Virus record (IMG/VR): IMGVR_UViG_2695420871_000006 | Length of the DNA: 30,728 nucleotides | Reading direction: 5' to 3' (one strand) | Source of the DNA: a virus | Lineage: Duplodnaviria; Heunggongvirae; Uroviricota; Caudoviricetes | Shown here: positions 1 through 30,728 of the stretch, in pieces | Layout of the letters: each line of letters opens with the position of its first letter | Numbering within the stretch: position 1 is the stretch's first letter | Notes under the pieces: generated by a model | Seen by the model: only the letters and a program-made list of their open reading frames with translations | What the model was told of the DNA's origin: nothing | The model's database searches: none | Position numbers and translations under genes: made by a program

Positions 1-195
1 GAGCTGCATGACAAAGTCATCGGGCATTATCTGAACATAAAACACTATCAATAAGTTGGAGTCATTACCGGCTGGCGGAGCCTTCAGTCTATTTTAATGC
101 CGCCAACGGGCCGTGGAGAATTGCTCTGGCCTATTATCAGGAAGGGCCGGTAGATTATAGCGCGGGTAAACGTGGAACGTGTATAGCGCGGCGAT

Positions 196-268
196 TTTTT
201 TGATACCGATTTGCATTTCATTTGATACCGCTGAAAAACGCCGATACGCAACTTATTTGATACTAAAT
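196..268. repeat. Three direct copies of TTTGATAC(C/T) at 199-208, 221-230 and 256-265; candidate transposase end-binding sites of the prophage right end
   Basis: Repeats read directly from the sequence. The first two are 22 bp apart, the spacing typical of MuA-type end sites (inference). Confidence 0.4.
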
Positions 269-309
269 CGGCGCTTTTCTTTTGAGTTTTAGAATGAGTT
301 TTTAAGCGT

Positions 310-1047
310 TCATTCACTCTCTTTCAAACCAGTTTTAACTGTTTGTGGTTTTGGGTAAGGCTGGACTTTGAATAGCTTTGTGTTAAGGCGTTTTCTGGCT
401 CTCTTGTCCAGAAACCGGATGTAACGAAACTGACGGAATTTATGAACACTGGCTCTGTCGATATTAGCCCGCAGATGTTCACCTCGCTGTCCTCCTCGTT
501 TGATTGCATTCTTGCAAATCTCGTGATACCACTCGCCATCAAGTTCATAGAATGTTGTTTCATGACTGCCTACATAATCAAAATTGCTTGCCTGGTACAC
601 GACACCAAGACAGCCACAACGCTCATCTGCAAACGACTGAACCCACTGCACCTGCGGATAAAGTTGTCTGATTAGTTTGAGCGCGTAACTGATTGCCCTT
701 GATTCAGAGTTTCTCGGCATACAGTCATGCAGCCATAACCGGTTAAGCTCCATATATTCGCGGTTCTGCGTGCCAGTTACGACGCGTGCACCATTGTTTG
801 GATTAAGGGCATAACCCCATTGCATTACGCCAACCAGCTCCCGTTCTGAAAATATGCCCAGATGAAGGTAGGAATTATTTACGAAACGATGGCTGTAATG
901 TTTATTGACGACGACCAGCCGGGCCAGCCAGCAACTTATTGTCTCAACCCGTAACTCACGGGAGCCATAACCGACGATATTGTCGTTATAGTGAATAAGT
1001 TCAGGCGTGCTGATGATACGGGATGTAACTTGCTTTCTGTTCCCCAC
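310..1047 (-). CDS. mom: Mom-like DNA (adenine) modification protein, anti-restriction. Start uncertain: GTG at 1045-1047 is proposed, but the frame is open up to 1242.
   Basis: Large ORF overlapping and immediately downstream of com, and the last gene before the phage end as in Mu. The proposed GTG lies in the 3' arm of a hairpin with AAGGAAA in the loop. Confidence 0.7.
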
Positions 1048-1201
1048 GACAGGATTTCCTTGTGTATGTGGGGTGCTCTGTGGCGCTCTGAGATGTGATT
1101 TGATTGAGGGTTTTACAGCGCGGACATTTAACTTCCAGATAACTGAAGCTGGCTCGTGCCAGTAGCTTGTTACAATGTCGGCACCGTATGTTTCGATACA
1201 T
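1001..1201 (-). CDS. com: Com, zinc-finger translational activator of mom (about 66 aa from ATG 1199-1201; the track ORF extends to a TTG at 1246)
   Basis: Protein [34 protein letters not shown]... has a CxxC...CPRC zinc finger resembling Mu Com as recalled from memory. AGGAGG (revcomp of 1212-1217) lies 10 nt upstream of the ATG. Confidence 0.8.
1042..1073 (-). promoter_or_regulatory. mRNA hairpin (CCCCAC, 20-nt loop, GUGGGG) sequestering the putative mom GUG start and SD; candidate Com-responsive translational switch
   Basis: Perfect 6-bp GC stem read from the sequence. Matches the established Com mechanism of unmasking the mom translation initiation region. Confidence 0.5.
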
Positions 1202-1248
1202 GGCCGCATAACCTCCTGCTTTGTTGTTGATATCTTTATCACTCAATC

Positions 1249-1334
1249 GATCGACAAAAACGATCGATTTGATTTATTTAATTGATACAACAAATAACAC
1301 GAAATGTCATTAGCGAAAATTTATGAGTTTGATC
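1249..1334 (-). promoter_or_regulatory. GATC cluster upstream of com (GATC at 1249-1252, 1262-1265, 1331-1334; two CGATCG palindromes 13 bp apart); candidate Dam-methylation/OxyR-type control region of the mom promoter
   Basis: GATC sites read from the sequence. By analogy with Mu Pmom, where upstream GATC sites confer Dam dependence. Confidence 0.4.
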
Positions 1335-1457
1335 ACTAATTTTAAACGGTGCTGTAACGCATAAGTGCTGAATGATTGTACATTTGAATACCGCAAAGCA
1401 AACAAATCAACTAATTTATAGAAGTCAATTGGTTAATTGCCAGCGTAAGAGGCTGCT

Positions 1458-1751
1458 ATGGACAATCATGTAACGACGAGAAATCGAAAAATGATTGAAA
1501 ATGCGGAAATCTATAATGATTATTTTTCCGATTATTCAGATGCCTGCAAATACAGTTCGAGTGCGGGAGAGTTCATATGCTTCAACTTTTTTATTAAATC
1601 TTATGTTTTTCCTCCACAGCAAGAAGATGGAGGTGTGCCACCTCCTGAAATCACTTTGCACCGTATAGCCTCCGTCTCAATGATGGAGCAACAGGCTAAT
1701 GAGCTGTATAGCATTCTGGGAACGATTCTACAAAAGCGTGAATCGGACTAA
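1458..1751 (+). CDS. Hypothetical protein, 97 aa, AT-rich moron-like gene divergent from com-mom
   Basis: ATG with AAGAGG 6 nt upstream. Visibly AT-rich coding sequence in a GC-richer phage. No recognisable motif. Confidence 0.5.
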   Translation: MDNHVTTRNRKMIENAEIYNDYFSDYSDACKYSSSAGEFICFNFFIKSYVFPPQQEDGGVPPPEITLHRIASVSMMEQQANELYSILGTILQKRESD

Positions 1752-1832
1752 TGATACCGGTTCATTTGCCTGCCCGGATGGGGAAGCAGGATTGACTGCT
1801 CCATAAGCAGCTATATTTCTGAATACGAAATA

Positions 1833-1861
1833 CTATCCAGCGATTACATATGGCTGGATAG
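1833..1861. other. Perfect 9-bp inverted repeat CTATCCAGC/GCTGGATAG with 11-nt spacer, between convergent genes
   Basis: Read from the sequence. Could be a terminator for minus-strand transcripts (followed by U-rich UAUUUCGUAUU on the minus strand) or a protein-binding palindrome. Confidence 0.45.
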
Positions 1862-1885
1862 CGGCAAAGATGTTTTCATTAGTGT

Positions 1886-1920
1886 CAAACCGGCAGAGGA
1901 CACCACCGGTTTGTATTGTT
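1886..1920 (+). terminator. Hairpin CAAACCGG (12-nt loop) CCGGTTTG followed by TATTGTT; candidate intrinsic terminator for the plus-strand ORF 1458-1751
   Basis: 8-bp perfect stem plus a U-rich tail on the plus strand. Confidence 0.4.
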
Positions 1921-2173
1921 ACATCATGGTACTGTCAGTTCCGGGCTGAGCCGGGTCTGGTTGCTCTGGCTGCGCGTCGGTTTTCGGCTCATTATCAGCA
2001 TCACTGGCCGCAACTGCTGGCCCAATAAGTTTTGCCAGCACTTCATCAACGTAAGTGTCGATTTGTGCCTCAAAATCCTTGCGGACCTGCGCTTTCAGCA
2101 ACTTATTTACTTCACCGGAATACAGTGCCTGTTTTACCAGGTCTTCAGTGACGGTGCCTTTAATTTCTGGCAT
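1919..2173 (-). CDS. Hypothetical small acidic protein, 84 aa, with Pro/Gln-rich C-terminal tail
   Basis: ATG 2171-2173 with AGGAGG (revcomp of 2180-2185) 6 nt upstream. Estimated net charge about -8. Confidence 0.6.
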   Translation of the reverse strand: MPEIKGTVTEDLVKQALYSGEVNKLLKAQVRKDFEAQIDTYVDEVLAKLIGPAVAASDADNEPKTDAQPEQPDPAQPGTDSTMM

Positions 2174-2208
2174 GTATATCCTCCTTATGCGGGAATAAAG
2201 CCCTGCAA

Positions 2209-2391
2209 TCAGGGCTGGGTCGGGTCTTTTGGGAGCGGAGTTACCTGCGCTGTTTTACTGAGTTTTTCAGCTGCTGCGTCCTCAATTTTGCGGCGAACAT
2301 AATTTCTGATGGCCTTATAACCACCACTCACCAGATATAACGCACATACTGCCGTGCAGAAATACAATAAAATAAGCTGTAAAAATGTCAT
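2209..2391 (-). CDS. Hypothetical small membrane protein, 60 aa from ATG 2389-2391: one N-terminal TM helix followed by a basic segment
   Basis: GGAGGG immediately upstream of the ATG. Hydrophobic FLQLILLYFCTAVCALYLV followed by KAIRNYVRRK (positive-inside). The track TTG start at 2403 is less likely. Confidence 0.6.
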   Translation of the reverse strand: MTFLQLILLYFCTAVCALYLVSGGYKAIRNYVRRKIEDAAAEKLSKTAQVTPLPKDPTQP

Positions 2392-2406
2392 TATCCCTCC
2401 CAATTA

Positions 2407-2433
2407 TTGACATGGTGTTGACACCGGTAATAT
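2407..2433 (+). promoter_or_regulatory. Candidate sigma70-type promoter on the plus strand: TTGACA (2407-2412; second copy 2418-2423), 15-bp spacer, TAATAT (2428-2433)
   Basis: Consensus hexamers read from the sequence. No plus-strand ORF lies downstream before the terminator at 2488-2529. Confidence 0.3.
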
Positions 2434-2487
2434 CTGTTAGGTAAAAAGGTGCACTGCATTTTTTGCTTTGGATATAACGATCTTTTT

Positions 2488-2529
2488 GCCGCCGGTTTCT
2501 TGTTTTCCCTTACCGGCGGCATTTTTTTA
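2488..2529 (+). terminator. Strong rho-independent terminator on the plus strand: GCCGCCGGT (15-nt pyrimidine-rich loop) ACCGGCGGC followed by ATTTTTTTAT
   Basis: 9-bp GC-rich perfect stem followed by a T7 run on the plus strand. On the minus strand it is followed by AAAAAG, so it is not a terminator for the esterase gene. Confidence 0.7.
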
Positions 2530-2535
2530 TCCTGC

Positions 2536-4590
2536 TTACGCGTTATTCACTTCCACCACGATACTGTCAATCAGTACCGGGTAAGTCGCATTTTTAGTGA
2601 TATCGGTCACGCGCAACTTGTCTGCCGTAAACGTGCCGACCGGAGACTGCGACAGCATGAATGGTGTCCCGTCCTTACCATCAATGACCGGCGTCACCTC
2701 AATACTGTTGTTACCGGCAAAACGGAAGCCCAGCGTATGCCATTCGTTATTAAATGCACCGAATGACCCCAGTTTCGTGTTTTGCGCCGTATTGCCCTTG
2801 TGGTACATCACGTTAAGGTCTGTGGCATCGCTCTGTACATAGAATGACGCCAGCAAGTTATGACCTGAATTACCTTCCAGCATGACACCCTGAGGCAGTG
2901 AAGAAACCGGCCAGTATAGCGCCAGTGCATACCGATTAGCCGTAAGCGCACCATCAAGTTTAAAACGACAACTGACAAGACCGCCTTTACCCAGGAGGTC
3001 TGCGCCATTACCAGCATCATGCTCAAGGTACCAGGAGGCTCTTCCTGTTTCCTTGGTCAGTTTCATTGCCTTACCCCCGCTGGCTCCGGCATCATCCACG
3101 ATTTGAGCCTTGCCACCTCCGGCAGCCCAACCCTGTGGTGTCAACCGTCCTTCAGACTCAGATGCCCGGTAAGCAAATAGCGTACTCATCGTCGTGGTGT
3201 CTGCGGGTGGCGTGGACGGTTTTGATGGTGTATCAGGTGACGGCTTCTCATCCGGTGGTGTCACGGTCTGCCCGCGCATCAATTCAGCCGTGCGCCCTGC
3301 ATGGAGCATAATAGCTGAGGCCAGACGGTCTGAAATGACGCCCCTGCGTGCCCATGAGCTGAAATGGCTGTCACGCTGTGTCGAAACAAAACTGCCCTGG
3401 GTTCGGGATGCTGCACCGTAATACCCGACAGCCACAATATCCGGGTCTTCCGCCGGAGCATTCGTTGGCGTGCTCTGTCCATTCTCATCCGTCAGGAACG
3501 GTACAAAGAAAATTTTCTGTGCTTCCTTGCCTTTGTAGCCACCGTATACTGCCTCATATTTATCGGTGCCAGCGTTTTTCCAGTAATACGTGGTATCACC
3601 GCAAATCCACGGCACCGTGGTGGCATTTCCACTCACGCACTGCGCAGCAAGCGGAGCCAGGTCAGTTCTGAACTGCTGAACCATGGCCGTGAATAAACTA
3701 TTATGCTGCTGGCTTCCTGAGGCAAGGTCTGCCTCTCCCTGCATCCAGACCACAGCCAGAAGTTTGTTTTTCGGGTTTTTCGCCAGCGCGACTTTGGTGC
3801 GGCTTACCAGGTCCTGATACAGAGGTTTACCGGCCCCCCAGCGTGAAGAATCAGCGGAAGCACCGCTGGCCTCACTGAATGAGCCGTCGGCTCCAGTGGT
3901 GAATGCTGACCCGCCACGACAACAGGGCACCAGAAGTATCCCCGCATTCTGTGGGATATAGGGAAGCAGTTTTTTGGCAATATGCAACCCCTGACTGACA
4001 GTCCCGTACTGGCCTTTTGCCAGATCAGCTTTCGGGTGGTTTATCCCGCTCATATCCTGAACATCATGCAGGCAGTGGTCTGCCGGAATGATGTCGTTGT
4101 ATGTACACGACGTACCGTTGGGCGTTACCGTACTGCGGCGTGCCAGTTGCTTAATGCGTGGGTCCGGGCGGTCAAACGAATCCGGTAACGGCAGCCCCTC
4201 GCCGTAGGCCATGCCATTTGACTGACCCGCGAGAATGACAACAAAGTAATATTCCGGCTCTGAACTGCTGCCATTCGTGCTACCGGAAGGCCCGGCGTTA
4301 TCCGGTGCATTCCAGTCGGAGGGCGTGAGCGTTCCGGCCACGTCAGATGTGATTGGAATGATGCCAGTCACGCCTGAACTGGTGATTTCTGCACTGGGAT
4401 TACCGGATACCGGCATTACCCATAATGGCTCTTTCGTGCTGAAGCGGATCACGCAGTCTGCGAAGGTGATCCCCCCTTTATTACCCGAAGGGCGGAAAGG
4501 GCTTTCAATAAATGCCACCGTGCCACCGGCAACCTTGACTGAAAACTCTCCGGGCATGGCGGAGAGCATTTTCCACTTGGAGTCTGACAT
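2536..4590 (-). CDS. Prophage cargo carbohydrate O-acetylesterase (SGNH/SASA family, NanS-p-like sialate O-acetylesterase) with N-terminal domain, Pro-rich linker and C-terminal lectin-like domain; 684 aa
   Basis: Motifs LAGQSNGMAYG, CCRGGSAF and VVWMQGEADL match the GQSN / WxQGE(S/A)D signatures of the sialate O-acetylesterase family. Linker PPDEKPSPDTPSKPSTPP. Sits downstream of tail fibre genes as nanS-p genes do in EHEC prophages. Confidence 0.65.
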   Translation of the reverse strand: MSDSKWKMLSAMPGEFSVKVAGGTVAFIESPFRPSGNKGGITFADCVIRFSTKEPLWVMPVSGNPSAEITSSGVTGIIPITSDVAGTLTPSDWNAPDNAGPSGSTNGSSSEPEYYFVVILAGQSNGMAYGEGLPLPDSFDRPDPRIKQLARRSTVTPNGTSCTYNDIIPADHCLHDVQDMSGINHPKADLAKGQYGTVSQGLHIAKKLLPYIPQNAGILLVPCCRGGSAFTTGADGSFSEASGASADSSRWGAGKPLYQDLVSRTKVALAKNPKNKLLAVVWMQGEADLASGSQQHNSLFTAMVQQFRTDLAPLAAQCVSGNATTVPWICGDTTYYWKNAGTDKYEAVYGGYKGKEAQKIFFVPFLTDENGQSTPTNAPAEDPDIVAVGYYGAASRTQGSFVSTQRDSHFSSWARRGVISDRLASAIMLHAGRTAELMRGQTVTPPDEKPSPDTPSKPSTPPADTTTMSTLFAYRASESEGRLTPQGWAAGGGKAQIVDDAGASGGKAMKLTKETGRASWYLEHDAGNGADLLGKGGLVSCRFKLDGALTANRYALALYWPVSSLPQGVMLEGNSGHNLLASFYVQSDATDLNVMYHKGNTAQNTKLGSFGAFNNEWHTLGFRFAGNNSIEVTPVIDGKDGTPFMLSQSPVGTFTADKLRVTDITKNATYPVLIDSIVVEVNNA

Positions 4591-4894
4591 CGTCTTTTCT
4601 GCCTGTTTCTGAATTAAACAGAGTCAGAATAACAACCGCTGATAAATATGTGTTTTGCGGAAATTCAAAAAAAGCATCACGGTACTTTTTGTGACGGAGC
4701 CGGTTAGGCAGGAACATAACGACAAAGGATGGACAGGCCAATACGATAACCGCATATTACCGGCTTATAATTGATTTAACGATTCATGACGCTGCGGTCA
4801 GCATCTGAAAATATGCGTTATTTCAGAAACCCCTTGCCTGTATATGGCGATATTATTATTCCTGTTTTTATCATTGATTTACATGGTGATGTTT

Positions 4895-5416
4895 ATGCAA
4901 CTGATTAATGTTAAACGATATTACCCGGAACAAAAACCCTTTGGTAATGATGTACAGTATTTTCAAAGTGAAGATGGTAAGGATTTCTATGAGTCCCTGC
5001 CATTATTCACCAAAAAATATAAACTTTGCATAACCCCTGACAGCGGTGTTATCTGCTCAATATCACAGGATGCTTCGGCGCTGTATCCTGCGGGTTTTTC
5101 CGTTGTTGAGACAGACGAATTACCTGAAGGTACTGATATTTCAGGTAACTGGAAGTTTGATAATGGTGTCATCTCACAACTCCCGGTTAACTATACCAAA
5201 AAAGCGGAAGCACTGCGCCAGTCATATCTTAATCAGGCATATGAAAAGATTAATGACTGGAGAACTGAGTTACAGCTGGGCACGATTAGTGATGAAAACA
5301 GAGCTGCGCTTACACGATGGATGAAATACATCAGTCAGGTGAAAAAAATGGAACTACCAGCGATTAAAAACAAAGCTGAATTTGACGCCATTAAATGGCC
5401 GGAGAAGCCTGAATAA
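4895..5416 (+). CDS. Tail fibre assembly chaperone (Tfa/U-like), opposite strand to the fibre gene; start at ATG 4895 proposed (track ORF starts at 4844)
   Basis: C-terminus ...TRWMKYISQVKKMELPAIKNKAEFDAIKWPEKPE is typical of Tfa proteins. The gene is AT-rich by eye. Confidence 0.75.
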   Translation: MQLINVKRYYPEQKPFGNDVQYFQSEDGKDFYESLPLFTKKYKLCITPDSGVICSISQDASALYPAGFSVVETDELPEGTDISGNWKFDNGVISQLPVNYTKKAEALRQSYLNQAYEKINDWRTELQLGTISDENRAALTRWMKYISQVKKMELPAIKNKAEFDAIKWPEKPE

Positions 5417-5419
5417 CAT

Positions 5420-5442
5420 AAAGGGTGCTTATCGCACCCTTT
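5420..5442. terminator. Bidirectional intrinsic terminator between convergent tfa (+) and tail fibre (-): AAAGGGTGC (5-nt loop) GCACCCTTT with flanking A/T runs
   Basis: Perfect 9-bp palindrome with a GC core, T-run downstream on both strands. Confidence 0.6.
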
Positions 5443-5450
5443 TCCTTTAA

Positions 5451-6362
5451 TCAGACGGATGAAACTGTGCGCCAGGCATTACCGATATATATCTGCACCG
5501 GACGGTAATAAACGCCTCCGATATTATCGGCTGAACTTTTCCCGGTATCCTGCACGTTAATACCTGAAAGCATACAACCAGAAGGTGCACCATAACTCCA
5601 GGACATTTCATTACCTCCGGGTGAATGGTAACTCTGGGCACCAAGCTGAACGTTGCTAACGTATTTGTTATCAGCAGTAGCTTCAGTCATACCGGAGGTA
5701 ATGTATATGTCCTGCGTCCCGTCAAAAGGAACGCCATTAATATTTCTTGGGGTGGAGAGTTTATTCGCGGCAACGGCGGTGCCGTCCGATGGCAGAGCAT
5801 TCGCCGCCTTATTCACCGTTTCCCGTAAACCGACGTTATCGATAAAAGCCCCTTTATCCGGAATGTCTGCGCCGTTCTGCTCCCTGCGCAGGTAACGGTT
5901 ATCACCTTCGCTTTTGCTGTAAACATCCAGATTATTACGGGCGGTTCCCTTATTCTCCAGGTCGGCGAGATTCTGATCCTTCGCCAGGGCATTAACGTCA
6001 CCGGGACCAAGACTGTTTTTTGTGGCAAGCGTCCCCAGACCAAGATAACCACGGGCCAGACGCTGGGCCTCCGCACCGGCATCAGCAATTTCTTTCAGGT
6101 TATTTTTCCGGGAAAAGGCATTCGCAGCGATAATGGCTTTAATGGACAGCGTAAGCTGGTTTAACTGCGCCTTATCCGGCTGAATACTGGCTTCAGCCAG
6201 AATATTCAGCAGTTCGGCCTGGAGAATATTCAGCCAGTCCTGACCAATCCAGCTGATACCTTTTTGTCCGTCACCTTCGGTAAACCAGGTTGTGGTATTA
6301 CTCTGCGCCGGTGCCAGCGCAGGCATATTCGCCACGCCGGAATTATTATCAACATGAAACAT
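5451..6362 (-). CDS. Tail fibre protein (Mu S-like), 303 aa
   Basis: Follows the baseplate gp47/gp48 homologues. Conserved fibre N-terminus MFHVDNNSGVANMPALAPAQS... and a Gly/Ser-rich tip. Confidence 0.8.
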   Translation of the reverse strand: MFHVDNNSGVANMPALAPAQSNTTTWFTEGDGQKGISWIGQDWLNILQAELLNILAEASIQPDKAQLNQLTLSIKAIIAANAFSRKNNLKEIADAGAEAQRLARGYLGLGTLATKNSLGPGDVNALAKDQNLADLENKGTARNNLDVYSKSEGDNRYLRREQNGADIPDKGAFIDNVGLRETVNKAANALPSDGTAVAANKLSTPRNINGVPFDGTQDIYITSGMTEATADNKYVSNVQLGAQSYHSPGGNEMSWSYGAPSGCMLSGINVQDTGKSSADNIGGVYYRPVQIYIGNAWRTVSSV

Positions 6363-6922
6363 TAAATAGTCTCCTCTTCATGGCTGTTTGCATAAACGTA
6401 AATAAACGTCTGCCATGCAGGCTTATAACGGTTCAGAATACATTCCAGCGCACCGCCTTCATAAATACGCAGCGGCGTGAGAATATCATCCAGCACATTC
6501 ATATTCCGGTAGCCGGTTTCACTGTTAATCGTGACAATACTGACCCACAGCGAATCCGGTGAGGGCTGAATGTCAATCTGATAACCAAACTCCGCCGCAA
6601 ACCGGATATAAAATTCACGGTTCAGCGAGGGCTTCATCCGGTATTTATTTCCGGCATAACGCTGTCGCTCCGTGAGGGTGGCTCCGGCCATATCACACTC
6701 GGGAAGCCCGAGATAACGCTCCCAGTCTTCCAGCAGCAGGCGCGACGTGTCAGGGAAACGCTCGGCAAGCAGCTGTTTACCCGTCCAGGATACACGCGCT
6801 GTCGAATGACTGAGGCCCAGACATAATGATGCCAGTACGGATGACGGACGCTTGTCCCATGCCAGCCCGTCAGGCAGTAACTGCAACAGGGCGCGCTGAT
6901 GTGGGGTCAGGGTTACAGCCAT
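6362..6922 (-). CDS. Baseplate/tail protein, Mu gp48-like (DUF2313-type)
   Basis: Position between baseplate J and the fibre; overlaps the upstream gene. Confidence 0.7.
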   Translation of the reverse strand: MAVTLTPHQRALLQLLPDGLAWDKRPSSVLASLCLGLSHSTARVSWTGKQLLAERFPDTSRLLLEDWERYLGLPECDMAGATLTERQRYAGNKYRMKPSLNREFYIRFAAEFGYQIDIQPSPDSLWVSIVTINSETGYRNMNVLDDILTPLRIYEGGALECILNRYKPAWQTFIYVYANSHEEETI

Positions 6923-7995
6923 GTGATTTCTCCCACCGTCAGCAGCTCACTGTCTCCCGCCTGAACTGACGTCAGCGGACTGCGCACTTCAAAATCCTCC
7001 AGATTTTTCACCCCCGCCACAGCACGCCAGAAAGACGACGGCAGAACCAGACCGCCGGGCCGGGATTCGTTGTATAACAGGTCGGTCAGCGCCTGTTTTA
7101 CGGCCGCCTGATTCTCCGGTGTTTTCGGGATGATCCTGATGCTGAAGGGCACCGGCTTATTGGTCAGTTTAAACACGGTCACCGTCGGCCCCAGAGGCTG
7201 TCCGACAGGCTGGCCGGTCGCCGGATCATCATGACTGCGGATATAATCCGCCACCCGCTGAACATCACCGTCACCGGGGAAAATATCCGGGTTATTATCC
7301 TGAACAAACGTTACCCCCACGCTGCCCGCCTGCGGCCATTCCGGGCGGCACCATGCCCGCGTTACGCCCGGCACTTCACGCGCCCAGCGTTCAAAATCAT
7401 ACTGCGTGCCGCCGGACGGTGGATTCTGCACCCGGAAAACCAGACGGGAAAGCAACTCCGGCACGGTTTCCACATCCGCACCACCGGTGATCCCCGTTCC
7501 GGTCACCGTGGCCGTCTGGTTGATCCCCGCCTGCGGTGTGATAAATGTCAGTTTTGTCCCTGCCGGGGCATTCCCCGCACGACCGGCACTTTCGGCTTCC
7601 ACACTGACATTCAGCGTACCGGCCTTACCGGTCAGTGAGGTGGTGATACGGTAAACCACGCCATCACTTCGCTGGAGAAGCACACCTTCCTTGATCCCCG
7701 CATCCGTGGTCAGCATCAGCTGAACCGGCCCGTCCCCCCGAGAGGCAGGCTTACGCATGACGCCCCAGAATGCACAGTGTTTCAGCAGTTCGGCTTCATC
7801 GGCTTCGGTCGGGATGATCTGACGCGCAATCCAGGCCAGATGCTCATGCTCCTGAGCAGATAACCCTGCCTGAGCGTAAGCAATGGCATTCAGGGTGGTT
7901 TCATTCACACCCGGCTGCGAGCCGGGCAGGCGCTGGCTGATATCCTGCTGTGTCTGCGTGATTAACTGTGCCAGCGGTAAAGGCTGATAAGGCAT
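6913..7995 (-). CDS. Baseplate J-like protein (Mu gp47-like)
   Basis: 360 aa; synteny; TAATG stop/start overlap with the upstream gene. Confidence 0.8.
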   Translation of the reverse strand: MPYQPLPLAQLITQTQQDISQRLPGSQPGVNETTLNAIAYAQAGLSAQEHEHLAWIARQIIPTEADEAELLKHCAFWGVMRKPASRGDGPVQLMLTTDAGIKEGVLLQRSDGVVYRITTSLTGKAGTLNVSVEAESAGRAGNAPAGTKLTFITPQAGINQTATVTGTGITGGADVETVPELLSRLVFRVQNPPSGGTQYDFERWAREVPGVTRAWCRPEWPQAGSVGVTFVQDNNPDIFPGDGDVQRVADYIRSHDDPATGQPVGQPLGPTVTVFKLTNKPVPFSIRIIPKTPENQAAVKQALTDLLYNESRPGGLVLPSSFWRAVAGVKNLEDFEVRSPLTSVQAGDSELLTVGEITWL

Positions 7996-8432
7996 TACTC
8001 CCCCTTAAGATCAGCATAAAAAATCATGGGCCTCACTGAACCATCAGGCAGGGTTATGCGCACCGAAAGCGCCAGCCGCGCGTGCCCCACACGTTCTGCA
8101 TGACAGACCACGGATGACGCCACGCCATCCTGACTGAGCCAGCCCAGCGCCTCATCCGCATAGGCACGGGCACGGCTTATCACGGAGGCCAGCGTTTTTT
8201 CCCGGCGGAGAAGCCACAGACGGGAGCCAATGGGACGCGGGCGAAAACTGTCTCCCCACCATCCCCGGCGGTCACGCGTACCGTCAGGGATTTCATCCGA
8301 TGCCAGCGCCCGGCGGTCAGTAAACAGCGAAATCAGAACGGCCGTCAGCAGACTGTCATCCGTCAGCAGGTCGGCACCGTTCAGTTGCAGCGAACCGCAC
8401 CCCTGATCCCATACAATTGCAATATCAGCCAT
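7995..8432 (-). CDS. Baseplate wedge protein (Mu gp46-like, GPW/gp25-like); start at ATG 8430-8432 (track ORF extends to 8576)
   Basis: MADIAIVWDQGCGSLQLNGADLL... is typical of GPW-family proteins. The longer upstream extension overlaps the previous gene. Confidence 0.75.
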   Translation of the reverse strand: MADIAIVWDQGCGSLQLNGADLLTDDSLLTAVLISLFTDRRALASDEIPDGTRDRRGWWGDSFRPRPIGSRLWLLRREKTLASVISRARAYADEALGWLSQDGVASSVVCHAERVGHARLALSVRITLPDGSVRPMIFYADLKGE

Positions 8433-9039
8433 TCTCCGGCGCTCCTGTCTTACTGCCTTTGCCGTTATCCTGATGCACATGGCCGGAATAGGTGATCCCG
8501 GCAATAACGGCATCAGACATCGTGAACAGCCCGTCTGATTTACCTGTACCATCAAGCACGAAATTACCCTTAACATGCAGGTTTTTATCCACCGTCACAT
8601 TGCCCGTAAAGGTGGCCTCCGGCGTATCCACCCGCATCCCCTCATCGGCGTAAATCTCCAGCATTTTGCATGTCACAATAATGCGACCATCCTTTGTTAA
8701 CCGTATCCGGTGCCCCTCATGGTGATACACCCCCGTATCTCCGGCTGTGAGTCCGGTCGGGCGGCTGCGCCGGTCTTCCACCACAAGCACCACAGTCTGA
8801 TCCCGCTGTCCGCCCAGACAGGCAAAAAAGGTTTCCGCACCCGGCAGGGGAACGCTGATCTGCCCGTACTGCTGGGGACGCTCCACATCATCAAAGGTTT
8901 CGCCGTCCATGCCGGTGAGCTGCACATTCTGCATTTTCAGTTCGTCATGTGTGCCGGTCAGAACGCCCCGGCCAAACAACAGGCGAATACCGCGCGTTAC
9001 CGGGGCAATCAGGCGGCTGAACACTTCATCATTCATCAA
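8425..9039 (-). CDS. Baseplate assembly/spike protein V-like (Mu gp45-like)
   Basis: 204 aa; synteny. Confidence 0.75.
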   Translation of the reverse strand: MMNDEVFSRLIAPVTRGIRLLFGRGVLTGTHDELKMQNVQLTGMDGETFDDVERPQQYGQISVPLPGAETFFACLGGQRDQTVVLVVEDRRSRPTGLTAGDTGVYHHEGHRIRLTKDGRIIVTCKMLEIYADEGMRVDTPEATFTGNVTVDKNLHVKGNFVLDGTGKSDGLFTMSDAVIAGITYSGHVHQDNGKGSKTGAPENG

Positions 9040-10153
9040 AGCTGATCCCCTGTTTTTTCATCTGCTGGCGAATAAAGGCATCAACATCGTCACCGGAACC
9101 ACCCCGGCCCTTACTGTCCGGCTCTGCCGGAACGATAAAGCCGTCACGCGGTGCCAGTACCAGCCGGGTGACTTCCCCGTTATGTTCATCAAGTAAAAAC
9201 TCTACCTGACAGACCAGCAGTTCAGTCTGTTCTATACCGAAACGCAGGGCTGAAACACCGGTCAGCAGATTGACATCCCATAACCGGCCATCATCCCGGA
9301 ACCAGCCACGCACGGTGGCAGAAAACCGTTCTGAACGGGCAATCGCACGGCGCATTTCACGCAGGGCACGCTGCCGTGCACCGGTGGTGTCTGTCTGTTG
9401 ATCGGCGAGGATGATTTTCGGCCGGTAGCGGCCGATCTGCTCATCACTGATGACGCCCACAGGTGCTGCCAGACGGGCGGCGGATTCGCTGTCTCCCCGT
9501 TTGCCACCACCGCGCCCGTGTCCCCGGACACGGTATTCGCTGTATCGTCCTCGCCAGTCCGTGTTGTAATCGGCATCAAGCAGGTTATCTCCCAGCACCA
9601 GTCTGTCCGTCTGCTGGCTTCCTGCCTGGGTGAACACCAGATCGCCGTCAGCATTACTGGTCACCAGCACCCCGCGATGCCGGGCAGCACGGGTCAGCGC
9701 ATCCGCCACGGTTTCTGAGTTTTCCAGCGTAAAAGAGCTGAAGGGGCGTGCAGCCGTGTCGTCGTTAACCTGCCAGCGCACGGCTATCCCGAAGGGCGCA
9801 CATAAATCTGCGGCAATCTGTGCCAGCGTCCGGTTGCGCCACTGGCTGCCGGGATGGATGGCGGCACAGTCCACCAGGTCGCCGGTTTTATCCCGACCGC
9901 TGATGCTGATCTGATGACGGGTTGCACTGATCCGCTGACTGACCTGATCCAGCCAGCCACTGATGACCGTCTGCCCGTTAATTCTGAGCGTCAGGGACTG
10001 ACCGGTTCGCAGGGCTGAGGGGATGCGCTCACCGGGCAGCATCAGCCCCAGTTCAAACGACCCGGCCAGATGCTCCAGCGAGCGACGGACGCTGACCGTC
10101 AGCCAGCCGGAAAAAATACTGCCACCGATATACAGTTCAATCCTGCTGCTCAC
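9029..10153 (-). CDS. Baseplate hub / late control D-like protein (Mu P, gp44-like)
   Basis: 374 aa; synteny after the N-like protein. Confidence 0.75.
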   Translation of the reverse strand: MSSRIELYIGGSIFSGWLTVSVRRSLEHLAGSFELGLMLPGERIPSALRTGQSLTLRINGQTVISGWLDQVSQRISATRHQISISGRDKTGDLVDCAAIHPGSQWRNRTLAQIAADLCAPFGIAVRWQVNDDTAARPFSSFTLENSETVADALTRAARHRGVLVTSNADGDLVFTQAGSQQTDRLVLGDNLLDADYNTDWRGRYSEYRVRGHGRGGGKRGDSESAARLAAPVGVISDEQIGRYRPKIILADQQTDTTGARQRALREMRRAIARSERFSATVRGWFRDDGRLWDVNLLTGVSALRFGIEQTELLVCQVEFLLDEHNGEVTRLVLAPRDGFIVPAEPDSKGRGGSGDDVDAFIRQQMKKQGISFDE

Positions 10154-11495
10154 TGATCACCTCCACGCTGCGGCCACCCGGAACAAAAACCGGATCGGGG
10201 ATATTGTTTCTGCGGACAAAATACTGCCAGCGACTGCTGTTGCCGGTGGCACGGTACAGCGTGACCAGTGCCGGTTCGGTGGTGCGAACCATGACCTGAA
10301 AAGCACCGGGAAGATGCACGCTCCGTGTGGTTAAATCTTCTGTCAGCGCAAGCCCTGCATCACGTAATGCAAGGGCAGTCCCGGTATAGCCCTGTGCGGA
10401 CAGATCCAGCACCTGTTGTTCCATGGCATCGCTCAAATCCCGGTTGATACGCTGCACATCAGCAGAACTTTCCAGCCAGGCCAGTCCGCCCGAACGGTCA
10501 GTATCCTGAACGTGCGTCGTATTCTGCCGGATGACCTGATCCAGCAGTTTTCCGAGCGTCTGTGCCTGCGACACCAGGGTTGCACTCTGCATCACGCTCC
10601 GCAGCAGACGGATATTTTTCTGTGCCGCAGGCGTCAGGCCAATCAGGCGCTGTGGATCATCCTGTTCGCTGAGGGTGTAACGCAGGGAGGAAAGTGTGCG
10701 GTACAGCTGCGGCATGGCCTGCTCTGCTATGCTGTCACGGTTTGTGGTCAGGCTGCCGGACGGCGTTCCGGCTTTTCCGGTCAGAGACAGGGAAGGATCG
10801 CCGGGCAGCCCGGTCAGCACGGCAAACATTCCGGCCAGCGATTCAGCCATGCGACGGGGCGCATTAATCAGGGCGGCGGCATTGCCTTTCAGGGCAGTAA
10901 AACTGGCCGTAAAGGCACTGATATCCTGCACAATCCCCATCCCCGAAACGGCATTCTCCAGTGCATCAATCTTATCGCTGATGGTGTCGGTCATGGCCTG
11001 TACATCATGCAGACCGTCTGAAATCACCGTCCAGCCGTCTGAAAGCGTGTTAAACAGCTGATTCATTGCTGAGCCGCTTTTCTGCTCCAGCGCAGCTGCC
11101 GTATCTTCTGCCACCGCAGGGGCGGTATCGTCACTGGCGGGGATCACGTTGATCGTGAACTCAACCGTTCCCTGCTCGCTGGCGTTATAACGGCTTTCAA
11201 AGCTGTTTATCAGCACGTTTAACGTGCCGTAATCCGGGTGCATCAGTTCACCGGCACCGGGTGCACGCAGCGCATCACGCAGGCGGCTTCGCTGTGTCTG
11301 AAGATCGTCTCCGGTCACCAGAACCGTGAATGTGAACTCCGGGAGTTTTGGCCCCAGATCATCCGCACCGCCGCTTTCACGCAGTGGGTATTCACGGCGC
11401 ACAATGTTACGTCCGCCCCGTTCCCGCTGCTCCTGATAAACCAGGAACGGTACGCCACGAAAGGAGCCACGCCCCGGCGTGTCAGTAGAGGCCAT
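10137..11495 (-). CDS. DNA circularisation protein N-like (Mu gp43-like)
   Basis: 452 aa immediately downstream of the tape measure gene. Confidence 0.7.
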   Translation of the reverse strand: MASTDTPGRGSFRGVPFLVYQEQRERGGRNIVRREYPLRESGGADDLGPKLPEFTFTVLVTGDDLQTQRSRLRDALRAPGAGELMHPDYGTLNVLINSFESRYNASEQGTVEFTINVIPASDDTAPAVAEDTAAALEQKSGSAMNQLFNTLSDGWTVISDGLHDVQAMTDTISDKIDALENAVSGMGIVQDISAFTASFTALKGNAAALINAPRRMAESLAGMFAVLTGLPGDPSLSLTGKAGTPSGSLTTNRDSIAEQAMPQLYRTLSSLRYTLSEQDDPQRLIGLTPAAQKNIRLLRSVMQSATLVSQAQTLGKLLDQVIRQNTTHVQDTDRSGGLAWLESSADVQRINRDLSDAMEQQVLDLSAQGYTGTALALRDAGLALTEDLTTRSVHLPGAFQVMVRTTEPALVTLYRATGNSSRWQYFVRRNNIPDPVFVPGGRSVEVISEQQD

Positions 11496-13539
11496 AGTTC
11501 CCTCCGTTCCAGACGTTCACATCCAGGCCATGCTGTGCGGTATCATCCACATCAATACTGCGCGCCCGCCAGCCTTCAGGGGCCACAAGCTCCACCCGTG
11601 CGGCGGTTTTCGCGGTGGCCTGTCCGCCGTTTTCGTCACTGCTGCCACGCAGTTTCTGCCAGGCCTGCGTCAGCCAGCCCCCCAGATAATCACCGAGATA
11701 GCTGCCCACCGTGGAACCAATGGCAACCCCGACCGGACCGGCAGCCGCCCCCAGCGCGCCACCGGCGATACTTCCGGCAAGAGAACCCACGGCACCGGCT
11801 TTATCGGCTGCACTGGCGCTGCTGTCCAGCAGTACAGGAGCCGCCATGGCACCGGCCCACAGGGCACCACCACCCAGCCGACCGGCACCACGGAACAGCC
11901 CGGCAAAACGCCCCAGCCCCATGCGGTTTCCGGCCGCCGTTAGCAGACCACCGGCACGGCTCATCATACGACCGAAGAAGCCCTGTTTACCGGCACTCTC
12001 CGCCAGTTGCTCACCGGCAGTCACGACGGTCGTGACACCCCGTCCACGTCCGGGGCCGCGTTTTTTACGGCCGCGCACGGTTTTGCCGTCACCGCTGACC
12101 ACCACATCCCCGCCACCTGAGGCCAGGCCACCCGCAGGCCAGTTGGTGACCAGCACGGGCTGAACGGCAGCCGGATTTACCCCGGTAAGGAAATTCAGGA
12201 ACCGGCCAGCGCGTCCGGGCTGCGTTCCCGGTACAGTGGTCTGCGGTTTGCGGAAGGGCGACGTCAGCACGGAGGTCATCGCCATGCCATAGCGTAAGGG
12301 GGTTGCGCCGAGACGTAATGCCCCCGTCCCCGCAAACCTGAGCACCTTCAGCGCACGGGAGGCGAGATACATATACATCAGGTACTTTGCGGCGGTCTGC
12401 GCACCCTGACCAATACGATCCAGTGCATCGCCATAACCGGCGTCGCGCAGTGCCTGAAGCGTTTCCCTGACTTTCTGAATGGCCCGGTAAAAGCCGGTTG
12501 CAGCGTCTCTGGCATACTCGAATCCCTGATTCAGGGCTGAGGCCGTCTGTGTGGCCAGCTTATCCTGTAAGCCGCTTTTCTGTGCCGCATCAGCATAATC
12601 CAGAAAGCCTTTCAGGCTCTTTTTCAGGCTGTCAAACGGTCCCTTTGCCATCACCTCGCGGGCAAATCCGTCCCAGACATCGCCCATCATGGACGTCATT
12701 CCCGTCCAGGAATTCATGGCGTTTTTCTGGGCACCTTTTGCCTGTTCGGCCATCACCTGAAATAACAGGCGAATGCTGTCCGGTCCCAGTTTTCCTTTCT
12801 CGCCTTTCTCACGGATGATCTTCTGGTTTACACCCAGCTTATCGGCCAGCAACTGGTAAACGTTAATCCCGTATCCGGTCAGAATATTGGCGTCCGCTGC
12901 CTGGATACTCTGGCGGGCAAACATCTGTTTGAGTTGCAGGGACGCACCCTGTGCATCTGACAGTGACCAGCCGTGATAGCCGCCCTGATCCTGAAGCATG
13001 GTAATAAAGCGACGGGCTTCCCTGTCACTCATACCGAACCCGCGACTGGAGGCGTATTCCTGCATAACCCCCGCCAGCCCCCAGGTGGTGTCTTTGGCGT
13101 TCTGTACCGCCCAGGCTTTCACTGCTTCCGTTTTTGCCGTATCGCCATGATTAATGGCGTTGAGACGCAGAATATAGTTCTCCATCTCTGCGGCCGGGCG
13201 GATAAAGGCTTTATTAAACCCGTAGACCGCAGCCCCTCCCGCCAGCATCCCGTAAAGGTTGCTTATCCGCCCGATGGTGCCGGTAATGCTGCCCTGAAGG
13301 CGGTCAAAATCTGACGTCACCGTGCGGATACTGCCACGAACACCGGCAAGCGTTCGCTGCATACGGGAGCCGACAAGTTCTGTCTCCTGACCGGCACGAC
13401 GTGCTGCATTTCCAAGACCACCCAGCCCCGTCCTGCCGGAACGGGAGAATGCCCCCAGCTCCTGTGACCACTGGCGGGATTTGGCAGAAATATTGCCGAG
13501 TAAATCGACAATCAGGGAGGCTTTCAGGTTTTTTGCCAT
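11482..13539 (-). CDS. Tail tape measure protein
   Basis: 685 aa, Gly/Ala-rich C-terminal half, downstream of tube and chaperone genes. Confidence 0.85.
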   Translation of the reverse strand: MAKNLKASLIVDLLGNISAKSRQWSQELGAFSRSGRTGLGGLGNAARRAGQETELVGSRMQRTLAGVRGSIRTVTSDFDRLQGSITGTIGRISNLYGMLAGGAAVYGFNKAFIRPAAEMENYILRLNAINHGDTAKTEAVKAWAVQNAKDTTWGLAGVMQEYASSRGFGMSDREARRFITMLQDQGGYHGWSLSDAQGASLQLKQMFARQSIQAADANILTGYGINVYQLLADKLGVNQKIIREKGEKGKLGPDSIRLLFQVMAEQAKGAQKNAMNSWTGMTSMMGDVWDGFAREVMAKGPFDSLKKSLKGFLDYADAAQKSGLQDKLATQTASALNQGFEYARDAATGFYRAIQKVRETLQALRDAGYGDALDRIGQGAQTAAKYLMYMYLASRALKVLRFAGTGALRLGATPLRYGMAMTSVLTSPFRKPQTTVPGTQPGRAGRFLNFLTGVNPAAVQPVLVTNWPAGGLASGGGDVVVSGDGKTVRGRKKRGPGRGRGVTTVVTAGEQLAESAGKQGFFGRMMSRAGGLLTAAGNRMGLGRFAGLFRGAGRLGGGALWAGAMAAPVLLDSSASAADKAGAVGSLAGSIAGGALGAAAGPVGVAIGSTVGSYLGDYLGGWLTQAWQKLRGSSDENGGQATAKTAARVELVAPEGWRARSIDVDDTAQHGLDVNVWNGGNYGLY

Positions 13540-13542
13540 GGG

Positions 13543-13737
13543 TTACTGCTTCGTTCTGAGAATTTTTTCGGTCTGTCGGCAGTGCCGGTAAAGCTGCGAT
13601 AAGGGGAGGTTAAGCGCCCACTCCGGGCCGCTTTTTGTCACCATCCCCAGCACAATTGCGGCTTCTTCAATCTGATCCCGGCACTGCATCTGTTCGCCCC
13701 CGTTCAACGACCAGCTTTCCGGCCATCGCCGAGTCAA
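13543..13737 (-). CDS. +1-frame ORF filling the gap between chaperone stop and tape measure start: candidate frameshift extension of the chaperone, or an independent 48-aa gene from the internal ATG
   Basis: Overlaps the 3' end of the chaperone in the +1 frame and ends 3 nt before the tape measure ATG. An internal ATG is preceded by GGGGG. Confidence 0.4.
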   Translation of the reverse strand: MTRRWPESWSLNGGEQMQCRDQIEEAAIVLGMVTKSGPEWALNLPLSQLYRHCRQTEKILRTKQ

Positions 13738-14143
13738 GCAGGCTTACCGCCGCCATCAGACGGGAGAGATCGCGCTCGCTGAGTTGTCCAATCTGACGCG
13801 GAGACAATGGCCCCTCAATCTGGCCAACAGCGGCAATCTGACGGCGCAGCAGCGCAATGCCGCGCAGTGCCGGTGAGGCCACCAGAACCGGACCGTTTTG
13901 GGTTTCCATAAGACGCTCGGCCTCGCTCTCCGCATCAATGCTGTCTTTCGCCGTCAGTTCGCGGAAGGTGACGCGGTATTCACGGGATTCCCCGAACGGC
14001 AGACCGTCGAGCAGATCCACATAGCCGTTCGCCAGTTGTTCAGCCAGCCCGGCGGTGCGGGGATCGCCGTCTTCAAGTGCATCCCGGATAGCCTCCATCA
14101 CGGCCTCGTCAGAAACCGCCGTTTTTTTCTTACGTGTGCTCAT
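13667..14143 (-). CDS. Tail assembly chaperone (Mu gp41-like), acidic, 158 aa
   Basis: Position between tube and tape measure; acidic composition. Confidence 0.7.
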   Translation of the reverse strand: MSTRKKKTAVSDEAVMEAIRDALEDGDPRTAGLAEQLANGYVDLLDGLPFGESREYRVTFRELTAKDSIDAESEAERLMETQNGPVLVASPALRGIALLRRQIAAVGQIEGPLSPRQIGQLSERDLSRLMAAVSLLDSAMAGKLVVERGRTDAVPGSD

Positions 14144-14157
14144 TACATTTTTCCTGA

Positions 14158-14523
14158 TTACTGGACACGGGTACTGGTGGCGCTGGCGAACTTCGCGGAG
14201 ATATCACCGCCACCGTCAAGCGAGGCCGGTTCACTGCTCCAGGCCTTCGTCATCATGTGGACTTCACCGGTATCGGCCACGAACTCAATCGTGACCGCAG
14301 TCCAGGTGTTGATTTCATCGGCAGCCGGTGAACCCTCTCCGCCCGCCGGAAATTTACAGTCCATCGTCGCCTCACGGGGTTTCTCGCGATAGCCATAGAC
14401 TTTCGCGCCTTTCACCACTTCACGCTCAAAGCCGGACGGCGAGAACGTGGCACCCTCAAGGGTGGCGTACTCCTGTCCGTTCACACGGATGGTGGCCGTG
14501 CCCTGATACTGTTTTCCGCTCAT
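14158..14523 (-). CDS. Tail tube protein (Mu M-like)
   Basis: 121 aa directly downstream of the sheath gene. Confidence 0.8.
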   Translation of the reverse strand: MSGKQYQGTATIRVNGQEYATLEGATFSPSGFEREVVKGAKVYGYREKPREATMDCKFPAGGEGSPAADEINTWTAVTIEFVADTGEVHMMTKAWSSEPASLDGGGDISAKFASATSTRVQ

Positions 14524-14531
14524 GCCTTACC

Positions 14532-16034
14532 TCACAAAATGAAACGGATCTGCGCGGCCATGAAGCGGAACTGGTTAACCAGATCCGGTGTACACATCAC
14601 ATCCAGACGGTTACGGTCTTTTGTGTTGCGCTCCACGAGCAGATTCTTTTTAAAGGTGTCCAGATTTTCGACCAGTCCCAGCTCCACCCATTCTTCACCC
14701 AGCGAAATTAACTGAAGTTTCATGATCTCCGGTGTCACGATATTCTGACCTGCACGAACAGGCGTCCCGTCATCAGCCAGTTTATGGCGCGGAAAACGTT
14801 GCGTGATAAAGGTGCGCAGGGAATAACGCAGATATGACAGGGTGTAGATGGTTTCCACATCCAGATAGCTGGGATCGCTTTCGCCGTATGCATTCTGACG
14901 GTACATCGTCACCTGACGTTCAATCTGCACCATGTCAGCGGCCGCGACGGTCACCGTGGACATGCCGGTATAAAGCAGGCTGTTTCGCTCTTCCCGCGTC
15001 AGACGAGCCGGTGCTTCAGGTGCCATACGGGCAGGCAGCGCCAGTGTCTGTAATGGTCGGGCCGGATCCGTTGACAGGGAGGGCGCACAGACCGCACAAA
15101 TGGAGGCCGCCCAGACATAATCCGGCTCTGGTGCTTTAGGAATAGAAGTGCAGGTAAACAGGAAGTCATTACGGGATTCACCAAAACTGGTTGCCGTACC
15201 GAAGGTGCCGGTATGCGCCATCCAGACCATACCGTCCGACATTTTTACCGGTCCCCAGCGTTTCAGCAGTTCATCCGCCAGAATTTTGAGATTTGCCGCA
15301 TCCTTATAGGGCATGACGATGTAGTTGTACTGACGATTCCCCATCCCTGAGACGCTACGGGTGATATCGGGGTTTGTTGCCTTCTGTGTTGGCGCGACGA
15401 GCTCCAGCGTAAGACCGGCCGGTGTAGTTTCACCGTCATAATAGTTCACCCGTAAATCATGAGCTGAGCATTCACCGATAAAGCGGGCGTTAACCCCCAT
15501 GCTGCCTTTAAGTCCTTCAGCATTATCACCACTGACTTCAGCTGCGATAGCAGTGAATGGCGCATCAGTGTCAGCGTTAATGACCTTAGCCAGCTCTTCC
15601 ACAAGCTCTTTACCTTTTTTCCCCTTACTGACGGGCAGGAGGTAACGGCGACCGCCGATGTAAACACTTAACACCCCGTCTGCCAATGCTGTTCCAATGA
15701 TATTCATCACGCATGCCCTGGACTGACCTGTTCCAGCCCCCTGTGCAATGGCATATAACTCTGTGTCAGGGTTAATGGCGATAAATTCCTCTACCATCAG
15801 TGCAATCATGGAACCTCGCCCCCAGAGTTCTCTTGCTTGTGAAGCTCGGGTAATACGTACTGGTACATCAAGCTGACCGCGCCCCTGAATGGTGGTGTCT
15901 TTCATTGCAGCCTGACCAAACAACAGTACCGCCTGACGCTGTGGTGGAGTGCCGGTCACGGCCATTGAATTATTGATTTCAATCTGTACCAGCGGAATGC
16001 GATTGTTATCGCCGATATAATCAAAGTTAATCAT
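14532..16034 (-). CDS. Contractile tail sheath protein (Mu L-like)
   Basis: 500 aa; synteny; ATGA overlap with the upstream gene. Confidence 0.85.
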   Translation of the reverse strand: MINFDYIGDNNRIPLVQIEINNSMAVTGTPPQRQAVLLFGQAAMKDTTIQGRGQLDVPVRITRASQARELWGRGSMIALMVEEFIAINPDTELYAIAQGAGTGQSRACVMNIIGTALADGVLSVYIGGRRYLLPVSKGKKGKELVEELAKVINADTDAPFTAIAAEVSGDNAEGLKGSMGVNARFIGECSAHDLRVNYYDGETTPAGLTLELVAPTQKATNPDITRSVSGMGNRQYNYIVMPYKDAANLKILADELLKRWGPVKMSDGMVWMAHTGTFGTATSFGESRNDFLFTCTSIPKAPEPDYVWAASICAVCAPSLSTDPARPLQTLALPARMAPEAPARLTREERNSLLYTGMSTVTVAAADMVQIERQVTMYRQNAYGESDPSYLDVETIYTLSYLRYSLRTFITQRFPRHKLADDGTPVRAGQNIVTPEIMKLQLISLGEEWVELGLVENLDTFKKNLLVERNTKDRNRLDVMCTPDLVNQFRFMAAQIRFIL

Positions 16035-16312
16035 CAGGACGTCCCCTTATCTGATGCTGCGTTTTTTTCAGCCACCGCCGCAGTTTTTTCTGCTACCGCT
16101 CCCGCTGGTTTTGCCGCCGCGCCGGTATTACCTGTTGTGGCAGCCGGGGCAGGCTCCTCCGTTTTATCCACCACAATGACGTCACCATCATTAAGACGGC
16201 GGCACCAGAACGGAGTGAAGGGTTTCTCTTCACCGTCCTGTGAGAGCGGAGTCATCGTGTCGGGATCGCGAATCAGGCATCCCGGCGCAGGTTTAATAAA
16301 AATGGTTGTCAT
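16034..16312 (-). CDS. Mu gp38-like small protein
   Basis: 92 aa with Ala/Lys-rich C-terminus; position upstream of the sheath. Confidence 0.6.
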   Translation of the reverse strand: MTTIFIKPAPGCLIRDPDTMTPLSQDGEEKPFTPFWCRRLNDGDVIVVDKTEEPAPAATTGNTGAAAKPAGAVAEKTAAVAEKNAASDKGTS

Positions 16313-16315
16313 CTG

Positions 16316-16879
16316 TTATTCCTCTGACGGTCCGGCGTTTTCACCGGCGGCAGTTGCACCAGGCAGACGGATGTGTGCCTTAAACTCCGGCGTGCCTTCC
16401 GGTTCGGTAAAGGTTTCGTAATGGCGCAGGAAATCATCCAGCGAGCTGATATCCGTCAGCGGGTCGATCATTTCCTCGCATGAGAAATACAGGGCGTACA
16501 TCACGGCACCGCTGCCTGCCTGCGTTTCGGTGTAACCGTTGACCGCCTTTTCAAAGTAAAGCGGTGAGGTTTTTTCTGCTCTGAAGCCGTCCAGCACGGT
16601 AATCAGGCGGGCCACAATCTGATAAAGCCCGGGACGGCTGACCTCACGGCCATTGAGCATGTCGCCGATGACGTAGAACACCCAGTGACTGACCAGACGC
16701 CCACGGGTACGCCCTTCACCGGCACCCAGCCAGGCAACATAGATAGCCGGGGCGTTAATCAGCATGGTGCGCAGCACGCTGTCGCTCCAGTCGCCGGGAT
16801 GTGTGTCAACAGACACCAGTTCATTCCCGAAATACTCACGGATACGGGCGATGTACGCCTGCTCGGTTTCCGTAATCAT
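16316..16879 (-). CDS. Mu gp37-like head-tail joining protein
   Basis: Synteny; 187 aa. Confidence 0.65.
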   Translation of the reverse strand: MITETEQAYIARIREYFGNELVSVDTHPGDWSDSVLRTMLINAPAIYVAWLGAGEGRTRGRLVSHWVFYVIGDMLNGREVSRPGLYQIVARLITVLDGFRAEKTSPLYFEKAVNGYTETQAGSGAVMYALYFSCEEMIDPLTDISSLDDFLRHYETFTEPEGTPEFKAHIRLPGATAAGENAGPSEE

Positions 16880-17295
16880 ATAAAGCCCTTCTGGTTGCGC
16901 CCGAACACCGCCGCATCAGACTGCACCTGCGGTAAATCCCCGGATTCAGGGGCCGCACCGTCTGTATCCACGCCGACCGGCACGTTACCGTTCATGACAT
17001 CTTTCAGCCAGGCCAGCGCCTCACGGTAACGGTCACGCGCCTGATCGGATGCCCGCTGATCGCACAGGTAATAAAAGGCAATCGTGCAGCAATGCTGAAC
17101 AAGGACCGCCGGAACCACCGCCAGCGGCAGCGTGTAACGGGCAGACAGGTAACTGTCGATAAGGGCAGACGCGTCCGTCAGTGCCCGGTTCAGCTTGCGC
17201 GTGTCCGGCTCATCCGAACGGGGCACGGCCAGTAATGGCCTGAGCAAATCCTCGCGGTAACGTGCCCGCATATCGGTTTCGGTGGCGTAATTCAT
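16876..17295 (-). CDS. Mu gp36-like head-tail joining protein
   Basis: Synteny; 139 aa; overlapping stop/start. Confidence 0.65.
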   Translation of the reverse strand: MNYATETDMRARYREDLLRPLLAVPRSDEPDTRKLNRALTDASALIDSYLSARYTLPLAVVPAVLVQHCCTIAFYYLCDQRASDQARDRYREALAWLKDVMNGNVPVGVDTDGAAPESGDLPQVQSDAAVFGRNQKGFI

Positions 17296-17645
17296 GCGCG
17301 AGCCTTTTTCGCCTGTCTGGCGTTATTGCCGGTCTTTTTCCGGGGAGCATCCTGTCCGGCTTCGGCTAAATCTGCACCGGTCTCTGCATGAACCACACCC
17401 GCCACGGCTCCCGCATCATCACCAGGCGTCTGTAGTATTCGTACAGTGAGGCATGGCTCCGCTTCCAGTCGGGCAAGCTGCTCCGGGGTGACGTCAACCT
17501 GCTGGCGTCCCCGCATGAACAGGAACCCCGCACGACGAAACTGCGCACGACTGCAACGCACTTCTGCCAGTACCGTGACAGGACTGTCACCACTGACCTG
17601 AAGGCCTGAATCATCTGTTGCTGCCACAGTGTGATGTTCATTCAT
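17292..17645 (-). CDS. Mu gp35-like small protein downstream of the major capsid gene
   Basis: ATG 17643-17645 with GGAGGA 5 nt upstream; 117 aa. Confidence 0.55.
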   Translation of the reverse strand: MNEHHTVAATDDSGLQVSGDSPVTVLAEVRCSRAQFRRAGFLFMRGRQQVDVTPEQLARLEAEPCLTVRILQTPGDDAGAVAGVVHAETGADLAEAGQDAPRKKTGNNARQAKKARA

Positions 17646-17688
17646 ATTTGTCCTCCGCAGGGGCCGGGCCGTAAGCCCGGCTCACCGT

Positions 17689-18636
17689 TTACAGATAATC
17701 CGCGACAACCAGCTCCAGCTTGCCCTTCATCTCGTTAGAGACGGTGGTGTTACCGTCCGCGAACAGCTCGCGCTCCAGCAGCTGCACCGCCTGTTTTTCC
17801 AGCGAGGTGGGGACAACAATATGGGTGGGTTTGATGCCGAGTTTGCGGCCACCGTCAGCCTTAAAGTCACGCATGGCTGACCAGCCGTGCCACAGCGCAT
17901 CCAGCGTCAGCGGTGACTGCATCATGTAGGCCATCTGCCAGAAGCCGTAGCCCACATTGCGACGGGCGGAAGCACCGAACACAAACTCGTTATCAGTAAA
18001 CGCACGGCCTTCATCGACTTTTGTCTGGGCAACCAGTTCGGCCTTGCGGCGATCCTGATAAATCAGCGGTTTTACCGCGCGGGAGCAGTCAAGCAGATAC
18101 CAGGCCGGGCCGCTGTAATCCGCCTGTGCACCGACAGAGCCGGTTTTTGCCACAAACATATTGCTGACCATCTGTGCATCACCGGAGCCATCCACTTTGG
18201 GGTAAACAGGGTGTTCGGTATCAAAGAAGTTCTGGCCGTCATAGCAGGCCGCATTCAGACCATCACGCAGTGCAGCAAAGACCAGTTCATCCGGTTGTGC
18301 CGCCGCAGCGCGCCCCATCTCCTGGAACAACGGGGAGTAGATGCCAAGATTGTCGTCTTCAAAGTCATCGCGGCTAATAGCAACGGTGCCTTCAAAGGTT
18401 TTGTTCACGATGGCGTAGCCATAGGCTTTCATCTTCTCGATGACGCGGGAGCCGATCCACTCACGGAACTGCGGGAACTGCCCCAGCCAGCCGTAGGTGT
18501 TGGATTTCGACGTGGACGGTACGGTCATCGCAATTTTCTGGTACTGAGACGGAGCCATGGACATCCCGGCCTGAAAATCAGAACGGTAGCCCGTCATCAG
18601 GGCGGTGATCATCGCCGGTGTAATCGGGGTAGGCAT
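17689..18636 (-). CDS. Major capsid protein (Mu T-like)
   Basis: 315 aa immediately after the protease/scaffold gene; a GC hairpin (17663-17681) follows its stop. Confidence 0.85.
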   Translation of the reverse strand: MPTPITPAMITALMTGYRSDFQAGMSMAPSQYQKIAMTVPSTSKSNTYGWLGQFPQFREWIGSRVIEKMKAYGYAIVNKTFEGTVAISRDDFEDDNLGIYSPLFQEMGRAAAAQPDELVFAALRDGLNAACYDGQNFFDTEHPVYPKVDGSGDAQMVSNMFVAKTGSVGAQADYSGPAWYLLDCSRAVKPLIYQDRRKAELVAQTKVDEGRAFTDNEFVFGASARRNVGYGFWQMAYMMQSPLTLDALWHGWSAMRDFKADGGRKLGIKPTHIVVPTSLEKQAVQLLERELFADGNTTVSNEMKGKLELVVADYL

Positions 18637-19760
18637 TATTGCATTTCCTCTTTCATTTTCAGGAACTCGGCTTCGGTTTTACCCAGCAGATGGGCGGCGG
18701 CGATATCTTCAGCCGACAGCGCAGCGGTGGCGGTCTTTTTATCCGGCACGGTTACGGTGTCGGTCTGAAGAGTGGTCAGAGCCGCAACCGGCTGGCGGGC
18801 GTCAAGCTGTGCAGAAAGTGCCGCAACACCAATCTGTTGTCCGAGTCCTTCCATGTATCCGCGTTCGCTTTTGAAAATGCGTCCTTCGGACTCGGCCTTA
18901 TCCAGCAACTGCTCCAGCGTGGTGCTGCCGTGTTGTGCCGACAACGCGACATATTCGGTACGCAGGGCGTTATACGTCTCAACGGGCACGTATTTCGTCA
19001 GATCAATAGTGCCGCCAGTTGGTGTGCCTTTTGCGGTTTCCAGCTCTGCCGACAGGCTGGCAACCTGCGTTTTCAGGGTGTCGTGCGCATCCGCACGGGT
19101 TTTGATCCCGGTAAGGGCAGACAGCGCCGCCGTGCCCAGTTCCGGTGTAAATTCGTCACCGTCGGCCACGGTCAGACCGAGCGCCGTCAGCAACTGGCGT
19201 AATTGCTCATTCATGGAGGTGTCCTTTAAAGGAGGGTTTAAGGCGTTATAAAGGTCATCCGCCGACAGTGCGGCGACAGGATTCATGCCAGTCAGACCGG
19301 GGTCACCGGTAATAGCCAGCATCCGAAGCTCAACAGGTTCACCGGTGATTTCGTCATAACCAATCACCGGGGAAAACCAGGGAAATTCGTTATTGCGCAG
19401 GTGTTCAATGGCCGGAGGGTTCCAGTCCGGACGCACTTCAAAACCCCGCTCTTCACTGAAGCGGAAGTTTTCCGGTGAGGCCATGACAAAGCCGGCAGCC
19501 GGTGCCGGATGCCCCTTAATCAGGGTCTGGTGGTTGTAGTCAATTTTTACCGGCTGATTGAGCGCCACAACCCGGGATACCATGCGCTCAACGGCCGCAT
19601 GGTTAATCAGCCAGCCTTCCGCCGGTTTTTCCGGGCGACCGTCACGGGCCTTTACCCGACCGGCTGGCATGATCTGACACCAGTCACCGTCCCCGTCTGC
19701 GGACAGGCTGATGGCATTCAGAATGGCATAAGCAAGTTTGGGCGTGTTTTTCGTCTTCAT
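18636..19760 (-). CDS. Head maturation protease / scaffold (Mu I-like, with nested scaffold C-terminal part)
   Basis: 374 aa; Ala/Leu-rich helical C-terminal half; synteny. Confidence 0.8.
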   Translation of the reverse strand: MKTKNTPKLAYAILNAISLSADGDGDWCQIMPAGRVKARDGRPEKPAEGWLINHAAVERMVSRVVALNQPVKIDYNHQTLIKGHPAPAAGFVMASPENFRFSEERGFEVRPDWNPPAIEHLRNNEFPWFSPVIGYDEITGEPVELRMLAITGDPGLTGMNPVAALSADDLYNALNPPLKDTSMNEQLRQLLTALGLTVADGDEFTPELGTAALSALTGIKTRADAHDTLKTQVASLSAELETAKGTPTGGTIDLTKYVPVETYNALRTEYVALSAQHGSTTLEQLLDKAESEGRIFKSERGYMEGLGQQIGVAALSAQLDARQPVAALTTLQTDTVTVPDKKTATAALSAEDIAAAHLLGKTEAEFLKMKEEMQ

Positions 19761-19937
19761 TCCGGCAGCATAAGCCGGTGTTTTTCGGGGCCGGTTTTGC
19801 GGGACTTCAGAAAGTGCTGACAGGGGAAAAATGAGAAAGGCGCTTCACGCAGATTTTAAAGCCCGTTAAATACAGGTTAGAAAATCACGACACGCGCCTG
19901 AAGAGGGTAAGGCAATGCGTTTGTATACCTTAAACCA
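19761..19937 (-). promoter_or_regulatory. 177-bp non-coding gap upstream of gene I; candidate activator-dependent late promoter (PI equivalent)
   Basis: The only sizeable gap in the head operon and no ORF in any minus frame. Mu has a late promoter upstream of I. Confidence 0.3.
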
Positions 19938-20411
19938 TTACGGCGTTTCTGTGGCCTTTTTAAAGCGTTTTCTGATTTCGTCCATGATCTCCTGTTCTGC
20001 CACCTGATCAAAGCCCATATACGGACGTGCGCCAATGGCCGCCGGTCCCGGTGGCATACCAGGCAGGCCACCCCACTGATGAATGGCCGCATAAGGTTCA
20101 TTTGATCCAATCAGCGCCCAGGTATCGCCATAATCCGTGGTCAGGCGGCGGGCCAGATCGCCGTTCAGTGTCAGGATTTTGCCGGGCGTGTATCCCTTAC
20201 GGGTACGCCACTTGCGGTAAGGATCTGACCAGTCATGCCAGCGTTCGCCGTCCGGCTCTTTTTCCTGTTCAAACGCCATTTCTGACGATGACAGAAGACT
20301 CTCCGCCACACTGCGGGCCAGGTCTTTTCCGCCGCCCACAAACTGAAGCCGGGCAAACACCCGCTGGAGACGCGTAACGTCAACAACGACAGCGGCATCA
20401 ATGGATGACAT
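19938..20411 (-). CDS. Virion morphogenesis protein (Mu G-like)
   Basis: 157 aa; GGAGG upstream of ATG; synteny. Confidence 0.8.
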   Translation of the reverse strand: MSSIDAAVVVDVTRLQRVFARLQFVGGGKDLARSVAESLLSSSEMAFEQEKEPDGERWHDWSDPYRKWRTRKGYTPGKILTLNGDLARRLTTDYGDTWALIGSNEPYAAIHQWGGLPGMPPGPAAIGARPYMGFDQVAEQEIMDEIRKRFKKATETP

Positions 20412-20532
20412 ATTGCCTCCGCATAAAGGATGAATATAAAATAAACAGGCGGTCAGTGTACGCTTAACTGGTAAAGTCGGTGCCTGCCTCCGGGTGGATC
20501 ATGTATGCGGGTTCGACCCCCGCCACTGACCG

Positions 20533-21864
20533 TTAATCAATTTGTCCTTCCAGCACCTCAAGCATTCCGCCCCGGATATCCGATTTCAGCTTATCCATAT
20601 TGATAACCCGGTAAGCATTCACAATCACATCCAGTTTGTCGGGCTGACGTTTCAGACTGTACGGTGCATTAACGGCAATCTGCACACTGCCATCCTTATT
20701 TTCCACGATATACATCAGATTTTTGTGCCGTTTGTCCCACAGCACCGCTTTTGGCTTTGCCAGCATTGCCGGTAAGCGCCCGAAGTCCTCTGGCATCAGG
20801 GCGATGCCGTCATTCTGATGTTTCACACTGTCTGCATGGAGCACATTTTTACCGCTCATCGCCAGCAGGCGGGCCGGTGGCGTTCCCGTCCGGCTTTCCA
20901 CTGCCTGCGCAATGCTTTCAGTCATAAAGCCCAGCGTGCGGATATCGTTACCACCTCGCCGGGTCTGCATGATGTTTTTTGCCCAGATGCGGAACGCCAG
21001 CTGCCGCTCCGGGCTGTTGTTCATCTCCTGAACCACCATTTCCCGTAACGCCGGGCTTTTCACCTCGATCAGTTTGCGGATCAGCGCCTGGTCTGTGCCG
21101 AACGCTGCCGAGCCGGGGTTATATGACCAGCCCACATCCGGTGTCATGGTTCTGGTGCCATCTGAATATGTGGTCACCGGCATTTCTCTGACTTCTCCGG
21201 TCTGTTTATCCACGCCAGCCTCAACATTGCGGGTGGAGAGATGATCCTCACCGGATGAAACGGATAACCCCATTGCATCCAGACGAGCCTGAGACAATGG
21301 CCGCACACGGCAGCGGCAGTTCCAGCCATTAGGTGGGTAGTGTGTTTTCCAGAACGGATCGTCATAGCGGAATACCAGACCGTTAAGGGCGGAATGCGAC
21401 GGGCGGGTACGGCTGTCCATGACCGCCACATACTGCCAGAACGGATGCGTGTCCGTGTTGTTCATCATCTGCGTGTAACGCCCGGCATTGTAAGCCACCC
21501 GGGTGTTCACGTTGTAAATCAGCGCCAGACGACGGGGACTGCCCAGTTGCACTTCTTCCGCGTTACCGTCGCTGTCCACCACAATCTGCTTTCCCCACCA
21601 TCCCAGCTTTTGCAGGCGTGGCGTCAGCGTGCGGATAAATGCTTTCTGTGAAATTCCCTCATCAATGGCCCGCTGCACTTCGGCCTGTAACGTGGTCACT
21701 ACATCCAGGCGTGCCGCTTTTGCTGCCGTGAATGAGCGGGCATGAACATCCGCGGCTGTTTCGAACCAGTTCCAGCTGATATGCGCCCCTTTGGCGCGGA
21801 AGTATGCCACCGTCTCTTTTGAGGGAAGCGTGGCGGCATAACCTAAATCAATCTCCTGAGCCAT
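20533..21864 (-). CDS. Head morphogenesis protein (Mu F-like)
   Basis: 443 aa downstream of the portal. Confidence 0.8.
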   Translation of the reverse strand: MAQEIDLGYAATLPSKETVAYFRAKGAHISWNWFETAADVHARSFTAAKAARLDVVTTLQAEVQRAIDEGISQKAFIRTLTPRLQKLGWWGKQIVVDSDGNAEEVQLGSPRRLALIYNVNTRVAYNAGRYTQMMNNTDTHPFWQYVAVMDSRTRPSHSALNGLVFRYDDPFWKTHYPPNGWNCRCRVRPLSQARLDAMGLSVSSGEDHLSTRNVEAGVDKQTGEVREMPVTTYSDGTRTMTPDVGWSYNPGSAAFGTDQALIRKLIEVKSPALREMVVQEMNNSPERQLAFRIWAKNIMQTRRGGNDIRTLGFMTESIAQAVESRTGTPPARLLAMSGKNVLHADSVKHQNDGIALMPEDFGRLPAMLAKPKAVLWDKRHKNLMYIVENKDGSVQIAVNAPYSLKRQPDKLDVIVNAYRVINMDKLKSDIRGGMLEVLEGQID

Positions 21865-23437
21865 CCAGCATCCCCTTCATTTCCGCAGCAAACATGGCAT
21901 CACTGAGCAGCGTCATCAGGCGGGAATCATCCATTTCACGATAAAGGGCAGGCAGGTCTGCCAGCGCATCCGCCAGCCCCCGCGTTCTGATGGCATCAAT
22001 GACCGGCTCCAGTACCGGGTCGATGGCCTCCTGTAAGCGGCGGGCAGGCACCGCGTCCCCCATATCATCCAGTTCATCACGCGGCGTGCTTTTCGCTTCC
22101 GGCAGTCTGGCTGACAGCGCCGTCTGCTCTGTTTTTTCCTGTTTTTCCGGTGGTGTTTCCCTGTCGGTCTGAGCCGGTTCATTGCCACTCTGACGGACAC
22201 GGAATATGGCTTCACCGGGCGTGGGCTGCGGAATACCGGTCTGCTCACGTATCCAGGGATCAGAAATATCCATCCCCGTACTGAGCTGCATCACCGCACT
22301 GGTGATTTTGGTGATATCACCTGGTTCTTTTGTCTGGAAGCAGATACGTGGCAGACGGCGGATATCAATAGTGTGCGTGGTGTTCAGGGCGTACAGCGGA
22401 TACACCAGATCGCGGTTCAGGGTTGCAGCCAGCTGTCGTAAATCAGAATCCCTGATTTCCCGGCGCACCTCGTTATGTACCTCACCCAGTGAGCGCGCGC
22501 CTTTGTCTCCGGCTTCCGTGGTCAGCGTGCCGCCGAGTATTGCTTTGGAGATGGAACGCTCCCCCCACGAAATCATGGTTTCAAACGGATCGGCCTGACC
22601 GTTCGCTGCCGCCTGAAACTCCAGCGACATCCCGGCCGGGATGATCCCGCCTGTACGTCGCCCGATATCCATCACCGCCCGCATCAGGGCACTTTTCTGC
22701 TCCGGTGTTGCCCCGGACGGGTATTTCCCGACCTTCATCGGCAGGCCGTACACCTCCAGAAATTCCGCCAGATCGCGCACGGAATAGTTTTTGAAAATGA
22801 ACGGCCAGATAAGCGTCCGGACAAGCCCGGTTGCACCACCGTAACCGGTGCGTGAACGCGACTGATGCACTATCCAGCCAAAGGGCTGAAACGCCACCCC
22901 GGAATGGCTGCCGTCACGCAGCCGCAGTTCGCTCAAATCATCCGGGTTAAGGCAGAAATGCCCGCTGTCACGCCAGCGGATGGCGCGGATGATGTGCATT
23001 TTACCGAGCATCCCGTGCTCAATTTCCATGCAGGAATAGCCCTTCAGGATGGCATCCGTGGCGTCAAACAGCATGGCATCAAACCAGTCTGCGGAATGCA
23101 GATATTCGTCGAGCATTTCCGCGTCCTTTTTCTCATTCGCGCTGGCGTTCGGTGGCGGCTCAATACTCCATGGCACCCCCTGAATGGCAAGACGTCGCTT
23201 GCCCAGCTCCGCAAAAAGGTGGGTGTCCTTTTCTTCAATATCAGCGGCCAGATCGGACTGGGCAATCAGATCGCCACGTTCAGCCCCGCGAAGGCACTGC
23301 GCCGCCCGGTTCGGGGTGATACCCGAAGCCGGATGTTCAATATAACGGCTGGCAATCTGCGGAATATCCAGCGCGGCACTCTGCATCTCCGGGTCAAAGG
23401 AGAAAGGTTTTCCGTCAGTATCAATGATGCGTCCCAC
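21848..23437 (-). CDS. Portal protein (Mu gp29/H-like)
   Basis: 529 aa immediately downstream of the large terminase. Confidence 0.8.
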   Translation of the reverse strand: MGRIIDTDGKPFSFDPEMQSAALDIPQIASRYIEHPASGITPNRAAQCLRGAERGDLIAQSDLAADIEEKDTHLFAELGKRRLAIQGVPWSIEPPPNASANEKKDAEMLDEYLHSADWFDAMLFDATDAILKGYSCMEIEHGMLGKMHIIRAIRWRDSGHFCLNPDDLSELRLRDGSHSGVAFQPFGWIVHQSRSRTGYGGATGLVRTLIWPFIFKNYSVRDLAEFLEVYGLPMKVGKYPSGATPEQKSALMRAVMDIGRRTGGIIPAGMSLEFQAAANGQADPFETMISWGERSISKAILGGTLTTEAGDKGARSLGEVHNEVRREIRDSDLRQLAATLNRDLVYPLYALNTTHTIDIRRLPRICFQTKEPGDITKITSAVMQLSTGMDISDPWIREQTGIPQPTPGEAIFRVRQSGNEPAQTDRETPPEKQEKTEQTALSARLPEAKSTPRDELDDMGDAVPARRLQEAIDPVLEPVIDAIRTRGLADALADLPALYREMDDSRLMTLLSDAMFAAEMKGMLDGSGD

Positions 23438-25101
23438 TACCAGCCCCCCCGATCAAATTCATGATATGCCTCATCGTCATCACGATAACCGCCCTCCATT
23501 GCCCGCGACCGCTCCGGTAGCGCCTGACAGGCTGATTCATCCAGGATGAAGCCCTCCATGTATGACGCCCGGTTTGCCATACAGAGCGCCACGGCAAAAT
23601 CACCATGGCGGCGGGCGTTCGCAGCCGTTGCGTTCTGGTCCTTCGTGCGCCCCTTGTCGATTTGCGGGATACCATTCACTACCTTCACATGGCGCAAATC
23701 ATCAAGCGTGGTCTGATGGCGGGCGACGAGGATATTCTGATCTTCAAACTCGGCTTTCAGTTTTGGCATCCACTCGCCGTACCACTTCGGCGACAACATC
23801 ACGCAGTCGATGATGTCCGGGCCAAAGGCCAGCAGTGCGGCCTCTGCCAGATAGCCGCCGTTACCGGTGGCGTCGAACGCCGCACCGACCAGCGCCGGAA
23901 CGCGGGTCAGGATGTACATCATCACCTGTTCCTGCTGGGCATACGGCAGGTTGCGCAGCTCCACGCGAAACACCTCGCGCTTTGCCAGGGATTCGGTGAT
24001 TTCCAGCAGCACAAAGCAGGACAGGTCACCGGTGCGGGCAAAGTCTTCCCCGAAGCTGAAGCGGGAACGGGGATTTAATTTCTCTAAAAGCGGTTTTAAA
24101 TGTTCTTCACACCAGGTTAAAACTTCCGATTCACGCAGCCATGCGGCACGGCTGATGAAGTTGTCCGGGGCTTCAAACGTCAGAATCGGGATGTCGCGGA
24201 TCATCGCCATTTCAATAAGCGCGTGGGGGATATAGGCACCGCCGGATTTTTTCGGGATACAGCCGTATTCCTCGTCGGCATCCTCACGGGTCGGGGCGTT
24301 TTTGTAGAGATCATCACGCCATTTCTGCTCGCTTTCCGGTGACCATTCCTGATCGGTGACGTAACAGATACGACGGTACAGCCCGTCCGCAATGGCATCA
24401 TCCAGGGTTATGCGGTGGACGCTGTAATCCTTGCGCCCCTCGCGGGCTTCCTGAATGTACTGATTAAACAGATTATCGACGCCGTTATGCGTGGAGATAA
24501 TACGCACGCGCGCGCCCCACATAGTGAGCGCCATTGCCGCCTTGAGAAGTTCATCCAGCGACTCGTGGAACGCGGCTTCATCAATCACCACATCCCCCTG
24601 AAGGCCGCGCAGGTTTGACGGACGGGAAGACAATGCCTGAATTTTGAATCCACTGTTCGGAAAGCGGATCATGTAGGTCAAAATTTCTTCTTTTTTATCC
24701 CGATCCCAGAATGTCTGCTCATACACATCAGCATCTGCCAGCTGGTTAAAGGCACGGGAGAACAGCGCGCAGGCAGAAATATATTCCAGCGCCATCTCCT
24801 GTTTTGACCCCACATAAAACACATTGCGGCCACCACGCCGCTTCGGTTTTGCAGCGGTAATGACGTTACGCCCGGCTTCCGCCCAGGTAAGCCCGGTGCG
24901 GCGGGATTTTTCCGCGATGCAGACCTGACTTTCATCCGCAAACCAGCGGGCCTGATAATCCAGAAACACCGGCATATCACCGGGCAAATCAAGGCTGTCC
25001 GGCACATCCACGCCCAGCAGGGCTTTTTCACCGGACAGATCAATTTTGCGGGGAGGCGTCATTTGTATCAGTGAAGGAGACTTTTCTTTGGCTTTGTTCA
25101 T
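23437..25101 (-). CDS. Terminase large subunit (Mu gp28-like)
   Basis: 554 aa; synteny; ATGA overlap with the upstream small gene. Confidence 0.85.
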   Translation of the reverse strand: MNKAKEKSPSLIQMTPPRKIDLSGEKALLGVDVPDSLDLPGDMPVFLDYQARWFADESQVCIAEKSRRTGLTWAEAGRNVITAAKPKRRGGRNVFYVGSKQEMALEYISACALFSRAFNQLADADVYEQTFWDRDKKEEILTYMIRFPNSGFKIQALSSRPSNLRGLQGDVVIDEAAFHESLDELLKAAMALTMWGARVRIISTHNGVDNLFNQYIQEAREGRKDYSVHRITLDDAIADGLYRRICYVTDQEWSPESEQKWRDDLYKNAPTREDADEEYGCIPKKSGGAYIPHALIEMAMIRDIPILTFEAPDNFISRAAWLRESEVLTWCEEHLKPLLEKLNPRSRFSFGEDFARTGDLSCFVLLEITESLAKREVFRVELRNLPYAQQEQVMMYILTRVPALVGAAFDATGNGGYLAEAALLAFGPDIIDCVMLSPKWYGEWMPKLKAEFEDQNILVARHQTTLDDLRHVKVVNGIPQIDKGRTKDQNATAANARRHGDFAVALCMANRASYMEGFILDESACQALPERSRAMEGGYRDDDEAYHEFDRGGW

Positions 25102-25349
25102 CAGGCTTTACCTGTCAGAATGCTTTTGATTCGGGACTCAAGCTCTTCAGTCATCACGTCCACGCCGCTCAACTCATCAGTGGCAGCCTCTGCCAGCAGC
25201 GAATGCAGTTGTTCCAGGGATATTTCCCCGGCAATGCTGAGTTCAGTCAACTCACGACACGCTTTTATGGTTTCAGGAGGTAACTGTGTTGCAAGACTGA
25301 ATGCCTTCAGATGAGCACTACTCATCAGTGAGCGGTTATCTGTTGCCAT
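25101..25349 (-). CDS. Small protein (82 aa) whose C-terminus is paralogous to the C-terminus of the preceding gp27-like protein
   Basis: AAGAGGTGA SD plus ATG. C-terminus ...TDELSGVDVMTEELESRIKSILTGKA versus gp27-like ...TDELRGVDGMSEQIEFRIRQMLLGKA. Confidence 0.6.
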   Translation of the reverse strand: MATDNRSLMSSAHLKAFSLATQLPPETIKACRELTELSIAGEISLEQLHSLLAEAATDELSGVDVMTEELESRIKSILTGKA

Positions 25350-25359
25350 GATTCACCTC

Positions 25360-25941
25360 TTATGCCTTACCCAGCAGCATCTGCCTGATACGGAATTCGA
25401 TCTGCTCGCTCATGCCATCCACGCCGCGTAACTCGTCGGTGACCGCGTTCGCCATCTCTTCAGCAAATGCGGCCCGGATTTCTTTTTCACGCTTAATACT
25501 GCGCTCGGCGGCACTTTCTGCACGCTGTGCCGACAGGAGGATGTCCTTGATGAGGCGCATATCCACATCGCTGTCGCTGTTCAGGGATTCGGTGGCGGCA
25601 CGCAGACGGCGGTACATCAGGGCACGGGACATCTCCAGAATCAGTGCCGTGGTTTCACCGGTCGGCTTATCCCCCAGTTCGGCCATCATGGCTTTTGTCT
25701 GCTCGCGTAAATCACGCAGATTACGGGCAATCAGCTCATTACGGGAGGCTTCCCGGCTGATGGCCGCCGGTGAAAGCTGCTGCTCTTCCGGCAGGCCTGC
25801 CTCACGGATCAGACGGTTGATTTCCTCGCGGATCTGGACCTGCGTCAGGCGTTTTTCACGCAGCATTTCCAGCAGCGGCTTACGGATGCTGTCGGGGAGC
25901 AAATCCACCTTGCGTACACGGCCACGCGTCGGCTTATCCAT
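25360..25941 (-). CDS. Mu gp27-like DNA-binding protein (putative small terminase subunit)
   Basis: 193 aa upstream of the large terminase; basic N-terminus. Confidence 0.7.
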   Translation of the reverse strand: MDKPTRGRVRKVDLLPDSIRKPLLEMLREKRLTQVQIREEINRLIREAGLPEEQQLSPAAISREASRNELIARNLRDLREQTKAMMAELGDKPTGETTALILEMSRALMYRRLRAATESLNSDSDVDMRLIKDILLSAQRAESAAERSIKREKEIRAAFAEEMANAVTDELRGVDGMSEQIEFRIRQMLLGKA

Positions 25942-25943
25942 CG

Positions 25944-26234
25944 TTACCCCCTTGCGCGTGGTTTCTTCACACCCGGAACAGTGGCACGACCTTCCGCCAC
26001 ATCCTGACCCCGGCCGGTCAGTTCAGCGATGAAATAACCGTTAACAAGCGTGCGCTTACGCACCAGTCCCTGCTCAGCAAGCCAGGCAATGTGGGTGTGA
26101 ACGGTGTCGCGGGACACGCGGTGGCCGTAATCATCCAGGCAGTCCTGAAGCACGGATTCGCCCAGTTCGCCGTTGTAATCCGCCAGCGACCGCAGAATGA
26201 CAAGACGCTGATCTTCAGTAATGAAATCACTCAT
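25944..26234 (-). CDS. Mu gp26-like small protein (putative winged-helix)
   Basis: 96 aa; AAGGAAAAAA SD; synteny. Confidence 0.55.
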   Translation of the reverse strand: MSDFITEDQRLVILRSLADYNGELGESVLQDCLDDYGHRVSRDTVHTHIAWLAEQGLVRKRTLVNGYFIAELTGRGQDVAEGRATVPGVKKPRARG

Positions 26235-26538
26235 TGTGTTTTTTCCTTACAGCCTGCTCCAGCAGCAGTTCGTTCTGGTGGGAGACGGATTTCAGGGTGG
26301 CATTGGTGGCCTTAAGCTCACCGCGCAGGGTGGTGATTTCGATATTGAGTCTGTTCACCTCCTGCTGCGTGGGCAGGCCGGAAATCCGGCTCTCCACCCG
26401 CTCAACCCGGTCGGAGAGTTTTTCAAAGGCCTCGCGGGGGACAAAGGTTTTGCGCATCAGCGCCATAAAGATCCCCCCGGCCGTGGCTGTTGCCGACAGG
26501 ATCGGCACGACATAATCTTTAACGATGCTGACCCACAT
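26227..26538 (-). CDS. Mu gp25-like membrane protein (N-terminal TM helix plus coiled coil); possible lysis regulator
   Basis: TM segment VVPILSATATAGGIFMALM; position in the lysis/packaging junction. Confidence 0.6.
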   Translation of the reverse strand: MWVSIVKDYVVPILSATATAGGIFMALMRKTFVPREAFEKLSDRVERVESRISGLPTQQEVNRLNIEITTLRGELKATNATLKSVSHQNELLLEQAVRKKHNE

Positions 26539-26746
26539 GACCGGCCTCCATGATGCTCTGGCAGTTCACACAACGGATGGCATCCGGCACGGCAACCAGA
26601 CGGGCGGCCGGAATGTCACCCCCGCAGTCTGCGCATACACGCCTGCCCGGAGTCTCCTCCACCCGGCACTTACGTGTCAGCCGGTCACAAAGGGCGCGTT
26701 CTGTTGCCCGCTCCACGACTGCCTGAGCACAATCTGAATCATCCAT
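26519..26746 (-). CDS. TraR/DksA-family C4 zinc-finger protein (75 aa from ATG 26744-26746)
   Basis: CADC-x17-CVNC spacing is typical of the DksA/TraR zinc finger. AAGGAAAAAGG SD before the internal ATG. Confidence 0.7.
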   Translation of the reverse strand: MDDSDCAQAVVERATERALCDRLTRKCRVEETPGRRVCADCGGDIPAARLVAVPDAIRCVNCQSIMEAGHVGQHR

Positions 26747-26756
26747 ACCTTTTTCC

Positions 26757-27128
26757 TTACTTCGTCTTTCCTGCCGGAACAGCAGTCGTTCCGGCCATAT
26801 CAGTAAATTCATGCTGTCGCTGTGCCTCCAGACGGCGGATGCTGGCCTTGTCCACGTTGCAGTTCTTAATCACCGCCAGCAGTTGCAGGTTGTAAGTGAC
26901 CGATGCGCCAAACGTGAACGGCTGCGGCACAGGAGGAACCAGACAGTCAGCCAGCCATTCAGCGGGGATCGGCACCGGCTTCACCGGCACGTATTTCACA
27001 GACGGCCCGCCGCACCCGGTCAGCCACATCATCAGGCACAGGAACAGAGGCCGCAGGCACCGTTGCCAGCGACCGGCGGACAATGCTCTGCTGTTCCTCG
27101 CTGTGCTGCATGTTCTGCTGTTTTTCAT
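26757..27128 (-). CDS. o-spanin (Rz1-like outer-membrane lipoprotein), overlapping the i-spanin gene
   Basis: Lipobox LTGC followed by the Pro-rich mature region GGPSVKYVPVKPVPIPAEW. Start assigned to ATG 27126-27128. Confidence 0.6.
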   Translation of the reverse strand: MKNSRTCSTARNSRALSAGRWQRCLRPLFLCLMMWLTGCGGPSVKYVPVKPVPIPAEWLADCLVPPVPQPFTFGASVTYNLQLLAVIKNCNVDKASIRRLEAQRQHEFTDMAGTTAVPAGKTK

Positions 27129-27357
27129 TCGTGGCCGCCTTACTGATTTGTGAAATGAGTTGCAGGGTACGTTGCTGGTTTGCCAGCACCAGACGGGCTT
27201 CGTCCCGTTCACGCACAAGCACATGATTATTGTCTTCAAGACGCTGTGTCTTCTGGTGCATTCCCCATACCACGGCAGCCAGCACGCTCATCACCCCCAG
27301 CGCCGCCATACACCCTCCGGCAATCAGGGCCGGTAAGGGATTATTCACCGCAGCCAC
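26959..27357 (-). CDS. i-spanin (Rz-like); start uncertain (GTG near 27355 or ATG 27309; ORF open to 27480)
   Basis: N-terminal TM segment LPALIAGGCMAALGVMSVLAAVVW followed by a charged coiled-coil-like region. Confidence 0.6.
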   Translation of the reverse strand: MAAVNNPLPALIAGGCMAALGVMSVLAAVVWGMHQKTQRLEDNNHVLVRERDEARLVLANQQRTLQLISQISKAATNEKQQNMQHSEEQQSIVRRSLATVPAASVPVPDDVADRVRRAVCEIRAGEAGADPR

Positions 27358-27421
27358 AGCACACCCCGGAGCACCACAACGACACACAACAGCGCAATCA
27401 TGAGTGGTCGCCAGAAGCGGT

Positions 27422-27922
27422 TCAGACTTTCGGCAAATCGTAGCGACACAACCATTCATCCGCCGAACGGCGGGCCTCAAGACCGGGGAGTTTTACCCCC
27501 TTTGAATAAATCCAGCGGATATACTGCTTACAGGACCCGGGCATCTGCCCGGCATTGATAAGGCGCAGGAGCGTGGAGTTGCGAAAGTTCGTTTCACCGG
27601 CCCAGAAAATCCAGGAGGCCAGCGCCACCGTCTGACCACGGGTAAGCGGCACCTGAACATGACGATCGATAGCCGCAAAGGCCCATTTCATGTCCTTTTC
27701 CAGCAGCTCCAGACATTCTTCATCAGTTTTTGTCATCCCCGGTTTCACATCCGGGCCGGTATGGCCGTAACAGATGGTGGGGGTGCCGGTGGGATCAATG
27801 TACGTGGTGTTTTCTTTCCCTTCCCAGTAGCCGGTGTAGTGCGTGGCAATGGTGAACGTCCCGGCTCCGGCCAGAACAAGGGCAATCAGCTTTTTACGCA
27901 GGGGTGCGGGGAGTTTTGGCAT
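27422..27922 (-). CDS. lys: SAR endolysin (T4-lysozyme-like, GH24)
   Basis: N-terminal Gly/Ala-rich signal-anchor LIALVLAGAGTFTIA. Catalytic E-x8-D-x5-T in YWEGKENTTYIDPTGTPT. Confidence 0.85.
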   Translation of the reverse strand: MPKLPAPLRKKLIALVLAGAGTFTIATHYTGYWEGKENTTYIDPTGTPTICYGHTGPDVKPGMTKTDEECLELLEKDMKWAFAAIDRHVQVPLTRGQTVALASWIFWAGETNFRNSTLLRLINAGQMPGSCKQYIRWIYSKGVKLPGLEARRSADEWLCRYDLPKV

Positions 27923-27993
27923 TGTTACGCTGTCTCATGGTGTTCTCTGAGTCAGCGTAACCGTGGGAAAAAGTGGGCAGGATTTGCGGAATA
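27923..27993 (-). promoter_or_regulatory. Intergenic region upstream of lys; candidate late promoter (Plys equivalent)
   Basis: Position only, by analogy with Mu. Confidence 0.25.
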
Positions 27994-28416
27994 TCAGAAA
28001 AGCCGTGGCTGCGTGCGTTCCTGATGCAGGCGACGCTGGTTGCGGATAACGGAGTAAATCTGCGTCTCTGACATCTGGTAGTGGCGGCGCAGGGTTTCAA
28101 TTTTTTCGCCCTGGCTCCAGCGGGAAAAAATTTCATTATTGCGCAGTTCGGTGAAAAGGGATTCACCGACCGGGAGATAATAACCACGCCCGCCCATGTA
28201 CCCGGCCTGTGCGGCTGCAACCTTACGGGCAAGCATTCCCGCCTGAGCAGGTTCAATCCCCTGACGGTGCAGTTCAGCACTGATCACATCAACCAGGTCC
28301 CGCAGCGTGCCGGGCCAGTTCTTTTTCAGCTCATCATCAGGAATATCATCCAGACGGTCAATCAGCGCGTGCAGCTGTTCGCTGTCACCAAACATGCTCA
28401 TCTGTGTTTCAGCCAT
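27994..28416 (-). CDS. Mor/C-family transcriptional activator of middle/late genes (140 aa)
   Basis: C-terminal ...GGRGYYLPVGESLFTELRNNEIFSRW...ETQIYSVIR is typical of the Mor/C family. GGAGG SD. Located between gemA and lys. Confidence 0.8.
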   Translation of the reverse strand: MAETQMSMFGDSEQLHALIDRLDDIPDDELKKNWPGTLRDLVDVISAELHRQGIEPAQAGMLARKVAAAQAGYMGGRGYYLPVGESLFTELRNNEIFSRWSQGEKIETLRRHYQMSETQIYSVIRNQRRLHQERTQPRLF

Positions 28417-28450
28417 ACCCGCCTCCGGTCATCATTACACAGGGCAAGTT

Positions 28451-28480
28451 TAAAATAAAAATCCCGCGCTGTGGCGGGAT
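28451..28480 (-). terminator. Intrinsic terminator 7 bp downstream of gemA: ATCCCGC (6-nt loop) GCGGGAT followed by UUUUAUUUUA on the minus strand
   Basis: 7-bp perfect stem with a U-run read on the minus strand. Confidence 0.65.
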
Positions 28481-28486
28481 TTGGGG

Positions 28487-28999
28487 TTAAAAGGGGGAGG
28501 ATTCTTCATACAGCCTGCAAACGCGCTCATAACTCATCACTGTACGCGCTGACATCCCCAGCACATCCAGCATCTTGCGGCGGTGCCAGCGTTTGAGACG
28601 CTCCAGCACATCAGAGGCCAGCGCGGGGTGTTGTTCCAGCCACTGCCAGTTAGCCACACCTTCGCCGCCGTTCTGAGCGGCCGTCTGCGATTTCACCCAG
28701 CGGTTAAGGGCTGTTTCCCCGCCATCAGAGATAAAGCCCTGCCGGTGCATCACCTTCCAGATGGCGCGAATTTTGGCGGTCACCGTACCCGGTTTTAAGG
28801 CCCGGTTAACCGGCTTCTGACGCACTTTAAAACCGCGTTTTTTGAAAACATCCAGCACGCGGGATAACTCATCCGGTGACATATCCCGGCAACTGGGTTT
28901 GCCGGTGGCTGCCAGTAGTACGGATGTGTAGGTCTCATGGTCAAGCTGTAGATCGCATTTTGCGACATGTATTAAGGTAATCAGGGAAGCGCGATTCAT
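28487..28999 (-). CDS. gemA: GemA-like early regulatory protein (Mu gp16-like)
   Basis: 170 aa; position immediately upstream of the Mor/C gene; Trp-rich C-terminal half. Confidence 0.7.
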   Translation of the reverse strand: MNRASLITLIHVAKCDLQLDHETYTSVLLAATGKPSCRDMSPDELSRVLDVFKKRGFKVRQKPVNRALKPGTVTAKIRAIWKVMHRQGFISDGGETALNRWVKSQTAAQNGGEGVANWQWLEQHPALASDVLERLKRWHRRKMLDVLGMSARTVMSYERVCRLYEESSPF

Positions 29000-29063
29000 T
29001 ATCGTGTCTCCGTAACAACAGGCGGCATGGCAACGCCGCCCGGATAAAACTAAAGGTATCGAT

Positions 29064-29474
29064 ATGAAAATAGATTACGATGAAGTATTAAGTATTCTCA
29101 CAACTTTTCAGGATGCTGAAACACCTTTCCTTACACTACAGGATCTGGGCATGGCTGAGGCAGAAGGAGAGGAAAAGGATAAAAAAGTTTTTCATCTTAT
29201 GCTTCTCGCTGATAATGGCTCAATTGTTAATGGTGATATGCGGTCAGAAACACCAAAATATATTGGTTTCTTTTTTCATTCTCTGGGCGTTGGTTTCAGA
29301 AACACGCCCATTATGCTTACTCAGCAGGGGCATGATTTAGCTAACGCCCTGAGAAAAAAACCAATCCTTGAAAGAATCAAAAAGGAGTTTACAGACGCGC
29401 CATTTGATCTAATCAAAGAAGTTACCAAATCAATGTTAACCAGGTTCGTCAAAGAACGTATTGGGATTGACTAA
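29064..29474 (+). CDS. Hypothetical protein, 136 aa, AT-rich opposite-strand moron in the early region
   Basis: ATG with AAAGG 7 nt upstream. Clearly AT-rich by eye. Own terminator 24 bp downstream. No recognised motif. Confidence 0.55.
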   Translation: MKIDYDEVLSILTTFQDAETPFLTLQDLGMAEAEGEEKDKKVFHLMLLADNGSIVNGDMRSETPKYIGFFFHSLGVGFRNTPIMLTQQGHDLANALRKKPILERIKKEFTDAPFDLIKEVTKSMLTRFVKERIGID

Positions 29475-29744
29475 ACAACTTAATTCAGCCAGTAATCGCA
29501 GGGCGGCGACAGCCGCCTGCTTGTCACTTCTTTTAGCTATTTCCGCAAGGGTATGCACAATCCATAACGGACTTAACGCTACGGCTGAATCCAGAATCAT
29601 GTCATCCATAATAATTTCTGGCATATCCCGCTTGTCACATTCTTTATCCATAAAAGAAACGAATTTTTCAGCATCTTCCGGTTTCATCCCTCCGGCGATA
29701 AGGATTTTGCGATATTCATAAGACGATCTTAATTCAATACTCAT
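29436..29744 (-). CDS. Hypothetical early-region protein, 102 aa
   Basis: ATG 29742-29744 with AGGTG SD; 15 nt after the upstream gene's stop; 3' end overlaps the moron by 39 nt. Confidence 0.45.
   Translation of the reverse strand: MSIELRSSYEYRKILIAGGMKPEDAEKFVSFMDKECDKRDMPEIIMDDMILDSAVALSPLWIVHTLAEIAKRSDKQAAVAALRLLAELSCLVNPNTFFDEPG
29498..29534 (+). terminator. Hairpin GCAGGGCGGC (GACA loop) GCCGCCTGC followed by TTGTCACTTCTTTT; candidate terminator for the plus-strand moron
   Basis: 10-bp stem with one bulge and a U-rich tail; lies inside the coding region of the opposite-strand ORF 29436-29744. Confidence 0.45.
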
Positions 29745-29759
29745 TATTCACCTGCCTGC

Positions 29760-30110
29760 TTAATCTGTTTCCAGTGCTTTGCTACGAGCTATAGCCTCAC
29801 ATTCAAAAAATACCGACTCCGGCACGCGCCCTTTTAATTCACGAACAAGGAAGTCATTAACGCGTTCATGACGTCTTATATTTCTTTCCTTTTCCTCCTG
29901 GCGCAATACAGCAAGGCGGTATTCAACAGCCCGGCGTTGTTTCTGAAAGACAGCCAGTGCTTTTCTGGCAGCATTACGCCATGCATCATCGCCACATGGT
30001 GCGTATTCAAGCTGAAATTTAATCTCTTCAATAGTTTCTTTGATTTTTGCCAGCAAGCTAAGACAGTCGCTTATTGTCTCCAGCTTTTCATTATCAATAT
30101 AACTTCTCAC
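29760..30110 (-). CDS. Hypothetical early-region protein (116 aa from GTG 30108-30110; track ORF starts at GTG 30152)
   Basis: No internal Met. The GTG at 30108-30110 has GGAGG 7 nt upstream and forms a GTGA overlap with the upstream stop. Confidence 0.5.
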   Translation of the reverse strand: MRSYIDNEKLETISDCLSLLAKIKETIEEIKFQLEYAPCGDDAWRNAARKALAVFQKQRRAVEYRLAVLRQEEKERNIRRHERVNDFLVRELKGRVPESVFFECEAIARSKALETD

Positions 30111-30436
30111 GCATTCACCTCCCGTAATTCCGGTAAAGCCGAAATATGACACCAGTGCGTCACCTGTCCGTCTTCATCTTCAAGGCAGGCTCCGGTTTCT
30201 TCATCAACAAAAAAGCCTTCATACCCCATATGGCCGATGCGCAGCTCCTGACGGTGACCATACTGAACAATCAGCACGACAGCCTCCATATCAGGTGGGA
30301 AAGCATCATTCAGTGAATGCCAGGGATAACCGCGTAAATCCCCGAAATAAACACCGGTCAGCGTTCCGCCACAGAGCGGCATTCCGGCGGCACACACAAG
30401 AGGTTCATCTGATTCAACAAATAAGGTCGTTATCAT
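30107..30436 (-). CDS. Hypothetical early-region protein, 109 aa
   Basis: ATG 30434-30436 in an ATGA overlap with the upstream gene; GGGAG SD. Confidence 0.55.
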   Translation of the reverse strand: MITTLFVESDEPLVCAAGMPLCGGTLTGVYFGDLRGYPWHSLNDAFPPDMEAVVLIVQYGHRQELRIGHMGYEGFFVDEETGACLEDEDGQVTHWCHISALPELREVNA

Positions 30437-30728
30437 GGCGTTAACTCCCGTAATACAGCGTCCTCGGCAGTCCGGCGACGGTAATAAACTGCGTGAGCAG
30501 AATGTTCAGATATTCCAAACTTTTCGCCAATTTCCCGGAATGACAGACGGCGTGGGTAATCGGAATCACGCAGCGCACGTATAAGACGTACATCATCATC
30601 AGATATGCGCGTGCCGGGGCGTAACTCTCCGCACTTTGGGTGATGCTGCCAACTTACTGATTTAGTGTATGATGGTGTTTTTGAGGTGCTCCAGTGGCTT
30701 CTGTTTCTATCAGCTGTCCCTCCTGTTC
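30433..30728 (-). CDS. 3' part of an early gene running off the window; C-terminus has a helix-turn-helix-like motif
   Basis: Hand translation of the open minus frame gives ...ISDDDVRLIRALRDSDYPRRLSFREIGEKFGISEHSAHAVYYRRRTAEDAVLRELTP, with stop TGA at 30433-30435. Confidence 0.45.
   Translation of the reverse strand, partial: TGGTADRNRSHWSTSKTPSYTKSVSWQHHPKCGELRPGTRISDDDVRLIRALRDSDYPRRLSFREIGEKFGISEHSAHAVYYRRRTAEDAVLRELTP

Follow-up and report, generated by a model that had tools for sequence, protein, structure and literature searches.

Transposable phages typically have TG-CA ends and generate target-site duplications of 5 or 6 bp (PMC8705779), and in Mu the terminal CA is conserved, the stagger is 5 bp, and MuA sites L1–L3 and R1–R3 are found at the phage ends (PMC3562280). 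TA-TA ends were first noted in prophages of Leptospira, where transposable elements of the WETA1 type carry them and were judged active since copies occur at different sites; their occurrence elsewhere was left open in 2021 (PMC8705779). Sp18 of E. coli O157:H7 Sakai has been described as a Mu-like phage that is intact and packaged (PMC2669165), with relatives whose insertion sites are strain-specific (PMC7430833).

The DNA analysed here, hereafter the window, is the 30,728-nt IMG/VR record IMGVR_UViG_2695420871_000006. We posit, with a probability of roughly 90%, that positions 182 to about 266 of the window are the right attachment end (attR) of an Sp18-family prophage, Mu-like and transposable, that lies inside ompG. 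A preliminary description of the window had proposed the right end of a Mu-like prophage at this place, and this core reading is right: the finding is real, mom adjoins the end, and putative transposase sites recur a short way in from it. Several particulars of that description had to be revised, leaving it confirmed in part.

The prophage occupies positions 182–30638 on the minus strand, from its right end to a point inside an early SANT/Myb-like gene, and includes Mu-type head and tail genes, the late genes being on the minus strand. It is collinear, at 98.4–98.9% identity, with a prophage in relative L004 over window positions 179 to 30638. The same sequence, from about position 180 inward, is present in more than 220 complete E. 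coli genomes at many different loci, and the prophage family occurs in about 4% of complete E. coli genomes. Sp18 and its relatives, such as Phi804-3, share identity and collinearity with this copy at both ends, including a right end that is 95% identical over 1.1 kb, the TATAGCG terminus, the three repeats and the left-end architecture. The window copy nevertheless belongs to another sublineage, being 76–95% identical to Sp18 but 98–99% identical over 30 kb to AF39/HH35-type copies, and it differs from Sp18, which lies in sorM, by its insertion in ompG, its interruption by IS1 and the lack of an invertase gene.

Outside the prophage, the plus strand begins with the right end of an IS1 element (positions 1–69), comprising the 3′ end of insB with its stop codon at 52–54 and the terminal inverted repeat. 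Many records annotated as insB or IS1, including the copies in P1 and SfIV, match these 69 nt at 100% identity, and the frame 1 translation ends in ELHDKVIGHYLNIKHYQ at the stop codon, which is the C-terminus of InsB (...HYLNIKHYQ). Between IS1 and the prophage, positions 70–181 (plus strand) are an internal fragment of ompG (gene nt 146–257), found at 100% identity in the ompG of thousands of E. coli genomes and mapped on the uninterrupted locus L002. The proposal that positions 1–179 are host DNA thus stands from position 70 onwards, where the sequence is ompG, but not for positions 1–69, which are the IS1 right end. Likewise, the frame that is open to the TAA at 52–54 had been taken for the possible 3′ end of a host gene and is instead the C-terminus of InsB, the ompG piece being internal to its gene.

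Exact protein matches led to the source lineage, including the sister contig L036 and the 4.89-Mb chromosome CP179997.1 (L025). An identical IS1–ompG–right-end junction is found in this chromosome, in which the IS1 seen at window positions 1–69 is complete. On the far side of this ompG-side IS1 (L025:14537–16022), left of where the window starts, the chromosome picks up within ycjV, and approximately 552 bp are missing, consisting of the 3′ part of ycjV and ompG nt 1–145, which indicates an IS1-associated deletion. The ompG gene has been damaged in three ways, by IS1, by the 552-bp deletion and by the prophage. The ompG/phage junction had no match in GTDB species representatives, JGI metagenomes or IMG/VR, and the right-end core had none in GTDB representatives.

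The prophage right terminus, 5′-TATA, lies at positions 182–185 on the plus strand. The conserved sequence starting at 182, 5′-TATAGCGCGGCG, is invariant across at least 21 independent right-end junctions, taken from IMG/VR contigs as well as complete genomes and draft assemblies, whereas the flanking bases differ. Where copies of this prophage sit at other places in the chromosome, of which there are many, their homology to the window ends at positions 176–182, so that the phage/host boundary is sharp and the flanks differ between copies (at least 21 different flanks). Continued phage homology upstream of position 180, which would have spoken against a prophage end, was not seen; the homology ends at the boundary. 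The transferred (minus) strand ends in ...CGCTATA-3′, making the right end 5′-TA.

This terminus departs from the end at position 180 proposed in the preliminary description, which was read as a canonical Mu terminus of the 5′-TG...CA-3′ type accompanied by a 5-bp target duplication. A TG does precede TATAGCG in the window and, by chance, in L003 and L014, and most left ends in the Sp18 family begin with TG (12/16). However, uninterrupted ompG reads ...GGAACGTGGTTTG, with the same TG, and because of this identity the bases at 180–181 are assigned to host ompG. The two bases before TATAGCG also differ in most of the at least 21 junctions (TG, TC, TA, CG, GT, AC, AT, TT, CT, CA, AA and AG), and the boundary at 182 gives an end of ...CGCTATA-3′ rather than ...TACA-3′. 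The apparent 5′-TG...CA-3′ terminus arises by chance from the ompG flank. Annotations of this lineage should place the prophage boundary at the T of TATAGCG, window position 182. The RefSeq feature ‘prophage Sp18’ of Sakai (L012, NC_002695.2, 672..39430) begins 1 nt too far in on the left, where the true terminus is 671, and ends 5 nt past the true right terminus (39425), thereby including the flanking TAAAG.

Target-site duplications bear on the same question. The right-hand copy of a 4-bp duplication, CGTG, occupies positions 178–181 on the plus strand and includes the TG of the earlier reading. Empty ompG reads ...GGAACGTGGTTTGAT and the window junction reads GGAACGTG followed by TATAGCG. 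Sister contig L036, read on the same strand, gives TGGTTACA followed directly by CGTGGTTTGAT, its left end TGTAACCAGG... abutting the ompG sequence CGTGGTTTGATCGCCC. Taken together, the window, L036 and the empty ompG site (L002) establish the 4-bp duplication CGTG. Duplications of 4 bp were also found in all seven other clean independent insertions for which both ends are present, namely CATG, TGTA, CGTA, CCCG, CAGT, ATAC and TAAA (TTTA on the opposite strand), the last being that of Sakai Sp18 in sorM. Two empty sites rebuilt with a single 4-bp copy each matched more than 5,000 genomes over 156/156 nt. The expectation of a duplication and a matching empty site was therefore borne out, though the duplication is of 4 bp rather than the 5 bp foreseen. 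Across the eight clean insertions the flanks repeat 4 bp in every case and never 5 bp, which, together with the exact match of the rebuilt empty sites, leaves an end at 180 with a 5-bp duplication next to no chance of being correct. Shifting either end by one base to obtain a 5-bp or 6-bp duplication was likewise rejected: no offset fits all insertions, and the empty sites fix the length at 4 bp.

The search for a left end, recommended in the preliminary description, gave none within the 30.7-kb window but located one in ompG in the sister assembly L036. Across 16 independent junctions, extended with genomes matched through a 109-aa protein, the left terminus is TG (TGTAACC) in 12 and TA (TATAACC) in 4. 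Its second base is thus polymorphic, with L003, L005, L028 and L035 differing from the others. Since prophages with two TA termini are found at different loci, they have moved. One of the TA-bearing copies, L035 (GCA_040813255.1), is heavily rearranged: part of its interior is deleted, and an IS1 lies upstream of com. It was set aside in the analysis of duplications, as its two ends lack a matching 4-bp repeat; it shares its right flank with L009 and L016, and its ends probably derive from different insertion events.

Three direct repeats just inside the end, as originally described, are present at 199–207 and 221–229 (TTTGATACC) and at 256–264 (TTTGATACT). The 22-bp spacing ascribed to them applies to the first pair but not to the third repeat, which lies 35 bp further on. 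The 9-mer TTTGATACY occurs four times in the 30.7-kb window against 0.43 expected, a count reached in 0 of 100 shuffles, and a repeat finder returned 16-nt units (family D1) at 191–206, 213–228 and 248–263. We define three putative sites on the plus strand: R1 (186–209, core at 199–207), R2 (210–231, core at 221–229), 22 bp from R1, and R3 (248–266, core at 256–264), 35 bp from R2 and in direct orientation. In R1, GATAC starts at nt 21 from the terminus, the same register as in the left-end L1 site and comparable to CGAAA at nt 22 in L1 and R1 of Mu, and the left-end L3 site (GCAACTCATTTGATACT) is closely similar to R3. Complete 39-kb prophages carry the motif three times in the last 85 bp at the right end and, in inverted orientation, three times in the 175 bp next to the left terminus, with one or two occurrences elsewhere per copy in the three copies checked. 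Putative sites are hence repeated near both termini and inverted between the ends, the GATAC cores lying 21, 43 and 78 nt from the right terminus and 21, 116 and 168 nt from the left, and conservation of the left-end sites persists where their surroundings have diverged.

We interpret the TTTGATACY repeats as putative transposase-binding sites on the grounds of position, symmetry and analogy with Mu, because their layout is that of the MuA L1–L3 and R1–R3 architecture (PMC3562280). In such a scheme a DDE transposase, distantly related to MuA, would bind R1, R2 and R3; the protein bound there and at the three inverted left-end sites would pair the two ends, nick after the terminal ...TATA-3′ and join the 3′-OH ends to target DNA with a 4-bp stagger.

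The neighbourhood of mom offers a different explanation for the repeats. The mom gene (DNA modification; positions 310–1047, minus strand, 245 aa) is the last gene of the prophage, matches Pfam Mom with E = 7.8e-78 and is annotated as Mom in relatives. It is preceded by com (1001–1201, minus strand), the translational activator of mom, which is assigned to the Com family in collinear relatives and to Zn_ribbon_Com in L025; com and mom are accordingly the last genes before the right end. Downstream of mom, on the minus strand, is a terminator-like hairpin (233–279) with 13-nt arms at 233–245 and 267–279 (inverted repeat I1) followed by a U run. Its minus-strand RNA fold has a predicted energy of -23.4 kcal/mol (z = -4.3), and none of 200 shuffles was as stable; a simple terminator scan had missed this hairpin, the loop of which exceeds 8 nt, and it was RNA folding that found it. 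R3 sits in the hairpin loop and, together with a degenerate copy of the motif (CCGATACG, 241–248), falls within this stable structure, so that the repeats might instead serve the mom operon as regulatory or terminator elements, or be bound by another protein of phage or host, such as the repressor. This we regard as very improbable: R1 and R2 lie outside the hairpin, three inverted copies, in the same register from the terminus, are also present at the left end, at a great distance from mom, and the motif is absent from the repressor–ner operator region of the relatives checked. Even with the repeats read as putative transposase sites, the conservation of R3 could in part serve mom expression.

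Two further sequence elements were observed in this context. Just upstream of com, at 1245–1269, is a palindrome, AATCGATCGACAAAAACGATCGATT, with two GATC sites, which is reminiscent of the Dam/OxyR-controlled mom promoter region of Mu. An extra copy of TTTGATACC lies on the minus strand at 18217–18225, inside the major head gene near the genome midpoint, and is conserved in L004, L005 and Sp18. Given about 0.4 chance matches expected per window and a position within coding sequence, this copy is probably coincidental.

Compared with the right end of Mu, the locus has the same overall architecture. In both cases the element ends at a phage–host junction with com and mom last, and the statement that mom stops about 130 bp from the end, as in Mu, proved accurate, the distance being 128 bp here and 115 bp in Mu. 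A G+C-rich GCGGCG block near the tip is also shared, in agreement with the preliminary description, according to which the Mu right end has a CGCCGC-containing terminus; Mu does carry GCGGCG/CGCCGC at this place. The first core begins at nt 21–22 and the second follows 22 bp on in both (R1–R2 of Mu are also 22 bp apart), and there are three sites per end, with L1 separated by a gap from L2–L3 at the left end. For reference, the CGAAA cores of Mu lie at 22 and 44, plus an inverted R3, on the right and at 22, 127 and 167 on the left.

The likeness to Mu therefore holds for architecture but not for sequence. When the window was aligned to the Mu right end, as had been advised, only the first approximately 11 nt were comparable and nothing could be aligned beyond them, and positions 1–3000 had no Mu, D108 or SfMu match in a phage collection searched in ‘near’ mode. 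The site core is TTTGATACY here but (A/G)CGAAA(A) in Mu, R3 is direct and offset by 35 bp here but inverted in Mu, and a TA-3′ terminus with a 4-bp duplication takes the place of CA-3′ with 5 bp. The locus consequently lacks the TG...CA termini, the 5-bp duplication, and the CGAAA sites and attR homology of Muvirus (Mu, D108, SfMu).

The window, cut off by IS1 ahead of the early region, contains neither the transposase gene nor the B gene. In intact relatives, a gene near the left end encodes a 696-aa transposase that has Mu-transpos_C and HTH_Tnp_Mu_1 domains, and it is followed by a gene for a MuB-like AAA ATPase (Phage-MuB_C); sister contig L036 also has both the transposase and the MuB-like genes. 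The transposase of intact relatives is 22% identical to MuA, and the MuA end-binding I-gamma domain (HTH_Tnp_Mu_2) was not detected by Pfam in the 696-aa protein. In tblastn comparisons the closest phage transposases were those of Yersinia vB_YpM_5 (79%), Klebsiella Kp4866-3 (57%), SuMu (44%) and D3112-like phages (about 30%), with Mannheimia 3927AP2 also ranking among the closest alongside SuMu, vB_YpM_5 and the D3112-like phages. A transposase this distant is compatible with a site sequence unlike that of Mu, an R3 in direct orientation, a TA terminus and a stagger of 4 bp.

A parallel for the termini is provided by the Leptospira elements, which likewise have TA ends instead of canonical TG-CA. 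They differ in having a B3/Tn552-family transposase and 6-bp duplications, whereas the Sp18 family has a Mu-transpos_C transposase related to those of SuMu and D3112, 4-bp duplications and a left end that is mostly TG (12/16). We tentatively suggest, with the balance tipped slightly against, that Sp18-like phages constitute a natural Mu-like system with a TA-3′ right end, in some copies with TA at both ends, and a stagger of 4 bp rather than 5 or 6. The sequence facts behind the TA-3′ and 4-bp reading are solid, and the uncertain part is prior documentation. No report of 4-bp duplications or TA termini for Sp18-type phages was found in the searchable literature, the coverage of which is incomplete. 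No statement on 4-bp duplications was found in literature on Sp18, SuMu, KS10 and the Pseudomonas saltoviruses, the SuMu paper giving no end or duplication data.

The element is an ordinary member of a known, widespread family, the chemistry of its ends is a variation on the Mu paradigm, and the interest of the finding is modest. A prophage common in E. coli apparently transposes with TA-3′ as its right terminus and a stagger of 4 bp, and so departs from the CA termini and the 5- or 6-bp duplications that reviews treat as hallmarks (PMC3562280, PMC8705779). The Sp18 family would offer an experimentally tractable E. coli case of a TA-ended transposable prophage outside Leptospira, and prophage finders that seek TG...CA ends with 5-bp repeats would misplace Sp18-type ends.

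At its far side the window also terminates in IS1. Positions 30639–30728 (plus strand) belong to another IS1, oriented like the first, and comprise its left end, starting with the IS1 left repeat GGTGATGCTGCCAACTTACTG. This second IS1 lies within the early SANT/Myb-like gene, at a point about 7.8 kb before the place where collinear relatives have their left end. Hence the window begins and ends in same-orientation IS1 copies, with 69 and 90 nt of repeat edge, respectively. Dozens of draft assemblies contain 20–50-kb contigs with the same proteins, and the window probably represents an entire short-read contig whose ends are breaks at IS1 repeats. The phage/IS1 junction had no match in IMG/VR.

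The bracketing of the segment by same-orientation IS1 copies raises the question of whether this copy is a fossil, that is, an IS1-bounded, truncated remnant that has lost its early region and left end and whose right end is non-functional. The ompG-side IS1 is associated with the 552-bp deletion, the invertase gene is deleted, and the left end was not found in the window, all of which would fit such a remnant. Yet the window resembles a short-read contig merely broken at IS1 repeats, and L036, a 47-kb contig without the IS1 that is 100% identical to window positions 18487–30638 (12 kb), runs on to the left end, retaining the full early region and a left end in ompG. In addition, a prophage copy with an IS1 at the same position of the SANT-like gene has its right end at another host site in a different genome (L026/L040), which hints at mobility after the IS1 was gained. 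We thus consider decay to a fossil possible but not the expected state of this copy. L026/L040 (GCA_900487965.1, UEAP01000047.1) is 100% identical to window positions 18487–30728, and its right end abuts different host sequence, with an MFS-transporter gene and a nitrate-reductase-like ORF; either an IS1-bearing phage transposed or prophage copies recombined.

Two smaller differences concern the interior of the prophage. RefSeq records of relatives annotate a ‘tRNA-OTHER’ between the G-like and F-like head genes (L004:21417–21496), corresponding to window positions of approximately 20453–20532, while ARAGORN and Rfam searches of the window returned no match, including at this position. The Gin-like invertase gene of the tail-fibre inversion module, present in relatives (L004:4818–5390), is missing at window positions 4744–4941, where approximately 1,043 bp of the relatives are replaced by 198 bp. 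The invertase gene is also lacking in L025–L027, and tail-fibre switching is probably frozen in this lineage.

Follow-up and report, generated by a model that had tools for sequence, protein, structure and literature searches.

The window analysed here, the whole 30,728-nucleotide stretch of a Caudoviricetes virus record (IMG/VR IMGVR_UViG_2695420871_000006), carries on its minus strand a DNA-modification (anti-restriction) operon of two genes, com and mom. They occupy the right-hand end of a Mu-like prophage inserted in ompG of E. coli. Within the Mu-like late region com-mom is likewise at the right end, and a divergent ORF of 86–97 aa lies upstream of the operon. The com gene is directly upstream of mom and the two overlap by 47 nt, an order with overlap that recurs in most of the related loci compared. 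The following features are distinguished.

310..1047, minus strand: mom, 245 aa, start codon GTG at 1047-1045, predicted Mom-family adenine N6-carbamoylmethyl transferase
1001..1201, minus strand: com, 66 aa, ATG at 1201-1199, stop at 1003-1001, with a Cys4 zinc ribbon
1042..1073, minus strand: translation-inhibition hairpin of mom, with a perfect 6-bp inverted repeat as outer stem (1073-1068 with 1047-1042) and an inner helix (1063-1058 with 1053-1049), which together mask the GUG and the Shine-Dalgarno GG
1057..1061, minus strand: mom Shine-Dalgarno sequence AAGGA, 9 nt 5' of the GUG, read from the sequence
1073..1086, minus strand: putative Com-binding hairpin GCGC-CACAGA-GCAC, with a CC-N3-GAG motif at 1083-1076
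1202..1248, minus strand: stretch of 47 nt from GATC III to the com ATG, in which the -10, the transcription start and the leader must all be accommodated
1212..1216, minus strand: com Shine-Dalgarno sequence GGAGG, 10 nt 5' of the ATG, read from the sequence and kept in relatives
1245..1269, no strand assigned: GATC doublet, 1249-1252 and 1262-1265, in a 9-bp inverted repeat AATCGATCG-N7-CGATCGATT
1250..1286, no strand assigned: putative OxyR site (OxyR tetramer consensus), which spans GATC II and the greater part of GATC III
27997..28416, minus strand: Mor/C-family activator gene, the only one in the window, 40% identical to Mu C

Com matches the Pfam family PF10122 (Zn_ribbon_Com, Mu-like prophage protein Com; E = 7.5e-13, 48.2 bits against a cut-off of 22.9), and PGAP calls the same coding sequence in L003. 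Its cysteine residues at positions 7, 10, 26 and 29 (CxxC ... CxxC) align with C6, C9, C26 and C29 of Mu Com, to which it is 45% identical. This is in agreement with the first-pass annotation, which had recognized Com by its zinc finger. Mom covers positions 1–202 of the 202 in the Pfam profile PF25680 (E = 7.8e-78), corresponds to PHROG 1384, is 78% identical to Mu Mom and matches the solved Mom structure, PDB 8bv8, over residues 5–233 (E = 2.4e-123). The key residues of Mu Mom are Ser124 of NSES and Trp48 of SCWLAR in the numbering of the 241-aa protein (PMC13219725, which is also the source for the Mom chemistry referred to below). Both segments are present here, as NSESRA and ISCWLAR, and the catalytic serine of NSES is kept; in an alignment of 29 sequences S116 is invariant, and the catalytic and dimer residues are conserved. 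Profile searches, the comparison with Mu and the match to 8bv8 agree on a com-mom operon on the minus strand, and the system as such was already known as Mu-type com-mom. The range 1001-1340 that had been assigned to it holds com, the leader and the GATC sites, but most of mom (1047..310) lies outside it. Of 5426 complete E. coli genomes, 233 (about 4%) carry the module at 94–100% identity, and carriers of this prophage family include O157 and other Shiga-toxin-producing (STEC) strains.

The start codon of mom is GUG 1047-1045, as initially proposed. It is the sole ATG, GTG or TTG in the mom frame between 1209 and 825, it is the start annotated by PGAP in a 99.9% identical E. coli prophage, and the N-terminus that it predicts, MGNRKQ, lines up both with those annotated for 27 homologues and with that of Mu Mom when the latter is translated from its own GUG; none of these homologues was found to start at an in-frame codon outside the hairpin. 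A longer mom ORF, either a 310-aa frame from 1242 or one from ATG 1209, was rejected, since a stop in L004, a relative at 95% identity, breaks the frame and no homologue supports it. The window has no usable upstream in-frame ATG, and thus provides independent support for the GUG start, which in Mu mom is still mis-annotated in RefSeq.

GATC occurs just three times between positions 1 and 2478 of the window, at 1249-1252, 1262-1265 and 1331-1334. The first two read CGATCG, are spaced 13 bp start to start and lie one in each arm of an inverted repeat that is perfect over 9 bp. Numerically there is little in this: the window holds 97 GATC sites, which is below the 118 expected, and GATC-N9-GATC is seen once against an expectation of 0.44, with at least one occurrence in 30 of 100 shuffles. 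Taken alone, neither the doublet nor the masking hairpin of mom is convincing against chance. The significance of both rests on position and conservation: each lies at a position homologous to that of a Mu element defined by experiment, and each is found again in relatives.

In an anchored comparison, Mu GATC II and III have their homologues in the sites at 1262 and 1249, with an equal 9-nt spacer and equal flanks, and so have GATC II and III of E. coli agn43. The doublet core reads ATCgatcGTTTTTGTCgatcGAT in the window, ATCgatcGGTAATACAgatcGAT in Mu and ATCgatcGTTTATATCgatcGAT in agn43, and the window has the GATC-N9-GATC core together with its flanks (ATCgatcG ... TCgatcGAT). All 33 unique enterobacterial com upstream regions carry the doublet and none of the non-enteric ones does; it is confined to enterobacterial, Dam-positive lineages. 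Mu GATC site I has no counterpart in the window, the position reading AATT or TATT. The third GATC, at 1331, is located 66 nt further upstream, in non-homologous DNA that is not shared with the 95%-identical relatives. The earlier likening of the three sites, two of them CGATCG palindromes 13 bp apart, to the control region of Mu is thus accurate in its positions and in the homology of 1249 and 1262, but does not extend to 1331, and site I is missing. A plus-strand "terminator" at the GATC palindrome was discarded; its stem is rich in A and T, and what is conserved there is the GATCs.

The match to the OxyR tetramer consensus at 1250..1286 comprises 13 of 20 specified positions and is tied for the top score among about 61,000 positions, in a region that is AT-rich like the motif itself, and is taken here as a lead to a candidate OxyR site; with the same consensus, Mu Pmom scores 13 and agn43 14. 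In Mu, mom is regulated by Dam, OxyR, C and Com (PMC3378877). Judging from the sites, control of com-mom transcription by Dam and OxyR would be plausible here.

A promoter scan revealed no convincing sigma-70 promoter on the minus strand of this region. The distance from GATC III to the com ATG is 47–53 nt in the class to which the window belongs versus 67–79 nt in the Mu class, and with 47 nt in the window against 74 nt in Mu there is no room for the Mu C-binding site or a -35. The C site of Mu Pmom (TTAT-N6-ATAA) is absent between the GATC region and com. The relatives L113, L114 and L115 have TATACT or TATAGT 7–9 nt past GATC III; the -10-like sequence GATAAAGAT is not conserved, and relatives at 95% identity read GAGAAAGGC. 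The late-promoter signature of the phage itself, CCGCAAA-N22/23-TAnnCT, is likewise absent at com-mom and is confined to 27989, 19802 and 4660, the three clear late promoters of the phage. A C-box-like sequence, TCGCTAA-N22-TATCAA at about 1316-1282, was judged a chance occurrence; it fails with respect to T6 and is not conserved in L004. The product of the Mor/C-family gene (Pfam Mor, E = 6.7e-31) is a candidate activator of the phage late promoters, and might also act on the com-mom promoter, which presumably lies just 5' of com.

The window, the O157 Sp18-like phages, L007 and L113–L115 form a class that may have a second mom promoter architecture, in which the GATC doublet overlaps the -35/spacer region without a separate C site. 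With such an architecture OxyR and methylation may switch the operon directly, in an agn43-like manner and possibly independently of the late activator. If the -10 is just downstream, the OxyR site overlaps the core promoter, and OxyR would then repress directly, as at agn43 and unlike the indirect effect in Mu.

The 9-bp inverted repeat could instead be the operator of some other dimeric regulator of phage or host, such as the Mor/C-family activator of the phage; it would then occupy the place required of an activator in so short a promoter, and Dam and OxyR would be irrelevant. Mor/C proteins have dyad-symmetric binding sites, the dyad AATCGATCG-N7-CGATCGATT would span approximately -20 to -45 with a -10 some 10 nt downstream, and with the Mu C site missing there is no other activator-like site upstream. 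However, in Mu this doublet, identical in spacing and flanks, lies upstream of a separate C site, and it is also present in E. coli agn43, which has no C protein; furthermore, the box shared by the three clear late promoters of the phage, CCGCAAA, is a different one, the only phages to carry the doublet are those of Dam-positive hosts, and it is at the doublet that the OxyR consensus scores highest. An operator of this kind is in our judgement improbable, and we retain the doublet as a probable Dam/OxyR element.

In Mu, the GUG of mom lies within the stem of a translation-inhibition structure, beside the Com-binding hairpin (PMC6483171). The outer stem of the corresponding structure in the window pairs CCCCAC (1073-1068) with GUGGGG (1047-1042), with 20 nt between the arms. 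The stem is a perfect one of 6 bp and has the GUG in its 3' arm, as had been described, but it consists of five G-C pairs and one A-U pair and is not GC throughout. AAGGAAA is indeed found between the arms, at 1061-1055; its GG, however, is not free in the loop, but is paired with C1052 and C1053 in an inner helix of the minimum-energy fold (A1063-U1049, C1062-G1050, A1061-U1051, G1059-C1052 and G1058-C1053). The hairpin has a free energy of -12.6 kcal/mol, and the probability of the GUG being unpaired is 0.00 in a model of a 267-nt transcript; compared with shuffled sequences z is -2.2, with 6 of 200 shuffles folding equally well.

Leaders of relatives were aligned by MAFFT with longer flanks. 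Among 16 Mu-type relatives, the arms are paired in 96 of 96 cells, and the outer pair covaries, being C-G in nine, U-A in six and U.G in one. The loops vary in sequence and are 11 to 20 nt long, and they hold GGAG or AGGA in the matching place. Four of the six stem pairs are invariant, and since these lie in two overlapping frames (Com ..HPT.., ..C-R/G-G.., Mom start), the conservation could in part reflect constraint on the coding sequences. In a crude test that separates the two groups only weakly, the start codon is fully inside a 3' arm in 32 of 54 loci with com and in 11 of 28 without. The arrangement described in the first-pass annotation, with the GUG in the 3' arm and the Shine-Dalgarno sequence between the arms, is conserved in the 16 relatives.

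The Com hairpin sits immediately 5' of the masking hairpin, and C1073 is common to both. It aligns without gaps with AUGC-CUGCGA-GCAU of Mu. In the present lineage C1085 and A1074 are mismatched, so that three of the four pairs form, and in the variant L092 this C.A is repaired to U-A. Across 15 relatives all four pairs covary with changes on both sides and 93% of cells are paired; none of 500 shuffles reached this level of either pairing or covariation, and the signal collapses when the register is shifted. The nucleotides of the 6-nt loop are predicted to stay unpaired (P = 0.66–0.97), and the hairpin on its own is, by prediction, barely stable (-0.4 kcal/mol). CC-N2-4-GAG is present at most 50 nt upstream of the candidate mom start in 51 of 54 loci with com, compared with 6 of 28 without com. 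Rfam was found to hold no family for the com-mom leader. Com of Mu binds a hairpin adjoining the translation-inhibition structure, with a CC(N)2-3GAG motif derived from SELEX and a binding model (PMC6483171). This work and the shared C1073 suggest that Com would bind the leader here as well, and that the mask would be opened as a result.

Alternatively, the masking hairpin might be a by-product of overlapping coding constraints, with mom being expressed through translational coupling to com and not through unmasking by Com. Both arms lie inside the 47-nt com/mom overlap, the invariance of four of six pairs in the 16 relatives would be accounted for, the stem alone is statistically unexceptional, and com ends 44 nt downstream of the GUG, so that ribosomes translating com must melt the hairpin. 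Several observations speak against this reading: the outer pair alternates between C-G and U-A with zero unpaired cells, the arms persist while the length and sequence of the loop vary freely, and the covariation in all four pairs of the Com hairpin is unexpected under coding constraint; moreover, in Mu, Com is needed in trans and binds the leader RNA (PMC6483171, PMC3378877). We therefore regard coupling of this kind as quite improbable. That com-mom is in decay in this lineage of prophages, a remnant with poor expression, as the loss of GATC site I, the mismatched Com hairpin, the loss of the mom body with retention of com in L002 and H48, the negative promoter scan and the variation of the -10-like sequence among close relatives might indicate, is highly improbable given that both reading frames are intact, that the catalytic and dimer residues are conserved, that the module persists at high identity in the 233 E. 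coli genomes, and that Mu Pmom is likewise a very poor promoter by design (PMC3378877).

The analysis establishes which genes these are and where mom starts, the two conserved RNA structures, and the homology of the GATC doublet. In its mode of action this Mu-like com-mom operon most likely resembles that of phage Mu. From a promoter just 5' of com, weak and regulated, a bicistronic mRNA would arise, on which com would be translated from AUG 1201. Unaided translation of mom would be blocked, with GUG 1047 and the Shine-Dalgarno GG locked in the hairpin 1073..1042. Com, a zinc-ribbon RNA-binding protein, would bind the small hairpin 1086..1073 with its loop motif CC-ACA-GAG, and because this hairpin and the masking stem share C1073, we propose that Com binding destabilises the mask, allowing ribosomes to start at the GUG. 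Using glycyl-tRNA, Mom would then convert adenines in the phage DNA to N6-carbamoylmethyl-adenine, which would protect the DNA from restriction. Transcription would probably be gated by Dam and OxyR via the doublet at 1249/1262, with OxyR blocking the promoter when bound to an unmethylated or hemimethylated site, and full methylation releasing it.

The first-pass reading of com-mom is essentially right; the window has the known Mu-type system, here with a variant promoter. The Mu scheme for restraining a toxic DNA-modification enzyme is thus conserved in a prophage family of about 4% of complete E. coli genomes, and both RNA helices, hitherto defined only biochemically in Mu, now have support from covariation. 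The two-GATC promoter with its short spacer indicates that the transcriptional layer of control is more plastic than the translational layer.

Compared with Mu, and also D108 and SfMu, the window has the same gene order, right-end position and com/mom overlap, a Com with the same Cys4 zinc ribbon and a closely similar Mom. As in Mu, a CCCAC/GUGGG stem has the GUG in its 3' arm and encloses the Shine-Dalgarno sequence, a CC-N3-GAG Com hairpin lies directly 5' and has one nucleotide in common with the mask, and GATC II and III are separated by a 9-nt spacer. Aligning the region with Mu com-mom, a check suggested at the outset, thus finds the genes, both hairpins and GATC II/III homologous, but promoter geometry, site I and the C site different. 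The loop is 20 nt here and 11 nt in Mu, and the inner helix here also pairs the Shine-Dalgarno GG; the outer pair of the mask is C-G here and U-A in Mu; the C.A mismatch in the Com hairpin and the lack of an in-frame ATG between 1209 and the GUG also set the window apart. At the promoter, the window has two GATC sites, with site I absent and the shorter distance from GATC III to the com ATG, and there are no counterparts to the C site (ATTATGCCCCAATAAC), the -35, the T6 spacer and the TAAGAT -10 of Mu. Finally, there is no gin/G-segment upstream, its place being taken by the divergent 86–97-aa ORF.

The Dam/OxyR switch of agn43 (flu) shares a near-identical core with the window, and the two score similarly against the OxyR consensus (14 and 13 of 20, respectively). 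There are, however, three GATCs in agn43 and two here, those of agn43 are located just downstream of the transcription start, and agn43 is a heritable phase-variation switch, whereas nothing in the window shows phase variation.

Non-enteric Mu-like prophages from Desulfovibrio, Alphaproteobacteria and Pseudomonas (L013–L084) resemble the window in having com directly upstream of, and overlapping with, mom, and in having a GCC-N2-4-GAGC motif on the 5' side of a hairpin in which the start codon of mom is contained, but the GATC doublet is absent from them. In roughly one in three of them the strand that pairs with the start codon is the Com motif (GCCAU/AUGGC, GCCAC/GUGGC, and GCCGU with AUGGC or GUGGC), whereas the window uses a separate CCCCAC beside the motif. 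With the proximal copy of the motif, 13 of 40 loci show complementarity between motif and start, where 7.6 would be expected (p about 0.002 in a post hoc test); with the distal copy it is 14 of 41 against 13.8 expected (p = 0.55). The Com-binding motif may be the strand that pairs with the start codon in many lineages, and the leader with its Com site and masked start may be an ancient, uncatalogued cis-regulatory RNA that extends from Enterobacteria to Desulfovibrio and Alphaproteobacteria. That a second promoter architecture and such an ancient RNA element should both hold is, as a joint proposal, rather unlikely, and we advance it tentatively.

The window comprises, in reverse orientation, the late region of a Mu-like prophage: Mu gemA, C, lys, the head and tail genes and S all have collinear minus-strand homologues between 28999 and 5769, and com and mom are the final two genes of this strand. 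At the right end, ompG contains both IS1 and the prophage, not more than about 110 bp apart. A small ORF divergent from com (86–97 aa, 1458–1751, plus strand), for which no family match was found, occupies the place of Mu gin and is followed by a GC-rich hairpin, CAAACCGG...CCGGTTTG (1888–1915); the 95% relatives carry a different ORF there, which places a mosaic joint near 1296–1309.

Features of the window
1–69: IS1 right end
70–180: E. coli ompG
from about 180: phage right end (TGTATAGCGCGGCG...)
1047..310, minus: mom, 245 aa; Pfam Mom, E = 7.8e-78; PHROG 1384
1201..1001, minus: com, 66 aa; Pfam Zn_ribbon_Com, E = 7.5e-13, 48.2 bits (cut-off 22.9)
1086..1073, minus: putative Com site, GCGC-CACAGA-GCAC, directly 5′ of the masking hairpin
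1249, 1262, 1331: GATC sites, the only ones in 1–2478
27989, 19802, 4660, minus: CCGCAAA signatures, upstream of the lys homologue, the gene I homologue and a 684-aa tail-fibre-like gene
28416..27997, minus: single Mor/C-family gene

The first-pass annotation proposed a com-mom operon with the mom GUG in the 3′ arm of a hairpin, and this is confirmed by the profile matches, the comparison with Mu and the 6-bp stem; its interpretation is supported, with corrections to Shine-Dalgarno pairing, GATC-site homology and promoter layout. In the alignment with the Mu com-mom region, Com is 45% identical to its Mu counterpart with all four cysteines aligned, Mom is 78% identical, and the hairpins lie at equivalent positions. 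Mom also matches the solved Mu enzyme (8bv8, E = 2.4e-123) and keeps the Ser of NSES and the Trp of SCWLAR, both of which matter in Mu. Among 5426 complete E. coli genomes, 233 carry the module at 94–100% identity, and PGAP calls the identical two CDSs in these copies. For Com in loci L003–L005, PGAP gives the name 'Com family DNA-binding transcriptional regulator', contrary to published work, in which Com is an RNA-binding translational activator. A Mu-like element within an Stx2c phage (L002 1610–1818; LC727881), and likewise the search match H48, retains com together with the Com and masking hairpins, with the mom body deleted directly after GUGGGGAACAAG; com is thus an orphan in some relatives.

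The start of mom is assigned to GTG 1047–1045; between 1209 and 825 the mom frame contains no other ATG, GTG or TTG. Initiation at 825 would cost the conserved N-terminal domain, and ATG 1209 lies 2 nt past the Shine-Dalgarno sequence of com, in a frame that a stop codon interrupts further upstream in L004, a 95% relative. Read from GUG, the N-terminus lines up with those annotated for 27 homologues and with that of Mu Mom when the latter is likewise translated from GUG. The RefSeq start of Mu mom is an ATG 30 nt upstream of GUG, inside the Com hairpin, giving 241 aa (NC_000929 35877 vs 35907; 628 vs 658 in the Mu locus L001), whereas published work starts it at the GUG located in the translation-inhibition stem (PMC6483171). 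Mom tolerates a 10-residue N-terminal truncation (PMC13219725), and the crystallised chain has 232 aa. At the position equivalent to that ATG the window lacks a start codon, which is independent support for GUG; literature, crystallised protein and the present sequence all favour the downstream start for Mu mom.

The masking hairpin has a perfect 6-bp stem, CCCCAC (1073–1068) with GUGGGG (1047–1042), with 20 nt between the arms, and its Mu equivalent, CCCAC-GGAGAAACAUU-GUGGG, has an identical position relative to the com and mom frames. The minimum-energy fold has a free energy of −12.6 kcal/mol (z = −2.2); the stem is unremarkable by itself, and it draws its weight from homology with Mu. Modelled within a 267-nt transcript, the GUG has a pairing probability of about 1.00, and the Com-site loop is mostly unpaired. 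The Shine-Dalgarno sequence AAGGA (1061–1057) lies between the arms, as first described, but its GG pairs with C1053 and C1052 in an inner helix of the minimum-energy fold. Among 16 distinct Mu-type leaders, with loops of 11–20 nt that differ in sequence, 96 of 96 arm cells are paired. Four pairs are invariant and lie within two overlapping reading frames, where structural and coding constraint are not fully separable. The outermost pair varies (C-G in nine, U-A in six, U.G in one), the C-to-U change in a single leader preserving a wobble pair.

The putative Com site aligns without gaps to the Mu hairpin AUGC-CUGCGA-GCAU, whose loop is bound by Com and which contains the SELEX motif CC(N)2-3GAG (PMC6483171). 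All four pairs have changed on both sides among 15 distinct relatives, and 93% of the cells are paired; none of 500 shuffles matches these values, and pairing collapses in shifted registers. All four unpaired cells come from the lineage of the window, with a C.A mismatch at the second pair, which is U-A in the natural variant L092. C1073 pairs both with G1086, closing the Com hairpin, and with G1042, opening the masking stem, so that the two hairpins are in competition for this nucleotide; joint covariation is seen at all three positions (G/C/G vs A/U/A). This anatomy is as expected if Com, which by analogy with Mu would bind here, destabilises the mask on binding.

Most of 80 genome loci encoding Mom relatives have com directly upstream of mom. 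CC-N2-4-GAG occurs within 50 nt upstream of a candidate mom start in 51 of the 54 loci that have com and in 6 of the 28 that lack it. The motif is itself complementary to the start codon in many loci from Desulfovibrio and Alphaproteobacteria (GCCAU/AUGGC, GCCAC/GUGGC, GCCGU/AUGGC or GUGGC). Perfect matches numbered 13 in 40 in a fixed-register test, vs 7.6 expected (p ~0.002), and an earlier version using the distal motif copy was negative, so this pairing is suggestive only. Rfam includes no family for the Com-site/masking leader. Serratia and Yersinia mom homologues without com (L016–L020, L134–L167) lie just downstream of a tRNA gene and share, about 150 nt upstream of mom, a conserved leader that appears to be structured (...GAAATGGGCGACCCCGG...GGTCATGAGTATAACCAAGGCCCACCC...), which has no Rfam match and may be a different control device.

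Three GATC sites matching Mu had been proposed. For two of them, 1262 and 1249, an anchored comparison shows homology to GATC II and III of Mu and to the corresponding pair of E. coli agn43 (window, ATCgatcGTTTTTGTCgatcGAT; Mu, ATCgatcGGTAATACAgatcGAT; agn43, ATCgatcGTTTATATCgatcGAT), but 1331 lies in DNA absent from the 95% relatives, whose similarity begins near 1296–1309. The doublet is statistically weak alone (1 observed vs 0.44 expected); GATC-N9-GATC is found in 33 of 33 unique enterobacterial com upstream regions and in no non-enteric one. A third GATC lies 14 nt upstream of the doublet in Mu-class phages and 27 nt upstream in L007, L114 and L115; no such third site occurs in the window or its close relatives, and the window lacks the three-site arrangement of the Mu Pmom/agn43 type. 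Against an OxyR consensus, 1250–1286 scores 13/20, joint best in the window, compared with 13 for Mu Pmom and 14 for agn43. The only other 13/20 match, at 2423–2459 just upstream of a DUF1378 gene (2403..2209), is probably a chance occurrence in AT-rich DNA. Dam/OxyR control of com-mom is therefore a reasonable inference.

The phage-forward (minus) strand has exactly three copies of CCGCAAA-N22/23-TA(C/T)(G/T)CT, and these signatures are probably late promoters recognised by the single Mor/C-family activator; the signature is absent upstream of com, where a promoter scan also detected no sigma-70-like promoter. In L113–L115, TATACT or TATAGT lies 7–9 nt past GATC III, so that the doublet would cover the −35 and spacer; at this position the window reads GATAAAGAT, which is not conserved. 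Likeness to Mu Pmom extends to the homologous GATC doublet but not to promoter geometry: Mu has 74 nt from GATC III to the com ATG (67–79 nt in its class), containing the C site, a poor −35, a T6 spacer and TAAGAT, whereas the window has 47 nt (47–53 nt in its class). Com-mom is a known system, to which the window adds a member with a variant transcriptional layer.

What the first reader, a model, noticed from the sequence alone, without database searches (positions are those of the whole stretch)
1919..2391. Two-gene cassette of a small membrane protein and a small acidic protein, both with strong ribosome-binding sites
A 60-aa protein with one N-terminal TM helix and a basic juxtamembrane segment is followed 35 nt later by an 84-aa strongly acidic protein. 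Each has a near-consensus SD, and a hairpin (2200-2215) sits between them. Both end in Pro/Gln/Thr-rich tails. Small membrane protein plus small partner cassettes next to tail fibre regions are typical of superinfection-exclusion, toxin/immunity or lysis-modulating modules. Nothing in the sequence identifies which, if any, applies.
Basis: inference. Interest (0 to 1): 0.55.

Follow-up and report, generated by a model that had tools for sequence, protein, structure and literature searches.

The report
Conserved phage small-protein pair, function unknown
The two small genes are real and already catalogued (Pfam DUF1378 and DUF826); they travel with a sialic-acid esterase gene in E. coli prophages, usually next to the cell-bursting (lysis) genes, and nobody yet knows what they do.

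Summary
On the minus strand lie a 60-aa membrane protein (2391..2209, Pfam DUF1378) and an 84-aa acidic helical protein (2173..1919, Pfam DUF826). Both have strong Shine-Dalgarno (SD) sites and are under purifying selection. The window is the right end of a Mu-like E. coli prophage.

The pair belongs to a mobile module: NanS-p-type esterase, antisense small RNA gene, DUF1378, DUF826. In Stx and other lambdoid phages this module sits directly upstream of the holin. Here it sits between a gin remnant and com-mom, 25 kb from the lysis genes.

Either protein can occur without the other. DUF1378 occurs alone fused to the end of Rz (Lonsdalea) or directly before a holin. DUF826-like genes occur alone after a holin or after Rz1. 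This argues against an obligate toxin-antidote pair.

No homologue has a known function, and there is no structural or defence-system match.

Best guess, at low confidence: a late-expressed, membrane-anchored accessory of the lysis step.

The families are already known, so interest is modest.

The parts
2209..2391 (-). DUF1378 gene, 60 aa: N-terminal transmembrane helix (about residues 3-25), basic cytoplasmic helix (26-45), disordered Pro-rich tail
   Evidence: Pfam PF07125 E 9e-32; phrog_494; RefSeq WP_000143468.1 'DUF1378 family protein'. AlphaFold gives one helix over residues 3-50 with the tail below pLDDT 50. Hydropathy and charge. Core dN/dS 0.14.
2395..2401 (-). Shine-Dalgarno GGGAGGG for DUF1378, 3 nt before the ATG
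   Evidence: Read from the sequence; conserved in window-type relatives.
1919..2173 (-). DUF826 gene, 84 aa: helices 10-17 and 20-50, then a disordered acidic tail (55-84) ending in TMM
   Evidence: Pfam PF05696 E 6e-16; phrog_311. P0077 is 100% identical and was seen on at least 1000 contigs. AlphaFold model; charge -8.5; core dN/dS 0.24.
2180..2186 (-). Shine-Dalgarno AAGGAGG for DUF826, 6 nt before the ATG
   Evidence: Read from the sequence. Present in Mu-like lineages; only a weak GAGAAA in lambdoid lineages.
2199..2216 (-). 7-bp hairpin AGCCCUG-AUUG-CAGGGCU containing the DUF1378 stop codon; lineage-specific and probably incidental
   Evidence: MFE structure with z -1.76, 12 of 200 shuffles as good. 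The spacer sequence differs in lambdoid lineages.
2418..2528 (+). Antisense small-RNA gene between the esterase and DUF1378: -35 TTGACA 2418-2423, 18-nt spacer, -10 TAAAAA 2442-2447, 10-bp GC-rich terminator stem 2487-2521, T7 run 2522-2528. It occupies the same position and orientation as the sRNAs PasA and PasC.
   Evidence: Terminator fold -23.5 kcal/mol, z -5.2. A hairpin plus T-run is present in 70 of 72 distinct upstream regions (200 loci), with 34 different stem sequences that keep pairing; the strict promoter pattern is present in 60 of 72 (alignment). PasA/PasC coordinates come from PMC8550237 Table S6 and loci L086/L087. There is no blastn similarity to PasA or PasC themselves. Rfam gives only a sub-threshold Esr41 hit: 22 bits against a gathering score of 102.
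2536..4590 (-). NanS-p-type sialate O-acetylesterase gene, 684 aa (SASA plus DUF6645 domains): the constant upstream neighbour and first gene of the module
   Evidence: Pfam SASA and DUF6645; 66% identical to the VT2-Sakai NanS-p. An esterase lies upstream of DUF1378 in every E. coli-type locus with enough flank.
4677..4743 (-). 3' remnant (about 66 nt) of the gin invertase gene. In intact relatives gin directly precedes the esterase on the same strand.
   Evidence: blastn of the window against L001, with the L001 annotation.
310..1246 (-). com-mom operon of the Mu-like prophage: the downstream boundary of the inserted module (together with the variable orf97 at 1458-1751 on the plus strand)
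   Evidence: Pfam Mom and Zn_ribbon_Com; RefSeq annotation of the identical locus.

Best explanation
The cassette encodes two separate, conserved phage proteins of the Pfam families DUF1378 and DUF826.

**Predicted architecture.** DUF1378 is a single-pass inner-membrane protein. Its N-terminus is predicted to be outside and its basic helix and tail in the cytoplasm (positive-inside rule; inference). Its membrane helix is almost invariant (LYF..T.V..LYL.SGGY). DUF826 is a soluble, acidic, helical cytoplasmic protein with a disordered tail that ends in a short conserved hydrophobic tip.

**Expression.** No promoter of their own was found. They form the distal end of a mobile module (NanS-p esterase, antisense sRNA, DUF1378, DUF826) that recombines between lambdoid (Stx-type) and Mu-like prophages. 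Expression with the phage late genes is inferred from this, not shown.

**Most likely role (inferred).** An accessory of the lysis step. DUF1378 would act in the membrane on the timing or execution of envelope disruption: either by oligomerising like a small holin or antiholin, or by binding a membrane protein through its conserved helix. In the E. coli lineages DUF826 would be a cytoplasmic modulator that docks on the basic juxtamembrane helix.

**Limits on the model.** The pair is not tied to one particular holin or endolysin, and it is not essential for lysis.
For: **Real genes and family membership:**

**Architecture:**. The transmembrane segment is invariant across 22 and 9 diverse sequences.

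**Late-operon placement directly upstream of the holin** in VT2-Sakai, PhiR12_4 and 1720a-02, and in about 130 IMG/VR and metagenome loci.

**Independent lysis-cassette contexts:**
- The same pair lies upstream of a different holin family, PF16080.
- Lonsdalea has lambda-type holin, lysozyme, Rz/Rz1 and then DUF1378, whose ATG overlaps the Rz stop (ATGA), with no esterase.
- DUF1378 alone lies directly before the S21-type holin in L185.
- DUF826-like genes lie directly after a holin (L165) or after Rz/Rz1 (L157-L160).

**No sense-strand sigma-70 promoter** upstream of the pair.

**Complementary charges:** +2.8 on DUF1378 residues 26-45 against -8.5 on DUF826.
Against: - In this window and in three diverged Mu-like lineages, the pair is about 25 kb from the lysis genes. 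It is still under purifying selection there (dN/dS 0.09-0.30). In Cedecea it sits after tail genes.
- The Q-S and Rz-cos intervals of lambdoid phages and the right end of Mu are all typical cargo ('moron') sites. Proximity to lysis genes may therefore be positional rather than functional.
- E2348/69 prophages PP2 and PP5 have the esterase and the S21-like holin but no pair, so the pair is dispensable.
- There is no similarity to any characterised holin, antiholin or other protein in Pfam, PHROGs, NCBIfam, PADLOC, PDB sequences or Foldseek.
- No expression or interaction data were found in the searched literature.
Confidence: 0.35

Rival explanations
1. Lysogen-benefit cargo (moron) acting on the host envelope, such as superinfection exclusion or another block to incoming phage or colicin. 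It would use a small membrane protein in the way HK97 gp15 or T4 Imm do.
For: Every context is a known cargo site: Q-S, Rz-cos, after the tail fibres, and the Mu right end. The module travels with other conversion genes, namely stx and nanS-p. The highly conserved transmembrane helix suggests a specific and conserved host target.
Against: No sense-strand promoter lies upstream of the pair; the only good promoter there points the other way. PADLOC gives no match. The predicted soluble part is cytoplasmic, whereas known entry blockers usually act at the periplasmic face (inference). The ATGA overlap with Rz in Lonsdalea implies late co-translation.
Confidence: 0.2
2. Helper of the NanS-p esterase: for example membrane tethering, folding, or timed release of the signal-peptide-less enzyme.
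For: In E. coli-type phages DUF1378 always follows an esterase, at about 150 nt. This holds for all loci with enough flank in three independent scans, including three Mu-like lineages where the trio moved without lysis genes. A stand-alone DUF826-like gene sits next to a sialyltransferase-like gene, phrog_4603.
Against: The esterase occurs without the pair in E2348/69. DUF1378 occurs without an esterase in Lonsdalea and Cedecea. Close physical linkage alone could keep the genes together. NanS-p enzymes are reported active on their own (my own knowledge of the NanS-p literature; not checked here).
Confidence: 0.15
3. Toxin-antidote module. Either DUF1378 is a small membrane toxin neutralised by acidic DUF826, or it is a type I toxin controlled by the adjacent antisense sRNA.
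For: The size and shape of DUF1378 resemble type I toxins. An sRNA gene lies divergently just upstream and would be fully complementary to any read-through mRNA. The two proteins carry opposite charges.
Against: DUF1378 exists without DUF826 in L185-type phages, Cedecea and Lonsdalea. The sRNA follows the esterase, not DUF1378: it is absent where the esterase is absent, and PasA/PasC are present where DUF1378 is absent. DUF1378 has a strong, unoccluded SD (fourth fold, z -0.25). No toxin-antitoxin or defence profile matches.
Confidence: 0.06
4. Not functional genes: chance ORFs or fragments of one disrupted gene.
For: Some database entries fuse the two (P0199) or extend DUF826 upstream to 126-141 aa.
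Against: Two separate Pfam families match above threshold. dN/dS is well below 1. Start codons and spacing are conserved in about 200 loci. The fusion is a frameshift product, and the upstream extension is closed in the window.
Confidence: 0.01

Closest known systems
Pfam DUF1378 (PF07125) / PHROG 494
   Same: Full-length match at 109 bits. Same length, same invariant transmembrane motif, and same position after a NanS-p-type esterase as in 933W, VT2-Sakai and other Stx phages.
   Different: The host element is a Mu-like prophage rather than a lambdoid one, and no holin follows. The family itself has no assigned function.
Pfam DUF826 (PF05696) / PHROG 311
   Same: N-terminal 57 residues match at 59 bits. 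Same helical core plus acidic tail. 100% identical to a RefSeq protein seen on at least 1000 contigs.
   Different: It belongs to a sub-lineage (MPEIKGTVTE...) only 38% identical to the Stx-phage form. The family is tiny (54 clusters among 1.84 billion representatives) and uncharacterised.
Holin/antiholin accessory pairs of phage lysis cassettes, e.g. T4 RI (membrane-tethered) plus RIII (small cytoplasmic), or single-TMD holin-like partners such as mycobacteriophage Ms6 Gp5 (from my own knowledge)
   Same: A small membrane protein with a charged C-terminus plus a small cytoplasmic protein of about 80 aa, encoded beside holin genes in most relatives.
   Different: No sequence or fold similarity. 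No dual-start motif. Not holin-specific: three holin families, or none, are adjacent. Far from the lysis genes in this window.
PasA/PasC Hfq-dependent sRNAs of EPEC (EcOnc51/52 in EHEC)
   Same: The neighbouring sRNA gene has the same position and orientation: antisense, with its terminator abutting the esterase stop codon and a TTGACA promoter. The esterase-PasA-holin synteny is described in bioRxiv 10.64898/2026.05.13.724894.
   Different: No detectable sequence similarity to PasA or PasC. The body and putative seed differ, and expression is untested. This concerns the neighbouring RNA, not the two proteins.
Type I toxin-antitoxin loci with divergent sRNA (tisB/istR-1, zorO/orzO)
   Same: A small hydrophobic protein with an sRNA gene lying divergently just upstream.
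   Different: The sRNA co-varies with the esterase, not with DUF1378. DUF1378 has an open, strong SD and a long conserved cytoplasmic helix.

Membership tests
Pfam DUF1378 (PF07125) | Profile match above the gathering score over the full ~59-residue model | tested here: met
   109.4 bits against a cut-off of 25; residues 1-58 match model positions 1-58 of 59.
Pfam DUF826 (PF05696) | Profile match above the gathering score | tested here: met
   58.7 bits against a cut-off of 25; residues 1-57 match model positions 1-58 of 75. The Stx-phage orthologue scores 136.6 bits.
Holin (operational definition) | Small protein with at least one transmembrane domain and a charged hydrophilic C-terminus | tested here: met
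   DUF1378 has 60 aa, a transmembrane segment at 3-25 and a basic C-terminal half.
Holin (operational definition) | Encoded next to the endolysin or lysis cassette | tested here: not met
   In the window the endolysin and spanins are at about 26.8-27.9 kb and the pair is at 1.9-2.4 kb. The feature is met in lambdoid relatives and in Lonsdalea.
Holin (operational definition) | Membrane permeabilisation or lethality on expression; supports endolysin release | not testable with these tools
   Needs induction experiments.
Known holin/antiholin families by sequence | Match to a lysis-category profile | tested here: not met
   The Pfam and PHROGs hits are only to families of unknown function.
Two-protein toxin-antidote module | Obligate co-occurrence of both partners | tested here: not met
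   DUF1378 occurs alone in L185/L187/L189, Cedecea and Lonsdalea. DUF826-like genes occur alone in L157-L160 and L165.
Type I toxin-antitoxin | The antisense RNA is genetically tied to the toxin gene and pairs with its mRNA | tested here: not met
   The antisense hairpin plus T-run is present in 70 of 72 upstream variants, and the two lacking it are the esterase-less loci. PasA/PasC occur without DUF1378.
Known anti-phage defence systems (PADLOC) | Profile match | tested here: not met
   Only one marginal hit: PbeC, E 0.0076, 12.9 bits, for DUF826. Nothing for DUF1378.
Prophage-expressed exclusion gene | Own promoter active in the lysogen | tested here: inconclusive
   The consensus scan finds no sense-strand promoter between the esterase and DUF1378. 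Expression itself could not be tested.
PasA/PasC sRNA family (the neighbouring RNA) | Antisense position directly after the esterase stop codon, with a Rho-independent terminator | tested here: met
PasA/PasC sRNA family (the neighbouring RNA) | Sequence similarity to PasA or PasC | tested here: not met
   blastn with word size 7 finds no hit in the window. True PasC is found only in L045/L065 and L087.

The most novel reading that the evidence does not exclude
DUF1378 is a new kind of single-helix lysis effector or timer of double-stranded DNA phages. Its near-invariant transmembrane helix would either form a small depolarising channel or bind and inhibit a conserved host membrane enzyme, in the manner of the single-gene lysis proteins phiX174 E and LysM. 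DUF826 would be its cytoplasmic brake, docking through its acidic tail. Because such a mechanism would not depend on any particular holin or endolysin, it could work equally in pinholin/SAR-endolysin lambdoid phages, lambda-type holin phages and holin-less Mu-like phages. That would explain why the module is kept in all three.
Probability: 0.12. Interest if true: 0.7.

Novelty: already known. Interest (0 to 1): 0.35.

Why it matters
The pair is carried by most Stx-converting phages, between the toxin/NanS-p region and the lysis genes, and lysis is the step that releases Shiga toxin. If the pair tunes lysis timing or envelope integrity, it would affect toxin and esterase release from EHEC.

Three results are useful regardless of function:
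- The esterase, sRNA, DUF1378 and DUF826 form one transferable module shared by lambdoid and Mu-like phages.
- Either protein can stand alone, which rules out the toxin-antidote reading.
- A PasA/PasC-position sRNA gene lies just upstream of the pair.

The work also flags a common mis-annotation. Long 'DUF826' ORFs of 126-141 aa, such as VT2-Sakai orf43, hide the DUF1378 gene.

Tried and rejected
**Searches for a functional homologue that gave nothing usable**
- Pfam, PHROGs, NCBIfam and PADLOC.
- PDB sequence profiles for both families.
- Foldseek of the DUF826 model against PDB and BFVD: no hit at E<=0.001.
- An exhaustive HMMER profile search of 1.84 billion representatives: only 54 small relatives and no informative domain fusions.
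- Literature: only one paper names both DUFs, and only in passing. The second hit was a typo for DUF1738. A locus-tag search returned only unrelated papers.

**Ideas rejected**
- The 2199-2216 hairpin as a regulatory element: not significant and not conserved.
- The sub-threshold Rfam Esr41 hit as the identity of the sRNA: 22 bits against a gathering score of 102, and no Esr41 in 13 related loci.
- Specific coupling to the S21 pinholin or SAR endolysin. E2348/69 has the S21-like holin without the pair. The pair also occurs with PF16080 and PF05106 holins and in Mu-like phages.
- The 126-141 aa 'long DUF826' forms as real isoforms. Their start codon is a by-product of the conserved KID-A codons of DUF1378, and that frame is closed in the window.

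**Not possible with these tools:** a complex (multimer) structure prediction.

Full report
**What is there**

The finding lies on the minus strand.
- ORF1 (2391..2209) encodes a 60-aa protein.
- ORF2 (2173..1919) encodes an 84-aa protein, 35 nt downstream.
- SD sequences GGGAGGG (2401..2395) and AAGGAGG (2186..2180) precede the two start codons.
- ORF1 has a strongly hydrophobic segment (Kyte-Doolittle 2.27 over residues 3-21), followed by a basic stretch (+2.8 over residues 26-45) and a Pro/Gln/Thr-rich end.
- ORF2 has pI 4.2 and net charge -8.5.
- AlphaFold models give one continuous helix (3-50) plus a disordered tail for ORF1. For ORF2 they give a short helix (10-17), a long helix (20-50) and a disordered acidic tail.

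The region folds no better than 12 of 200 shuffles (z -1.76). The hairpin is missing from the lambdoid versions of the spacer. I treat it as incidental.

**Are they genes?**

Yes.
- ORF1 matches Pfam DUF1378 (109 bits, cut-off 25) and PHROG 494. ORF2 matches Pfam DUF826 (59 bits) and PHROG 311.
- RefSeq annotates the identical locus in E. coli the same way.
- Across 41 and 48 distinct DNA variants, dN/dS is 0.14 and 0.24 in the conserved cores at dS of about 0.8-0.9.
- They are not pieces of one gene. The fusion P0199 is a frameshift product. The 126-141 aa 'long DUF826' annotations, including VT2-Sakai orf43, use an alternative frame across the 3' end of DUF1378 that is closed in the window.

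**Genomic setting**

The window is the right end of a Mu-like prophage of E. coli. From low to high coordinates:
- mom and com (310-1246, minus strand);
- a variable 97-aa ORF on the plus strand;
- DUF826;
- DUF1378;
- a 684-aa esterase with SASA and DUF6645 domains, 66% identical to NanS-p of VT2-Sakai;
- about 66 nt left of gin;
- tail-fibre and baseplate genes;
- further on, the Mu-type lysis genes and the late activator C at about 26.8-28.4 kb.

**Synteny elsewhere**

- In Stx and other lambdoid phages the order is Q, (stx), nanS-p, DUF1378, DUF826, holin S, R, Rz. PMC10462455 mentions the two DUFs there only in passing.
- In 80 IMG/VR loci seeded with DUF1378, 80 seeded with the esterase and 80 metagenome loci, every locus with enough flank has an esterase about 150 nt upstream of DUF1378. 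Downstream lies either an S21-type holin or com-mom.
- The Mu-like arrangement exists in three diverged lineages: the window type, the L025 type and L156. In the first two, compared directly, both ORFs are under purifying selection (dN/dS 0.09-0.30).
- The module is mosaic. L094 carries a 99%-identical esterase with a DUF1378 that is only 57% identical, in a lambdoid phage.

**The pair is not obligate**

- E2348/69 prophages PP2 and PP5 have the esterase and an S21-like holin but neither small gene.
- DUF1378 occurs without DUF826 in three settings:
  - directly before the holin in L185, L187 and L189;
  - after tail genes in Cedecea neteri;
  - in Lonsdalea britannica, as the last gene of a lambda-type lysis cassette (holin PF05106, lysozyme, Rz/Rz1), with its ATG overlapping the Rz stop codon and no esterase.
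- DUF826-like genes occur without DUF1378 directly after a holin (L165) and after Rz/Rz1 (L157-L160). In the latter they sit next to a sialyltransferase-like gene.
- The pair also precedes a different holin family, PF16080, in L161.
- Both families are very small and confined to phages of Enterobacterales. The DUF826 profile finds 54 clusters among 1.84 billion representatives.

**Interpretation**

What is shown:
- There are two conserved proteins: one with a predicted membrane anchor and a near-invariant transmembrane helix, the other predicted soluble and acidic.
- No sense-strand promoter was found upstream of them.
- They are the distal part of a module that moves between phage types.

What is inferred:
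- Late co-expression with the esterase.
- A physical interaction between the basic helix of DUF1378 and acidic DUF826.
- A role at the lysis step.

The case for lysis rests on repeated, partly independent placement inside or against lysis cassettes: three holin families, and translational coupling to Rz.

The case against it has four parts:
- The Mu-like and Cedecea contexts are far from lysis genes.
- All these positions are typical cargo sites.
- E2348/69-type phages do without the pair.
- There is no similarity to any characterised protein.

My confidences:

| Reading | Confidence |
|---|---|
| Lysis-accessory | 0.35 |
| Envelope-directed cargo or exclusion | 0.20 |
| Esterase helper | 0.15 |
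| Toxin-antidote, including type I with the sRNA | 0.06 |

The remainder is 'something else'.

**The neighbouring RNA gene**

The 144-nt gap between the esterase and DUF1378 holds a well-formed plus-strand (antisense) small-RNA gene.
- It has TTGACA (2418-2423), an 18-nt spacer and TAAAAA (2442-2447).
- It has a 10-bp GC-rich hairpin (2487-2521) and a T7 run ending 8 nt from the esterase stop codon. The fold is -23.5 kcal/mol, z -5.2.
- Of 72 distinct upstream regions from 200 loci, 70 keep a hairpin plus T-run. These use 34 different stem sequences, including G-C to A-T swaps. 60 match a strict promoter pattern. The two exceptions are the loci without an esterase.
- This is exactly the position and orientation of the Hfq-dependent sRNAs PasA and PasC of EPEC (PMC8550237 Table S6). 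The esterase-PasA-holin synteny has just been described (bioRxiv 10.64898/2026.05.13.724894).
- The window RNA has no detectable similarity to PasA or PasC and only a sub-threshold Rfam Esr41 hit.
- I regard it as an occupant of the same slot as PasA/PasC with a different sequence. It belongs with the esterase rather than with DUF1378.

**Verdict**

- The genes are members of already catalogued but uncharacterised families, so the finding is not new as an object.
- Its value is the clarified module structure, the exclusion of the toxin-antidote and single-gene-remnant readings, and a testable link to lysis in Stx phages.

Noticed in passing
window 2418-2528 (+): A conserved antisense small-RNA gene (TTGACA, 18-nt spacer, TAAAAA, 10-bp terminator stem plus T7) lies between the esterase and DUF1378. 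It has the same position and orientation as the EPEC sRNAs PasA and PasC but no sequence similarity to them, and no Rfam family matches (only a chance-level Esr41 hit).
   Followed up: yes
window 4590-5416: Only about 66 nt of the 3' end of gin remain (4677-4743). The tail-fibre assembly gene at 4844-5416 is on the opposite strand to the tail-fibre gene at 5451-6362. The invertible G region therefore appears deleted and frozen compared with the otherwise 99%-identical prophage in strain JE86-ST05 (L001).
   Followed up: partly
window 1458-1751 (+): A 97-aa ORF convergent with DUF826 has no Pfam, PHROG, NCBIfam or PADLOC match. It is present in some Mu-like relatives and absent from others (e.g. 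L008, L015, L018).
   Followed up: partly
L162 3300-4290 (also L163, L164): The esterase-DUF1378 gap is expanded to about 970 nt by tandem copies of the antisense terminator/sRNA unit together with truncated 5' fragments of DUF1378 (MTFFHLIFMYF...). This indicates a recombination-prone spot.
   Followed up: no
L003 4547-4966 (VT2-Sakai orf43); proteins P0143, P0148-P0152, P0161, P0164: Many database 'DUF826' proteins of 126-141 aa start at an ATG inside DUF1378, in another reading frame. In VT2-Sakai this annotation leaves DUF1378 itself unannotated. This is probably a systematic mis-annotation.
   Followed up: partly
protein P0140: A 96-aa protein joins the first 35 residues of DUF826 to the N-terminus of Mom. 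It is evidently a deletion variant of the same Mu-like right end.
   Followed up: no
L157-L160 about 5001-5240; L165 287-517: Stand-alone DUF826-like genes carry a short Trp/Leu-rich N-terminal extension (MWLDWLF..., MKITHWLKSL...) that the paired forms lack. It could be a membrane-binding substitute for DUF1378. In L157-L160 the next gene matches phrog_4603 ('alpha-2,3-sialyltransferase').
   Followed up: no
window 2536-4590 (-), residues 1-~97: The N-terminal ~97 residues of the esterase do not align with the N-terminus of the VT2-Sakai NanS-p (the match starts at about residue 94). No Pfam domain was found in this part of the window esterase, whereas lambdoid esterases such as those in L162/L164 carry DUF1737. 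The same N-terminus also occurs at 97-99% identity in lambdoid loci L094/L095, so it is not specific to Mu-like phages.
   Followed up: partly
L045/L065 6336-6774: A rearranged lambdoid locus in which DUF826 is truncated and joined to a second esterase 3' fragment, followed by a genuine PasC copy. One locus therefore carries both the window-type sRNA slot and PasC.
   Followed up: partly

Follow-up and report, generated by a model that had tools for sequence, protein, structure and literature searches.

Prophage-encoded, Hfq-associated small RNAs (sRNAs) at moron boundaries are already known, and the closest described relative of the locus presented here is EcOnc33 of E. coli O157:H7 Sakai. 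EcOnc33 maps to prophage Sp6, on the strand antisense to ECs1527/1528. It was reported to have a predicted terminator, to run at about 71 nt on northern blots and to give an Hfq-CRAC peak in all five of five datasets, with a peak area of 2.6e7, among the larger ones in the table (Tree et al. 2014, PMC4104026, Table S2). The ECs1527...ECs1528 spacer ranks 16th among the Hfq-bound intergenic regions, with reads that derive nearly all from one strand, e.g. 239,630 vs 351 (PMC4104026, Table S1B); that the "sense" column of this table denotes the minus strand, antisense to the late genes, was deduced from its rows for spf, ssrA, cyaR, ryhB and sroC. EcOnc33 was also recovered on RNase E in hybrids with mRNAs, and the portion of the RNase E-CLASH table (GSE77463) considered here includes reads in which CCTGCCCCGGCGGCCTTT and ATTTGCCGCCGGTTCTGG form an intramolecular hybrid (Waters et al. 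2017, PMC5286369, Table EV7). A full-text literature search found no main-text discussion of EcOnc33 or of ECs1527/ECs1528.

Several other named sRNAs occupy comparable positions or have a comparable build. PasC and PasA of EPEC E2348/69 are Hfq-dependent RNAs of 79-85 nt (Pearl Mizrahi et al. 2021; Zhu, Shabalina and Storz 2026 preprint), and Esr41 (EcOnc14) is encoded in the SpLE1 island of EHEC. The anti-sRNAs AsxR and AgvB (Tree et al. 2014) are short RNAs that, like EcOnc33, are prophage-borne, Hfq-bound, antisense to the late operon and located at a moron boundary, and together with their convergent partners at the PR' moron site they combine conserved terminators with variable 5' ends. 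However, they map to the opposite flank of the esterase gene, in the interval that separates it from stx (or another moron), their sequences are unrelated to that of our RNA, and they act as sponges of core sRNAs, a role of which we found no sign at this locus.

The esterase-DUF1378 junction and its counterpart in Sp6

The window analyzed here, a stretch of 30,728 nucleotides of viral DNA (IMG/VR record IMGVR_UViG_2695420871_000006), corresponds to the right end of a Mu-like prophage. Its minus strand encodes a Mom-family protein and the zinc-ribbon protein Com at 310-1246, and the tail, baseplate and head genes that follow com-mom have the same orientation. Between the tail-fibre region and com-mom lies a three-gene minus-strand cassette, composed of a SASA/DUF6645 carbohydrate (sialate O-acetyl) esterase-like gene (2536-4590; Pfam DUF6645 9e-67, SASA 4e-13), the gene for a DUF1378 small membrane protein of 60 aa with an N-terminal hydrophobic segment (2209-2391; Pfam DUF1378 9e-32) and, as the last member, a DUF826 gene (1919-2173; Pfam DUF826 6e-16). 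A spacer of 144 nt separates the stop codon of the esterase gene (2536-2538, on the minus strand) from the start codon of DUF1378 (2389-2391), and within it the sRNA locus is found on the plus strand, antisense to both genes and with its promoter divergent from DUF1378. Neither direct reading nor a consensus scan revealed a consensus promoter for DUF1378 on the minus strand of this spacer, so DUF1378 is probably read through from upstream. An earlier note on this DNA had stated that no plus-strand ORF precedes the hairpin of the spacer, and we agree, as the ORF list contains no credible candidate upstream of it, only frames antisense to DUF826 and DUF1378.

A 166-nt query spanning the esterase-DUF1378 intergenic region (window 2380-2545) is 81.5% identical to the ECs1527-ECs1528 junction of Sakai prophage Sp6, which is also found by blastn with the spacer (E 9e-36). 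Homology between the window and Sp6 covers positions 2258-4260, with an overall figure of 76%, which makes the spacer slightly more conserved than the coding sequence on either side, and 68 of the 75 nt of the window RNA are identical to the predicted Sakai RNA. The esterase-like gene is homologous to Sakai ECs_1527, annotated as a 9-O-acetyl-N-acetylneuraminic acid deacetylase, and the order of genes in Sp6 is Q, the ECs_1527 esterase, DUF1378 (ECs_1528), DUF826 (ECs_1529), holin and endolysin; the esterase, DUF1378 and DUF826 genes belong to the late operon in lambdoid prophages. Both RNAs are antisense between the stop of a nanS-p-type esterase gene and the start of DUF1378, and they have in common the promoter layout, the stem GCCGCCGG/CCGGCGGC, the U7 tail, the 5' end CUGCAU...UUUUGCUUUGGAU and the loop core CUUGUUUUCCCU. 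The window copy differs by a loop that is 6 nt shorter, two extra U before the stem and a change of G7 to U in the 5' segment. It resides in a Mu-like prophage, whereas EcOnc33 is found in a lambdoid late operon, and the window lacks the STnc100/PasD-like RNA that Sp6 carries upstream of the esterase.

Sequence homology, gene neighborhood and orientation, and an intact promoter and Rho-independent terminator thus all place the window copy in the EcOnc33 family, and on this basis positions 2454-2528 of the plus strand are a predicted sRNA gene of about 75 nt, an unannotated ortholog of EcOnc33 that adds to the prophage-encoded sRNAs described so far. This prediction draws on the identity with Sakai, on a covariance model built from 15 variants, which scores 2454-2528 at 87.5 bits (by construction), and on a sub-threshold match to Esr41 that is discussed below.

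The published reads of the ortholog fit the predicted RNA. As the published coordinates refer to an older Sakai assembly, their shift to NC_002695.2 was estimated at 134-142 nt from AsxR and EcOnc03. One EcOnc33 read among the entries of Table EV7 considered here, CTGCATGTTTTGCTTTGGAT, begins at the predicted Sakai 5' end (PMC5286369) and sets this shift at 140-141 nt, which makes the CRAC peak begin just behind the -10 element and extend as far as the terminator loop. The two parts of the intramolecular hybrid in that table, CCTGCCCCGGCGGCCTTT and ATTTGCCGCCGGTTCTGG, are present verbatim in the Sakai locus, each corresponding to one stem arm plus a few flanking bases. For Sakai we predict 78-80 nt, more than the roughly 71 nt seen on the northern blot. 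Altogether, the Hfq binding, the northern band and the matching CLASH reads of EcOnc33 support the suggestion of the earlier note that a short non-coding plus-strand RNA ends at the T7 tract.

Homologs of the 166-nt query were detected in 361 of 5426 complete E. coli genomes, 21 of them at an identity of at least 99% and 329 at 80-90%. An identical locus is present in strain JE86-ST05 (NZ_AP022815.1, about 810,197-810,362). The phage GenBank collection gave no match in either near or distant mode, and all relatives were drawn from chromosomes of E. coli, from two plasmids and from IMG/VR contigs; a scan of GTDB genomes with a DUF1378 alignment produced 59 pattern hits, none of which was confirmed. 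Rfam, which has no family for EcOnc33, gave nothing at gathering thresholds across the whole window, and its sub-threshold matches to Esr41, Spot 42 and STnc480 were taken as leads only. For promoter comparisons, eight E. coli variants and 80 IMG/VR loci retrieved via DUF1378 were reduced to 31 distinct junction sequences.

Promoter, transcript and terminator

Direct reading of the plus strand confirmed two TTGACA hexamers, a TAATAT, a 9-bp GC stem with a 15-nt loop and a T7 tract, as listed in the earlier note, but comparison with the relatives points to a different promoter from the one proposed there. The hexamers at 2407-2412 and 2418-2423 are part of an 11-bp direct repeat unit. The second is invariant in every relative that has both, and is the likely functional -35 element; the first is deleted in some relatives and reads TTGATA, TCGACA, TTGGCA or TTAATA in others, and is probably an upstream duplicate that does not work as a -35. 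TAATAT (2428-2433), which lies 15 nt after the first TTGACA and had been taken as the -10 element, is found only in the clade of the window and is TAATAC or TAATGC in all other variants, so it is probably unused. What is conserved instead is the geometry TTGAC[AT]-N17/18-TA[AG]AA[AC], kept in 30 of the 31 distinct junction variants even when the RNA bodies are unrelated; variants with an 11-nt deletion retain a single TTGACA that is still 17-18 nt from TAAAA[AC]. Judging from this pattern, the working promoter is most likely formed by the second TTGACA, an 18-nt spacer and TAAAAA (2418-2447), with TAAAAA at 2442-2447 as the likely -10 element despite the lack of the usual final T.

This geometry would place the transcription start near 2454, and not near 2440 as previously suggested, at a nearly invariant CUGCAU from which only one of 15 variants differs, with any position in 2448-2454 being possible. 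The CRAC peak of Hfq and the 5' junction in CLASH both begin, in Sakai, about 7 nt downstream of the equivalent -10 element. A minor, weaker start near 2440, driven by TTGACA-N15-TAATAT, is possible in the clade of the window. Neither element of the sRNA gene, promoter or terminator, is called by a generic consensus scan: the loop exceeds the 8-nt limit of the scan, TAATAT has a spacer of only 15 nt, and the final T is missing from TAAAAA. Matching to consensus is thus by itself uninformative at this locus. It is conservation that raises the feature above chance, as the antisense promoter geometry, the GC hairpin and the T-run recur in 30 of the 31 junction versions.

The predicted RNA opens with a single-stranded segment, CUGCAUUUUUUGCUUUGGAU (2454-2473), which is nearly invariant in the 15 variants and is a candidate seed. 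It is followed by a U-rich stretch, UCUUUUU (2481-2487), directly 5' of the terminator stem and a putative contact for Hfq, and by the terminator hairpin itself (2488-2520), identified by direct reading and folding, with a 9-bp stem (GCCGCCGGU/ACCGGCGGC) whose arms GCCGCCGGT (2488-2496) and ACCGGCGGC (2512-2520) enclose the pyrimidine-rich 15-nt loop UUCUUGUUUUCCCUU (2497-2511). After A2521 comes the T7 tract (2522-2528), which would provide the U-tail of the terminator and a putative Hfq-binding 3' end; the esterase stop codon is 7 nt further on. In Hfq-binding modules, a U-rich stretch is combined with a hairpin and a poly-U 3' end, and the UCUUUUU stretch would fit such a module. The general anatomy of trans-acting Hfq sRNAs is thereby present: a promoter of its own, a 5' end that is conserved and unpaired, a GC hairpin preceded by a U-rich stretch, and U7. 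On the minus strand, A7 comes before the hairpin and AAAAAGAUCG, not a U-run, comes after it, so it is a terminator on the plus strand only, as the earlier note had proposed. Downstream of the hairpin, 29 of the 31 junction variants have six or more T in a row, and one more has an interrupted run. Folding of 2436-2529 gave -28.9 kcal/mol (z = -3.74), a value that none of 200 shuffled sequences equaled.

Within the EcOnc33 type (15 distinct sequences), the 5' part CUGCAU-UUUUGCUUUGGAU, the stem core, the loop core CUUGUUUUCCCU and the U-tail are invariant or nearly so, and variation is found in the segment between the 5' part and the stem and in the flanks of the loop, the latter with indels. 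The stem being invariant in these 15 sequences, no covariation was observed within the type, where the analysis is uninformative. Across junction types, stems can be aligned on GCC(A/G)G...C(U/C)GGC, and five of the ten pairs show double (compensatory) changes, with one pair being A-U in nine sequences and G-C in eight without a single mismatch. The cross-type covariation score was 0.232, compared to 0.140 ± 0.023 in shuffles, and sliding the alignment out of register lowered the paired fraction from 82% to 22-58%; as the stem sequences are related, these figures correspond to few independent covariation events.

Relation to PasA, PasC and Esr41

PasA and PasC resemble the window RNA in position, each being antisense and placed right behind a SASA sialate esterase gene, with a terminator that abuts its stop codon and a TTGACA upstream, and in ending with a stem-loop followed by poly-U, in which the stem core GCC(A/G)G...C(U/C)GGC can be aligned with compensatory changes. 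On the other hand, a holin gene lies downstream of PasA and PasC, whereas in the window DUF1378 and DUF826 are followed by com-mom and not by holin-lysozyme genes, and the C-terminal domains of the esterases are not homologous, their similarity being limited to window 3290-4263. A blastn comparison of the window spacer with PasA and PasC of E2348/69 returned only T-run and short-word matches (E >= 0.26), and the BLAST survey of the 2026 preprint, which used blastn similarity as its criterion, would have missed the window RNA. The covariance model of the window type gave weak, terminator-driven hits at the equivalent positions (E 0.06-9), among them the unit downstream of PasA (E 1.1) and PasC (E 8.9); for other slot types, too, blastn and the model yielded no more than weak hits of this kind where they were expected. 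With no blastn similarity, weak covariance hits and non-homologous esterase C-terminal domains, we do not place the window RNA in the PasA/PasC family and regard these RNAs as its positional analogues, possibly built on a common chassis.

Esr41 (Rfam RF02676) matched 2448-2530 over its full length in a local search, with a sub-threshold score of 22.2 bits (E 0.02-0.04) that is far below the gathering score of 102, and the window RNA was not assigned to this family. The two RNAs are alike in size, in a 5' U-rich segment, in the stem CGCCGGCA/UGCUGGCG and in the U7 tail, but Esr41 is not adjacent to an esterase gene and is not found by the covariance model of the window type. A locus with a different body type in the esterase-DUF1378 slot (L079) gave a better match to Esr41, 30.4 bits, with part of the promoter spacer, AACTATTTTT, in common. 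We treat descent of Esr41 from this slot as a lead only.

These comparisons outline a possible scaffold, made up of TTGAC[AT]-N17/18-TAAAA[AC], a (C)CGCC(A/G)G... terminator and a U7 tail abutting the esterase stop codon, that would accommodate at least five body types: the EcOnc33 type, a version of it with a 15-nt duplication, two further types, an Esr41-like type and PasA/PasC. It is conceivable, though we regard it as rather doubtful, that the junction of the esterase gene with DUF1378 (or holin) is a conserved sRNA slot in which a fixed scaffold receives interchangeable bodies, and that the seed of the EcOnc33 type represses translation of ArcA.

Proposed action and alternative readings

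The reading that we favor, with a probability of roughly 70%, is that the locus is a free-standing gene for an EcOnc33 ortholog of about 75 nt that would be bound by Hfq and act in trans through its 5' end. The sequence features, the orthology, the conserved promoter and terminator and the identification of the ortholog as EcOnc33 are established here; we infer expression in this strain, Hfq dependence, action in trans and the arcA target. The sRNA gene would travel with the esterase-DUF1378-DUF826 cassette and be transcribed antisense to it, from a start about 7 nt after TTGACA-N18-TAAAAA to the GC hairpin and U7, where it would end shortly before reaching the stop codon of the esterase gene. 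Its own promoter and its orientation would make it independent of phage late transcription, so the RNA could be made in the lysogen. By analogy with the ortholog, Hfq would bind it through the U-rich stretch, the hairpin and the U-tail, and the conserved unpaired 5' end would act on translation-initiation regions of host mRNAs.

A candidate target is provided by the CLASH data, in which the 5' end of EcOnc33 was ligated to the translation-initiation region of arcA (ECs_5359), AUUUAGGUAGCAAAC-AUG-CAGACC, in a chimera supported by five unique reads, replicated, found in both orientations and with an FDR of 2.7e-4 (PMC5286369, Table EV7); this is the one row considered of about 40 that the table holds for EcOnc33. 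The interaction appears in the supplementary table only and is absent from the main text of Waters et al. 2017 (PMC5286369). A duplex of -22.4 kcal/mol is predicted between the first 30 nt of the Sakai RNA and the arcA start region, which 0.25% of shuffles equaled, and the corresponding values for the window variant are -17.5 kcal/mol and 2.7%; the G7 to U change of the window falls in the middle of this duplex, leaving a complementarity weaker than that of Sakai. Such a pairing would cover the start codon and the Shine-Dalgarno region of arcA.

Other readings assign the locus a role closer to home. As a cis-antisense regulator of the cassette, the RNA, which is perfectly complementary to 75 nt of any read-through mRNA across the esterase-DUF1378 junction, could direct RNase III cleavage, uncouple the esterase from DUF1378/DUF826 or, in lambdoid prophages, from the lysis genes, or interfere with converging transcription. 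Its antisense position between co-oriented genes in every variant compared, the probable read-through implied by the missing consensus promoter of DUF1378 and the RIL-seq ligation of EPEC PasA, from the same slot, to the 3' end of adjacent esterase mRNAs all agree with this reading; nevertheless, lambdoid lysogens do not transcribe the late operon, yet the ortholog is abundant on Hfq, and the CLASH partner recovered in the row considered is a host mRNA. We therefore judge a cis role unlikely as the main function, although it is compatible with a role in trans and may accompany it. The RNA bodies are wholly different between junction types, an observation that is neutral here, as a cis function needs no particular sequence. 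Minus-strand RNA folds into the hairpin as well, right behind the stop codon of the esterase gene, where it might serve as a 3' stabilizer or processing site of the esterase message on the late/moron mRNA, but on that strand the conserved T-run becomes an upstream A-run without known role, no U-tract follows the hairpin, and the Hfq-CRAC reads are biased about 700-fold to the antisense strand, which leaves such a sense-strand element with hardly any credibility. It is also quite improbable that the hairpin and T7 are merely an insulator that stops stray antisense transcription into the esterase gene, with a fortuitous promoter and no stable RNA: the terminator does abut the esterase stop codon and the promoter is not called by the consensus scan, but the ortholog yields a discrete, abundant, Hfq-bound RNA, the promoter geometry persists in 30 of the 31 variants, and both the 5' segment and the loop core are conserved.

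The earlier note had envisaged a type I antitoxin-like RNA whose loop pairs with the Shine-Dalgarno sequence of DUF1378 (and DUF826) and blocks translation. Small RNAs divergent from a gene for a small hydrophobic protein are indeed found in IstR-1/tisB, OhsC/shoB and OrzO/zorO, and at our locus the sRNA promoter is divergent from a gene whose 60-aa product has an N-terminal hydrophobic segment, and the loop core is conserved beyond what a terminator loop needs. When pairing predictions were run, the loop formed duplexes of -11.3 and -11.7 kcal/mol with the start regions of DUF1378 and DUF826, but shuffled loops did at least as well in 43% and 32% of cases (0.43 and 0.32), and the two genes ranked in the middle of the 27 translation-initiation regions of the window. 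Unlike in those three systems, the window RNA thus has no above-background complementarity to the start of the small gene, and unlike a type I toxin gene its neighbor is an ordinary late-operon gene, DUF1378 and DUF826 being standard genes upstream of holin in lambdoid prophages; we know of no toxicity of either. In addition, the CLASH hybrid of the ortholog joins its 5' end to the arcA start and not to neighboring genes, and we consider an antitoxin role very improbable, the free-standing, trans-acting EcOnc33 ortholog being the reading that we retain.

The window sRNA extends a known theme and does not overturn current understanding, and its interest is in that sense modest. In pathogenic E. 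coli, small RNAs of prophages rewire the regulation of the host, but genome annotation lacks them, and the copy described here shows that unrelated phage types exchange the esterase-sRNA-DUF1378-DUF826 cassette as a whole, from the late operons of lambdoid phages to a Mu-like prophage. The comparison suggests that one promoter/terminator chassis serves several unrelated sRNA bodies, including PasA/PasC and possibly relatives of Esr41, and the so far unexploited link between EcOnc33 and the arcA start codon in the part of the CLASH table considered here offers a concrete hypothesis. If the slot proposal were true, phages would swap host-directed seeds on one chassis, and if ArcA, a global redox regulator, were the target as well, a Mu-like prophage carrying the cassette would re-tune the respiratory control of its host.

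Flanks and tail-fibre region of the prophage

At the start of the window (1-181) stand the last ~70 nt of an element of the IS1A family and then ~110 nt that match ompG, and sequence comparison showed that in prophage copies elsewhere homology to the window starts only at 181. Because the IS1A end and the ompG match precede that point, the Mu-like prophage, or an IS1-truncated flank of it, is located at ompG here. The near-identical prophage of E. coli JE86-ST05 adjoins rhsC/ybfB instead, and such differing sites are consistent with a transposable phage.

The invertase (recombinase) gene that the JE86-ST05 prophage possesses is missing from the window save for its final ~67 nt, and homology between the two prophages stops at this remnant, at 4743. 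The tail-fibre-assembly gene (4844-5416, plus strand) shares just 84.5% identity with that of JE86-ST05, and a 165-nt piece (5686-5850) matches the latter prophage in inverted orientation. Window 4590-5850 has the appearance of an invertible tail-fibre region of the G-segment kind, frozen through deletion of its invertase.

Sequences around the com-mom operon

Directly upstream of the com-mom operon lies a perfect 9-bp palindrome (1245-1269; AATCGATCG-ACAAAAA-CGATCGATT) with two GATC sites inside, downstream of which com runs from 1246 to 1001 and mom ends at 310. A consensus promoter/terminator scan reported the palindrome solely as a terminator-like site; it may resemble the region at which Dam methylation and OxyR control mom in phage Mu. 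On the opposite strand of the interval between DUF826 and com, a 97-aa ORF (1458-1751, plus strand) had no match in Pfam; its JE86-ST05 counterpart, WP_000571916.1, is annotated as hypothetical in RefSeq.

Variation in and around the esterase-DUF1378 slot

In the O157:H7 lambdoid prophage Sakai Sp6, Rfam places an STnc100 RNA (94 bits; L002 7238-7404), which is related to PasD (2026 preprint, Zhu, Shabalina and Storz), immediately upstream of the esterase gene, whereas the corresponding part of the window (4590-4850) gave no STnc100 match in Rfam, so that the cassette, as moved into the Mu-like prophage, has its downstream sRNA only.

Among the 31 distinct junction variants, that of the IMG/VR contigs L091 and L092 is the sole one to lack the promoter, hairpin and T-run on the antisense strand; the esterase-DUF1378 spacer in it is short and holds a small hairpin (GCCGGATAAATTCCCGGC) that no T-run follows. 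These contigs could serve for comparison as a natural 'empty slot'.

In prophage PP2 of E2348/69, the interval that separates PasA from the esterase stop codon holds a second complete unit (L003 2760-2860, minus strand), comprising TTGACA, ~55 nt, a stem (GCCAGCG/CGCTGGC) and T7. Its terminator is PasC-like, and the unit corresponds to where the 'minor 236-nt' species of PasA ends. Since this unit is present besides PasA, the slot in PP2 contains a tandem duplication.

Another IMG/VR contig (L079 1067-1139, minus strand) carries in the slot an sRNA body type that resembles Esr41 (CUCCAUGGGG...CCGCCAGC...GCUGGCGU8; 30.4 bits). The L079 type and Esr41 (Sakai locus, L093 3013-3110) also have AACTATTTTT in common in the promoter spacer. 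Both likenesses suggest that Esr41 of the SpLE1 island derived from the esterase-DUF1378 prophage slot.

Follow-up and report, generated by a model that had tools for sequence, protein, structure and literature searches.

A phage NanS-p-family sialate O-acetylesterase with a rare N-terminal module in a Mu-like prophage of Escherichia coli/Shigella

The window, namely the whole 30,728-nucleotide stretch of DNA analysed here, carries on its minus strand an intact open reading frame with an ATG start (2536..4590), which is a nanS-p-type sialate/carbohydrate O-acetylesterase gene encoding 684 amino acids. We read its product as a three-module sialate O-acetylesterase of the NanS-p family that is borne on a gene cassette, probably released by phage lysis, and equipped with an N-terminal domain that may serve for attachment; the probability of this reading is put at about 0.8. 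The usual view of NanS-p esterases is that they serve Shiga-toxin lambdoid phages as accessories for fitness or virulence. Here, a transposable phage of the Mu-like type, from E. coli/Shigella, was found to carry the enzyme–lectin body of such a protein, joined to an N-terminal module that differs from the usual one, is rare, and is strongly conserved. The gene is a member of the known phage NanS-p family, and its novelty lies in this N-terminal module, predicted to be a β-barrel, and in the Mu-like carrier, rather than in a new kind of system. The 684-residue protein is matched by PHROG 143 (E = 2e-295), and a 100% identical protein (P0006) is held in public databases under the name sialate O-acetylesterase [Shigella sonnei]. 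A pseudogene or chance reading frame was rejected, as the frame is intact and its dN/dS is about 0.1 or lower.

The SGNH/SASA esterase domain comprises residues 112–430 (3301..4257, minus strand). Residues 110–428 were aligned to the solved E. coli NanS esterase (PDB 3PT5) with an E-value of 1e-116, which places Ser124 and His409 on chain residues 30 and 312 of that structure. These Ser and His residues of NanS are catalytic according to mutagenesis (PMC10017367). Pfam SASA (PF03629) matched residues 117–312 (E = 4e-13) with 49.8 bits against a gathering score of 24.8, so that the SASA/SGNH identity proposed in the first-pass annotation is borne out; its NanS-p-like assignment is backed by PHROG 143 and by the C-terminal alignment to PDB 6YP6. 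The three motifs it had pointed out in the 684-residue protein, GQSN (122–125), GGS (226–228), and WMQGEAD (282–288), were all located. SGNH blocks I, II, III, and V are kept as GQSN, CCRGGS (223–228), WMQGEAD, and RDSHF (406–410), with Gly226/Gly227 and Asn125/Gln284 at conserved block positions, and the block variants are those of NanS and NanS-p. The catalytic domain as a whole is ~65% identical to the sialate-specific NanS.

A Pro/Ser/Thr-rich interdomain linker follows at residues 431–468 (3187..3300, minus strand; read from the sequence), which is 100% identical in some alleles of the DUF1737 type (P0036, P0063, and P0065). The remaining residues, 469–684 (2539..3186, minus strand), make up a lectin-like jelly-roll carbohydrate-binding module. 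Its residues 469–683 align to the solved C-terminal domain of a phage NanS-p (PDB 6YP6, E = 2e-98), and residues 533–650 match Pfam DUF6645 (PF20350, E = 9e-67, 223 bits). Both the Pro-rich linker and the lectin-like C-terminal domain, here ~216 residues long, had been anticipated from the first inspection. Y554, Y559, Y584, and F654 of this domain are conserved and correspond to Y510, Y515, Y540, and F611 of vb_24B_21, the four aromatic residues that were proposed to bind sugar (PMC10462455).

These modules suggest how the enzyme would work. The SGNH/SASA domain is predicted to hydrolyze O-acetyl esters through the Ser124–His409 pair, and the jelly-roll module would keep the protein attached to its substrates, sialoglycans or mucin. 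Neither a signal peptide nor a hydrophobic N-terminal segment was found in the protein, for which the Kyte–Doolittle maximum, scored over 19 residues at a time, was 0.92 across the first 50 scoring positions. Because a signal peptide is missing, the enzyme is expected to reach an extracellular substrate only by lysis, and would exit the cell only when the Mu-like phage lyses it. For the same reason, superinfection exclusion in the lysogen, a role suggested earlier for this gene, is unlikely. The released enzyme would strip 9-O-acetyl groups from Neu5,9Ac2-type sialic acids, which would make them usable by sialidases and the Nan pathway of E. coli/Shigella. Neu5,9Ac2 is a known substrate of the NanS-p enzymes of lambdoid prophages, as are the acetylated glycans of mucin (reviewed in PMC8065619). 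Activity of the present protein on Neu5,9Ac2 and acetylated mucin is predicted from its identity to NanS and to lambdoid alleles (up to 93%), and the substrate specificity of this allele is extrapolated from homologues at 65–75% identity.

The N-terminal domain occupies residues 1–95 (4306..4590, minus strand) and is joined to the esterase by a Gly/Ser/Pro-rich linker of residues 96–111 (4258..4305, minus strand). The N-terminal ~110 residues had been left unassigned by the first-pass annotation, and they indeed gave no sequence match in Pfam, NCBIfam, or PDB. The DUF1737 family, which had been named as a candidate to check, was not detected in the protein (PF08410, E ≤ 0.01), and hhalign between the N-domain and DUF1737 profiles gave a probability of 0.2%. 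DUF1737 is described as combining one helix with a three-stranded sheet (bioRxiv 10.64898/2026.04.10.717836), and the N-domain is predicted to be all-β. A DUF1737 diverged past recognition was rejected on this difference in predicted secondary structure, on length, and on the hhalign result; the N-domain is a non-homologous replacement. With moderate confidence, residues 1–95 are modeled as a small cupin-like β-barrel that is unrelated to DUF1737. A full-length AlphaFold prediction from the single sequence was unusable (pLDDT 31), and both large domains have solved homologues. A profile search of the PDB with the N-domain gave IF2 matches at chance level only (E ~0.8), and no structural similarity was found to known decoration or adaptor proteins. 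When the N-domain was compared with the whole window by tblastn, no paralogue was obtained, nor any resemblance to a fibre N-terminus or to other reading frames of the prophage.

The distribution of this domain is narrow. Every copy seen was fused to a NanS-p-type esterase and lay in a Mu-like prophage of E. coli/Shigella or Salmonella; the domain was not found elsewhere among 1.84 billion representative proteins. The N-domain profile matched nothing in a contig collection that represents each species by one genome, and in IMG/VR it picked out 34 loci, all of them with one or the other of the two N-domain types of E. coli. Searching for homologues with the N-domain alone returned fragments only, to which a profile search added fragments of the O157 and Salmonella types. 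The dN/dS value was 0.012 for the N-domain, and the esterase (0.11) and the C-terminal domain (CTD) both lie near 0.1. The N-domain is hence under strong purifying selection, which is tighter than that on the catalytic domain.

The protein is mosaic with respect to lambdoid NanS-p. A single block of DNA homology is shared with a lambdoid nanS-p locus (L007), extending from position 4258 to 2257 of the window at 87.5% identity and reaching into the neighboring DUF1378 gene. This homology begins at about residue 111, at the 3′ edge of the Gly/Ser/Pro-rich linker, which marks the lambdoid recombination breakpoint; protein similarity is lost upstream of residue ~110. A DUF1737-type allele (P0028), whose lambdoid context is Q, nanS-p, DUF1378, DUF826, holin, and lysozyme, is 93% identical in the esterase domain and 90% in the CTD, compared with 69% and 73% for the Mu-type allele of O157. 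The N-domain is 61% identical to the latter and 9–18% identical to DUF1737-type alleles. Such values indicate that the esterase–lectin body continues to exchange sequence with lambdoid alleles by recombination and that the N-terminal module is specific to Mu-like phages. With homology missing upstream of the gene, the mechanics of recombination alone could explain the confinement of the N-domain to Mu-like phages, without functional constraint.

The surroundings of the gene are those of a Mu-like prophage, as had been supposed: Mu-type head, portal, protease, F, GemA, Com, and Mom families were detected with Pfam (Mu-like_gpT, Portal_Mu, Mu-like_Pro, Phage_Mu_F, GemA, Zn_ribbon_Com, and Mom), and related prophage copies occupy different chromosomal sites. 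Downstream of the esterase lie a gene for a small DUF1378 membrane protein (2209..2403, minus strand; Pfam E = 1e-31) and a DUF826 gene (1919..2173, minus strand; Pfam E = 6e-16 and synteny). The esterase–DUF1378–DUF826 order is common to the lambdoid locus L007 and every Mu-type locus examined, and the three constitute a cassette that lambdoid Stx-type phages also have. The esterase is hence not the isolated cargo gene it had first been taken for, because it travels with DUF1378 and DUF826 as in lambdoid late regions. The cassette is bounded by the com-mom operon, a module of the Mu-like right end (310..1246, minus strand; Pfam Zn_ribbon_Com and Mom, PHROG 1384 and 6417), and on the other side by the ~68-bp 3′ remnant of a gin-type invertase (4677..4744, minus strand), whereas Q and holin flank it in lambdoid phages. 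No convincing sigma-70 promoter was found upstream of the gene, with scores not above shuffled expectation. The terminator scan likewise gave no convincing candidate upstream, and a hairpin after the gin remnant was not significant (z −1.1).

The gin remnant marks a deletion junction and was recognized by alignment with a sister prophage (L002), in which identity runs ~67 bp into the recombinase coding sequence and then ends. In that sister, inverted repeats of 86 and 50 nt flank a G-type segment. No comparable long inverted repeats were found in the window, where the longest pairs are 14–24 nt with 71–93% complementarity. A tail-fibre assembly (U′-like) gene (4844..5416, plus strand; Caudo_TAP E = 1.5e-20, PHROG 136) lies inverted and is left from the G-type segment. 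Therefore, the earlier statement that the G segment and gin are absent stands for the functional copies, which are gone, but not for the 68-bp gin remnant and the inverted assembly gene. An intact G-like segment and a gin-type recombinase lie upstream of the esterase, and com-mom downstream of it, in about 20 sister prophages of E. coli, in the O157 Mu-like phage, and in a Mu-like prophage of Salmonella. The first placement of the gene, at the site of the G segment and gin of Mu, is thus to be corrected, as relatives have it between gin and com-mom. The gin-less state of the window is a secondary deletion common to a sub-lineage. A recent one-off acquisition of cargo was rejected, since three diverged Mu-like lineages have the esterase at the same locus. 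In one Mu-like phage lineage, the cassette has a stable place between gin and com-mom.

What the N-domain does is judged from its lambdoid counterpart. One NanS-p was reported to be a structural protein displayed on the capsid and held by DUF1737 (bioRxiv 10.64898/2026.04.10.717836, a 2026 preprint). In phage phi24B, DUF1737 is the capsid-binding module of gp84 and docks as a hexamer in the pore of the capsid hexon, and full-length gp84 was detected in fresh virions (same preprint). By this analogy, we infer that the N-domain is a phage-specific assembly or attachment module. A pure moron that is released by lysis and never enters the virion is a serious competitor, to which we give a little under even odds. 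The enzyme would then be a public good for surviving lysogens on O-acetylated sialic acids, and the N-domain would serve for oligomerisation, solubility, or extra glycan binding only. This account sits uneasily with the homologous position in phi24B gp84, which is a capsid anchor in a full-length structural protein, and with the conservation of the N-domain, which exceeds that of the catalytic domain (0.012 versus 0.11). Moreover, a generic module for oligomerisation or sugar binding would not usually be missing from all other representative proteins, as this domain is.

It is possible, though we hold this only tentatively, that the N-domain is an undescribed virion-docking module that tethers the esterase to Mu-like (gpT-type) particles, a non-homologous stand-in for the DUF1737 anchor of lambdoid and podoviral Stx phages. 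It would dock on capsid hexons of gpT, which the window encodes at 17689..18636, or in the baseplate/fibre region, whose proteins are encoded at 5451..8576, and the particles would bind and de-O-acetylate sialoglycans of mucus or acetylated glycans of bacterial surfaces. The analogy to phi24B gp84 argues for such display, as do the restriction of the N-domain to Mu-like phages at a fixed locus in three diverged lineages, the strong purifying selection, and the flexible linker behind the domain. The lack of structural likeness to decoration or adaptor proteins speaks against it, and decoration of exactly the gp84 type is disfavored by the missing DUF1737 anchor. A receptor-modifying enzyme, either a tailspike-like O-antigen/capsule deacetylase acting at adsorption or a superinfection-exclusion factor altering the lysogen surface, was already raised for NanS-p (PMC8065619) and would fit a gene just downstream of the tail-fibre/G/gin region and a weak PHROG match of the SGNH core only to a "tail protein" family (phrog_25867, E = 1e-6), but it is improbable, as the surface of an intact lysogen is out of reach for a protein without a signal peptide or membrane segment, no trimeric β-helix, fibre-like region, or similarity to a fibre N-terminus was found, and the catalytic domain is so close to the sialate-specific NanS.

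If the N-domain is a virion anchor, the locus represents a natural swap experiment on phage display of glycan-modifying enzymes and on interaction with gut mucus. Virion display of a mucin-sialoglycan deacetylase would then have been selected independently in unrelated enterobacterial phages, with anchors swappable like the head-binding domains of tailspikes. If it is not an anchor, the gene is another well-annotated nanS-p allele; it still widens the host-phage range of the family and is a documented case in which phages of unrelated types exchanged domains by gene conversion.

Among known systems, the gene resembles lambdoid NanS-p in the SASA/SGNH and DUF6645 domains (up to 93% and 90% identity, respectively), the Pro-rich linker, and the downstream DUF1378 and DUF826 genes. 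The lambdoid proteins have the DUF1737 capsid-binding module, whereas the present one has an unrelated predicted β-barrel of ~95 residues, and their genes sit between stx/Q and the lysis genes, as opposed to gin and com-mom in the Mu-like lineage. The chromosomal NanS (YjhS, PDB 3PT5) shares the catalytic fold, the Ser–His pair, and the block motifs, but it belongs to the nanCMS operon, consists of one domain, and lacks both the N-terminal and the lectin-like C-terminal modules. The right end of Mu/SfMu is alike in the modules and order of tail, baseplate, fibre, com, and mom. However, the gin-mom PCR product of SfMu is 1.5 kb, which leaves no room for the esterase cassette, and to our knowledge Mu itself likewise has no space for it between gin and mom. 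Relative to Mu/SfMu, deletion has also cost the window prophage its gin gene and one half of its invertible segment. A further related system is the Mu-like phage inserted in O157 Stx prophages (LC727881 and LC727895; Sp18-type), which has the same gene order of gin, esterase, DUF1378, DUF826, com, and mom. Its 680-residue homologue consists of the same three modules, including the N-domain, but is 66% identical overall, and the esterase and CTD of the window protein are nearer to the lambdoid alleles.

An intact 684-codon ORF was called at window 2536–4590 on the minus strand, and its product was read to contain all the elements listed in the first-pass annotation: the motifs GQSN (residues 122–125), GGS (226–228) and WMQGEAD (282–288), a Pro/Ser/Thr-rich linker (431–468) and, after it, a C-terminal domain of approximately 216 residues. 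A DSHF histidine block lies at residues 407–410. The SASA/SGNH esterase assignment was confirmed by a Pfam SASA match (PF03629, E = 4e-13) and by a match of residues 110–428 to the solved NanS/YjhS structure 3PT5 (E = 1e-116), and the protein also matched PHROG 143 (E = 2e-295). Ser124 and His409 align with the catalytic Ser and His of NanS, which have been confirmed by mutagenesis (PMC10017367). [quoted passage not shown] These Pfam, PHROG and PDB matches are far above chance level. The two large domains, esterase and lectin-like, place the protein in the NanS-p family, whose members have been shown to remove O-acetyl groups from Neu5,9Ac2 and from the glycans of mucin (PMC8065619). This identity is already known from database annotation, where a 100% identical protein is named “sialate O-acetylesterase [Shigella sonnei]”.

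The N-terminus of canonical NanS-p is a DUF1737 domain, which had also been proposed as a target for the HMM search. No DUF1737 (PF08410) match was obtained for the 684-aa protein by Pfam search, hhalign gave a probability of 0.2% between the N-domain and DUF1737 N-terminal profiles, and the N-terminus is not DUF1737. Residues 1–109 were searched exhaustively with HMMER against 1.84 billion representative proteins, which returned only fragments of the same protein and one Salmonella enterica protein. The latter, at 29% identity, consists of an N-domain followed by a GQSN esterase start, ends at a contig edge, and is encoded downstream of a G segment and resolvase inside a Mu-like prophage. A second E. 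coli type (61% identity in the N-domain) is carried by a Mu-like phage inserted in O157 Stx prophages, and 34 further loci in IMG/VR were all of these two E. coli types. Of 5426 complete E. coli genomes, 32 contained N-domain DNA; the esterase body was present in 1291. Comparison with the allele of E. coli STEC299 gave pN 0.005, pS 0.31 and dN/dS 0.012 for the N-domain, versus a dN/dS of ~0.11 for the esterase domain, indicating that the N-domain is under strong purifying selection.

Window DNA shared with a lambdoid nanS-p locus (Q, nanS-p, DUF1378, DUF826, holin, lysozyme, Rz1) a single 2-kb homology block of 87.5% identity, which starts at window 4258 (residue ~111, the linker/esterase junction), crosses the esterase stop codon and ends in the DUF1378 gene at 2257. 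Identities to the DUF1737-type allele P0028 and to the 680-aa O157 Mu-type allele were 9% versus 61% for the N-domain (1–95), 93% versus 69% for the esterase (112–430), and 90% versus 73% for the C-terminal domain (469–684); other DUF1737-type alleles (P0036, P0063 and P0065) carry a Pro-rich linker with 100% identity to the one here. Within E. coli, lambdoid and Mu-like phages thus trade the enzyme body, whereas the N-terminal module remains tied to phage type. The C-terminal module is also swapped, independently, because the 710-aa STEC299 allele (4168–6300 of its locus), whose N-domain is nearly identical, has a very divergent lectin module (pN 0.48). A nanS-p-related gene was also observed at the end of the partial record of the P2-like phage vB_EcoM-569R5 (Peduoviridae; 1–1251), adjoining lysis genes, so that the family extends beyond the lambdoid and Mu-like groups.

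The Mu-like context had been correctly recognized, as the Mu gpT, protease I, Mu F, Mu portal, GemA, Com and Mom families were present. The gene had been placed at the site of the Mu G segment and gin; its relatives instead have it between gin and com-mom. Approximately 20 sister E. coli prophages have the arrangement tail fibre, G-type invertible segment, gin-type recombinase, esterase, DUF1378, DUF826, an opposite-strand small ORF, com and mom, and the same order was found in the O157 Mu-like phage and, as far as the contig extends, in the Salmonella prophage. The cassette is accordingly an insertion between gin and com-mom, of sufficient age to be common to N-domain types with 30–60% identity. 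The DUF1378 (a predicted single-pass membrane protein) and DUF826 genes (1919–2403, −) always follow nanS-p in lambdoid and Mu-like phages, which suggests a putative three-gene functional unit. Between DUF826 and com, the opposite-strand 97-aa ORF (1458–1751, +), conserved in related prophages and annotated hypothetical (WP_000571916.1), had no match in Pfam, PHROG or NCBIfam. Closely spaced GATC sites just upstream of com (1247–1300, −) are reminiscent of Mu's Dam/OxyR-controlled mom promoter region. The prophage right end lies between ~182 and 310, and the host flank (1–181) joins an IS1 terminus to ompG sequence, which fits an IS1-rich Shigella/E. coli background.

Absence of the G segment and gin had been reported, which is correct for a functional G segment and for most of gin; a ~68-bp gin 3′ remnant (4677–4744) and an inverted tail-fibre assembly gene persist. 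Homology with gin-bearing relatives ends ~67 bp into the gin 3′ end (window ~4744), and a fibre variable-part fragment, annotated in the gin-bearing sister L002 as a partial “phage tail protein” CDS adjoining gin, is also missing. The sole tail-fibre assembly (chaperone) gene (4844–5416, +) is inverted, and the 303-aa tail-fibre gene (5451–6362, −) has no chaperone gene on its strand; the former is what is left, locked in one orientation, of a G-type invertible segment. No long inverted repeats were left in the window. A promoter-like site (4730–4758, +) lies just upstream of the chaperone gene, and a hairpin (5420–5442) separates the convergent pair. Sister prophages retain 86-nt and 50-nt inverted repeats (in L002, 8920–9068 and 10104–10252) around a ~1.1-kb invertible segment; it holds a single chaperone gene and a single alternative fibre C-terminus and is smaller in layout than the S-U/U′-S′ arrangement of Mu. 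Several strains share the gin-less form, although their esterase alleles have diverged and the chromosomal insertion sites differ (bcsA, xdh and others); it therefore represents a transposition-competent sub-lineage and no one-off decay product.

The best-supported mechanism is that the esterase, whose N-terminus showed no hydrophobic segment and hence no Sec signal, would be made without a signal peptide and released at phage lysis of the cell; the lectin module would direct it to sialoglycans, where the Ser-His SGNH domain would remove O-acetyl groups. Promoter and terminator scans around the cassette were uninformative. A 2026 preprint (bioRxiv 10.64898/2026.04.10.717836) showed that the NanS-p of phi24B, gp84, belongs to the structural proteins: a hexamer of its DUF1737 domain docks on the capsid hexons, and the enzyme is cleaved off later. 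The N-domain occupies the same N-terminal position and is strictly associated with Mu-like phages, and might serve as an equivalent virion anchor for Mu-type particles, which would raise the interest of the locus; we consider this somewhat doubtful. Two arguments speak against it: missing upstream homology for recombination could alone explain the Mu-like restriction, and the domain has no structural tie to known anchors. Least supported is a receptor-modifying or superinfection-exclusion enzyme, as the protein has neither an export signal nor a fibre-like scaffold. Within the collection of papers searched, none dealt with nanS-p in Mu-like phages and none mentioned DUF6645. The esterase shares with canonical NanS-p the catalytic domain, the lectin domain and the downstream DUF1378/DUF826 synteny, lacks DUF1737 and the lambdoid location, and probably works like NanS-p.

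Follow-up and report, generated by a model that had tools for sequence, protein, structure and literature searches.

How does a Mu-like prophage come to carry a tail fibre gene and the gene of the cognate assembly chaperone, tfa, tail to tail on opposite strands with no intact invertase gene nearby? This arrangement lies in the window analysed here, a 30,728-nucleotide stretch of viral DNA (IMG/VR record IMGVR_UViG_2695420871_000006), and a first-pass annotation made from the sequence alone had taken it for a frozen or rebuilt remnant of an invertible host-range segment. The prophage itself is clearly Mu-like, with gp46-48 baseplate genes and a com-mom right end arranged as in Mu, the domains PF07409, PF04865, PF10076 and PF25680 in these regions, and synteny with both Mu and the Escherichia coli O157 prophage Sp18. 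We consider it likely, with a probability of roughly 85%, that the window represents a Mu-like prophage of the Sp18 type in which one old, illegitimate deletion of ca. 870 bp has permanently locked a host-range switch resembling the G segment. The "frozen" part of the earlier description is therefore borne out by gin-positive relatives that keep the missing parts in place, by documented inversion and by an orphan gixL crossover site, while nothing suggests rebuilding rather than one deletion followed by decay.

In intact relatives, a 1.38-kb segment between inverted gix sites comprises the variable fibre part Sv, a two-way terminator, one tfa gene and the alternative variable part S'v. A Gin-like serine invertase encoded beside the segment flips it and thereby joins either Sv or S'v to the constant part of the fibre, Sc. 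Lost with the deletion were gin codons 1-169, gixR and ca. 80% of S'v (see the table below). Mu has a Fis-dependent recombinational enhancer towards the 5' end of its invertase gene, and any enhancer at the equivalent place would, by analogy, have been lost as well, given that nothing of the 5' part of gin remains. With no more than one gix site, inside the fibre gene, and two stubs undergoing decay left, inversion is impossible, and the phage is confined to the Sc-Sv fibre. The gene of this fibre is predicted to be transcribed as part of the late tail operon ending at the terminator hairpin, with tfa opposing it from the other side.

Table. Features of the locked host-range locus and its surroundings (positions in the window; aa, amino acids).
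Feature	Position	Strand	Remarks
DUF6645/SASA carbohydrate-esterase gene	2536-4590	minus	cargo; PF20350 (E 9e-67), PF03629 (E 4e-13)
3' stub of gin-like serine invertase gene	4680-4744	minus	65 bp, last ca. 21 codons (helix-turn-helix end), decayed
Deletion junction	4744/4745		..GGCCAATAC-GATAACCGC.., break between the two
3' stub of S'v (alternative fibre C-terminus)	4745-4808	plus	64 bp; nearest is the STEC299 S'v end (..VTAYYRPIQYLINGSWRTAGST*)
tfa, tail fibre assembly chaperone	4895-5416	plus	173 aa; ORF open from 4844; Mu U-type
Two-way intrinsic terminator hairpin	5420-5442	both	inside the 34-bp spacer 5417-5450, between tfa stop and fibre stop
Fibre gene	5451-6362	minus	303 aa, Mu S-type; full-length match to phrog_1833 (E 1e-161)
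Sv, variable C-terminal fibre part	5451-5819	minus	ca. residues 182-303; once within the invertible segment
Orphan gixL crossover site	5820-5845	minus	TTATCGATAACGTCGGTTTACGGGAA; in frame within the fibre gene, encodes ..FIDNVGLRE..
Sc, constant N-terminal fibre part	5846-6362	minus	homologous to Mu Sc; 97-100% identical across relatives

The fibre combines the N-terminal baseplate-attachment/Sc domain of Mu S (residues 1-198 align to Mu S 1-191; phmmer against 5YVQ_A, E 1e-43) with a Mu S-like C-terminal tip (residues 228-302 align to Mu S 434-503, E 0.003). This tip belongs to the P2 H / Mu S type and shares 54-59% identity with P2-like H and SfMu S' tips. The fibre had been called short for its family, which is true in comparison to Mu S (504 aa) but not within the Sp18-like group, where 293-303 aa are typical. 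Constant and variable parts meet at the in-frame gixL, downstream of which identity among relatives falls in alignments of the fibre gene. The site agrees with Mu gixL (TTATCCAAAACCTCGGTTTACAGGAA) at 22 of 26 positions, including an identical central TC, and lies in the same codon context. It is the one residual gix site that the search suggested by the first-pass annotation recovered: no second site was found in the 30.7-kb window with up to three mismatches allowed. Nor does the window contain long inverted repeats, which form pairs of 182 nt (or 86 + 50 nt) in the relatives. Searches with a relative's proteins (tblastn) detected no second copy of Gin, Tfa, Sv or S'v anywhere in the window beyond traces of the Gin and S'v stubs. 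The window thus lacks the intact invertase, the two inverted gix sites and the alternative C-terminal cassette of a functional Gin/Cin/Pin-type switch, and the earlier statement that invertase, second tfa and alternative fibre C-terminus are all missing is correct for intact genes but overlooked the gin and S'v stubs.

The convergence of fibre gene and tfa across a 34-bp bidirectional terminator is as originally described with regard to reading frames, spacer and hairpin. The hairpin folds with -18.8 kcal/mol on the plus strand (z -5.3) and -20.6 kcal/mol on the minus strand (z -4.6) and is followed by a U-rich run on both. The reading frame 4844-5416 matched PF02413 (Caudo_TAP; E 1.5e-20) with 74.1 bits, far above the curated cut-off of 22.1, as well as phrog_136, and its product is homologous to the solved structure of Mu U (PDB 5YVQ_B, E 4e-16), which places it in the Tfa family. 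It shares 29-36% identity with Mu U, Mu U', SfMu Tfa and P2-like G, and sequence comparison does not clearly assign it to either Mu U or U' (33-36% identity to each). Translation most likely starts at 4895, given that the match to the family sets in at residue 16-18, that the RefSeq start is equivalent to this position and that a GGTGA Shine-Dalgarno sequence lies upstream. The gene is indeed AT-rich (38-41% GC versus 50-62% in adjacent tail genes). It is the sole tfa of the segment and lies on the same strand as the lost S'v.

The missing parts are found in place in gin-positive relatives. AST46, 97-3250, Z869, STEC299, SCU-171 and Sakai Sp18 all have the gene order fibre (minus), tfa (plus), S'v (plus), recombinase (minus) and DUF6645 (minus), in which the S'v cassette, a gix site and the gin-like invertase gene separate tfa from the DUF6645 gene. 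The recombinase of AST46 and Mu Gin share 74% identity. Descent of the window from such an Sp18-type segment is evident from its colinearity with the gin-positive relatives on both sides of the gap and from the remnants of the lost genes. That the intact segment inverts can be seen in two O157 genomes, 97-3250 and 2-6-2, with otherwise identical prophages. The 1.38-kb segment of the former is 100% identical to the reverse complement of the latter, this identity stops exactly at the central TC/GA of gix, the two orientations switch precisely at gixL, and both encode a Tfa of identical protein accession. A comparison of orientations in related prophages had been proposed at the outset, with stable relatives devoid of inversion sites as the outcome that would speak against a former switch; the O157 genomes, showing both orientations, gave the opposite.

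Since the intact segment carries only one tfa, one of the two orientations that it normally adopts makes this gene and the fibre gene converge. This is in fact the commoner state, seen in 184 genomes compared to 15 with the other orientation (ca. 92% of assemblies), though clonal EHEC lineages inflate these counts, which refer to Sakai/97-3250-type cassettes only. The convergent arrangement is therefore not a product of freezing, as had been supposed. Similarly, the idea that cargo now fills the former S'v/gin space has to be abandoned. A module of DUF6645/SASA esterase, DUF1378 and DUF826 genes lies between gin and com in every gin-positive relative, with the DUF6645 gene directly downstream of gin there too (loci L002, L003, L007-L010 and L016), and the space has simply been deleted.

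Compared to 97-3250 and STEC299, alignments show ca. 862-873 bp to be missing at the junction, and 304 bp remain between the DUF6645 gene and tfa, as against ca. 1.17 kb in gin-positive relatives. On one side, tblastn matched 29 residues of AST46 Gin (162-190) to 4766-4680 (E 1.5e-4), and gin homology is limited to 67-68 of 573 bp in all locked loci. The stub of the window additionally carries a premature TAA of its own (4704-4706). On the other side, a weak S'v trace (4728-4769, tblastn) is found, and the frame of the S'v stub is broken by a 6-bp and a 2-bp deletion, both of which also occur in M18 and CI5.

Nine complete E. coli genomes and eight IMG/VR contigs carry the same junction, at no fewer than seven insertion sites, i.e., the locked lineage spreads. 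Junction and stub indels occur together in JE86-ST02/ST05 (in citF), S1-CAM-01-A (in bcsA), CI5 (in xdhA), M18/M3/M1 (beside a type I R gene), 600029 and HCP4S3_I4 (IS1-truncated) as well as the eight IMG/VR contigs, while the prophage of the window abuts ompG/IS1. No match to the exact junction was found among GTDB species representatives. The shared junction and shared indels point to a single origin of the deletion, and the divergence of 5-7% between the stubs of different lineages argues that it is old and that the lineage is still mobile. At least three Sv alleles are found behind the same junction. This is a natural, transmissible lineage that has irreversibly lost host-range switching and nevertheless spreads, which bears on the worth of the switch to the phage.

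We infer that the Sc-Sv fibre is functional in the locked state and that tfa is still in use, which would require plus-strand transcription independent of the late operon. Alternatively, tfa might be a silent relic in the locked orientation, with the Sc-Sv fibre folding without Tfa or borrowing one from another resident prophage. We regard this as possible but on the doubtful side. The gene is antisense to the late operon with a strong terminator in between, and the intact system co-transcribes tfa with the fibre gene only while S'v is in place. Moreover, no sigma-70-like promoter above shuffled expectation was found on the plus strand upstream of tfa in the window or in three gin-positive relatives, so that the proposed expression of tfa is without sequence support. 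A recognisable Mu C-type activator site (TTAT-N6-ATAA, as in Mu Pmom) is absent upstream of tfa and com in the window, and Rfam gave no match in the window at its gathering threshold. A promoter candidate spanning the junction (TGGACA-17 nt-CATATT, 4730-4758) scores 9 of 12, with three such matches found versus 4.2 expected. Its -35 element lies in the gin stub and its -10 element in the S'v stub, and both are unchanged across all locked lineages. In one version of the reading in which tfa has its own promoter, the deletion itself may have created this one.

Against a silent relic, tfa and the fibre gene are full length and uninterrupted in all ten locked loci that cover them, while the adjacent stubs carry frame-breaking changes. 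The Sv tip is, furthermore, homologous to the tips of Mu S and P2 H, which in their own phages depend on a chaperone, as summarised in PMC9608196. In Sakai, where the orientation is convergent, ECs4990 (tfa) and ECs4991 (S'v) reportedly both rise 2.1-fold upon entry into stationary phase (PMC2241611), and this microarray result suggests that a transcript exists on the tfa strand. The dN/dS ratio of tfa among locked lineages (0.10-0.16) was rejected as a decisive test for selection in the locked state. With a dS of 0.2-0.4, far above the stub divergence, the low ratio largely reflects alleles imported by recombination and not selection since locking. A joint reading that we put forward only tentatively is that one tfa serves both tips, which in the prevalent orientation would need antisense expression from a promoter of its own, and that the locked lineage drops switching and instead diversifies its host range by recombination. 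The locus draws attention to the single chaperone gene of the Sp18-type segment, which opposes the fibre gene in ca. 92% of assemblies.

With regard to the origin of the deletion, it is very improbable that the invertase itself made it by recombining gix with a pseudo-gix site in a site-specific reaction. At the junction, 20 nt (4744-4763) show 70% complementarity to gixL, but this match is no better than other chance pairs in the same list and the junction shows no meaningful microhomology. The end points lie in the 3' ends of gin and S'v, and we rejected a Gin-mediated event because gixR is internal to the lost DNA and at neither end point. Still harder to credit is a gin-less convergent layout that is ancestral, with gin and S'v acquired by insertion in the relatives. 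The layout is evidently stable, being found in many genomes and viral contigs, but the window contains the 3' ends of gin and of S'v, each truncated and with a broken frame, as well as a gix site without a partner, and the gin-positive form is both the majority (ca. 224-233 genomes with relatives versus nine with the junction) and consistent with the layout of Mu. An assembly artefact, with the 86-182 nt inverted repeats that flank the segment in relatives collapsing to mimic a deletion, deserves practically no credence given the identical junction in nine independent complete genomes and eight viral contigs with 5-7% divergence around it, and given that repeat collapse would not place end points in the 3' ends of gin and S'v.

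An illegitimate deletion in an Sp18-type segment is thus our preferred explanation, and the locked form represents a degenerate version of the system already described in Sp18. The switch is known for Mu (G/Gin) and in its Sp18 version, and our main result is a clean explanation and not a discovery. The window and Sakai Sp18 share gp46-48, a 303-aa fibre, convergent tfa, DUF6645, DUF1378, DUF826, com and mom in the same order. Their Sc parts are 97% identical, gixL is identical and the two-way terminator lies at the same position. In contrast to Sp18, whose region consists of ECs_4989 (fibre), ECs_4990 (tfa), ECs_4991 (S'v) and ECs_4992 (DNA invertase), the window has no gixR, retains only 65 bp of ECs_4992 and 64 bp of ECs_4991 and cannot invert. 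Its tfa and Sv alleles share merely 69% and 78% nucleotide identity with those of Sakai. The invertible host-specificity region of Sp18 has been described as distinct from that of Mu (PMC2669165).

Similarity to the Mu G segment (S, U, U', S', gin) extends over fibre N-terminus, gix, tip, Tfa and, in the relatives, the invertase, and the logic of a constant part joined to variable parts with a terminator between opposed genes is the same. However, the Mu segment comprises 3,059 bp with two chaperones, U and U', as opposed to 1.38 kb with a single tfa in the Sp18 type. The fibre of the window lacks ca. 240 aa of the Mu Sv shaft, a three-gene cargo module separates gin from com in the Sp18-type family, and the switch of the window is destroyed. 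In laboratory gin-defective derivatives of Mu, the loss of Gin fixes the orientation of the G segment and hence the host range. Unlike these, the locked form is a natural lineage in which one crossover site and the alternative cassette are gone too, so that invertase provided in trans could not rescue it. For annotation, convergent fibre and tfa genes without a nearby invertase may indicate a locked switch, and this can be confirmed by finding stubs together with an orphan gix site. We note that a Mu-like prophage of Citrobacter braakii ATCC 51113 similarly carries just one tfa-like gene, which is opposed in orientation and placed between the end of the fibre gene and a fibre fragment that is inverted. 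It also has an invertase as well as inverted repeats, and the N-terminus of its fibre shows 73% identity, but it differs by a 472-aa fibre, a DUF4376-type chaperone, at least three gix-like repeats and an invertase that is still intact.

The fiber locus of this Mu-like prophage represents a known type of invertible host-range system in a degenerate form that is locked in one orientation. The window holds the late, right-hand portion of the prophage and reads on the minus strand, with the tail fiber assembly chaperone gene (tfa) as the sole plus-strand gene of the stretch from gp46 to mom (see table). The fiber is a true Mu S homolog (residues 1-198 against Mu S 1-191, E 1e-43) and its residues 228-302 align with 434-503, the tip of Mu S, which leaves it without ca. 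240 residues of the Mu shaft, and Tfa matches Mu U of the solved fiber-chaperone complex 5YVQ (E 4e-16). As the first-pass annotation had described, the two genes converge across a two-way terminator: their stop codons are separated by 34 bp that carry a 9-bp GC-rich hairpin with a U-rich run after it on either strand, and this hairpin is strong both ways (-18.8 and -20.6 kcal/mol; z -5.3 and -4.6). The tfa region is indeed AT-rich (38-41% GC). The tfa ORF is open from 4844; the family match and a GGTGA ribosome-binding site both indicate 4895 as the start, as does the RefSeq annotation of a near-identical prophage. The 17 in-frame codons ahead of this start (4844-4894) form a hydrophobic stretch, MAILLFLFLSLIYMVMF, in a frame that is also open in STEC299, M18, CI5, and the locked-lineage locus L024; this extension is probably untranslated, since no Shine-Dalgarno sequence precedes the ATG at 4844. 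At mom, a mechanical ORF of 310 aa (310-1242) joins the gene to an in-frame upstream extension overlapping com, compared to the 245 aa annotated for Mom in relatives.

Features of the fiber locus and its surroundings (window positions)
Feature	Position	Strand	Remark
gp46	7995-8576	minus	
gp47/Baseplate_J	6913-7995	minus	
gp48	6362-6922	minus	
Fiber gene	5451-6362	minus	303 aa
gixL (left crossover site)	5820-5845		TTATCGATAACGTCGGTTTACGGGAA; within fiber gene; 22/26 positions as in Mu gixL
Terminator hairpin	5420-5442		between fiber and tfa stop codons
tfa	from 4895	plus	
S'v 3' stub	4745-4808		
gin 3' stub	4680-4744		
Former gin stop to DUF6645 start	4591-4679		89-bp spacer
Cargo module	1870-4590		
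DUF6645/SASA esterase	2536-4590	minus	
com	about 1001-1201	minus	
mom	310-1047	minus	
Host flank	1-181		prophage right end at about 182

Relatives of 4600-6950 were found by megablast in 233 of 5,426 complete E. coli genomes. Prophages with an invertase gene (gin+) in AST46, 97-3250, Z869, STEC299, SCU-171, and Sakai (Sp18) share the gene order fiber (minus), tfa (plus), S'v (plus), serine recombinase (minus; 74% identical to Mu Gin in AST46), DUF6645 (minus), DUF1378, DUF826, com, and mom. S'v is a fiber C-terminal fragment, the alternative to the variable part (Sv) that follows the constant N-terminal part (Sc), and inverted repeats of 182 nt (or 86+50 nt), none of which are present in the window, bracket Sv-tfa-S'v. 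O157:H7 2-6-2 shows the reverse arrangement, in which Sc and S'v are fused (295 aa), tfa comes next in the same direction, and Sv is the inverted fragment. The Tfa protein accession is identical in 2-6-2 and 97-3250, and the segment of 97-3250 is 100% identical to the reverse complement of that of 2-6-2 over about 1.38 kb, ending precisely at the central TC/GA dinucleotide of both crossover sites, a pattern that is the signature of Gin-type site-specific inversion. An invertible host-specificity region with genes unlike those of Mu has already been noted in Sp18 (PMC2669165). Among complete genomes, 184 have a contiguous Sc-Sv junction of the Sakai/97-3250 type and 15 a contiguous Sc-S'v junction, counts that take in clonal EHEC lineages. 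Because the segment has a single tfa, fiber and tfa are convergent in one of the two states that it normally takes, and convergence is not the product of freezing that it had been taken for; nor is the fiber short for its family, as 293-303 aa is the usual length in the Sp18-like group. Another gin+ relative, E. coli 89-3156, has a frameshift annotated in its invertase gene (locus L009, 3981-4540), which would be a second, independent route to loss of the switch.

Aligning the window with gin+ relatives maps a loss of about 862-873 bp at 4744/4745 that comprises gin codons 1-169, the crossover site gixR, and about 80% of S'v. On one side of the gap, window 4591-4744 aligns collinearly with the DUF6645-gin spacer and the final ~21 gin codons (3' end peptide IGLSILCRYVPA versus IGLSTLYRYFPASPAPSPKVP in AST46, each ending at the stop); on the other, the S'v stub does so with the final ~24 codons of the cassette, is nearest to that of STEC299, and is disrupted in frame by 6-bp and 2-bp deletions. 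The supposed absence of invertase, second tfa, and alternative C-terminus therefore holds for intact copies, with no further gin, tfa, Sv, or S'v sequence detected in the window by tblastn, and fails for the two stubs. A search for residual gix sites recovered gixL, with the central TC and codon context of Mu gixL, as the sole gix-type site in 30.7 kb; with a lone site and without a recombinase, this segment cannot invert. The stubs, this orphan gixL, and inversion in gin+ relatives bear out the earlier view of a frozen Mu-type segment. A deletion made by Gin is rejected because gixR lay inside the lost DNA, at neither end point; the loss was an ordinary illegitimate event. Among locked lineages (without gin and with the same junction), the 89-bp spacer shows 1 difference and the adjoining 129 bp of stubs 6-9; the spacer may hold an esterase promoter or leader.

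Cargo had been proposed to fill the former S'v/gin space, but all gin+ relatives have it too, downstream of gin. While com directly follows gin in Mu, Sp18-like prophages carry a module of DUF6645/SASA carbohydrate esterase, DUF1378, and DUF826 between them. Comparison of the window with gin+ loci L002, L003, and L016 places this module throughout the Sp18-like group. In lambdoid phages, the nanS-p region downstream of stx may be similar to this cargo.

Seven complete genomes span the junction: JE86-ST02 and JE86-ST05 (prophage in citF), S1-CAM-01-A (bcsA), the mouse strains M18, M3, and M1 (adjoining a type I restriction R gene), and CI5 (xdhA). Two IS1-truncated remnants (E. coli 600029, L014, and HCP4S3_I4, L015) and 8 IMG/VR contigs (2/8 metagenomic) have it too, and one of these contigs, L024, shares the gene layout. 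The window prophage adjoins ompG and IS1 sequence at its right end, a site unlike those of 9/9 complete genomes with the junction. Junction and stub indels are common to all copies, the stubs are 5-7% divergent between lineages, and at least three Sv alleles lie behind the one junction: the window type (303 aa), that of L024 (303 aa, 80% identical to it), and that of M18, CI5, and the locked locus L020 (293 aa). The simplest reading of these sequences is a single ancestral deletion, continued infection and transposition to new sites, and later exchange of Sv/tfa alleles by homologous recombination. We infer a single origin of the deletion, and the locked form is an old, mobile lineage. IS1 cuts both remnants directly past the S'v stub; the HCP4S3_I4 remnant has lost all structural genes, with B, A, ner, and the repressor gene directly following IS1. 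The near-identical JE86-ST02 prophage lies in citF, versus ompG/IS1 for the window; it gives no megablast alignment at 2364-2512 (21-bp length difference) and is 99% identical elsewhere.

Sc-Sv is the sole fiber that the window can make, and its gene terminates at the strong terminator with tfa on the opposite strand. We infer that this state gives infectious particles, since the locked lineage kept spreading and since new lysogens of a slow inverter should mostly keep the infecting particle's orientation, in line with the 184:15 bias. At 54-59% identity, the Sv tip resembles the P2 H and SfMu S' tips, and it aligns with that of Mu S; fibers with these tips require a Tfa according to the summary of published work (PMC9608196). 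Given this need and the uninterrupted tfa in 10/10 locked loci containing it, next to decayed stubs, we lean toward tfa being still in use. Its low dN/dS (0.10-0.16) cannot be credited to selection in the locked state, because tfa dS far exceeds stub divergence. The locus as a whole is well accounted for. Simple promoter scans for the single, opposed tfa were negative in the window and in gin+ relatives; the single match upstream of tfa, TGGACA-17-CATATT at 4730-4758, straddles the junction and does not exceed chance expectation. In a Sakai microarray (PMC2241611), ECs4990 (tfa) and ECs4991 (S'v) were both 2.1-fold up at stationary-phase entry, a weak hint that the convergent state has a plus-strand transcript.

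The one-chaperone design is not confined to E. coli, because a Mu-like prophage of Citrobacter braakii ATCC 51113 (L026) also has one opposed tfa-like gene inside an invertible fiber segment. Its 3998-7868 region encodes a 472-aa fiber, an inverted fiber fragment, an intact invertase, and a tfa-like gene with DUF4376 and a weak Caudo_TAP match, together with at least three gix-like repeats, and may represent a multi-site version of this design.

Follow-up and report, generated by a model that had tools for sequence, protein, structure and literature searches.

The stretch of viral DNA analysed here, 30,728 nt in length and hereafter called the window, raises the question of what is encoded between the tail assembly chaperone gene and the tape measure gene of its tail module. 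The stop codon of the first and the ATG of the second are separated by a gap of 127 nt (13666-13540), and all features of the window described below lie on the minus strand. The initial annotation had observed that an open reading frame in the +1 frame of the chaperone fills this gap and ends 3 nt before the tape measure gene, and our analysis confirmed its coordinates.

The tail genes were identified by their Pfam matches and by comparison with a collinear relative in RefSeq. The tail sheath gene (16034-14532, Pfam Phage_sheath_1) was followed by the tail tube gene (14523-14158, Pfam Tail_tube PF10618 and the RefSeq relative), located directly upstream of the chaperone. The zero-frame chaperone ORF encodes 158 residues (14143-13667, from the ORF list and Pfam) and is closed by a TGA at 13669-13667. 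The tape measure gene starts with the ATG at 13539 and encodes 685 residues (13539-11482, Pfam TMP_3 and the collinear relative). The order in the direction of transcription is sheath, tube, chaperone and tape measure, both by Pfam and in the RefSeq relative, with the chaperone flanked by the tube and tape measure genes in a module for a contractile tail.

The chaperone is a homologue of Mu gp41, with 49.6% identity in tblastn. It matched PF23746 (Gp41_Mu) with an E-value of 3.3e-32 and 111 bits, against a cut-off of 27, and also phrog_508, labelled 'tail assembly chaperone'. The match to Phage_TAC_7, the P2 E family, was weak (24.1 bits against a Pfam cut-off of 25). The late region of the RefSeq relative is Mu-like. 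It encodes Mor, a lysozyme, a DUF935 protein, which we take to belong to the Mu gp29 portal family, and a gpT-family major head protein. It also contains sheath, tube, 'phage tail assembly protein', tape measure, DNA circularization protein and baseplate genes, and an invertase-type recombinase and Com are also present. A prophage of E. coli STEC299 is 99% identical to the window region, and similar prophages were found in 73 of 5426 complete E. coli genomes. In the STEC299 prophage (locus L039, 20482-20569, plus strand), a 'tRNA-OTHER' is annotated by RefSeq, flanked by the virion morphogenesis and minor head genes; an ARAGORN scan of the whole window detected no tRNA.

The overlapping ORF (13737-13543) lies in the +1 frame of the chaperone, which is equivalent to the −2 frame, as (14143-13737) mod 3 = 1. 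It overlaps the 3′ end of the chaperone by 71 nt, or by 77 nt when counted from the upstream stop. Its TAA (13545-13543) is followed by CCC and then by the tape measure ATG. In the −1 frame, a TGA occurs just upstream of a run of G (13706-13704), and a second TGA at 13640-13638. A −1 shift at the G-run would add only about 20 residues and would terminate 98 nt ahead of the tape measure gene. The arrangement of the canonical −1 chaperones, an X XXY YYZ heptamer with an extension in the −1 frame, was not found at this locus, and the earlier exclusion of a −1 mechanism held. We must also note that alternative-frame ORFs of at least 60 residues are common in this GC-rich DNA. Within the window alone, the overlap is not beyond chance, and its significance comes entirely from comparative data.

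Near its 3′ end, the chaperone ORF reads CGG (13702-13700), GGG (13699-13697) and CGA (13696-13694), encoding R148, G149 and R150. These codons (13702-13694) form the predicted slip site and contain, in phase, the octamer GG GGG CGA (13701-13694), identical in sequence and phase to the site of Mu. The window reads GAA CGG GGG CGA ACA at this point and Mu reads GAA CGG GGG CGA GTG. The 12 nt GAACGGGGGCGA are invariant in the window, Mu and D108, the proteins being approximately 50% identical and the surrounding alignment 73%. The codons [C/A]GG GGG CGA are rare ones. For the residues R-G-R, codon usage in the tail genes of the window, where CGA makes up 4.7% of the arginine codons, gives NGG GGG CGA a probability of ~ 0.0015; therefore, the protein sequence does not explain the conservation of the nucleotides.

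The octamer GGGGGCGA occurred twice in the window, compared with 1.83 occurrences expected. The second copy (15816-15823, minus strand) lies within the sheath gene in the same codon phase, as TGG GGG CGA, and a −2 shift there would reach a stop after three codons (EVP*). We rejected it as a slip site, as neither the sheath gene of Mu nor that of the close relative in E. coli STEC299 contains it, and two copies in the window agree with the chance expectation; it is probably incidental. A full-text literature search with the octamer string returned only irrelevant primer and sequence matches.

The −2 frameshift of Mu was reportedly shown experimentally by Xu, Hendrix & Duda in 2004. In the updated Mu record AF083977.1, the joined CDS Mu_56 is described as 'verified −2 translational frameshift in PMID 15469818; tail assembly chaperone frameshift product'. 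According to PMC3458567, ribosomes at the Mu site, GG GGG CGA, undergo tandem −2 slippage, in which tRNA-Arg in the A site (anticodon ICG) pairs more favourably after a −2 than after a −1 move. The review PMC5009743 lists Mu among the few known −2 cases. The initial annotation had suggested that a +1 or −2 frameshift might extend the chaperone, and the Gp41_Mu family membership, the exact Mu slip site and the conserved frame all support that suggestion. The frame was right. The slip site and the minus strand had been left unstated, and what is a textbook case had been treated as open.

The extension in the −2/+1 frame (13695-13543) comprises 50 codons, from GAA at 13695-13693 through CAG at 13548-13546, followed by the TAA, and has the sequence EQMQCRDQIEEAAIVLGMVTKSGPEWALNLPLSQLYRHCRQTEKILRTKQ. 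Its assignment comes from homology with Mu and from phrog_12783. BLASTP aligned it with the Mu extension at 53% identity (24 of 45 residues, E 3e-21), and the match to phrog_12783, a label that carries no function, had an E-value of 4.9e-36. The differences from Mu fell at codon positions 1, 2 and 3 of this frame in the numbers 15, 10 and 23, and those from Kluyvera in the numbers 14, 9 and 23. An LPL..L motif was recognisable in the extensions of distant clades. The extension matched no Pfam or NCBIfam family, and the fusion had no relative in the PDB at E ≤ 1.

The comparison with Mu and its relatives, which the initial annotation had recommended, showed that the overlapping frame is conserved as a protein in Mu-like phages and prophages. 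We compared eight phage loci, namely the window, Mu, D108, Pasteurella Pmp9, Alteromonadaceae B23, Vibrio 1.028.O, Shewanella MuM16-2 and Vibrio martha, among which the identity of the chaperone falls to 33%. All eight carry the octamer in the same phase. In each of them, no stop interrupts the +1/−2 frame between the site and a point −17 to +14 nt from the tape measure start, and early closure of the −1 frame was seen in all. A scan of one genome per species with a four-sequence alignment (A3) returned 27 loci, spanning Enterobacterales, Pasteurellaceae, Vibrio and Desulfobacterota. Together with Klebsiella phage Kp4866-3, these gave 28 loci, of which 19 had the exact octamer in phase and three had GG GGG CGC, the remainder being variants or damaged copies. 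Among 80 IMG/VR loci, CGG GGG CGA was in phase in 71, AAG GGG CGA was present in eight, and one was an in-frame fusion with only four G. Throughout the compared loci, the extension was 43-51 residues long. The codon preceding GGG was CGG or AGG in nearly all loci, and both are minority arginine codons.

Several variants of the site deserve description. The three loci with CGG GGG CGC (L016, L024 and L035) come from Desulfosarcina and Desulfatiglandales MAGs; their extension is conserved, and CGC is read by the same tRNA-Arg(ICG). A clade with AAG GGG CGA was formed by Citrobacter braakii (locus L012, about 1931-1939) and the eight IMG/VR loci L066-L070 and L072-L074. Its members are 63-77% identical to the window chaperone and have a conserved +1/−2 extension of 51 residues. 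One of the two upstream G used in −2 re-pairing is missing in this clade, which may shift less efficiently or in the +1 direction. In Kluyvera genomosp. 3 YDC799 (L013), Erwinia tracheiphila ICMP 5845 (L015) and one IMG/VR locus (L100), the site contains four G rather than five, and the chaperone and extension are fused in frame 0 as a +1-type product. In the Kluyvera locus, a second, downstream run of five G is also one G short, which suggests homopolymer sequencing errors at the G4 loci rather than real fusion-only alleles. In a Smithella sp. MAG (L036, about 1835-1851), the chaperone ends with AAG CGG GGG GGA TGA. There, a stop soon closes the +1 frame, whereas the −1 frame continues to the end of the truncated contig; this locus may be a −1 variant on a run of seven G in the same protein family.

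Taken as a whole, the locus very probably encodes a pair of tail assembly chaperones of a Mu-like prophage, the expression of which depends on programmed −2 ribosomal frameshifting. In this reading, most ribosomes would read the chaperone ORF to its TGA, and the zero-frame protein of 158 residues is expected to be the major product. In a minority, tRNA-Gly would occupy GGG (13699-13697) in the P site, with the poorly decoded CGA (13696-13694) held by tRNA-Arg(ICG) in the A site, and these ribosomes would slip two bases back, to GGG and GGC. Reading would resume at GAA (13695-13693) and continue for 50 residues to the TAA located 3 nt before the tape measure ATG. The predicted fusion (14143-13543) has 200 residues and was constructed by analogy with Mu_56 (UIW09302.1). 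Its residues 1-150, common with the chaperone, would be read in frame 0 (14143-13694), and 50 more from 13695-13546 after the backward slip of 2 nt, so that R150 would be kept and the protein would end with ...VVERGR-EQMQCRDQIEEAAIVLGMVTKSGPEWALNLPLSQLYRHCRQTEKILRTKQ. The corresponding junction would be ...ERGR-EQMQ, with the predicted peptides ...VVERGREQMQCR... and ...LVVERGREQMQCR. Both the production of a fusion and the −2 direction are presumed from the example of Mu. We infer how efficient the shift is and what the two parts do: on the model of lambda gpG/gpGT, the part common to both proteins would form a coat on the tape measure protein, and the extension would bring in tube subunits in a low, constant proportion that depends on how often ribosomes shift.

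We also looked for elements that could stimulate the shift. RNAalifold found no pairs in a consensus of the downstream RNA of 17 relatives, and the downstream folds were no more stable than those of shuffled sequence in the window (z = 0.07) or in Mu (z = 0.05). Upstream, complementarity to the 3′ end of 16S rRNA (GGAG/GAGG) was observed 14-17 nt before the octamer in roughly half of a set of 21 loci, and in several clades, the relatives with this match including L007, L009, L010, L011, L016, L018, L023, L025, L027 and L034. In the relatives, the anti-Shine-Dalgarno (anti-SD) peak had a mean duplex energy of approximately −5 kcal/mol, against a background of about −1 kcal/mol, and lay at a fixed distance. 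The match was absent in Mu and weak in the window (−4.1 kcal/mol). Such a match may promote the −2 shift in certain lineages, or it may follow from constraint on the coding sequence. Given the lack of downstream structure and the weak anti-SD match of the window, the signal there appears to be the octamer itself, that is, a Shine-Dalgarno-like G-run followed by the poorly decoded CGA, a mechanism that we infer.

The same fusion frame could be reached by a +1 shift, in which the P-site tRNA-Gly moves from GGG to GGC as the slowly decoded CGA waits in the A site. The predicted product is a fusion of 199 residues without R150, with the junction ...ERG-EQMQ and the peptide ...LVVERGEQMQCR. The frame is identical to that of a −2 shift, and the rarity of CGA in the tail genes fits a pause of this kind. 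Likewise, Citrobacter braakii and its eight IMG/VR counterparts keep the extension with one upstream G fewer, and the G4 loci of Erwinia, Kluyvera and IMG/VR encode the +1-type fusion in frame. Nevertheless, the site of Mu is identical, is recorded as a verified −2 site, and is described in PMC3458567 as a case of tandem −2 slippage. A +1 shift would also leave the near-constant CGG or AGG before GGG unexplained, despite both being minority arginine codons; the constant GG at this position is needed for −2 re-pairing and not for a +1 shift. For the prophage in the window, the example of Mu and the conservation of the codons point to −2, and we consider a +1 shift unlikely.

A different question is whether ribosomes also start within the extension. 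It contains an in-frame ATG (13689-13687), located 7 nt past the GGGGG at 13701-13697, which is a possible start of a peptide of 48 residues. This codon recurs in separate clades (that of the window, Pasteurellaceae, Brenneria/Serratia and phage B23). In view of this recurrence, we retain, as a rather improbable addition to frameshifting, some independent initiation in the window lineage, with the run of five G serving both as the −2 slip site and as the Shine-Dalgarno sequence for the ATG at 13689. If this were true, the locus would yield three products, the chaperone, the fusion and a free 48-residue 'T-domain' peptide, and the last could tune the recruitment of the tube.

In its full form, the proposal is that the downstream ORF is an independent gene, started at the ATG at 13689 with GGGGG as its Shine-Dalgarno sequence and expressed as a free protein of 48 residues, alone or beside frameshifting. 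The spacing of 7 nt is plausible for this purpose, the hypothetical protein WP_001149937.1, annotated by RefSeq in some E. coli genomes, M3 among them, is exactly this ORF, D108 has an annotated gp41.5 starting from CTG, and the ORF family exists as the standalone phrog_12783. However, the position of the ATG is occupied by CTG in Mu and D108, where no canonical start of the +1 ORF occurs until codon 27, and by GCG in E. coli prophages that are 87% identical over this segment and keep the octamer. In the 71 IMG/VR loci with the site, the codon was ATG in 25, CTG in 23, GCG in 12, TTG in eight and ATA in three. Neither start codon nor ribosome binding site is thus conserved: a start codon is present in the window and absent in Mu, D108, the 87%-identical prophages and 38 of the 71 IMG/VR loci. 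Moreover, the slip octamer is invariant, and the conserved part of the extension begins upstream of the ATG, with [ED]-x as its first two codons. An independent gene therefore seems quite improbable, and initiation at the internal ATG, the fallback of the initial annotation, was not supported as a conserved route.

Slippage of RNA polymerase on the run of five G, by loss of one G or gain of two, would fuse the two frames in a subset of the mRNAs. The change of frame would be identical, and the genomic G4 variants do encode an in-frame fusion. Yet the run is short, and transcriptional slippage in bacteria needs longer homopolymer runs, typically of at least seven A or T (reviewed in PMC5009743). 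Such slippage would also leave the conserved CGA codon unexplained, and the case of Mu is recorded as translational; we judge it very improbable. Finally, it is extremely improbable that the 127 nt of the gap encode nothing and that the overlapping ORF is open by chance because the DNA is rich in GC: similar-length ORFs in alternative frames are many in the window and the octamer occurs there at chance frequency, but the protein-level conservation with Mu (E 3e-21), the bias of substitutions towards third codon positions, the constant length of the extension and its end at the tape measure start in more than 100 loci, and a gap in which neither promoter nor terminator was found all speak against it.

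Programmed −2 frameshifting, the preferred reading, has consequences for annotation, and the main value of the present result is an annotation fix for the fusion product. That product is annotated in none of the RefSeq E. coli relatives examined. We compared the records of the STEC299 prophage (L001/L039), E. coli M3 (L002), loci L041-L043 and D108 (L005), and in most relatives' RefSeq records the gap is left empty. Other records contain either the 48-residue hypothetical protein (WP_001149937.1, E. coli M3) or gp41.5 (D108). Among the records compared, a joined frameshift CDS was present only in the updated Mu record AF083977.1. The older RefSeq record of Mu and that of D108 lack it, and gp41.5 of D108 is annotated separately. 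The rare −2 signal GG GGG CGA is fixed across Mu-like tails from Enterobacterales to Desulfobacterota, and hence offers a reliable annotation rule.

Of the known systems, gp41/Mu_56 of phage Mu is the closest. The window carries a further case of the known Mu-type −2 frameshifted chaperone, with no new biology beyond the 2004 work on Mu. Both chaperones belong to Gp41_Mu and lie in the same order of sheath, tube, chaperone and tape measure genes. Both have the slip site GAA CGG GGG CGA in the same phase, and both continue into a +1/−2-frame extension, of 50 residues in the window and 53% identical to that of Mu, which ends just before the tape measure start. The two systems differ in that gp41 has 144 residues, compared with 158 in the window chaperone, which has a longer N-terminus, the proteins being approximately 50% identical. 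The zero-frame tail past the site is six codons long in Mu and eight in the window. Mu is without the in-frame ATG found two codons past the window slip site, and its extension stops 14 nt from the tape measure ATG, compared with 3 nt in the window. The frameshift of Mu is verified according to its record, whereas the window prophage is known here from its sequence.

The P2 pair gpE/gpE+E′ (Phage_TAC_7) is likewise a contractile-tail chaperone pair encoded between the tube and tape measure genes. In P2, a −1 shift occurs on a T-rich site, and the −1 frame is closed in the window. A more distant parallel is provided by gpG/gpGT of lambda, a phage with a siphovirus tail, in contrast to the contractile tail of the window, and no sequence similarity between gpG/gpGT and the window chaperone was detected. 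Lambda uses a −1 shift at G GGA AAG, whereas the window has the −2 site GG GGG CGA and a closed −1 frame. In PMC5009743, the shared part is reported to bind the tape measure protein and the extension to bind the tail tube protein. In both systems, the DNA just ahead of the tape measure gene encodes two proteins that have their N-terminal part in common. The longer of them would arise by a low-frequency programmed frameshift near the 3′ end, and the roles of the two proteins are presumably the same.

Follow-up and report, generated by a model that had tools for sequence, protein, structure and literature searches.

A chimeric open reading frame with a gp27-type C-terminus between the terminase genes of a Mu-like Escherichia coli prophage

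Why does a small open reading frame separate the two terminase genes of a Mu-like Escherichia coli prophage, and why does it end much like its upstream neighbor? The window, i.e., the whole stretch of 30,728 nucleotides that was analyzed, carries three genes of interest in a tightly packed operon on its minus strand. The first encodes a gp27-like small terminase subunit of 193 amino acids (25360–25941), which matches Pfam family PF11985 (Phage_Mu_Gp27; E = 3.1e-33) and phrog_426, 'terminase small subunit' (E = 8.6e-55), and is 57% identical to gp27 of phage Mu. The last encodes the large terminase subunit TerL (23437–25101; 554 amino acids), a homologue of Mu gp28 that matches phrog_2, 'terminase large subunit' (E = 5.8e-43), and is syntenic with Mu gp28. 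Between them lies an open reading frame of 82 amino acids (ORF82; 25101–25349), separated from gp27 by a spacer of 10 nt (25350–25359) that holds its Shine-Dalgarno (SD) sequence GAGGTG (25354–25359). The initial annotation had located ORF82 correctly, and had suggested either a duplicated terminase-interacting tail or a second small subunit-like factor. A Pfam scan of ORF82 only yielded a sub-threshold chance match (HIGH_NTase1; E = 0.048), and an Rfam scan of the whole window yielded none.

The C-terminus of gp27 does occur a second time, at the end of ORF82. Residues 52–82 align without gaps to residues 163–193 of gp27, with 18 of the 31 positions identical and 24 similar (BLASTP; E = 2e-10). 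When both families are compared with hhalign, the alignment is confined to this end (residues 50–82 to 161–193; probability 96%, E = 1.4e-9), and the gp27 tail also matches the PHROG profile of ORF82 (E = 6e-8). The similarity is visible at the nucleotide level, as had been claimed: the two 3' ends agree in register at 62 of 96 nt, a value well beyond chance and reached by none of 20,000 shuffles (maximum 44). When the analyzed stretch is scored on either strand (61,264 windows in all), the gp27 3' end is the top match to the ORF82 3' end, with the next best at 47. A repeat search at the settings used did not report this pair, which was assessed directly by shuffling. While homology stands, the earlier description of the two ends as near-identical was too strong, since they share 58% of their amino acids and 65% of their nucleotides. 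We refer to the complete tail of gp27 itself, its last 31 codons (MANAVTDELRGVDGMSEQIEFRIRQMLLGKA; 25363–25455), which is the BLASTP and hhalign partner of the ORF82 tail, as tail-1, and to codons 55–82 of ORF82 (AATDELSGVDVMTEELESRIKSILTGKA; 25104–25187), in which a gp27-type C-terminus appears to have been captured, as tail-2. Mu gp27 (PF11985, DUF3486) shares its last ~28–31 residues with ORF82 as well (DEL-G-D-M-E-LE-RI-IL-GKA), and its tail likewise has its stop codon on or beside the TerL start. From E. coli phages to Vibrio and Pseudomonas phages, this tail is the best-conserved segment of gp27. The C-terminus of the small terminase subunit binds the N-terminus of TerL in lambda and P22 (PMC9611059), and by analogy the tail is plausibly the terminase-interacting part of gp27. 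A literature search on Mu gp27/gp28 biochemistry and DUF3486 returned nothing specific, including no experimental gp27–gp28 contact site for Mu.

The proposal that ORF82 is a second small subunit-like factor is not supported. Its homology to gp27 is limited to the tail; the protein has no match to PF11985 (E ≤ 0.1) or to phrog_426. With 82 residues against about 190, it has no counterpart of the helix-turn-helix region at the N-terminus of Mu gp27 or of the long helices in its center. No helix-turn-helix family in Pfam matches ORF82, its AlphaFold2 (AF2) model is short and helical without a significant structural neighbor, and no DNA-binding or oligomerization region is detectable by Pfam, AF2 or Foldseek. 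In monomer predictions, ORF82 has three short helices, whereas gp27 has three long ones (58–89, 96–120 and 128–171); the AF2 model of gp27 is poor (pLDDT 55) and unfit for a fold search, and only its secondary structure was used. A sequence search of the PDB with gp27 gave nothing meaningful. The patchy presence of ORF82, its weak constraint and four changed tail positions, discussed below, speak against the proposal as well.

The remainder of ORF82 belongs to another family. This N-module (codons 1–54; 25188–25349) is predicted by AF2 to be a three-helix unit (helices at residues 5–21, 25–39 and 45–60; pLDDT about 76–86), and Foldseek finds no match with E < 1 for the ORF82 model in the PDB. 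Neither BLASTP nor profile-profile comparison with hhalign relates the N-module to the gp27 body, and it is 54–57% identical to a tail-less E. coli open reading frame of 67 codons (ORF67; P0011/L006), a homologue of ORF82 recovered by HMMER with E = 5.9e-7 against 1.8 billion proteins. The dN/dS between the N-module and ORF67 is 0.33 (p = 0.008 against neutrality). Three further proteins from the exhaustive HMMER search (P0012, P0013 and P0015) were set aside as low-complexity or repeat proteins. No contig carrying P0008, a protein of 49 residues, was found. At the same junction, Salmonella Mu-like prophages encode a family of 65-residue proteins (ORF65; P0136–P0150) and, at one locus (L045), an 87-residue one; the N-module matches the ORF65 family only marginally (32% identity over 47 columns; hhalign E = 2.5e-5, probability 75%). 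ORF82 shares the position of this small syntenic junction-gene family, upstream of TerL and immediately behind the gp27 stop codon, from which it is likewise separated by a GAGGTG SD. The stop codon of the Salmonella genes overlaps the TerL start, as in ORF82, while ORF67 is followed by an untranslated gap of 120 nt before TerL. Unlike ORF82, none of ORF67 (67 amino acids), ORF65 (65 amino acids) and the 87-residue protein of L045 carries a gp27 tail. ORF82 is thus a chimera, with ~54 residues from the junction-gene family followed by 28 residues that form a gp27-type tail.

The gp27–TerL junction occurs in four haplotypes, here called forms A to D. In form A, the gp27 stop codon directly overlaps the TerL start. 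Form B is the arrangement of the window (gp27, ORF82, TerL). Form C comprises gp27 with tail-1, the same SD, the tail-less ORF67, the 120-nt gap and a TerL with a different N-terminus, and form D is like form C but with its small open reading frame reduced to the first 11 nt, a deletion scar. The GAGGTG motif precedes the small open reading frame in forms C and D, as it does in Salmonella. On its left side, form B matches forms C and D in the tail-1 allele, which all three share, in the SD and over the first 105 nt of the small open reading frame. Its right side resembles form A: tail-2 is nearest to the gp27 tail of form-A prophages (21 of 28 amino acids; 73 of 93 nt), the TerL N-termini are homologous, and the TGATG that follows ORF82 in form B follows gp27 directly in form A. 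The first 17 codons of TerL (25051–25101) differ between forms A, B and C/D and fall in the same mosaic block as tail-2; conservation resumes beyond them at CCCGCAAAATTGATCTG. The flanking gp27 and TerL sequences are 92–98% identical among forms. Form A was considered as a recent deletion derivative of form B and rejected, as its tail and TerL start differ by 20–35% while the flanks differ by only 2–8%. Likewise, a recent duplication of the tail in place was rejected because synonymous sites between tail-1 and tail-2 are saturated (pS 0.76), and a whole-gene duplication of gp27 because hhalign aligns the tail only. As far as these comparisons tell, ORF82 is not a simple local duplication: a second copy of the gp27 C-terminus exists, as had been suggested, but the N-module comes from a separate family and the tail from a different junction haplotype. 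The presumed donor, a gp27 ending in a tail-2-like sequence, was found in no genome searched, and the event probably ran from C x A to B, with B to C as the other possible direction.

Of ~230 complete E. coli genomes in which this prophage group occurs, 25 have ORF82, and about 89% of sibling prophages lack it. Nor is it carried by Mu, D108, SfMu, JBD25, MuM16-1, ZX4290 or Pmp9, or by the relatives checked in Pseudomonas, Vibrio, Shewanella and Pasteurella; gp27 directly adjoins TerL in Mu and in the phages of these four genera that were checked. The survey of Mu-like genomes that had been proposed thus recovers the extra gene among E. coli carriers but neither in Mu nor in the checked relatives from other genera. 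A scan of 185,579 species-representative genomes revealed no relative, and three IMG/VR matches (L019–L021) were rejected as chance similarity in high-GC actinophage tail genes. Small junction genes occur in some E. coli and Salmonella Mu-like prophages, where they are optional. ORF82 appears dispensable, and its occurrence in only 25 of the 230 E. coli genomes differs from the universal presence beside TerL expected of an essential gene for a small terminase subunit.

We consider ORF82 to be a lineage-restricted, chimeric accessory open reading frame, a product of recombination that keeps TerL translationally coupled and carries a relic tail, and put the probability of this reading at roughly 0.55. 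Two alternative types of gp27–TerL junction would have recombined in the late (packaging) operon to give rise to it. The left partner would have been form-C-like, with a gp27 ending in tail-1, the SD and a small junction gene of ~65 amino acids, and the right partner form-A-like, with the stop codon of a gp27 tail overlapping the TerL start. At the joint, about 54 codons of the small gene would have been fused in frame to the last 28 codons of gp27, so that the TerL translation-initiation stretch (GGTAAAGCC-TGATG) was preserved. The translation signals are consistent with this scenario. The initial annotation was right on the SD of ORF82, a real GAGGTG located 4 nt ahead of the ATG with an anti-SD duplex of -7.1 kcal/mol, but not on the junction with TerL, which is TGATG (25099–25103) rather than ATGA: the ORF82 stop codon and the TerL start codon have a single base in common (at 25101). 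The anti-SD duplex of gp27 amounts to -11.8 kcal/mol, and the SD of the TerL start is weak (-3.7/-3.8 kcal/mol in forms A and B; -3.8 in the window). No promoter-like site was found in 24800–26400, nor a terminator-like hairpin from gp27 through ORF82 to the TerL start. Ribosomes would begin at the ORF82 SD right after the end of gp27 and stop on the TerL start codon, and would thereby be passed to TerL, whose translation probably depends on this coupling. Since the joint would keep the TerL initiation stretch intact, tail-2 may mainly be a passenger of this cassette, which could still touch TerL but would drift under relaxed constraint.

The substitution pattern bears on this point. Polymorphisms were counted among nine form-B haplotypes and intactness among 21 form-B loci. 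The gp27 body has 22 synonymous and one nonsynonymous segregating sites and tail-1 has 13 and one, with a pN/pS of 0.01–0.02 for gp27 among form-B loci. The ORF82 N-module has 11 synonymous and 21 nonsynonymous sites (pN/pS 0.61, not significantly below neutral), and tail-2 six and five (pN/pS 0.26; p = 0.027). Hence, ORF82 is 10–50 times less constrained than gp27 (pN/pS 0.26–0.6 versus 0.01–0.02), yet tail-2 does not evolve neutrally; its dN/dS against the form-A tail is 0.36. Tail-2 retains the DEL-G-D and GKA motifs as well as its hydrophobic face (L, I, I, L), so that the tail may have some function as a protein. Also speaking against a mere relic, the chimera has lasted long enough to accumulate about 8% synonymous diversity with no stop codon in 21 loci. 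The match of ORF82 to the gp27 tail consensus RG-DG(M/I)SE(E/Q)LE-RI(R/K)-(I/V)LLGKA is significant, but the R, G, S and L at positions 7, 11, 13 and 25 are replaced (R7 to S, G11 to V, S13 to T and L25 to T), all of which are otherwise invariant or near-invariant as judged from ~120 E. coli and Salmonella homologues plus Mu, Vibrio and Pseudomonas phages. ORF82 probably has no essential protein function.

The strongest competing explanation, which we hold to be possible but rather unlikely, is that ORF82 is a working terminase accessory protein, small, helical and synthesized right before TerL, whose captured tail docks on TerL, as that of gp27 presumably does, and modulates, competes with or bridges the gp27–TerL interaction. 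Such a protein could possibly tune the ratio of small to large subunits, delay nuclease activation or compensate for a mismatch between tail-1 of gp27 and a form-A-type TerL N-terminus. No other part of gp27 is as well conserved among distant Mu-like phages as the tail that it would use, lambda and P22 provide a precedent, and the 21 of 28 residues kept from the nearest gp27 tail include a predicted amphipathic helix (residues 68–79). The below-neutral pN/pS of tail-2, the intact frame in 21 of 21 loci, the strong SD, co-translation with TerL and the inheritance of tail-2 and the TerL N-terminal codons as one block also fit this explanation. Nonetheless, the replaced tail positions, a helix-breaking L70P in one form-B haplotype and a constraint that is no more than a tenth of that on the gp27 tail argue against it, as do the absence of the gene from most sibling prophages and the lack of a tail in related small open reading frames. 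Moreover, while TerL codons 18–400 have a pN/pS of 0.09, the first 17 codons are poorly constrained (two synonymous and five nonsynonymous segregating sites), which does not suggest a tightly co-evolving interface.

A more speculative and, to us, doubtful proposal is that a junction gene already in place captured the TerL-docking peptide of the small terminase subunit in an event resembling exon shuffling, giving a third terminase-associated protein. By docking on TerL, this protein might serve as a decoy through which gp27 binding is limited or timed, or as an adaptor for a mismatched pair of gp27 tail and TerL in a recombinant phage. Known small proteins that retarget or block terminases include PICI Rpp and SaPI Ppi, which are helical, encoded by satellites and bind the small terminase subunit and not TerL. 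ORF82, in contrast, lies in the phage's own packaging operon. The herpesvirus third terminase subunit pUL33 is a small helical protein that also acts by binding a terminase subunit (PMC9611059). ORF82 has no sequence or fold similarity to Rpp, Ppi or pUL33, and its role would only be similar if it does dock on TerL. In lambda gpNu1 and P22 gp3, the TerL-binding peptide is a short flexible C-terminal segment encoded directly upstream of TerL, as is the ORF82 tail, and residues 140–162 of gp3 bind the first 23–58 residues of TerL (PMC9611059). However, these peptides have no sequence homology to the Mu-type tail, whose TerL binding is putative, and unlike gpNu1 and gp3, ORF82 carries its peptide on a non-terminase scaffold.

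That ORF82 yields no protein at all, and stays open at a mosaic joint through chance alone, is very unlikely. The near-neutral N-module within form B, one frameshifted variant (P0010) and the lack of Pfam or structural matches would agree with this view, but the SD is canonical and correctly spaced, every locus begins the frame with ATG or GTG, and indel variants at the joint between module and tail are in frame (P0003, P0004). No stop codon occurs in the 21 loci and nine haplotypes. The dN/dS of 0.33 relative to the 57%-identical ORF67, the conserved gene position and SD in Salmonella and the packed operon, uninterrupted by a terminator-like hairpin, also oppose it. The notion that the gp27 3' end was locally duplicated in tandem, leaving ORF82 as a decayed or truncated second gp27 copy, is largely refuted: the tails do lie in register on the same strand, 259 nt apart, and the single form-A tail is a hybrid as a deletion between repeats would give (5' half like tail-1 at 42/48 nt, 3' half like tail-2 at 36/45 nt), but similarity ends with the tail, the N-module has tail-less homologues of its own, synonymous sites between the tails are saturated while the flanks are 92–98% identical among forms, and gp27 directly adjoins TerL in Mu and in the phages of other genera checked.

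Under the preferred reading of a recombination product with a relic tail, ORF82 has much in common with ordinary phage mosaicism, including identity that changes sharply across the joint, alternative cassettes at a single locus, the deletion scar of form D and a gene end that is partly duplicated. It differs in that the duplicated end, fused in frame to another gene, is the peptide of an essential protein that is most conserved and presumably binds its partner. A tail that is no more than a relic would make the locus a clean, datable example of mosaic recombination, in which joints inside a gene end that doubles as the translation-initiation region of the next gene can duplicate that end and create in-frame chimeric open reading frames. 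The last ~25 residues of Mu-type gp27, its most conserved element, are an obvious candidate for the gp27–gp28 contact. Should ORF82 turn out to bind TerL, nature would have supplied a minimal TerL-binding peptide mounted on a small scaffold, and the phage would regulate its own packaging motor through peptide mimicry, by copying a partner-binding peptide. For annotation, a relic tail would mean that ORF82 should not be named a terminase subunit; its family is already catalogued as phrog_30922 (unknown function), which ORF82 matches over its full length (residues 2–82 to profile positions 2–82; E = 2.6e-51).

The minus strand of the window carries the late region of a Mu-like prophage. The gene order runs from a lysozyme (27422-27922) through spanin genes, a TraR/DksA zinc-finger protein, a DUF2730 protein (26227-26538), a gp26-like protein (25944-26234) and the gp27-like protein (25360-25941; Pfam Phage_Mu_Gp27, E 3.1e-33; phrog_426, 'terminase small subunit', E 8.6e-55) to an 82-aa ORF (ORF82; 25101-25349), the large terminase TerL (554 aa; 23437-25101) and a DUF935/Mu portal protein (21848-23437), all on this strand. 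The order is the same in RefSeq for E. coli STEC299 (98.7% identical), where the 82-aa product is a 'hypothetical protein'. TerL has no Pfam-A match at E ≤ 0.1 and is also labelled 'hypothetical protein' in RefSeq E. coli genomes; its name comes from PHROGs (phrog_2, E 5.8e-43), and its Mu homologue gp28 carries the label 'putative portal protein' in NC_000929. The TraR/DksA ORF (26519-26812) measures 97 aa from its first possible start, relatives being annotated at 75 aa, and its true start is uncertain because it overlaps the Rz1-like lysC region. The gp26-like and gp27 genes lie 2 nt apart (25942-25943); on one assembly contig from a public sequencing run they are fused in frame into a 291-aa protein (P0017), which may be either a genuine variant or an artefact of assembly.

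The C-termini of ORF82 and gp27 are homologous. Residues 52-82 of ORF82 align without gaps to gp27 residues 163-193 (18/31 identical; BLASTP E 2e-10), and in profile-profile comparison of the two families the sole match joins residues 50-82 to 161-193 (probability 96%, E 1.4e-9). Independently, the gp27 tail matches the PHROG profile of ORF82 relatives (E 6e-8). Over the 96-nt 3' ends, 62 positions match in register, a value that none of 20,000 shuffles approached (maximum 44), and among all 61,264 windows on both strands of the 30.7-kb sequence no other matches the ORF82 3' end as well as that of gp27 does (next best 47). The similarity reported in the initial annotation, also at the nucleotide level, is thus far from chance, but 'near-identical' overstates it: identity is only 58% for the protein and 65% for the DNA, and synonymous differences are saturated (pS 0.76). 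The AlphaFold2 model of ORF82 (seven sequences, mean pLDDT 72) places helices at 5-21, 25-39 and 45-60, a low-confidence loop at 61-67 (SGVDVMT) and a short C-terminal helix at 68-79, and has no Foldseek match in the PDB. For gp27, whose model is poor (pLDDT 55), the predicted secondary structure consists of a long helix to 171, a loop at 172-178 and a helix at 179-189, so that as modelled the two tails show the same helix-loop-helix topology.

Comparison of loci among closely related E. coli prophages yields four forms of the gp27-TerL junction. In form A, gp27 ends in tail-A (…AVTDELRGVDGMSEQLESRIKGILLGKA) and runs via TGATG into a TerL starting MNNAEELSPLL…. Form B, that of the window, has a gp27 with tail-1 (…SEQIEFRIRQMLLGKA), a Shine-Dalgarno (SD) sequence, ORF82, TGATG and a TerL starting MNKAKEKSPSL…. 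Form C, known from L006 and five more short contigs from sequencing-run assemblies, combines tail-1 and the same SD with a tail-less 67-aa ORF (54-57% identical to ORF82 over the first ~55 residues), a 120-nt gap and a TerL starting MSKRTGEEKIKPD…. Form D (L026, 3093-3122; L031) is like form C, except that just the first 11 nt of the small ORF (ATGGCAACAGA) survive, attached to the sequence immediately preceding the TerL start; this deletion scar shows loss of the small gene from a form-C-like ancestor. The SD persists in form D, leaving a nine-codon mini-ORF (MATDWFSYE*) with an 8-nt overlap between it and the TerL start. The left side of form B equals forms C and D, and its right side resembles form A: tail-2, the last 28 codons of ORF82, matches tail-A at 73/93 nt and 21/28 aa and is nearer to it than to the window's own tail-1. 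On these alignments, the simplest account is that ORF82 would be a recombinant joint in which ~54 codons of the small gene were linked in frame to the final 28 of a form-A-type gp27. At the joint all three sequences read GC(G/A)-NA(C/G)-GC(T/G), i.e., Ala-x-Ala, a possible microhomology.

ORF82 occurs in 25 of the 230 E. coli genomes that carry this prophage group (among 5,426 complete genomes); the others lack the 259-bp block and have the gp27 stop overlapping the TerL start directly, as in form A. Every relative in a collection of 5.8 billion proteins comes from E. coli and shares at least 80% identity, and exhaustive HMMER searching of 1.84 billion cluster representatives yielded just one addition, the 67-aa relative. 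ORF82 is present on eight IMG/VR contigs, in no species-representative genome of the 185,579 species scanned, and was not found in Mu, D108, SfMu or other phage records. Of the Mu-like genomes, whose survey was proposed initially, Mu, Pseudomonas JBD25, Shewanella MuM16-1, Vibrio ZX4290 and Pasteurella Pmp9 have gp27 abutting TerL, so direct adjacency is the general arrangement and presumably the ancestral one. In some Salmonella Mu-like prophages, a 65-aa or 87-aa ORF occupies the position of ORF82 (L043 and L046, 3090-3287; L045, 3090-3353); the same GAGGTG SD directly follows the gp27 stop, and the stop codon of the ORF overlaps the TerL ATG. In other Salmonella prophages gp27 abuts TerL. 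Given the common position and a profile match of ORF82 plus the 67-aa relative to 17 Salmonella 65-aa proteins (probability 75%, E 2.5e-5, 47 columns), these ORFs are probably homologous. Neither the 67-aa E. coli relative nor the Salmonella ORFs carry the gp27 tail, which points to a secondary acquisition of the tail by a pre-existing small gene. The Salmonella 87-aa ORF ends in …VGKTS, encoded by GGGTAAAACATCATGA, apparently a short piece of the gp27 3' end (GGGTAAR) retained beside the TerL start.

The tail is the best-conserved part of gp27. In Pseudomonas JBD25 gp27, ~32% identical overall, it reads …RGSDGMSEQLENRIRGILLGKA, and in Vibrio ZX4290 …RGVDGMSEQLEDRIRGILLGKA. Over the last ~23 residues (RG-DGMSEQLE-RIRGILLGKA), E. 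coli and JBD25 are 74-83% identical (tail-1 17/23, form A 19/23), with Vibrio similarly conserved, the whole proteins being just 31-43% identical (L060:2204-2752, L062:2183-2767, L005:1817-2392). The tails of Shewanella MuM16-1 and Pasteurella Pmp9 differ (…ILGIA and …ILGIV). Among 21 form-B loci (nine haplotypes), ORF82 is intact in all. Segregating synonymous/nonsynonymous sites number 22/1 in the gp27 body (pN/pS 0.01), 13/1 in tail-1 (0.02), 11/21 in the ORF82 N-terminal module of 54 codons (0.61; p = 0.125 versus neutrality), 6/5 in tail-2 (0.26; p = 0.027), 2/5 in TerL codons 1-17 (0.69) and 64/19 in TerL codons 18-400 (0.09); separate pairwise values were concordant. Across the deeper split from the 67-aa relative, ORF82 has a dN/dS of 0.33 (p = 0.008), indicating a coding but weakly constrained small gene. 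Relative to tail-A, dN/dS is 0.36 for tail-2 and 0.067 for tail-1.

The strong SD noted for ORF82 is borne out (GAGGTG, 4 nt ahead of the ATG; anti-SD match -7.1 kcal/mol), as is the stop/start overlap with TerL, but the latter is TGATG at 25099-25103, with TGA and ATG sharing one base, rather than ATGA. The anti-SD match is weak at the TerL start of forms A and B (-3.7/-3.8 kcal/mol), which in both overlaps the upstream stop codon, and reaches -11.8 at gp27. No promoter-like site was found across 24800-26400, nor a terminator-like hairpin in the interval from gp27 through ORF82 to the TerL start. Termination-reinitiation from the upstream ORF would then be the main route of TerL translation, and the last gp27 codons (…GGTAAAGCC-TGATG), conserved from Pseudomonas to E. 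coli phages, would be part of a TerL initiation cassette. An insertion at the junction would be viable when fused in frame to this cassette, which would account for the gp27 tail at the end of ORF82 and for the preserved frame of the indel variants at the joint (P0003, P0004). For the portal, mechanical ORF listing gives a GTG start at 23437 that shares one base with the TerL stop and has a G-rich SD (-10.1 kcal/mol); if right, successive genes from gp27 through ORF82 and TerL to the portal all either overlap at stop and start or lie a very short spacer apart (1-nt overlaps, a 10-nt spacer).

We slightly favor (probability roughly 0.55) the view that ORF82 is a chimera produced by recombination: its translation would hand ribosomes on to TerL, and its tail would be a passenger in slow decay. 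Genuine gp27 tails show little or no variation at four positions where tail-2 has changed (R->S, G->V, S->T, L->T), and one haplotype carries L70P within a predicted helix. As no gp27 with a tail-2-like end was found in the protein collection or the complete E. coli genomes, these changes probably arose after fusion. Under the main alternative, which we consider less likely, the tail would still be functional and ORF82 would act on TerL as a modulator. The TerL N-terminus is the binding partner of the small-terminase C-terminus in both lambda and P22 (PMC9611059); by this analogy and from its extreme conservation, the gp27 tail is probably a TerL-binding element, so ORF82 may keep some TerL affinity. 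The second small subunit-like factor initially suggested is unsupported, as ORF82 has no detectable region for DNA binding or oligomerisation, is dispensable and evolves under weak constraint. Its family already has a catalogue entry (phrog_30922, no function assigned) but is uncharacterised, and we found no paper noting a small-terminase tail on it; what is seen here is a variety of ordinary phage mosaicism that would gain interest only if TerL binding were demonstrated.

The first 17-22 residues of TerL (codons 1-17 at 25051-25101) are weakly constrained and wholly different between the forms, and conservation restarts sharply at CCCGCAAAATTGATCTG (PRKIDL), kept even in Mu, which marks a recombination boundary. 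In an 80-aa protein (P0014), the first 24 ORF82 residues are joined to unrelated sequence (…GATVVTVRTTEPALVTLYRATGNSTGW…), which may reflect either a further recombination event at that joint or chimeric assembly.

Follow-up and report, generated by a model that had tools for sequence, protein, structure and literature searches.

The window analysed here, a 30,728-nucleotide stretch taken at its full length, is a Mu-like prophage that is read along the minus strand. Its last 90 bases (30639-30728) belong to an IS1 element by which the prophage is interrupted, and a near-identical prophage without that IS1 is present in E. coli TOE17. The gene under study, a 136-aa reading frame hereafter called the ORF, lies upstream of gemA and mor on the opposite strand (Table 1), and to its right follow small early genes of the PHROG families 1988, 6158 and 6925. 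The TOE17 copy of the ORF is annotated in RefSeq as a 'DUF2513 domain-containing protein' (WP_000687317.1, an identical or near-identical protein).

Table 1. Coordinates of the ORF, its neighbours and the sequence features around it.
Feature	Position	Strand	Remarks
Lysozyme	27422-27922	-	gene near the ORF
Mor	27994-28416	-	Pfam Mor, E 6.7e-31
gemA (GemA/gp16 family), left flank of the slot	28487-28999	-	Pfam GemA, E 2.8e-28; phrog_286
Exchangeable module	28973-29499	.	first 9 gemA codons, spacer, ORF and 25 bp past the ORF; without DNA homology to variant B
GC-rich hairpin between the ORF and gemA	29019-29042	-	terminator-like or attenuator stem-loop, directly 5' of the gemA Shine-Dalgarno sequence
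Shine-Dalgarno-like AAGG	29053-29056	+	read from the sequence; spacing to ATG 7 nt
ORF, 136-aa CDS, predicted acidic winged-helix protein (DUF2513-like, phrog_585)	29064-29474	+	ATG start; ORF list
A7 homopolymer within the ORF, recurrent frameshift site	29354-29360	+	alleles compared
Convergent 3'/3' overlap of the ORF and the phrog_1988 early gene	29436-29474	.	39 bp; ORF list
phrog_1988 early gene (102-aa product), flanking the slot on the right	29436-29744	-	phrog_1988, E 8e-38
Hairpin 24 nt 3' of the ORF stop	29498-29520	+	inside the phrog_1988 CDS; minus strand encodes Q-A-A-V-A-A-L

The ORF is oriented divergently from gemA, with 64 bp between the two starts. A preliminary description of this DNA had pointed to the reading frame and its own ribosome-binding site, and both are indeed present; the Salmonella, E. 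coli and Yersinia homologues likewise show purine-rich, Shine-Dalgarno-like runs at an equal distance from the start. The same description called it the only plus-strand gene of the early region, which is accurate for the part of that region inside the window. That the ORF is a genuine gene is shown by its conserved homologues, start and motifs together with a confident AlphaFold2 model, all of which are described below.

The gene had further been characterised as AT-rich against a GC-richer phage backbone, which applies to one side only. Its GC content of 38.4% (GC3 33.6%) places it within the lowest 1.5% of 411-bp windows, as against 55-56% (GC3 60-65%) for gemA, mor and the lysozyme gene, but the two minus-strand genes to its right have GC contents of 41.7% and 43.0% and GC3 values of 38.8% and 34.2%. 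The low GC is a property of a three-gene tract that includes two backbone genes and is not specific to the ORF. As for the independent expression that had been proposed, no sigma-70-like promoter was found upstream of 29064 on the plus strand in a consensus-based scan, which a weak or non-consensus promoter could escape, and visual inspection of 28940-29063 revealed no convincing -35/-10 pair. An Rfam search of 28400-30728 returned a chance miRNA match alone.

Two GC hairpins around the gene

A GC hairpin between the ORF and gemA had been noted before, and it does exist, but it is oriented for the gemA strand. The minus-strand fold of 29019-29042 has a 10-bp stem (-20.4 kcal/mol, z -2.0), and the plus-strand fold only 6 bp with an 8-nt loop (z -1.1). 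In the window allele the U-tract of this hairpin is degenerate (UGUUGUUAC). Counterpart hairpins are found in the Salmonella loci and in a version of the locus, variant C, that carries an unrelated ORF, and there the minus-strand tails, TCTTTTTTT or CATTTTTTA, are followed by the gemA ribosome-binding site; since these tails lead straight to that site, 29019-29042 is best interpreted as a terminator-like element of the gemA strand.

The hairpin at 29498-29520 had been taken for the ORF's own terminator. It is found at the place described, inside the opposite gene, with a folding energy of -17.7 kcal/mol, but the plus strand of 29475-29540 does not fold distinctly better than shuffled sequences (z -1.7, with 12 of 200 shuffles as good), the tail (UUGUCACUUCUUUU) is not a canonical U-tract, and no terminator was called there by a consensus scan. 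Moreover, the AAVAAL motif of the minus-strand product and the corresponding GCNGC...GCNGC palindrome occur in every phrog_1988 homologue examined, including 20 loci (16 + 4) without a plus-strand ORF, the palindrome being conserved because the peptide motif is; the stem is imperfect in four of the 12 sequence types. A cassette-specific terminator was rejected, as the hairpin encodes AAVAAL and occurs without the ORF. It appears instead to be a coding by-product of the phrog_1988 gene that probably did not arrive with the ORF, and it may or may not act in termination. The arms of the two GC hairpins are mutually complementary; repeats bounding a cassette were considered on this account and discarded, as each hairpin has a separate explanation, as a gemA-strand element and as AAVAAL coding sequence, respectively.

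An exchangeable slot between gemA and the phrog_1988 gene

Related prophages differ in what lies between these two genes. Relative to variant B, the commonest version, which is found in O157:H7-type prophages and contains a co-directional pair of genes (98 and 65 aa), blastn homology breaks at 28972 and 29500 (loci L001, L003, L004, L006 and L007), and the last 21 codons of the phrog_1988 gene fall inside the exchangeable module, with homology resuming at 29500. In variant C (L005; E. coli PO06021) the breaks lie at 29018 and 30121 and the slot carries a different opposite-strand ORF of 79 aa, which was considered as a cryptic relative of the ORF protein and rejected at an hhalign probability of 2%. 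A comparison of presence and absence across related Mu-like prophages had been suggested at the outset, and among IMG/VR loci with a GemA at least 85% identical it yields eight of type A, with the ORF, 18 of type B and eight of type C; a ninth type A locus (L070), cut by the contig end, is left out of this count. GemA identity does not separate the three types. Of 5426 complete E. coli genomes, 232 have related prophages, but only six contain at least 80% of 28400-30640. Judged from these alignments, the slot is evidently polymorphic and prone to recombination, its contents are swappable, and it is a newly delimited cargo hot spot of the Mu family.

Homologues with 45-54% identity are found, likewise oriented, in the corresponding slot of Salmonella, E. 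coli and Edwardsiella Mu-like prophages and of further IMG/VR phages. In 23 loci of five allele groups the gene is the immediate upstream neighbour of gemA and diverges from it, GemA being 44-68% identical to that of the window; the convergent overlap again measures 39 bp in the Salmonella loci and 30 bp in the E. coli locus L019, and slot and overlap are retained at 51% identity. In Kluyvera phages a homologue of 32% identity is placed between mor and gemA. Because the homologues keep slot, orientation and overlap though their GemA proteins are only 44-68% identical, the association of the ORF with the slot appears to be old and not the outcome of a one-off recent insertion.

Loss of the gene can also be traced. 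The type A locus L075 has lost the stretch from about 29049 to 29418, and with it the ORF, but retains the hairpin beside gemA and the final ~57 nt, which encode the tail of the phrog_1988 protein. At the A7 homopolymer a change to A6 gives a 115-aa product in L071, and 115-aa alleles are found in two sequence backgrounds, on 125, 12 and 9 contigs. The exact full-length protein is encoded on 385 contigs from E. coli, Shigella and other Enterobacteriaceae, and a near-identical one on at least 1000. The deletion together with the frameshift alleles shows, as far as the compared alleles tell, that the ORF is dispensable and has been repeatedly lost.

The semi-essential early (SEE) genes of phage Mu are kil, gam, sot, arm, cim and gemA, and the related loci carry Kil, Gam and GemA homologues. 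Like these, the ORF is found among small, AT-richer, dispensable early genes upstream of gemA-mor, but all SEE genes lie on the other strand and, to our knowledge, the ORF is absent from phage Mu itself.

According to the definition quoted in PMC4378225, a moron is a single coding region between genes that are adjacent in related phages, with a differing composition, its own promoter and its own terminator. The ORF resembles the morons of Hendrix and Juhala in being a single gene between such genes: gemA and the phrog_1988 gene bracket differing contents in types A, B and C, and the ORF is deleted in L075, although in variant B the slot is not empty and two other genes are found there. Its composition (38.4% GC) contrasts with gemA on the left (55%) but is to be set against 41.7% and 43.0% on the right. 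A promoter of its own was not found in the consensus scan for sigma-70-like sites, and the hairpin beside it, uncalled by the scan, also occurs without the ORF. What remains of the horizontally acquired moron proposed in the preliminary description is an accessory gene whose slot can take other contents, present or absent in very close relatives and losable, but not a recent single insertion.

A divergent DUF2513 branch and its predicted fold

The 136-aa product had been described as lacking any motif that could be placed, but it matches phrog_585 (E 1.1e-17) and Pfam DUF2513 (PF10711; E 8.5e-5, 23.3 bits, residues 2-111 against model positions 1-96 of 100). Relatives numbered four in a word-seeded search and 51 in a profile search, and an exhaustive single-sequence search gave 115 cluster representatives at E ≤ 1e-3, nearly all of 130-150 aa and aligned from end to end, so that more than 100 clusters at 50% identity are detectable from the ORF protein alone. 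The homologues share the conserved start MKIDYDE and the invariant residues F15, G68, L85, T86, G89 and A93, and the motifs RLTxxGHDFA and A-P-F are nearly invariant; even at 25-30% identity, length, start and motifs are still conserved. The window allele has M84 and L92 at positions where the relatives carry R (42 of 45) and F (41 of 45); the near-invariant R84 is a wing residue, and the M84/L92 allele may be functionally altered.

The DUF2513 score lies below the gathering threshold of 29.6 bits, and the protein is linked to the family transitively: 26 of the 45 aligned homologues match DUF2513 at E ≤ 1e-3, the relative P0107 matches both DUF2513 (48.4 bits) and YjcQ, and several homologues carry a precomputed PF10711 assignment. 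By these matches and the low score of its own, the ORF protein belongs to a divergent branch of the family and not among its curated members. DUF2513 and the related YjcQ (PF09639) are small winged-helix proteins of prophages and islands; the ORF protein is likewise a stand-alone protein of the ~130-150 aa class, but it has ~40 extra C-terminal residues, with two or three helices and the conserved A-P-F motif. The literature on DUF2513, PF10711 and YjcQ yielded nothing functional and no member with a known function, and searches of NCBIfam and of PDB sequences with the ORF protein gave no useful match. Of the longer homologues checked for fusion partners, P0131 was dismissed as a low-complexity false positive and the rest proved uninformative. 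The DUF family itself is already annotated, and the ORF adds a divergent member to it.

An AlphaFold2 model built from the 45-sequence alignment (pLDDT 93.3, pTM 0.85) has a winged helix whose wing is long, followed by three helices at the C-terminus, and a winged helix-turn-helix (wHTH) fold is predicted with confidence. The top Foldseek matches in the PDB are almost all MarR-type regulators (E ~1e-2, TM ~0.4, identity 13-20%), the best being MarR, PadR and TubR DNA binders; a PDB profile search gave a marginal MarR match only, over the wing and the C-terminal helices, and a BFVD fold search unnamed viral proteins only. With MarR the ORF protein shares a similar size, N- and C-terminal helices and an 'LT..G' wing-to-helix motif that aligns with a MarR protein. 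It differs from MarR, PadR and TubR in being acidic both overall (pI 5.41; family median 5.69, range 4.8-7.0) and in the putative recognition helix, whose net charge is -1 in the ORF protein and -2.4 in the family mean, and in having a variable acidic loop with indels where helix 2 is expected. The basic or polar recognition helix that DNA contact of the MarR/PadR kind calls for is not found, and the acidity of the family argues against a classical repressor.

These features bear on the possibility that the ORF encodes a MarR/PadR-like transcription factor, whose dimer would recognise an inverted repeat such as the 29019-29042 palindrome; its targets would be its own gene and gemA-mor, so that late-gene activation is doubly locked in the lysogen, or else host genes. 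Apart from the classic DNA-binding fold, such a factor is suggested by the divergent position relative to gemA-mor, in the manner of many wHTH regulators and their targets, by the GC palindrome in the shared 64-bp spacer, and by the strong and ancient linkage to the gemA flank, including the gene retained between mor and gemA in the Kluyvera phages. However, besides the negative charge of the putative recognition helix and the acidity of the family, the same type of palindrome lies 5' of gemA in variant C together with the unrelated 79-aa ORF, it is absent from L019-type loci, where the spacer is 30 bp, and homologues occur as lone cargo where there is no Mu operator, that is, in lambdoid and P2-like phages, integron cassettes and restriction islands. 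A regulator of this kind is the main rival to the explanation favoured below, but possible rather than probable.

Cargo contexts and possible function

Outside Mu-like prophages the gene is found in several kinds of mobile elements. In Yersinia and other lambdoid prophages the homologue is a lone opposite-strand gene between the tail genes K and I, and in P2/HP1-like phages of IMG/VR it follows the tail-fibre genes at the end of the module. In Vibrio and Microbulbifer the homologues are part of arrays of short co-directional ORFs between ~120-bp attC-like repeats that have TAACAA...GTTAG/T ends, features that mark them as integron cassettes; one such array holds two copies. In Thiopseudomonas the gene is embedded in a type I restriction island (hsdR-YgjP-[gene]-AAA_13-DUF4062), in a Vibrio island it adjoins an AAA_15/21 ATPase that matches AriA (PARIS-like), near a PAAR-DUF3289 toxin, and in Janthinobacterium (L015/L069) it ends a VgrG-DUF4123-Tox-REase-5-271 aa array that borders a prophage. 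Clustering of the neighbours at 32 non-Mu loci revealed no recurrent neighbour family or obligate partner. Taken at face value, these contexts show the ORF family to be portable single-gene cargo, which several kinds of mobile elements evidently carry in their variable hot spots.

The toxin neighbours raise the possibility of an orphan immunity or antitoxin-like inhibitor that would protect the lysogen by binding a secreted or injected nuclease-type toxin of a T6SS or polymorphic system. The small size and acidity of the protein, its place at the close of the Janthinobacterium array and near the Vibrio toxin, and the two copies in one cassette array are all in keeping with this. However, toxin neighbours are confined to two locus types, and in Vibrio L013 the PAAR-DUF3289 toxin is absent and the homologue stays. 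An immunity gene would be expected directly after its toxin, but in L015 the 271-aa gene lies between the two and the Vibrio homologue is upstream of the toxin. The Mu-like and lambdoid contexts are without a toxin, with none in the window, and the polar motif RLTxxGHDFA is strongly conserved across distant hosts, unlike the usual fast-evolving immunity interfaces. This explanation is consequently improbable.

Several of the 91 non-Mu neighbours match PADLOC families, namely AriA, a type I REase, mad3, KwaA, PD-T4-4_A, NsnB and PDC candidates; this is a raw tally and no more than suggestive of a defence role, which makes the ORF a candidate by association. The integron, P2-like and lambdoid settings are themselves hot spots of types known to carry defence genes. 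The distribution of the ORF family resembles that of conflict genes. The protein itself matched no PADLOC-DB 2.0 family at E ≤ 1, and its family is unlisted in the supplements of Rousset et al. 2022 (PMC9122126) and of the E. coli functional screen of Vassallo 2022 (PMC9519451). The closest concept among known systems is that of the antiviral hot spots described for P4 satellites and P2-like prophages by Rousset et al. 2022, which likewise hold alternative cargos at one site, and an ORF homologue does end a P2/HP1-like tail-fibre module. The present slot differs in lying in the Mu early region beside gemA, and its protein matches no catalogued defence system.

A functionless gene has to be weighed too, be it a passenger that is neutral or in decay, or an ORF that arose by chance in antisense to the early genes. 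The frameshift alleles on well over 100 contigs, the one clean deletion, the two departures of the window allele from nearly invariant residues, the failure to detect a promoter in the consensus scan and the interruption of the prophage by IS1 would all agree with such a state. Against it stand the number of contigs with the exact or a near-identical protein (385 and at least 1000), the length, start and motifs conserved to 25-30% identity, the confident structure prediction, and the slot and overlap conserved at 51% identity, which together make a passenger very unlikely.

The explanation we favour is a stand-alone, portable accessory protein that is expressed in the lysogen and acts by binding in a conflict role. 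In the lysogen the early promoter would be repressed and the ORF could be expressed, and during lytic growth early transcription would pass antisense across it. Because the homologues are partnerless cargo in many hot spots and the would-be DNA-reading helix is acidic, the protein most likely acts autonomously and non-enzymatically, presumably by binding a protein or a nucleic-acid structure of a competing element or of the host; no enzymatic domain or partner is present. The role would be of the superinfection exclusion, defence or immunity type rather than that of a Mu-specific operator-binding repressor. We give this whole chain roughly even chances, and an anti-phage role in particular is put forward tentatively. 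Several observations weigh against the favoured explanation: no promoter for the ORF emerged from the consensus scan, the protein is without a PADLOC match or functional mention in the literature, its fold and its orientation towards gemA-mor are those of many DNA-binding regulators, the M84/L92 allele may have an altered function, and the frameshifts and the deletion are equally compatible with a neutral gene.

A broader and doubtful extension would see the DUF2513 branch as a family of single-gene, non-enzymatic immunity cassettes, whose acidic winged-helix 'binders' might sequester a conserved component of incoming phages or mobile elements while circulating among Mu-like, lambdoid and P2-like prophages, integron arrays and restriction islands; the gemA slot would then be the Mu-family counterpart of the P2/P4 antiviral hot spots.

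As it stands the case is ordinary but clean, would not surprise a specialist, and presents a candidate and no discovery. The ORF is well delimited and cheaply testable, and it lends itself to phage challenge. If the gene were a regulator of gemA-mor, it would add an extra layer of control to the Mu-type early-to-late switch. If the conflict role is true, a widespread DUF family would gain a function, a very small, non-enzymatic type of effector would join the defence catalogue, and a cargo hot spot would be defined in Mu-like prophages, a frequent kind of prophage in E. coli O157, Shigella and Salmonella.

Variable slots around gemA

The slot between gemA and the phrog_1988 gene, which in the window holds the DUF2513-branch ORF, carries a different opposite-strand ORF of 79 aa in variant C, found in locus L005 (E. 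coli PO06021) and also in the related IMG/VR loci L074, L079, L081-83, L093, L095 and L096. This ORF has no Pfam hit and no relation to DUF2513, is followed by a 95-aa minus-strand gene, and is further uncharacterised cargo in the same hot spot as the window ORF. The gemA-mor interval is likewise a second variable slot (L074, L085, L100, L011 and L030/L032/L066), with 0.7-1.4 kb of additional DNA in several relatives, including an opposite-strand ORF of 134 aa in L011; in the Kluyvera phages the occupant is a DUF2513 homologue itself. Genes of the DUF2513 branch are also found as integron cassettes flanked by attC-like repeats (loci L024, L034 and L041), and the array of L024, from Vibrio qingdaonensis, holds two diverged copies.

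Coordinates of the features in the window and related loci
Feature	Position	Strand	Remarks
A7 run, recurrent frameshift site	window 29354-29360		within ORF 29064-29474(+); also L071 and proteins P0163, P0168, P0169
Residues 84, 92 of window protein	window 29313-29315, 29337-29339	+	within most conserved motif, RLTxxGHDFA
79-aa ORF	L005 2171-2410	+	slot variant C
134-aa ORF	L011 4982-5386	+	gemA-mor slot; no Pfam hit
Terminator-like hairpin	window 29019-29042	-	gemA strand; counterparts L008 5951-5975, L005 2123-2145, L042, L049
phrog_1988 motif	window 29498-29520
DUF2513-branch copies	L024 4514-4936, about 6.7-7.2 kb		one array
Mom-family gene	window 313-1242	-	left part
684-aa protein	window 2539-4590	-	left part
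Tail-fibre-assembly ORF	window 4844-5416	+	left part
SANT/Myb-like early gene, 3' part	window 30433-30638	-
IS1	window 30639-30728		end of window

Hairpins on either side of the window ORF

A terminator-like hairpin on the gemA strand directly precedes the gemA ribosome-binding site. A strong U-tract follows it in variant C and the Salmonella loci, a degenerate one in the window; the hairpin is missing both from the O157:H7-type variant B, where gemA and the upstream gene overlap, and from the L019-type prophages of other E. coli. The predicted structure would end or dampen transcription of the early operon ahead of gemA-mor, and it may have a part in the early-to-late switch. On the other side of the ORF, the motif D-K-x-A-A-V-A-A-L is conserved in all phrog_1988 homologues, and its codons give rise to a GC hairpin on both strands. 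One variant retains the pairing through two paired synonymous substitutions, with GCA/GCT in place of GCG/GCC; other variants disrupt it.

Alleles of the window ORF

The E. coli/Shigella allele has Met at residue 84, as opposed to Arg in 42 of 45 relatives, and Leu at residue 92, where 41 of the 45 have Phe; the two substitutions may signal an altered function. A frameshift at the A7 run, present in two sequence backgrounds and more than 140 contigs, yields a 115-aa product without the C-terminal helices, and could represent slippage-driven on/off variation or simply decay.

State of the prophage

In the left part of the window, the Mom-family, 684-aa and tail-fibre-assembly genes sit in AT-rich patches (GC 0.34-0.41 at 1200-1600 and 4600-5200). 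The 684-aa protein combines a SASA esterase domain with DUF6645 and probably serves as a tail fibre or spike; since a recombinase is annotated close by in relatives, the region is suggestive of an invertible tail-fibre segment. At the opposite end, an IS1 with 100% identity to copies in P1, SfIV and others is inserted into a SANT/Myb-like early gene, which is intact in the near-identical prophage of E. coli TOE17. The early operon is thus broken approximately 1.2 kb upstream of its gemA-mor end, and the prophage in the window may be defective.
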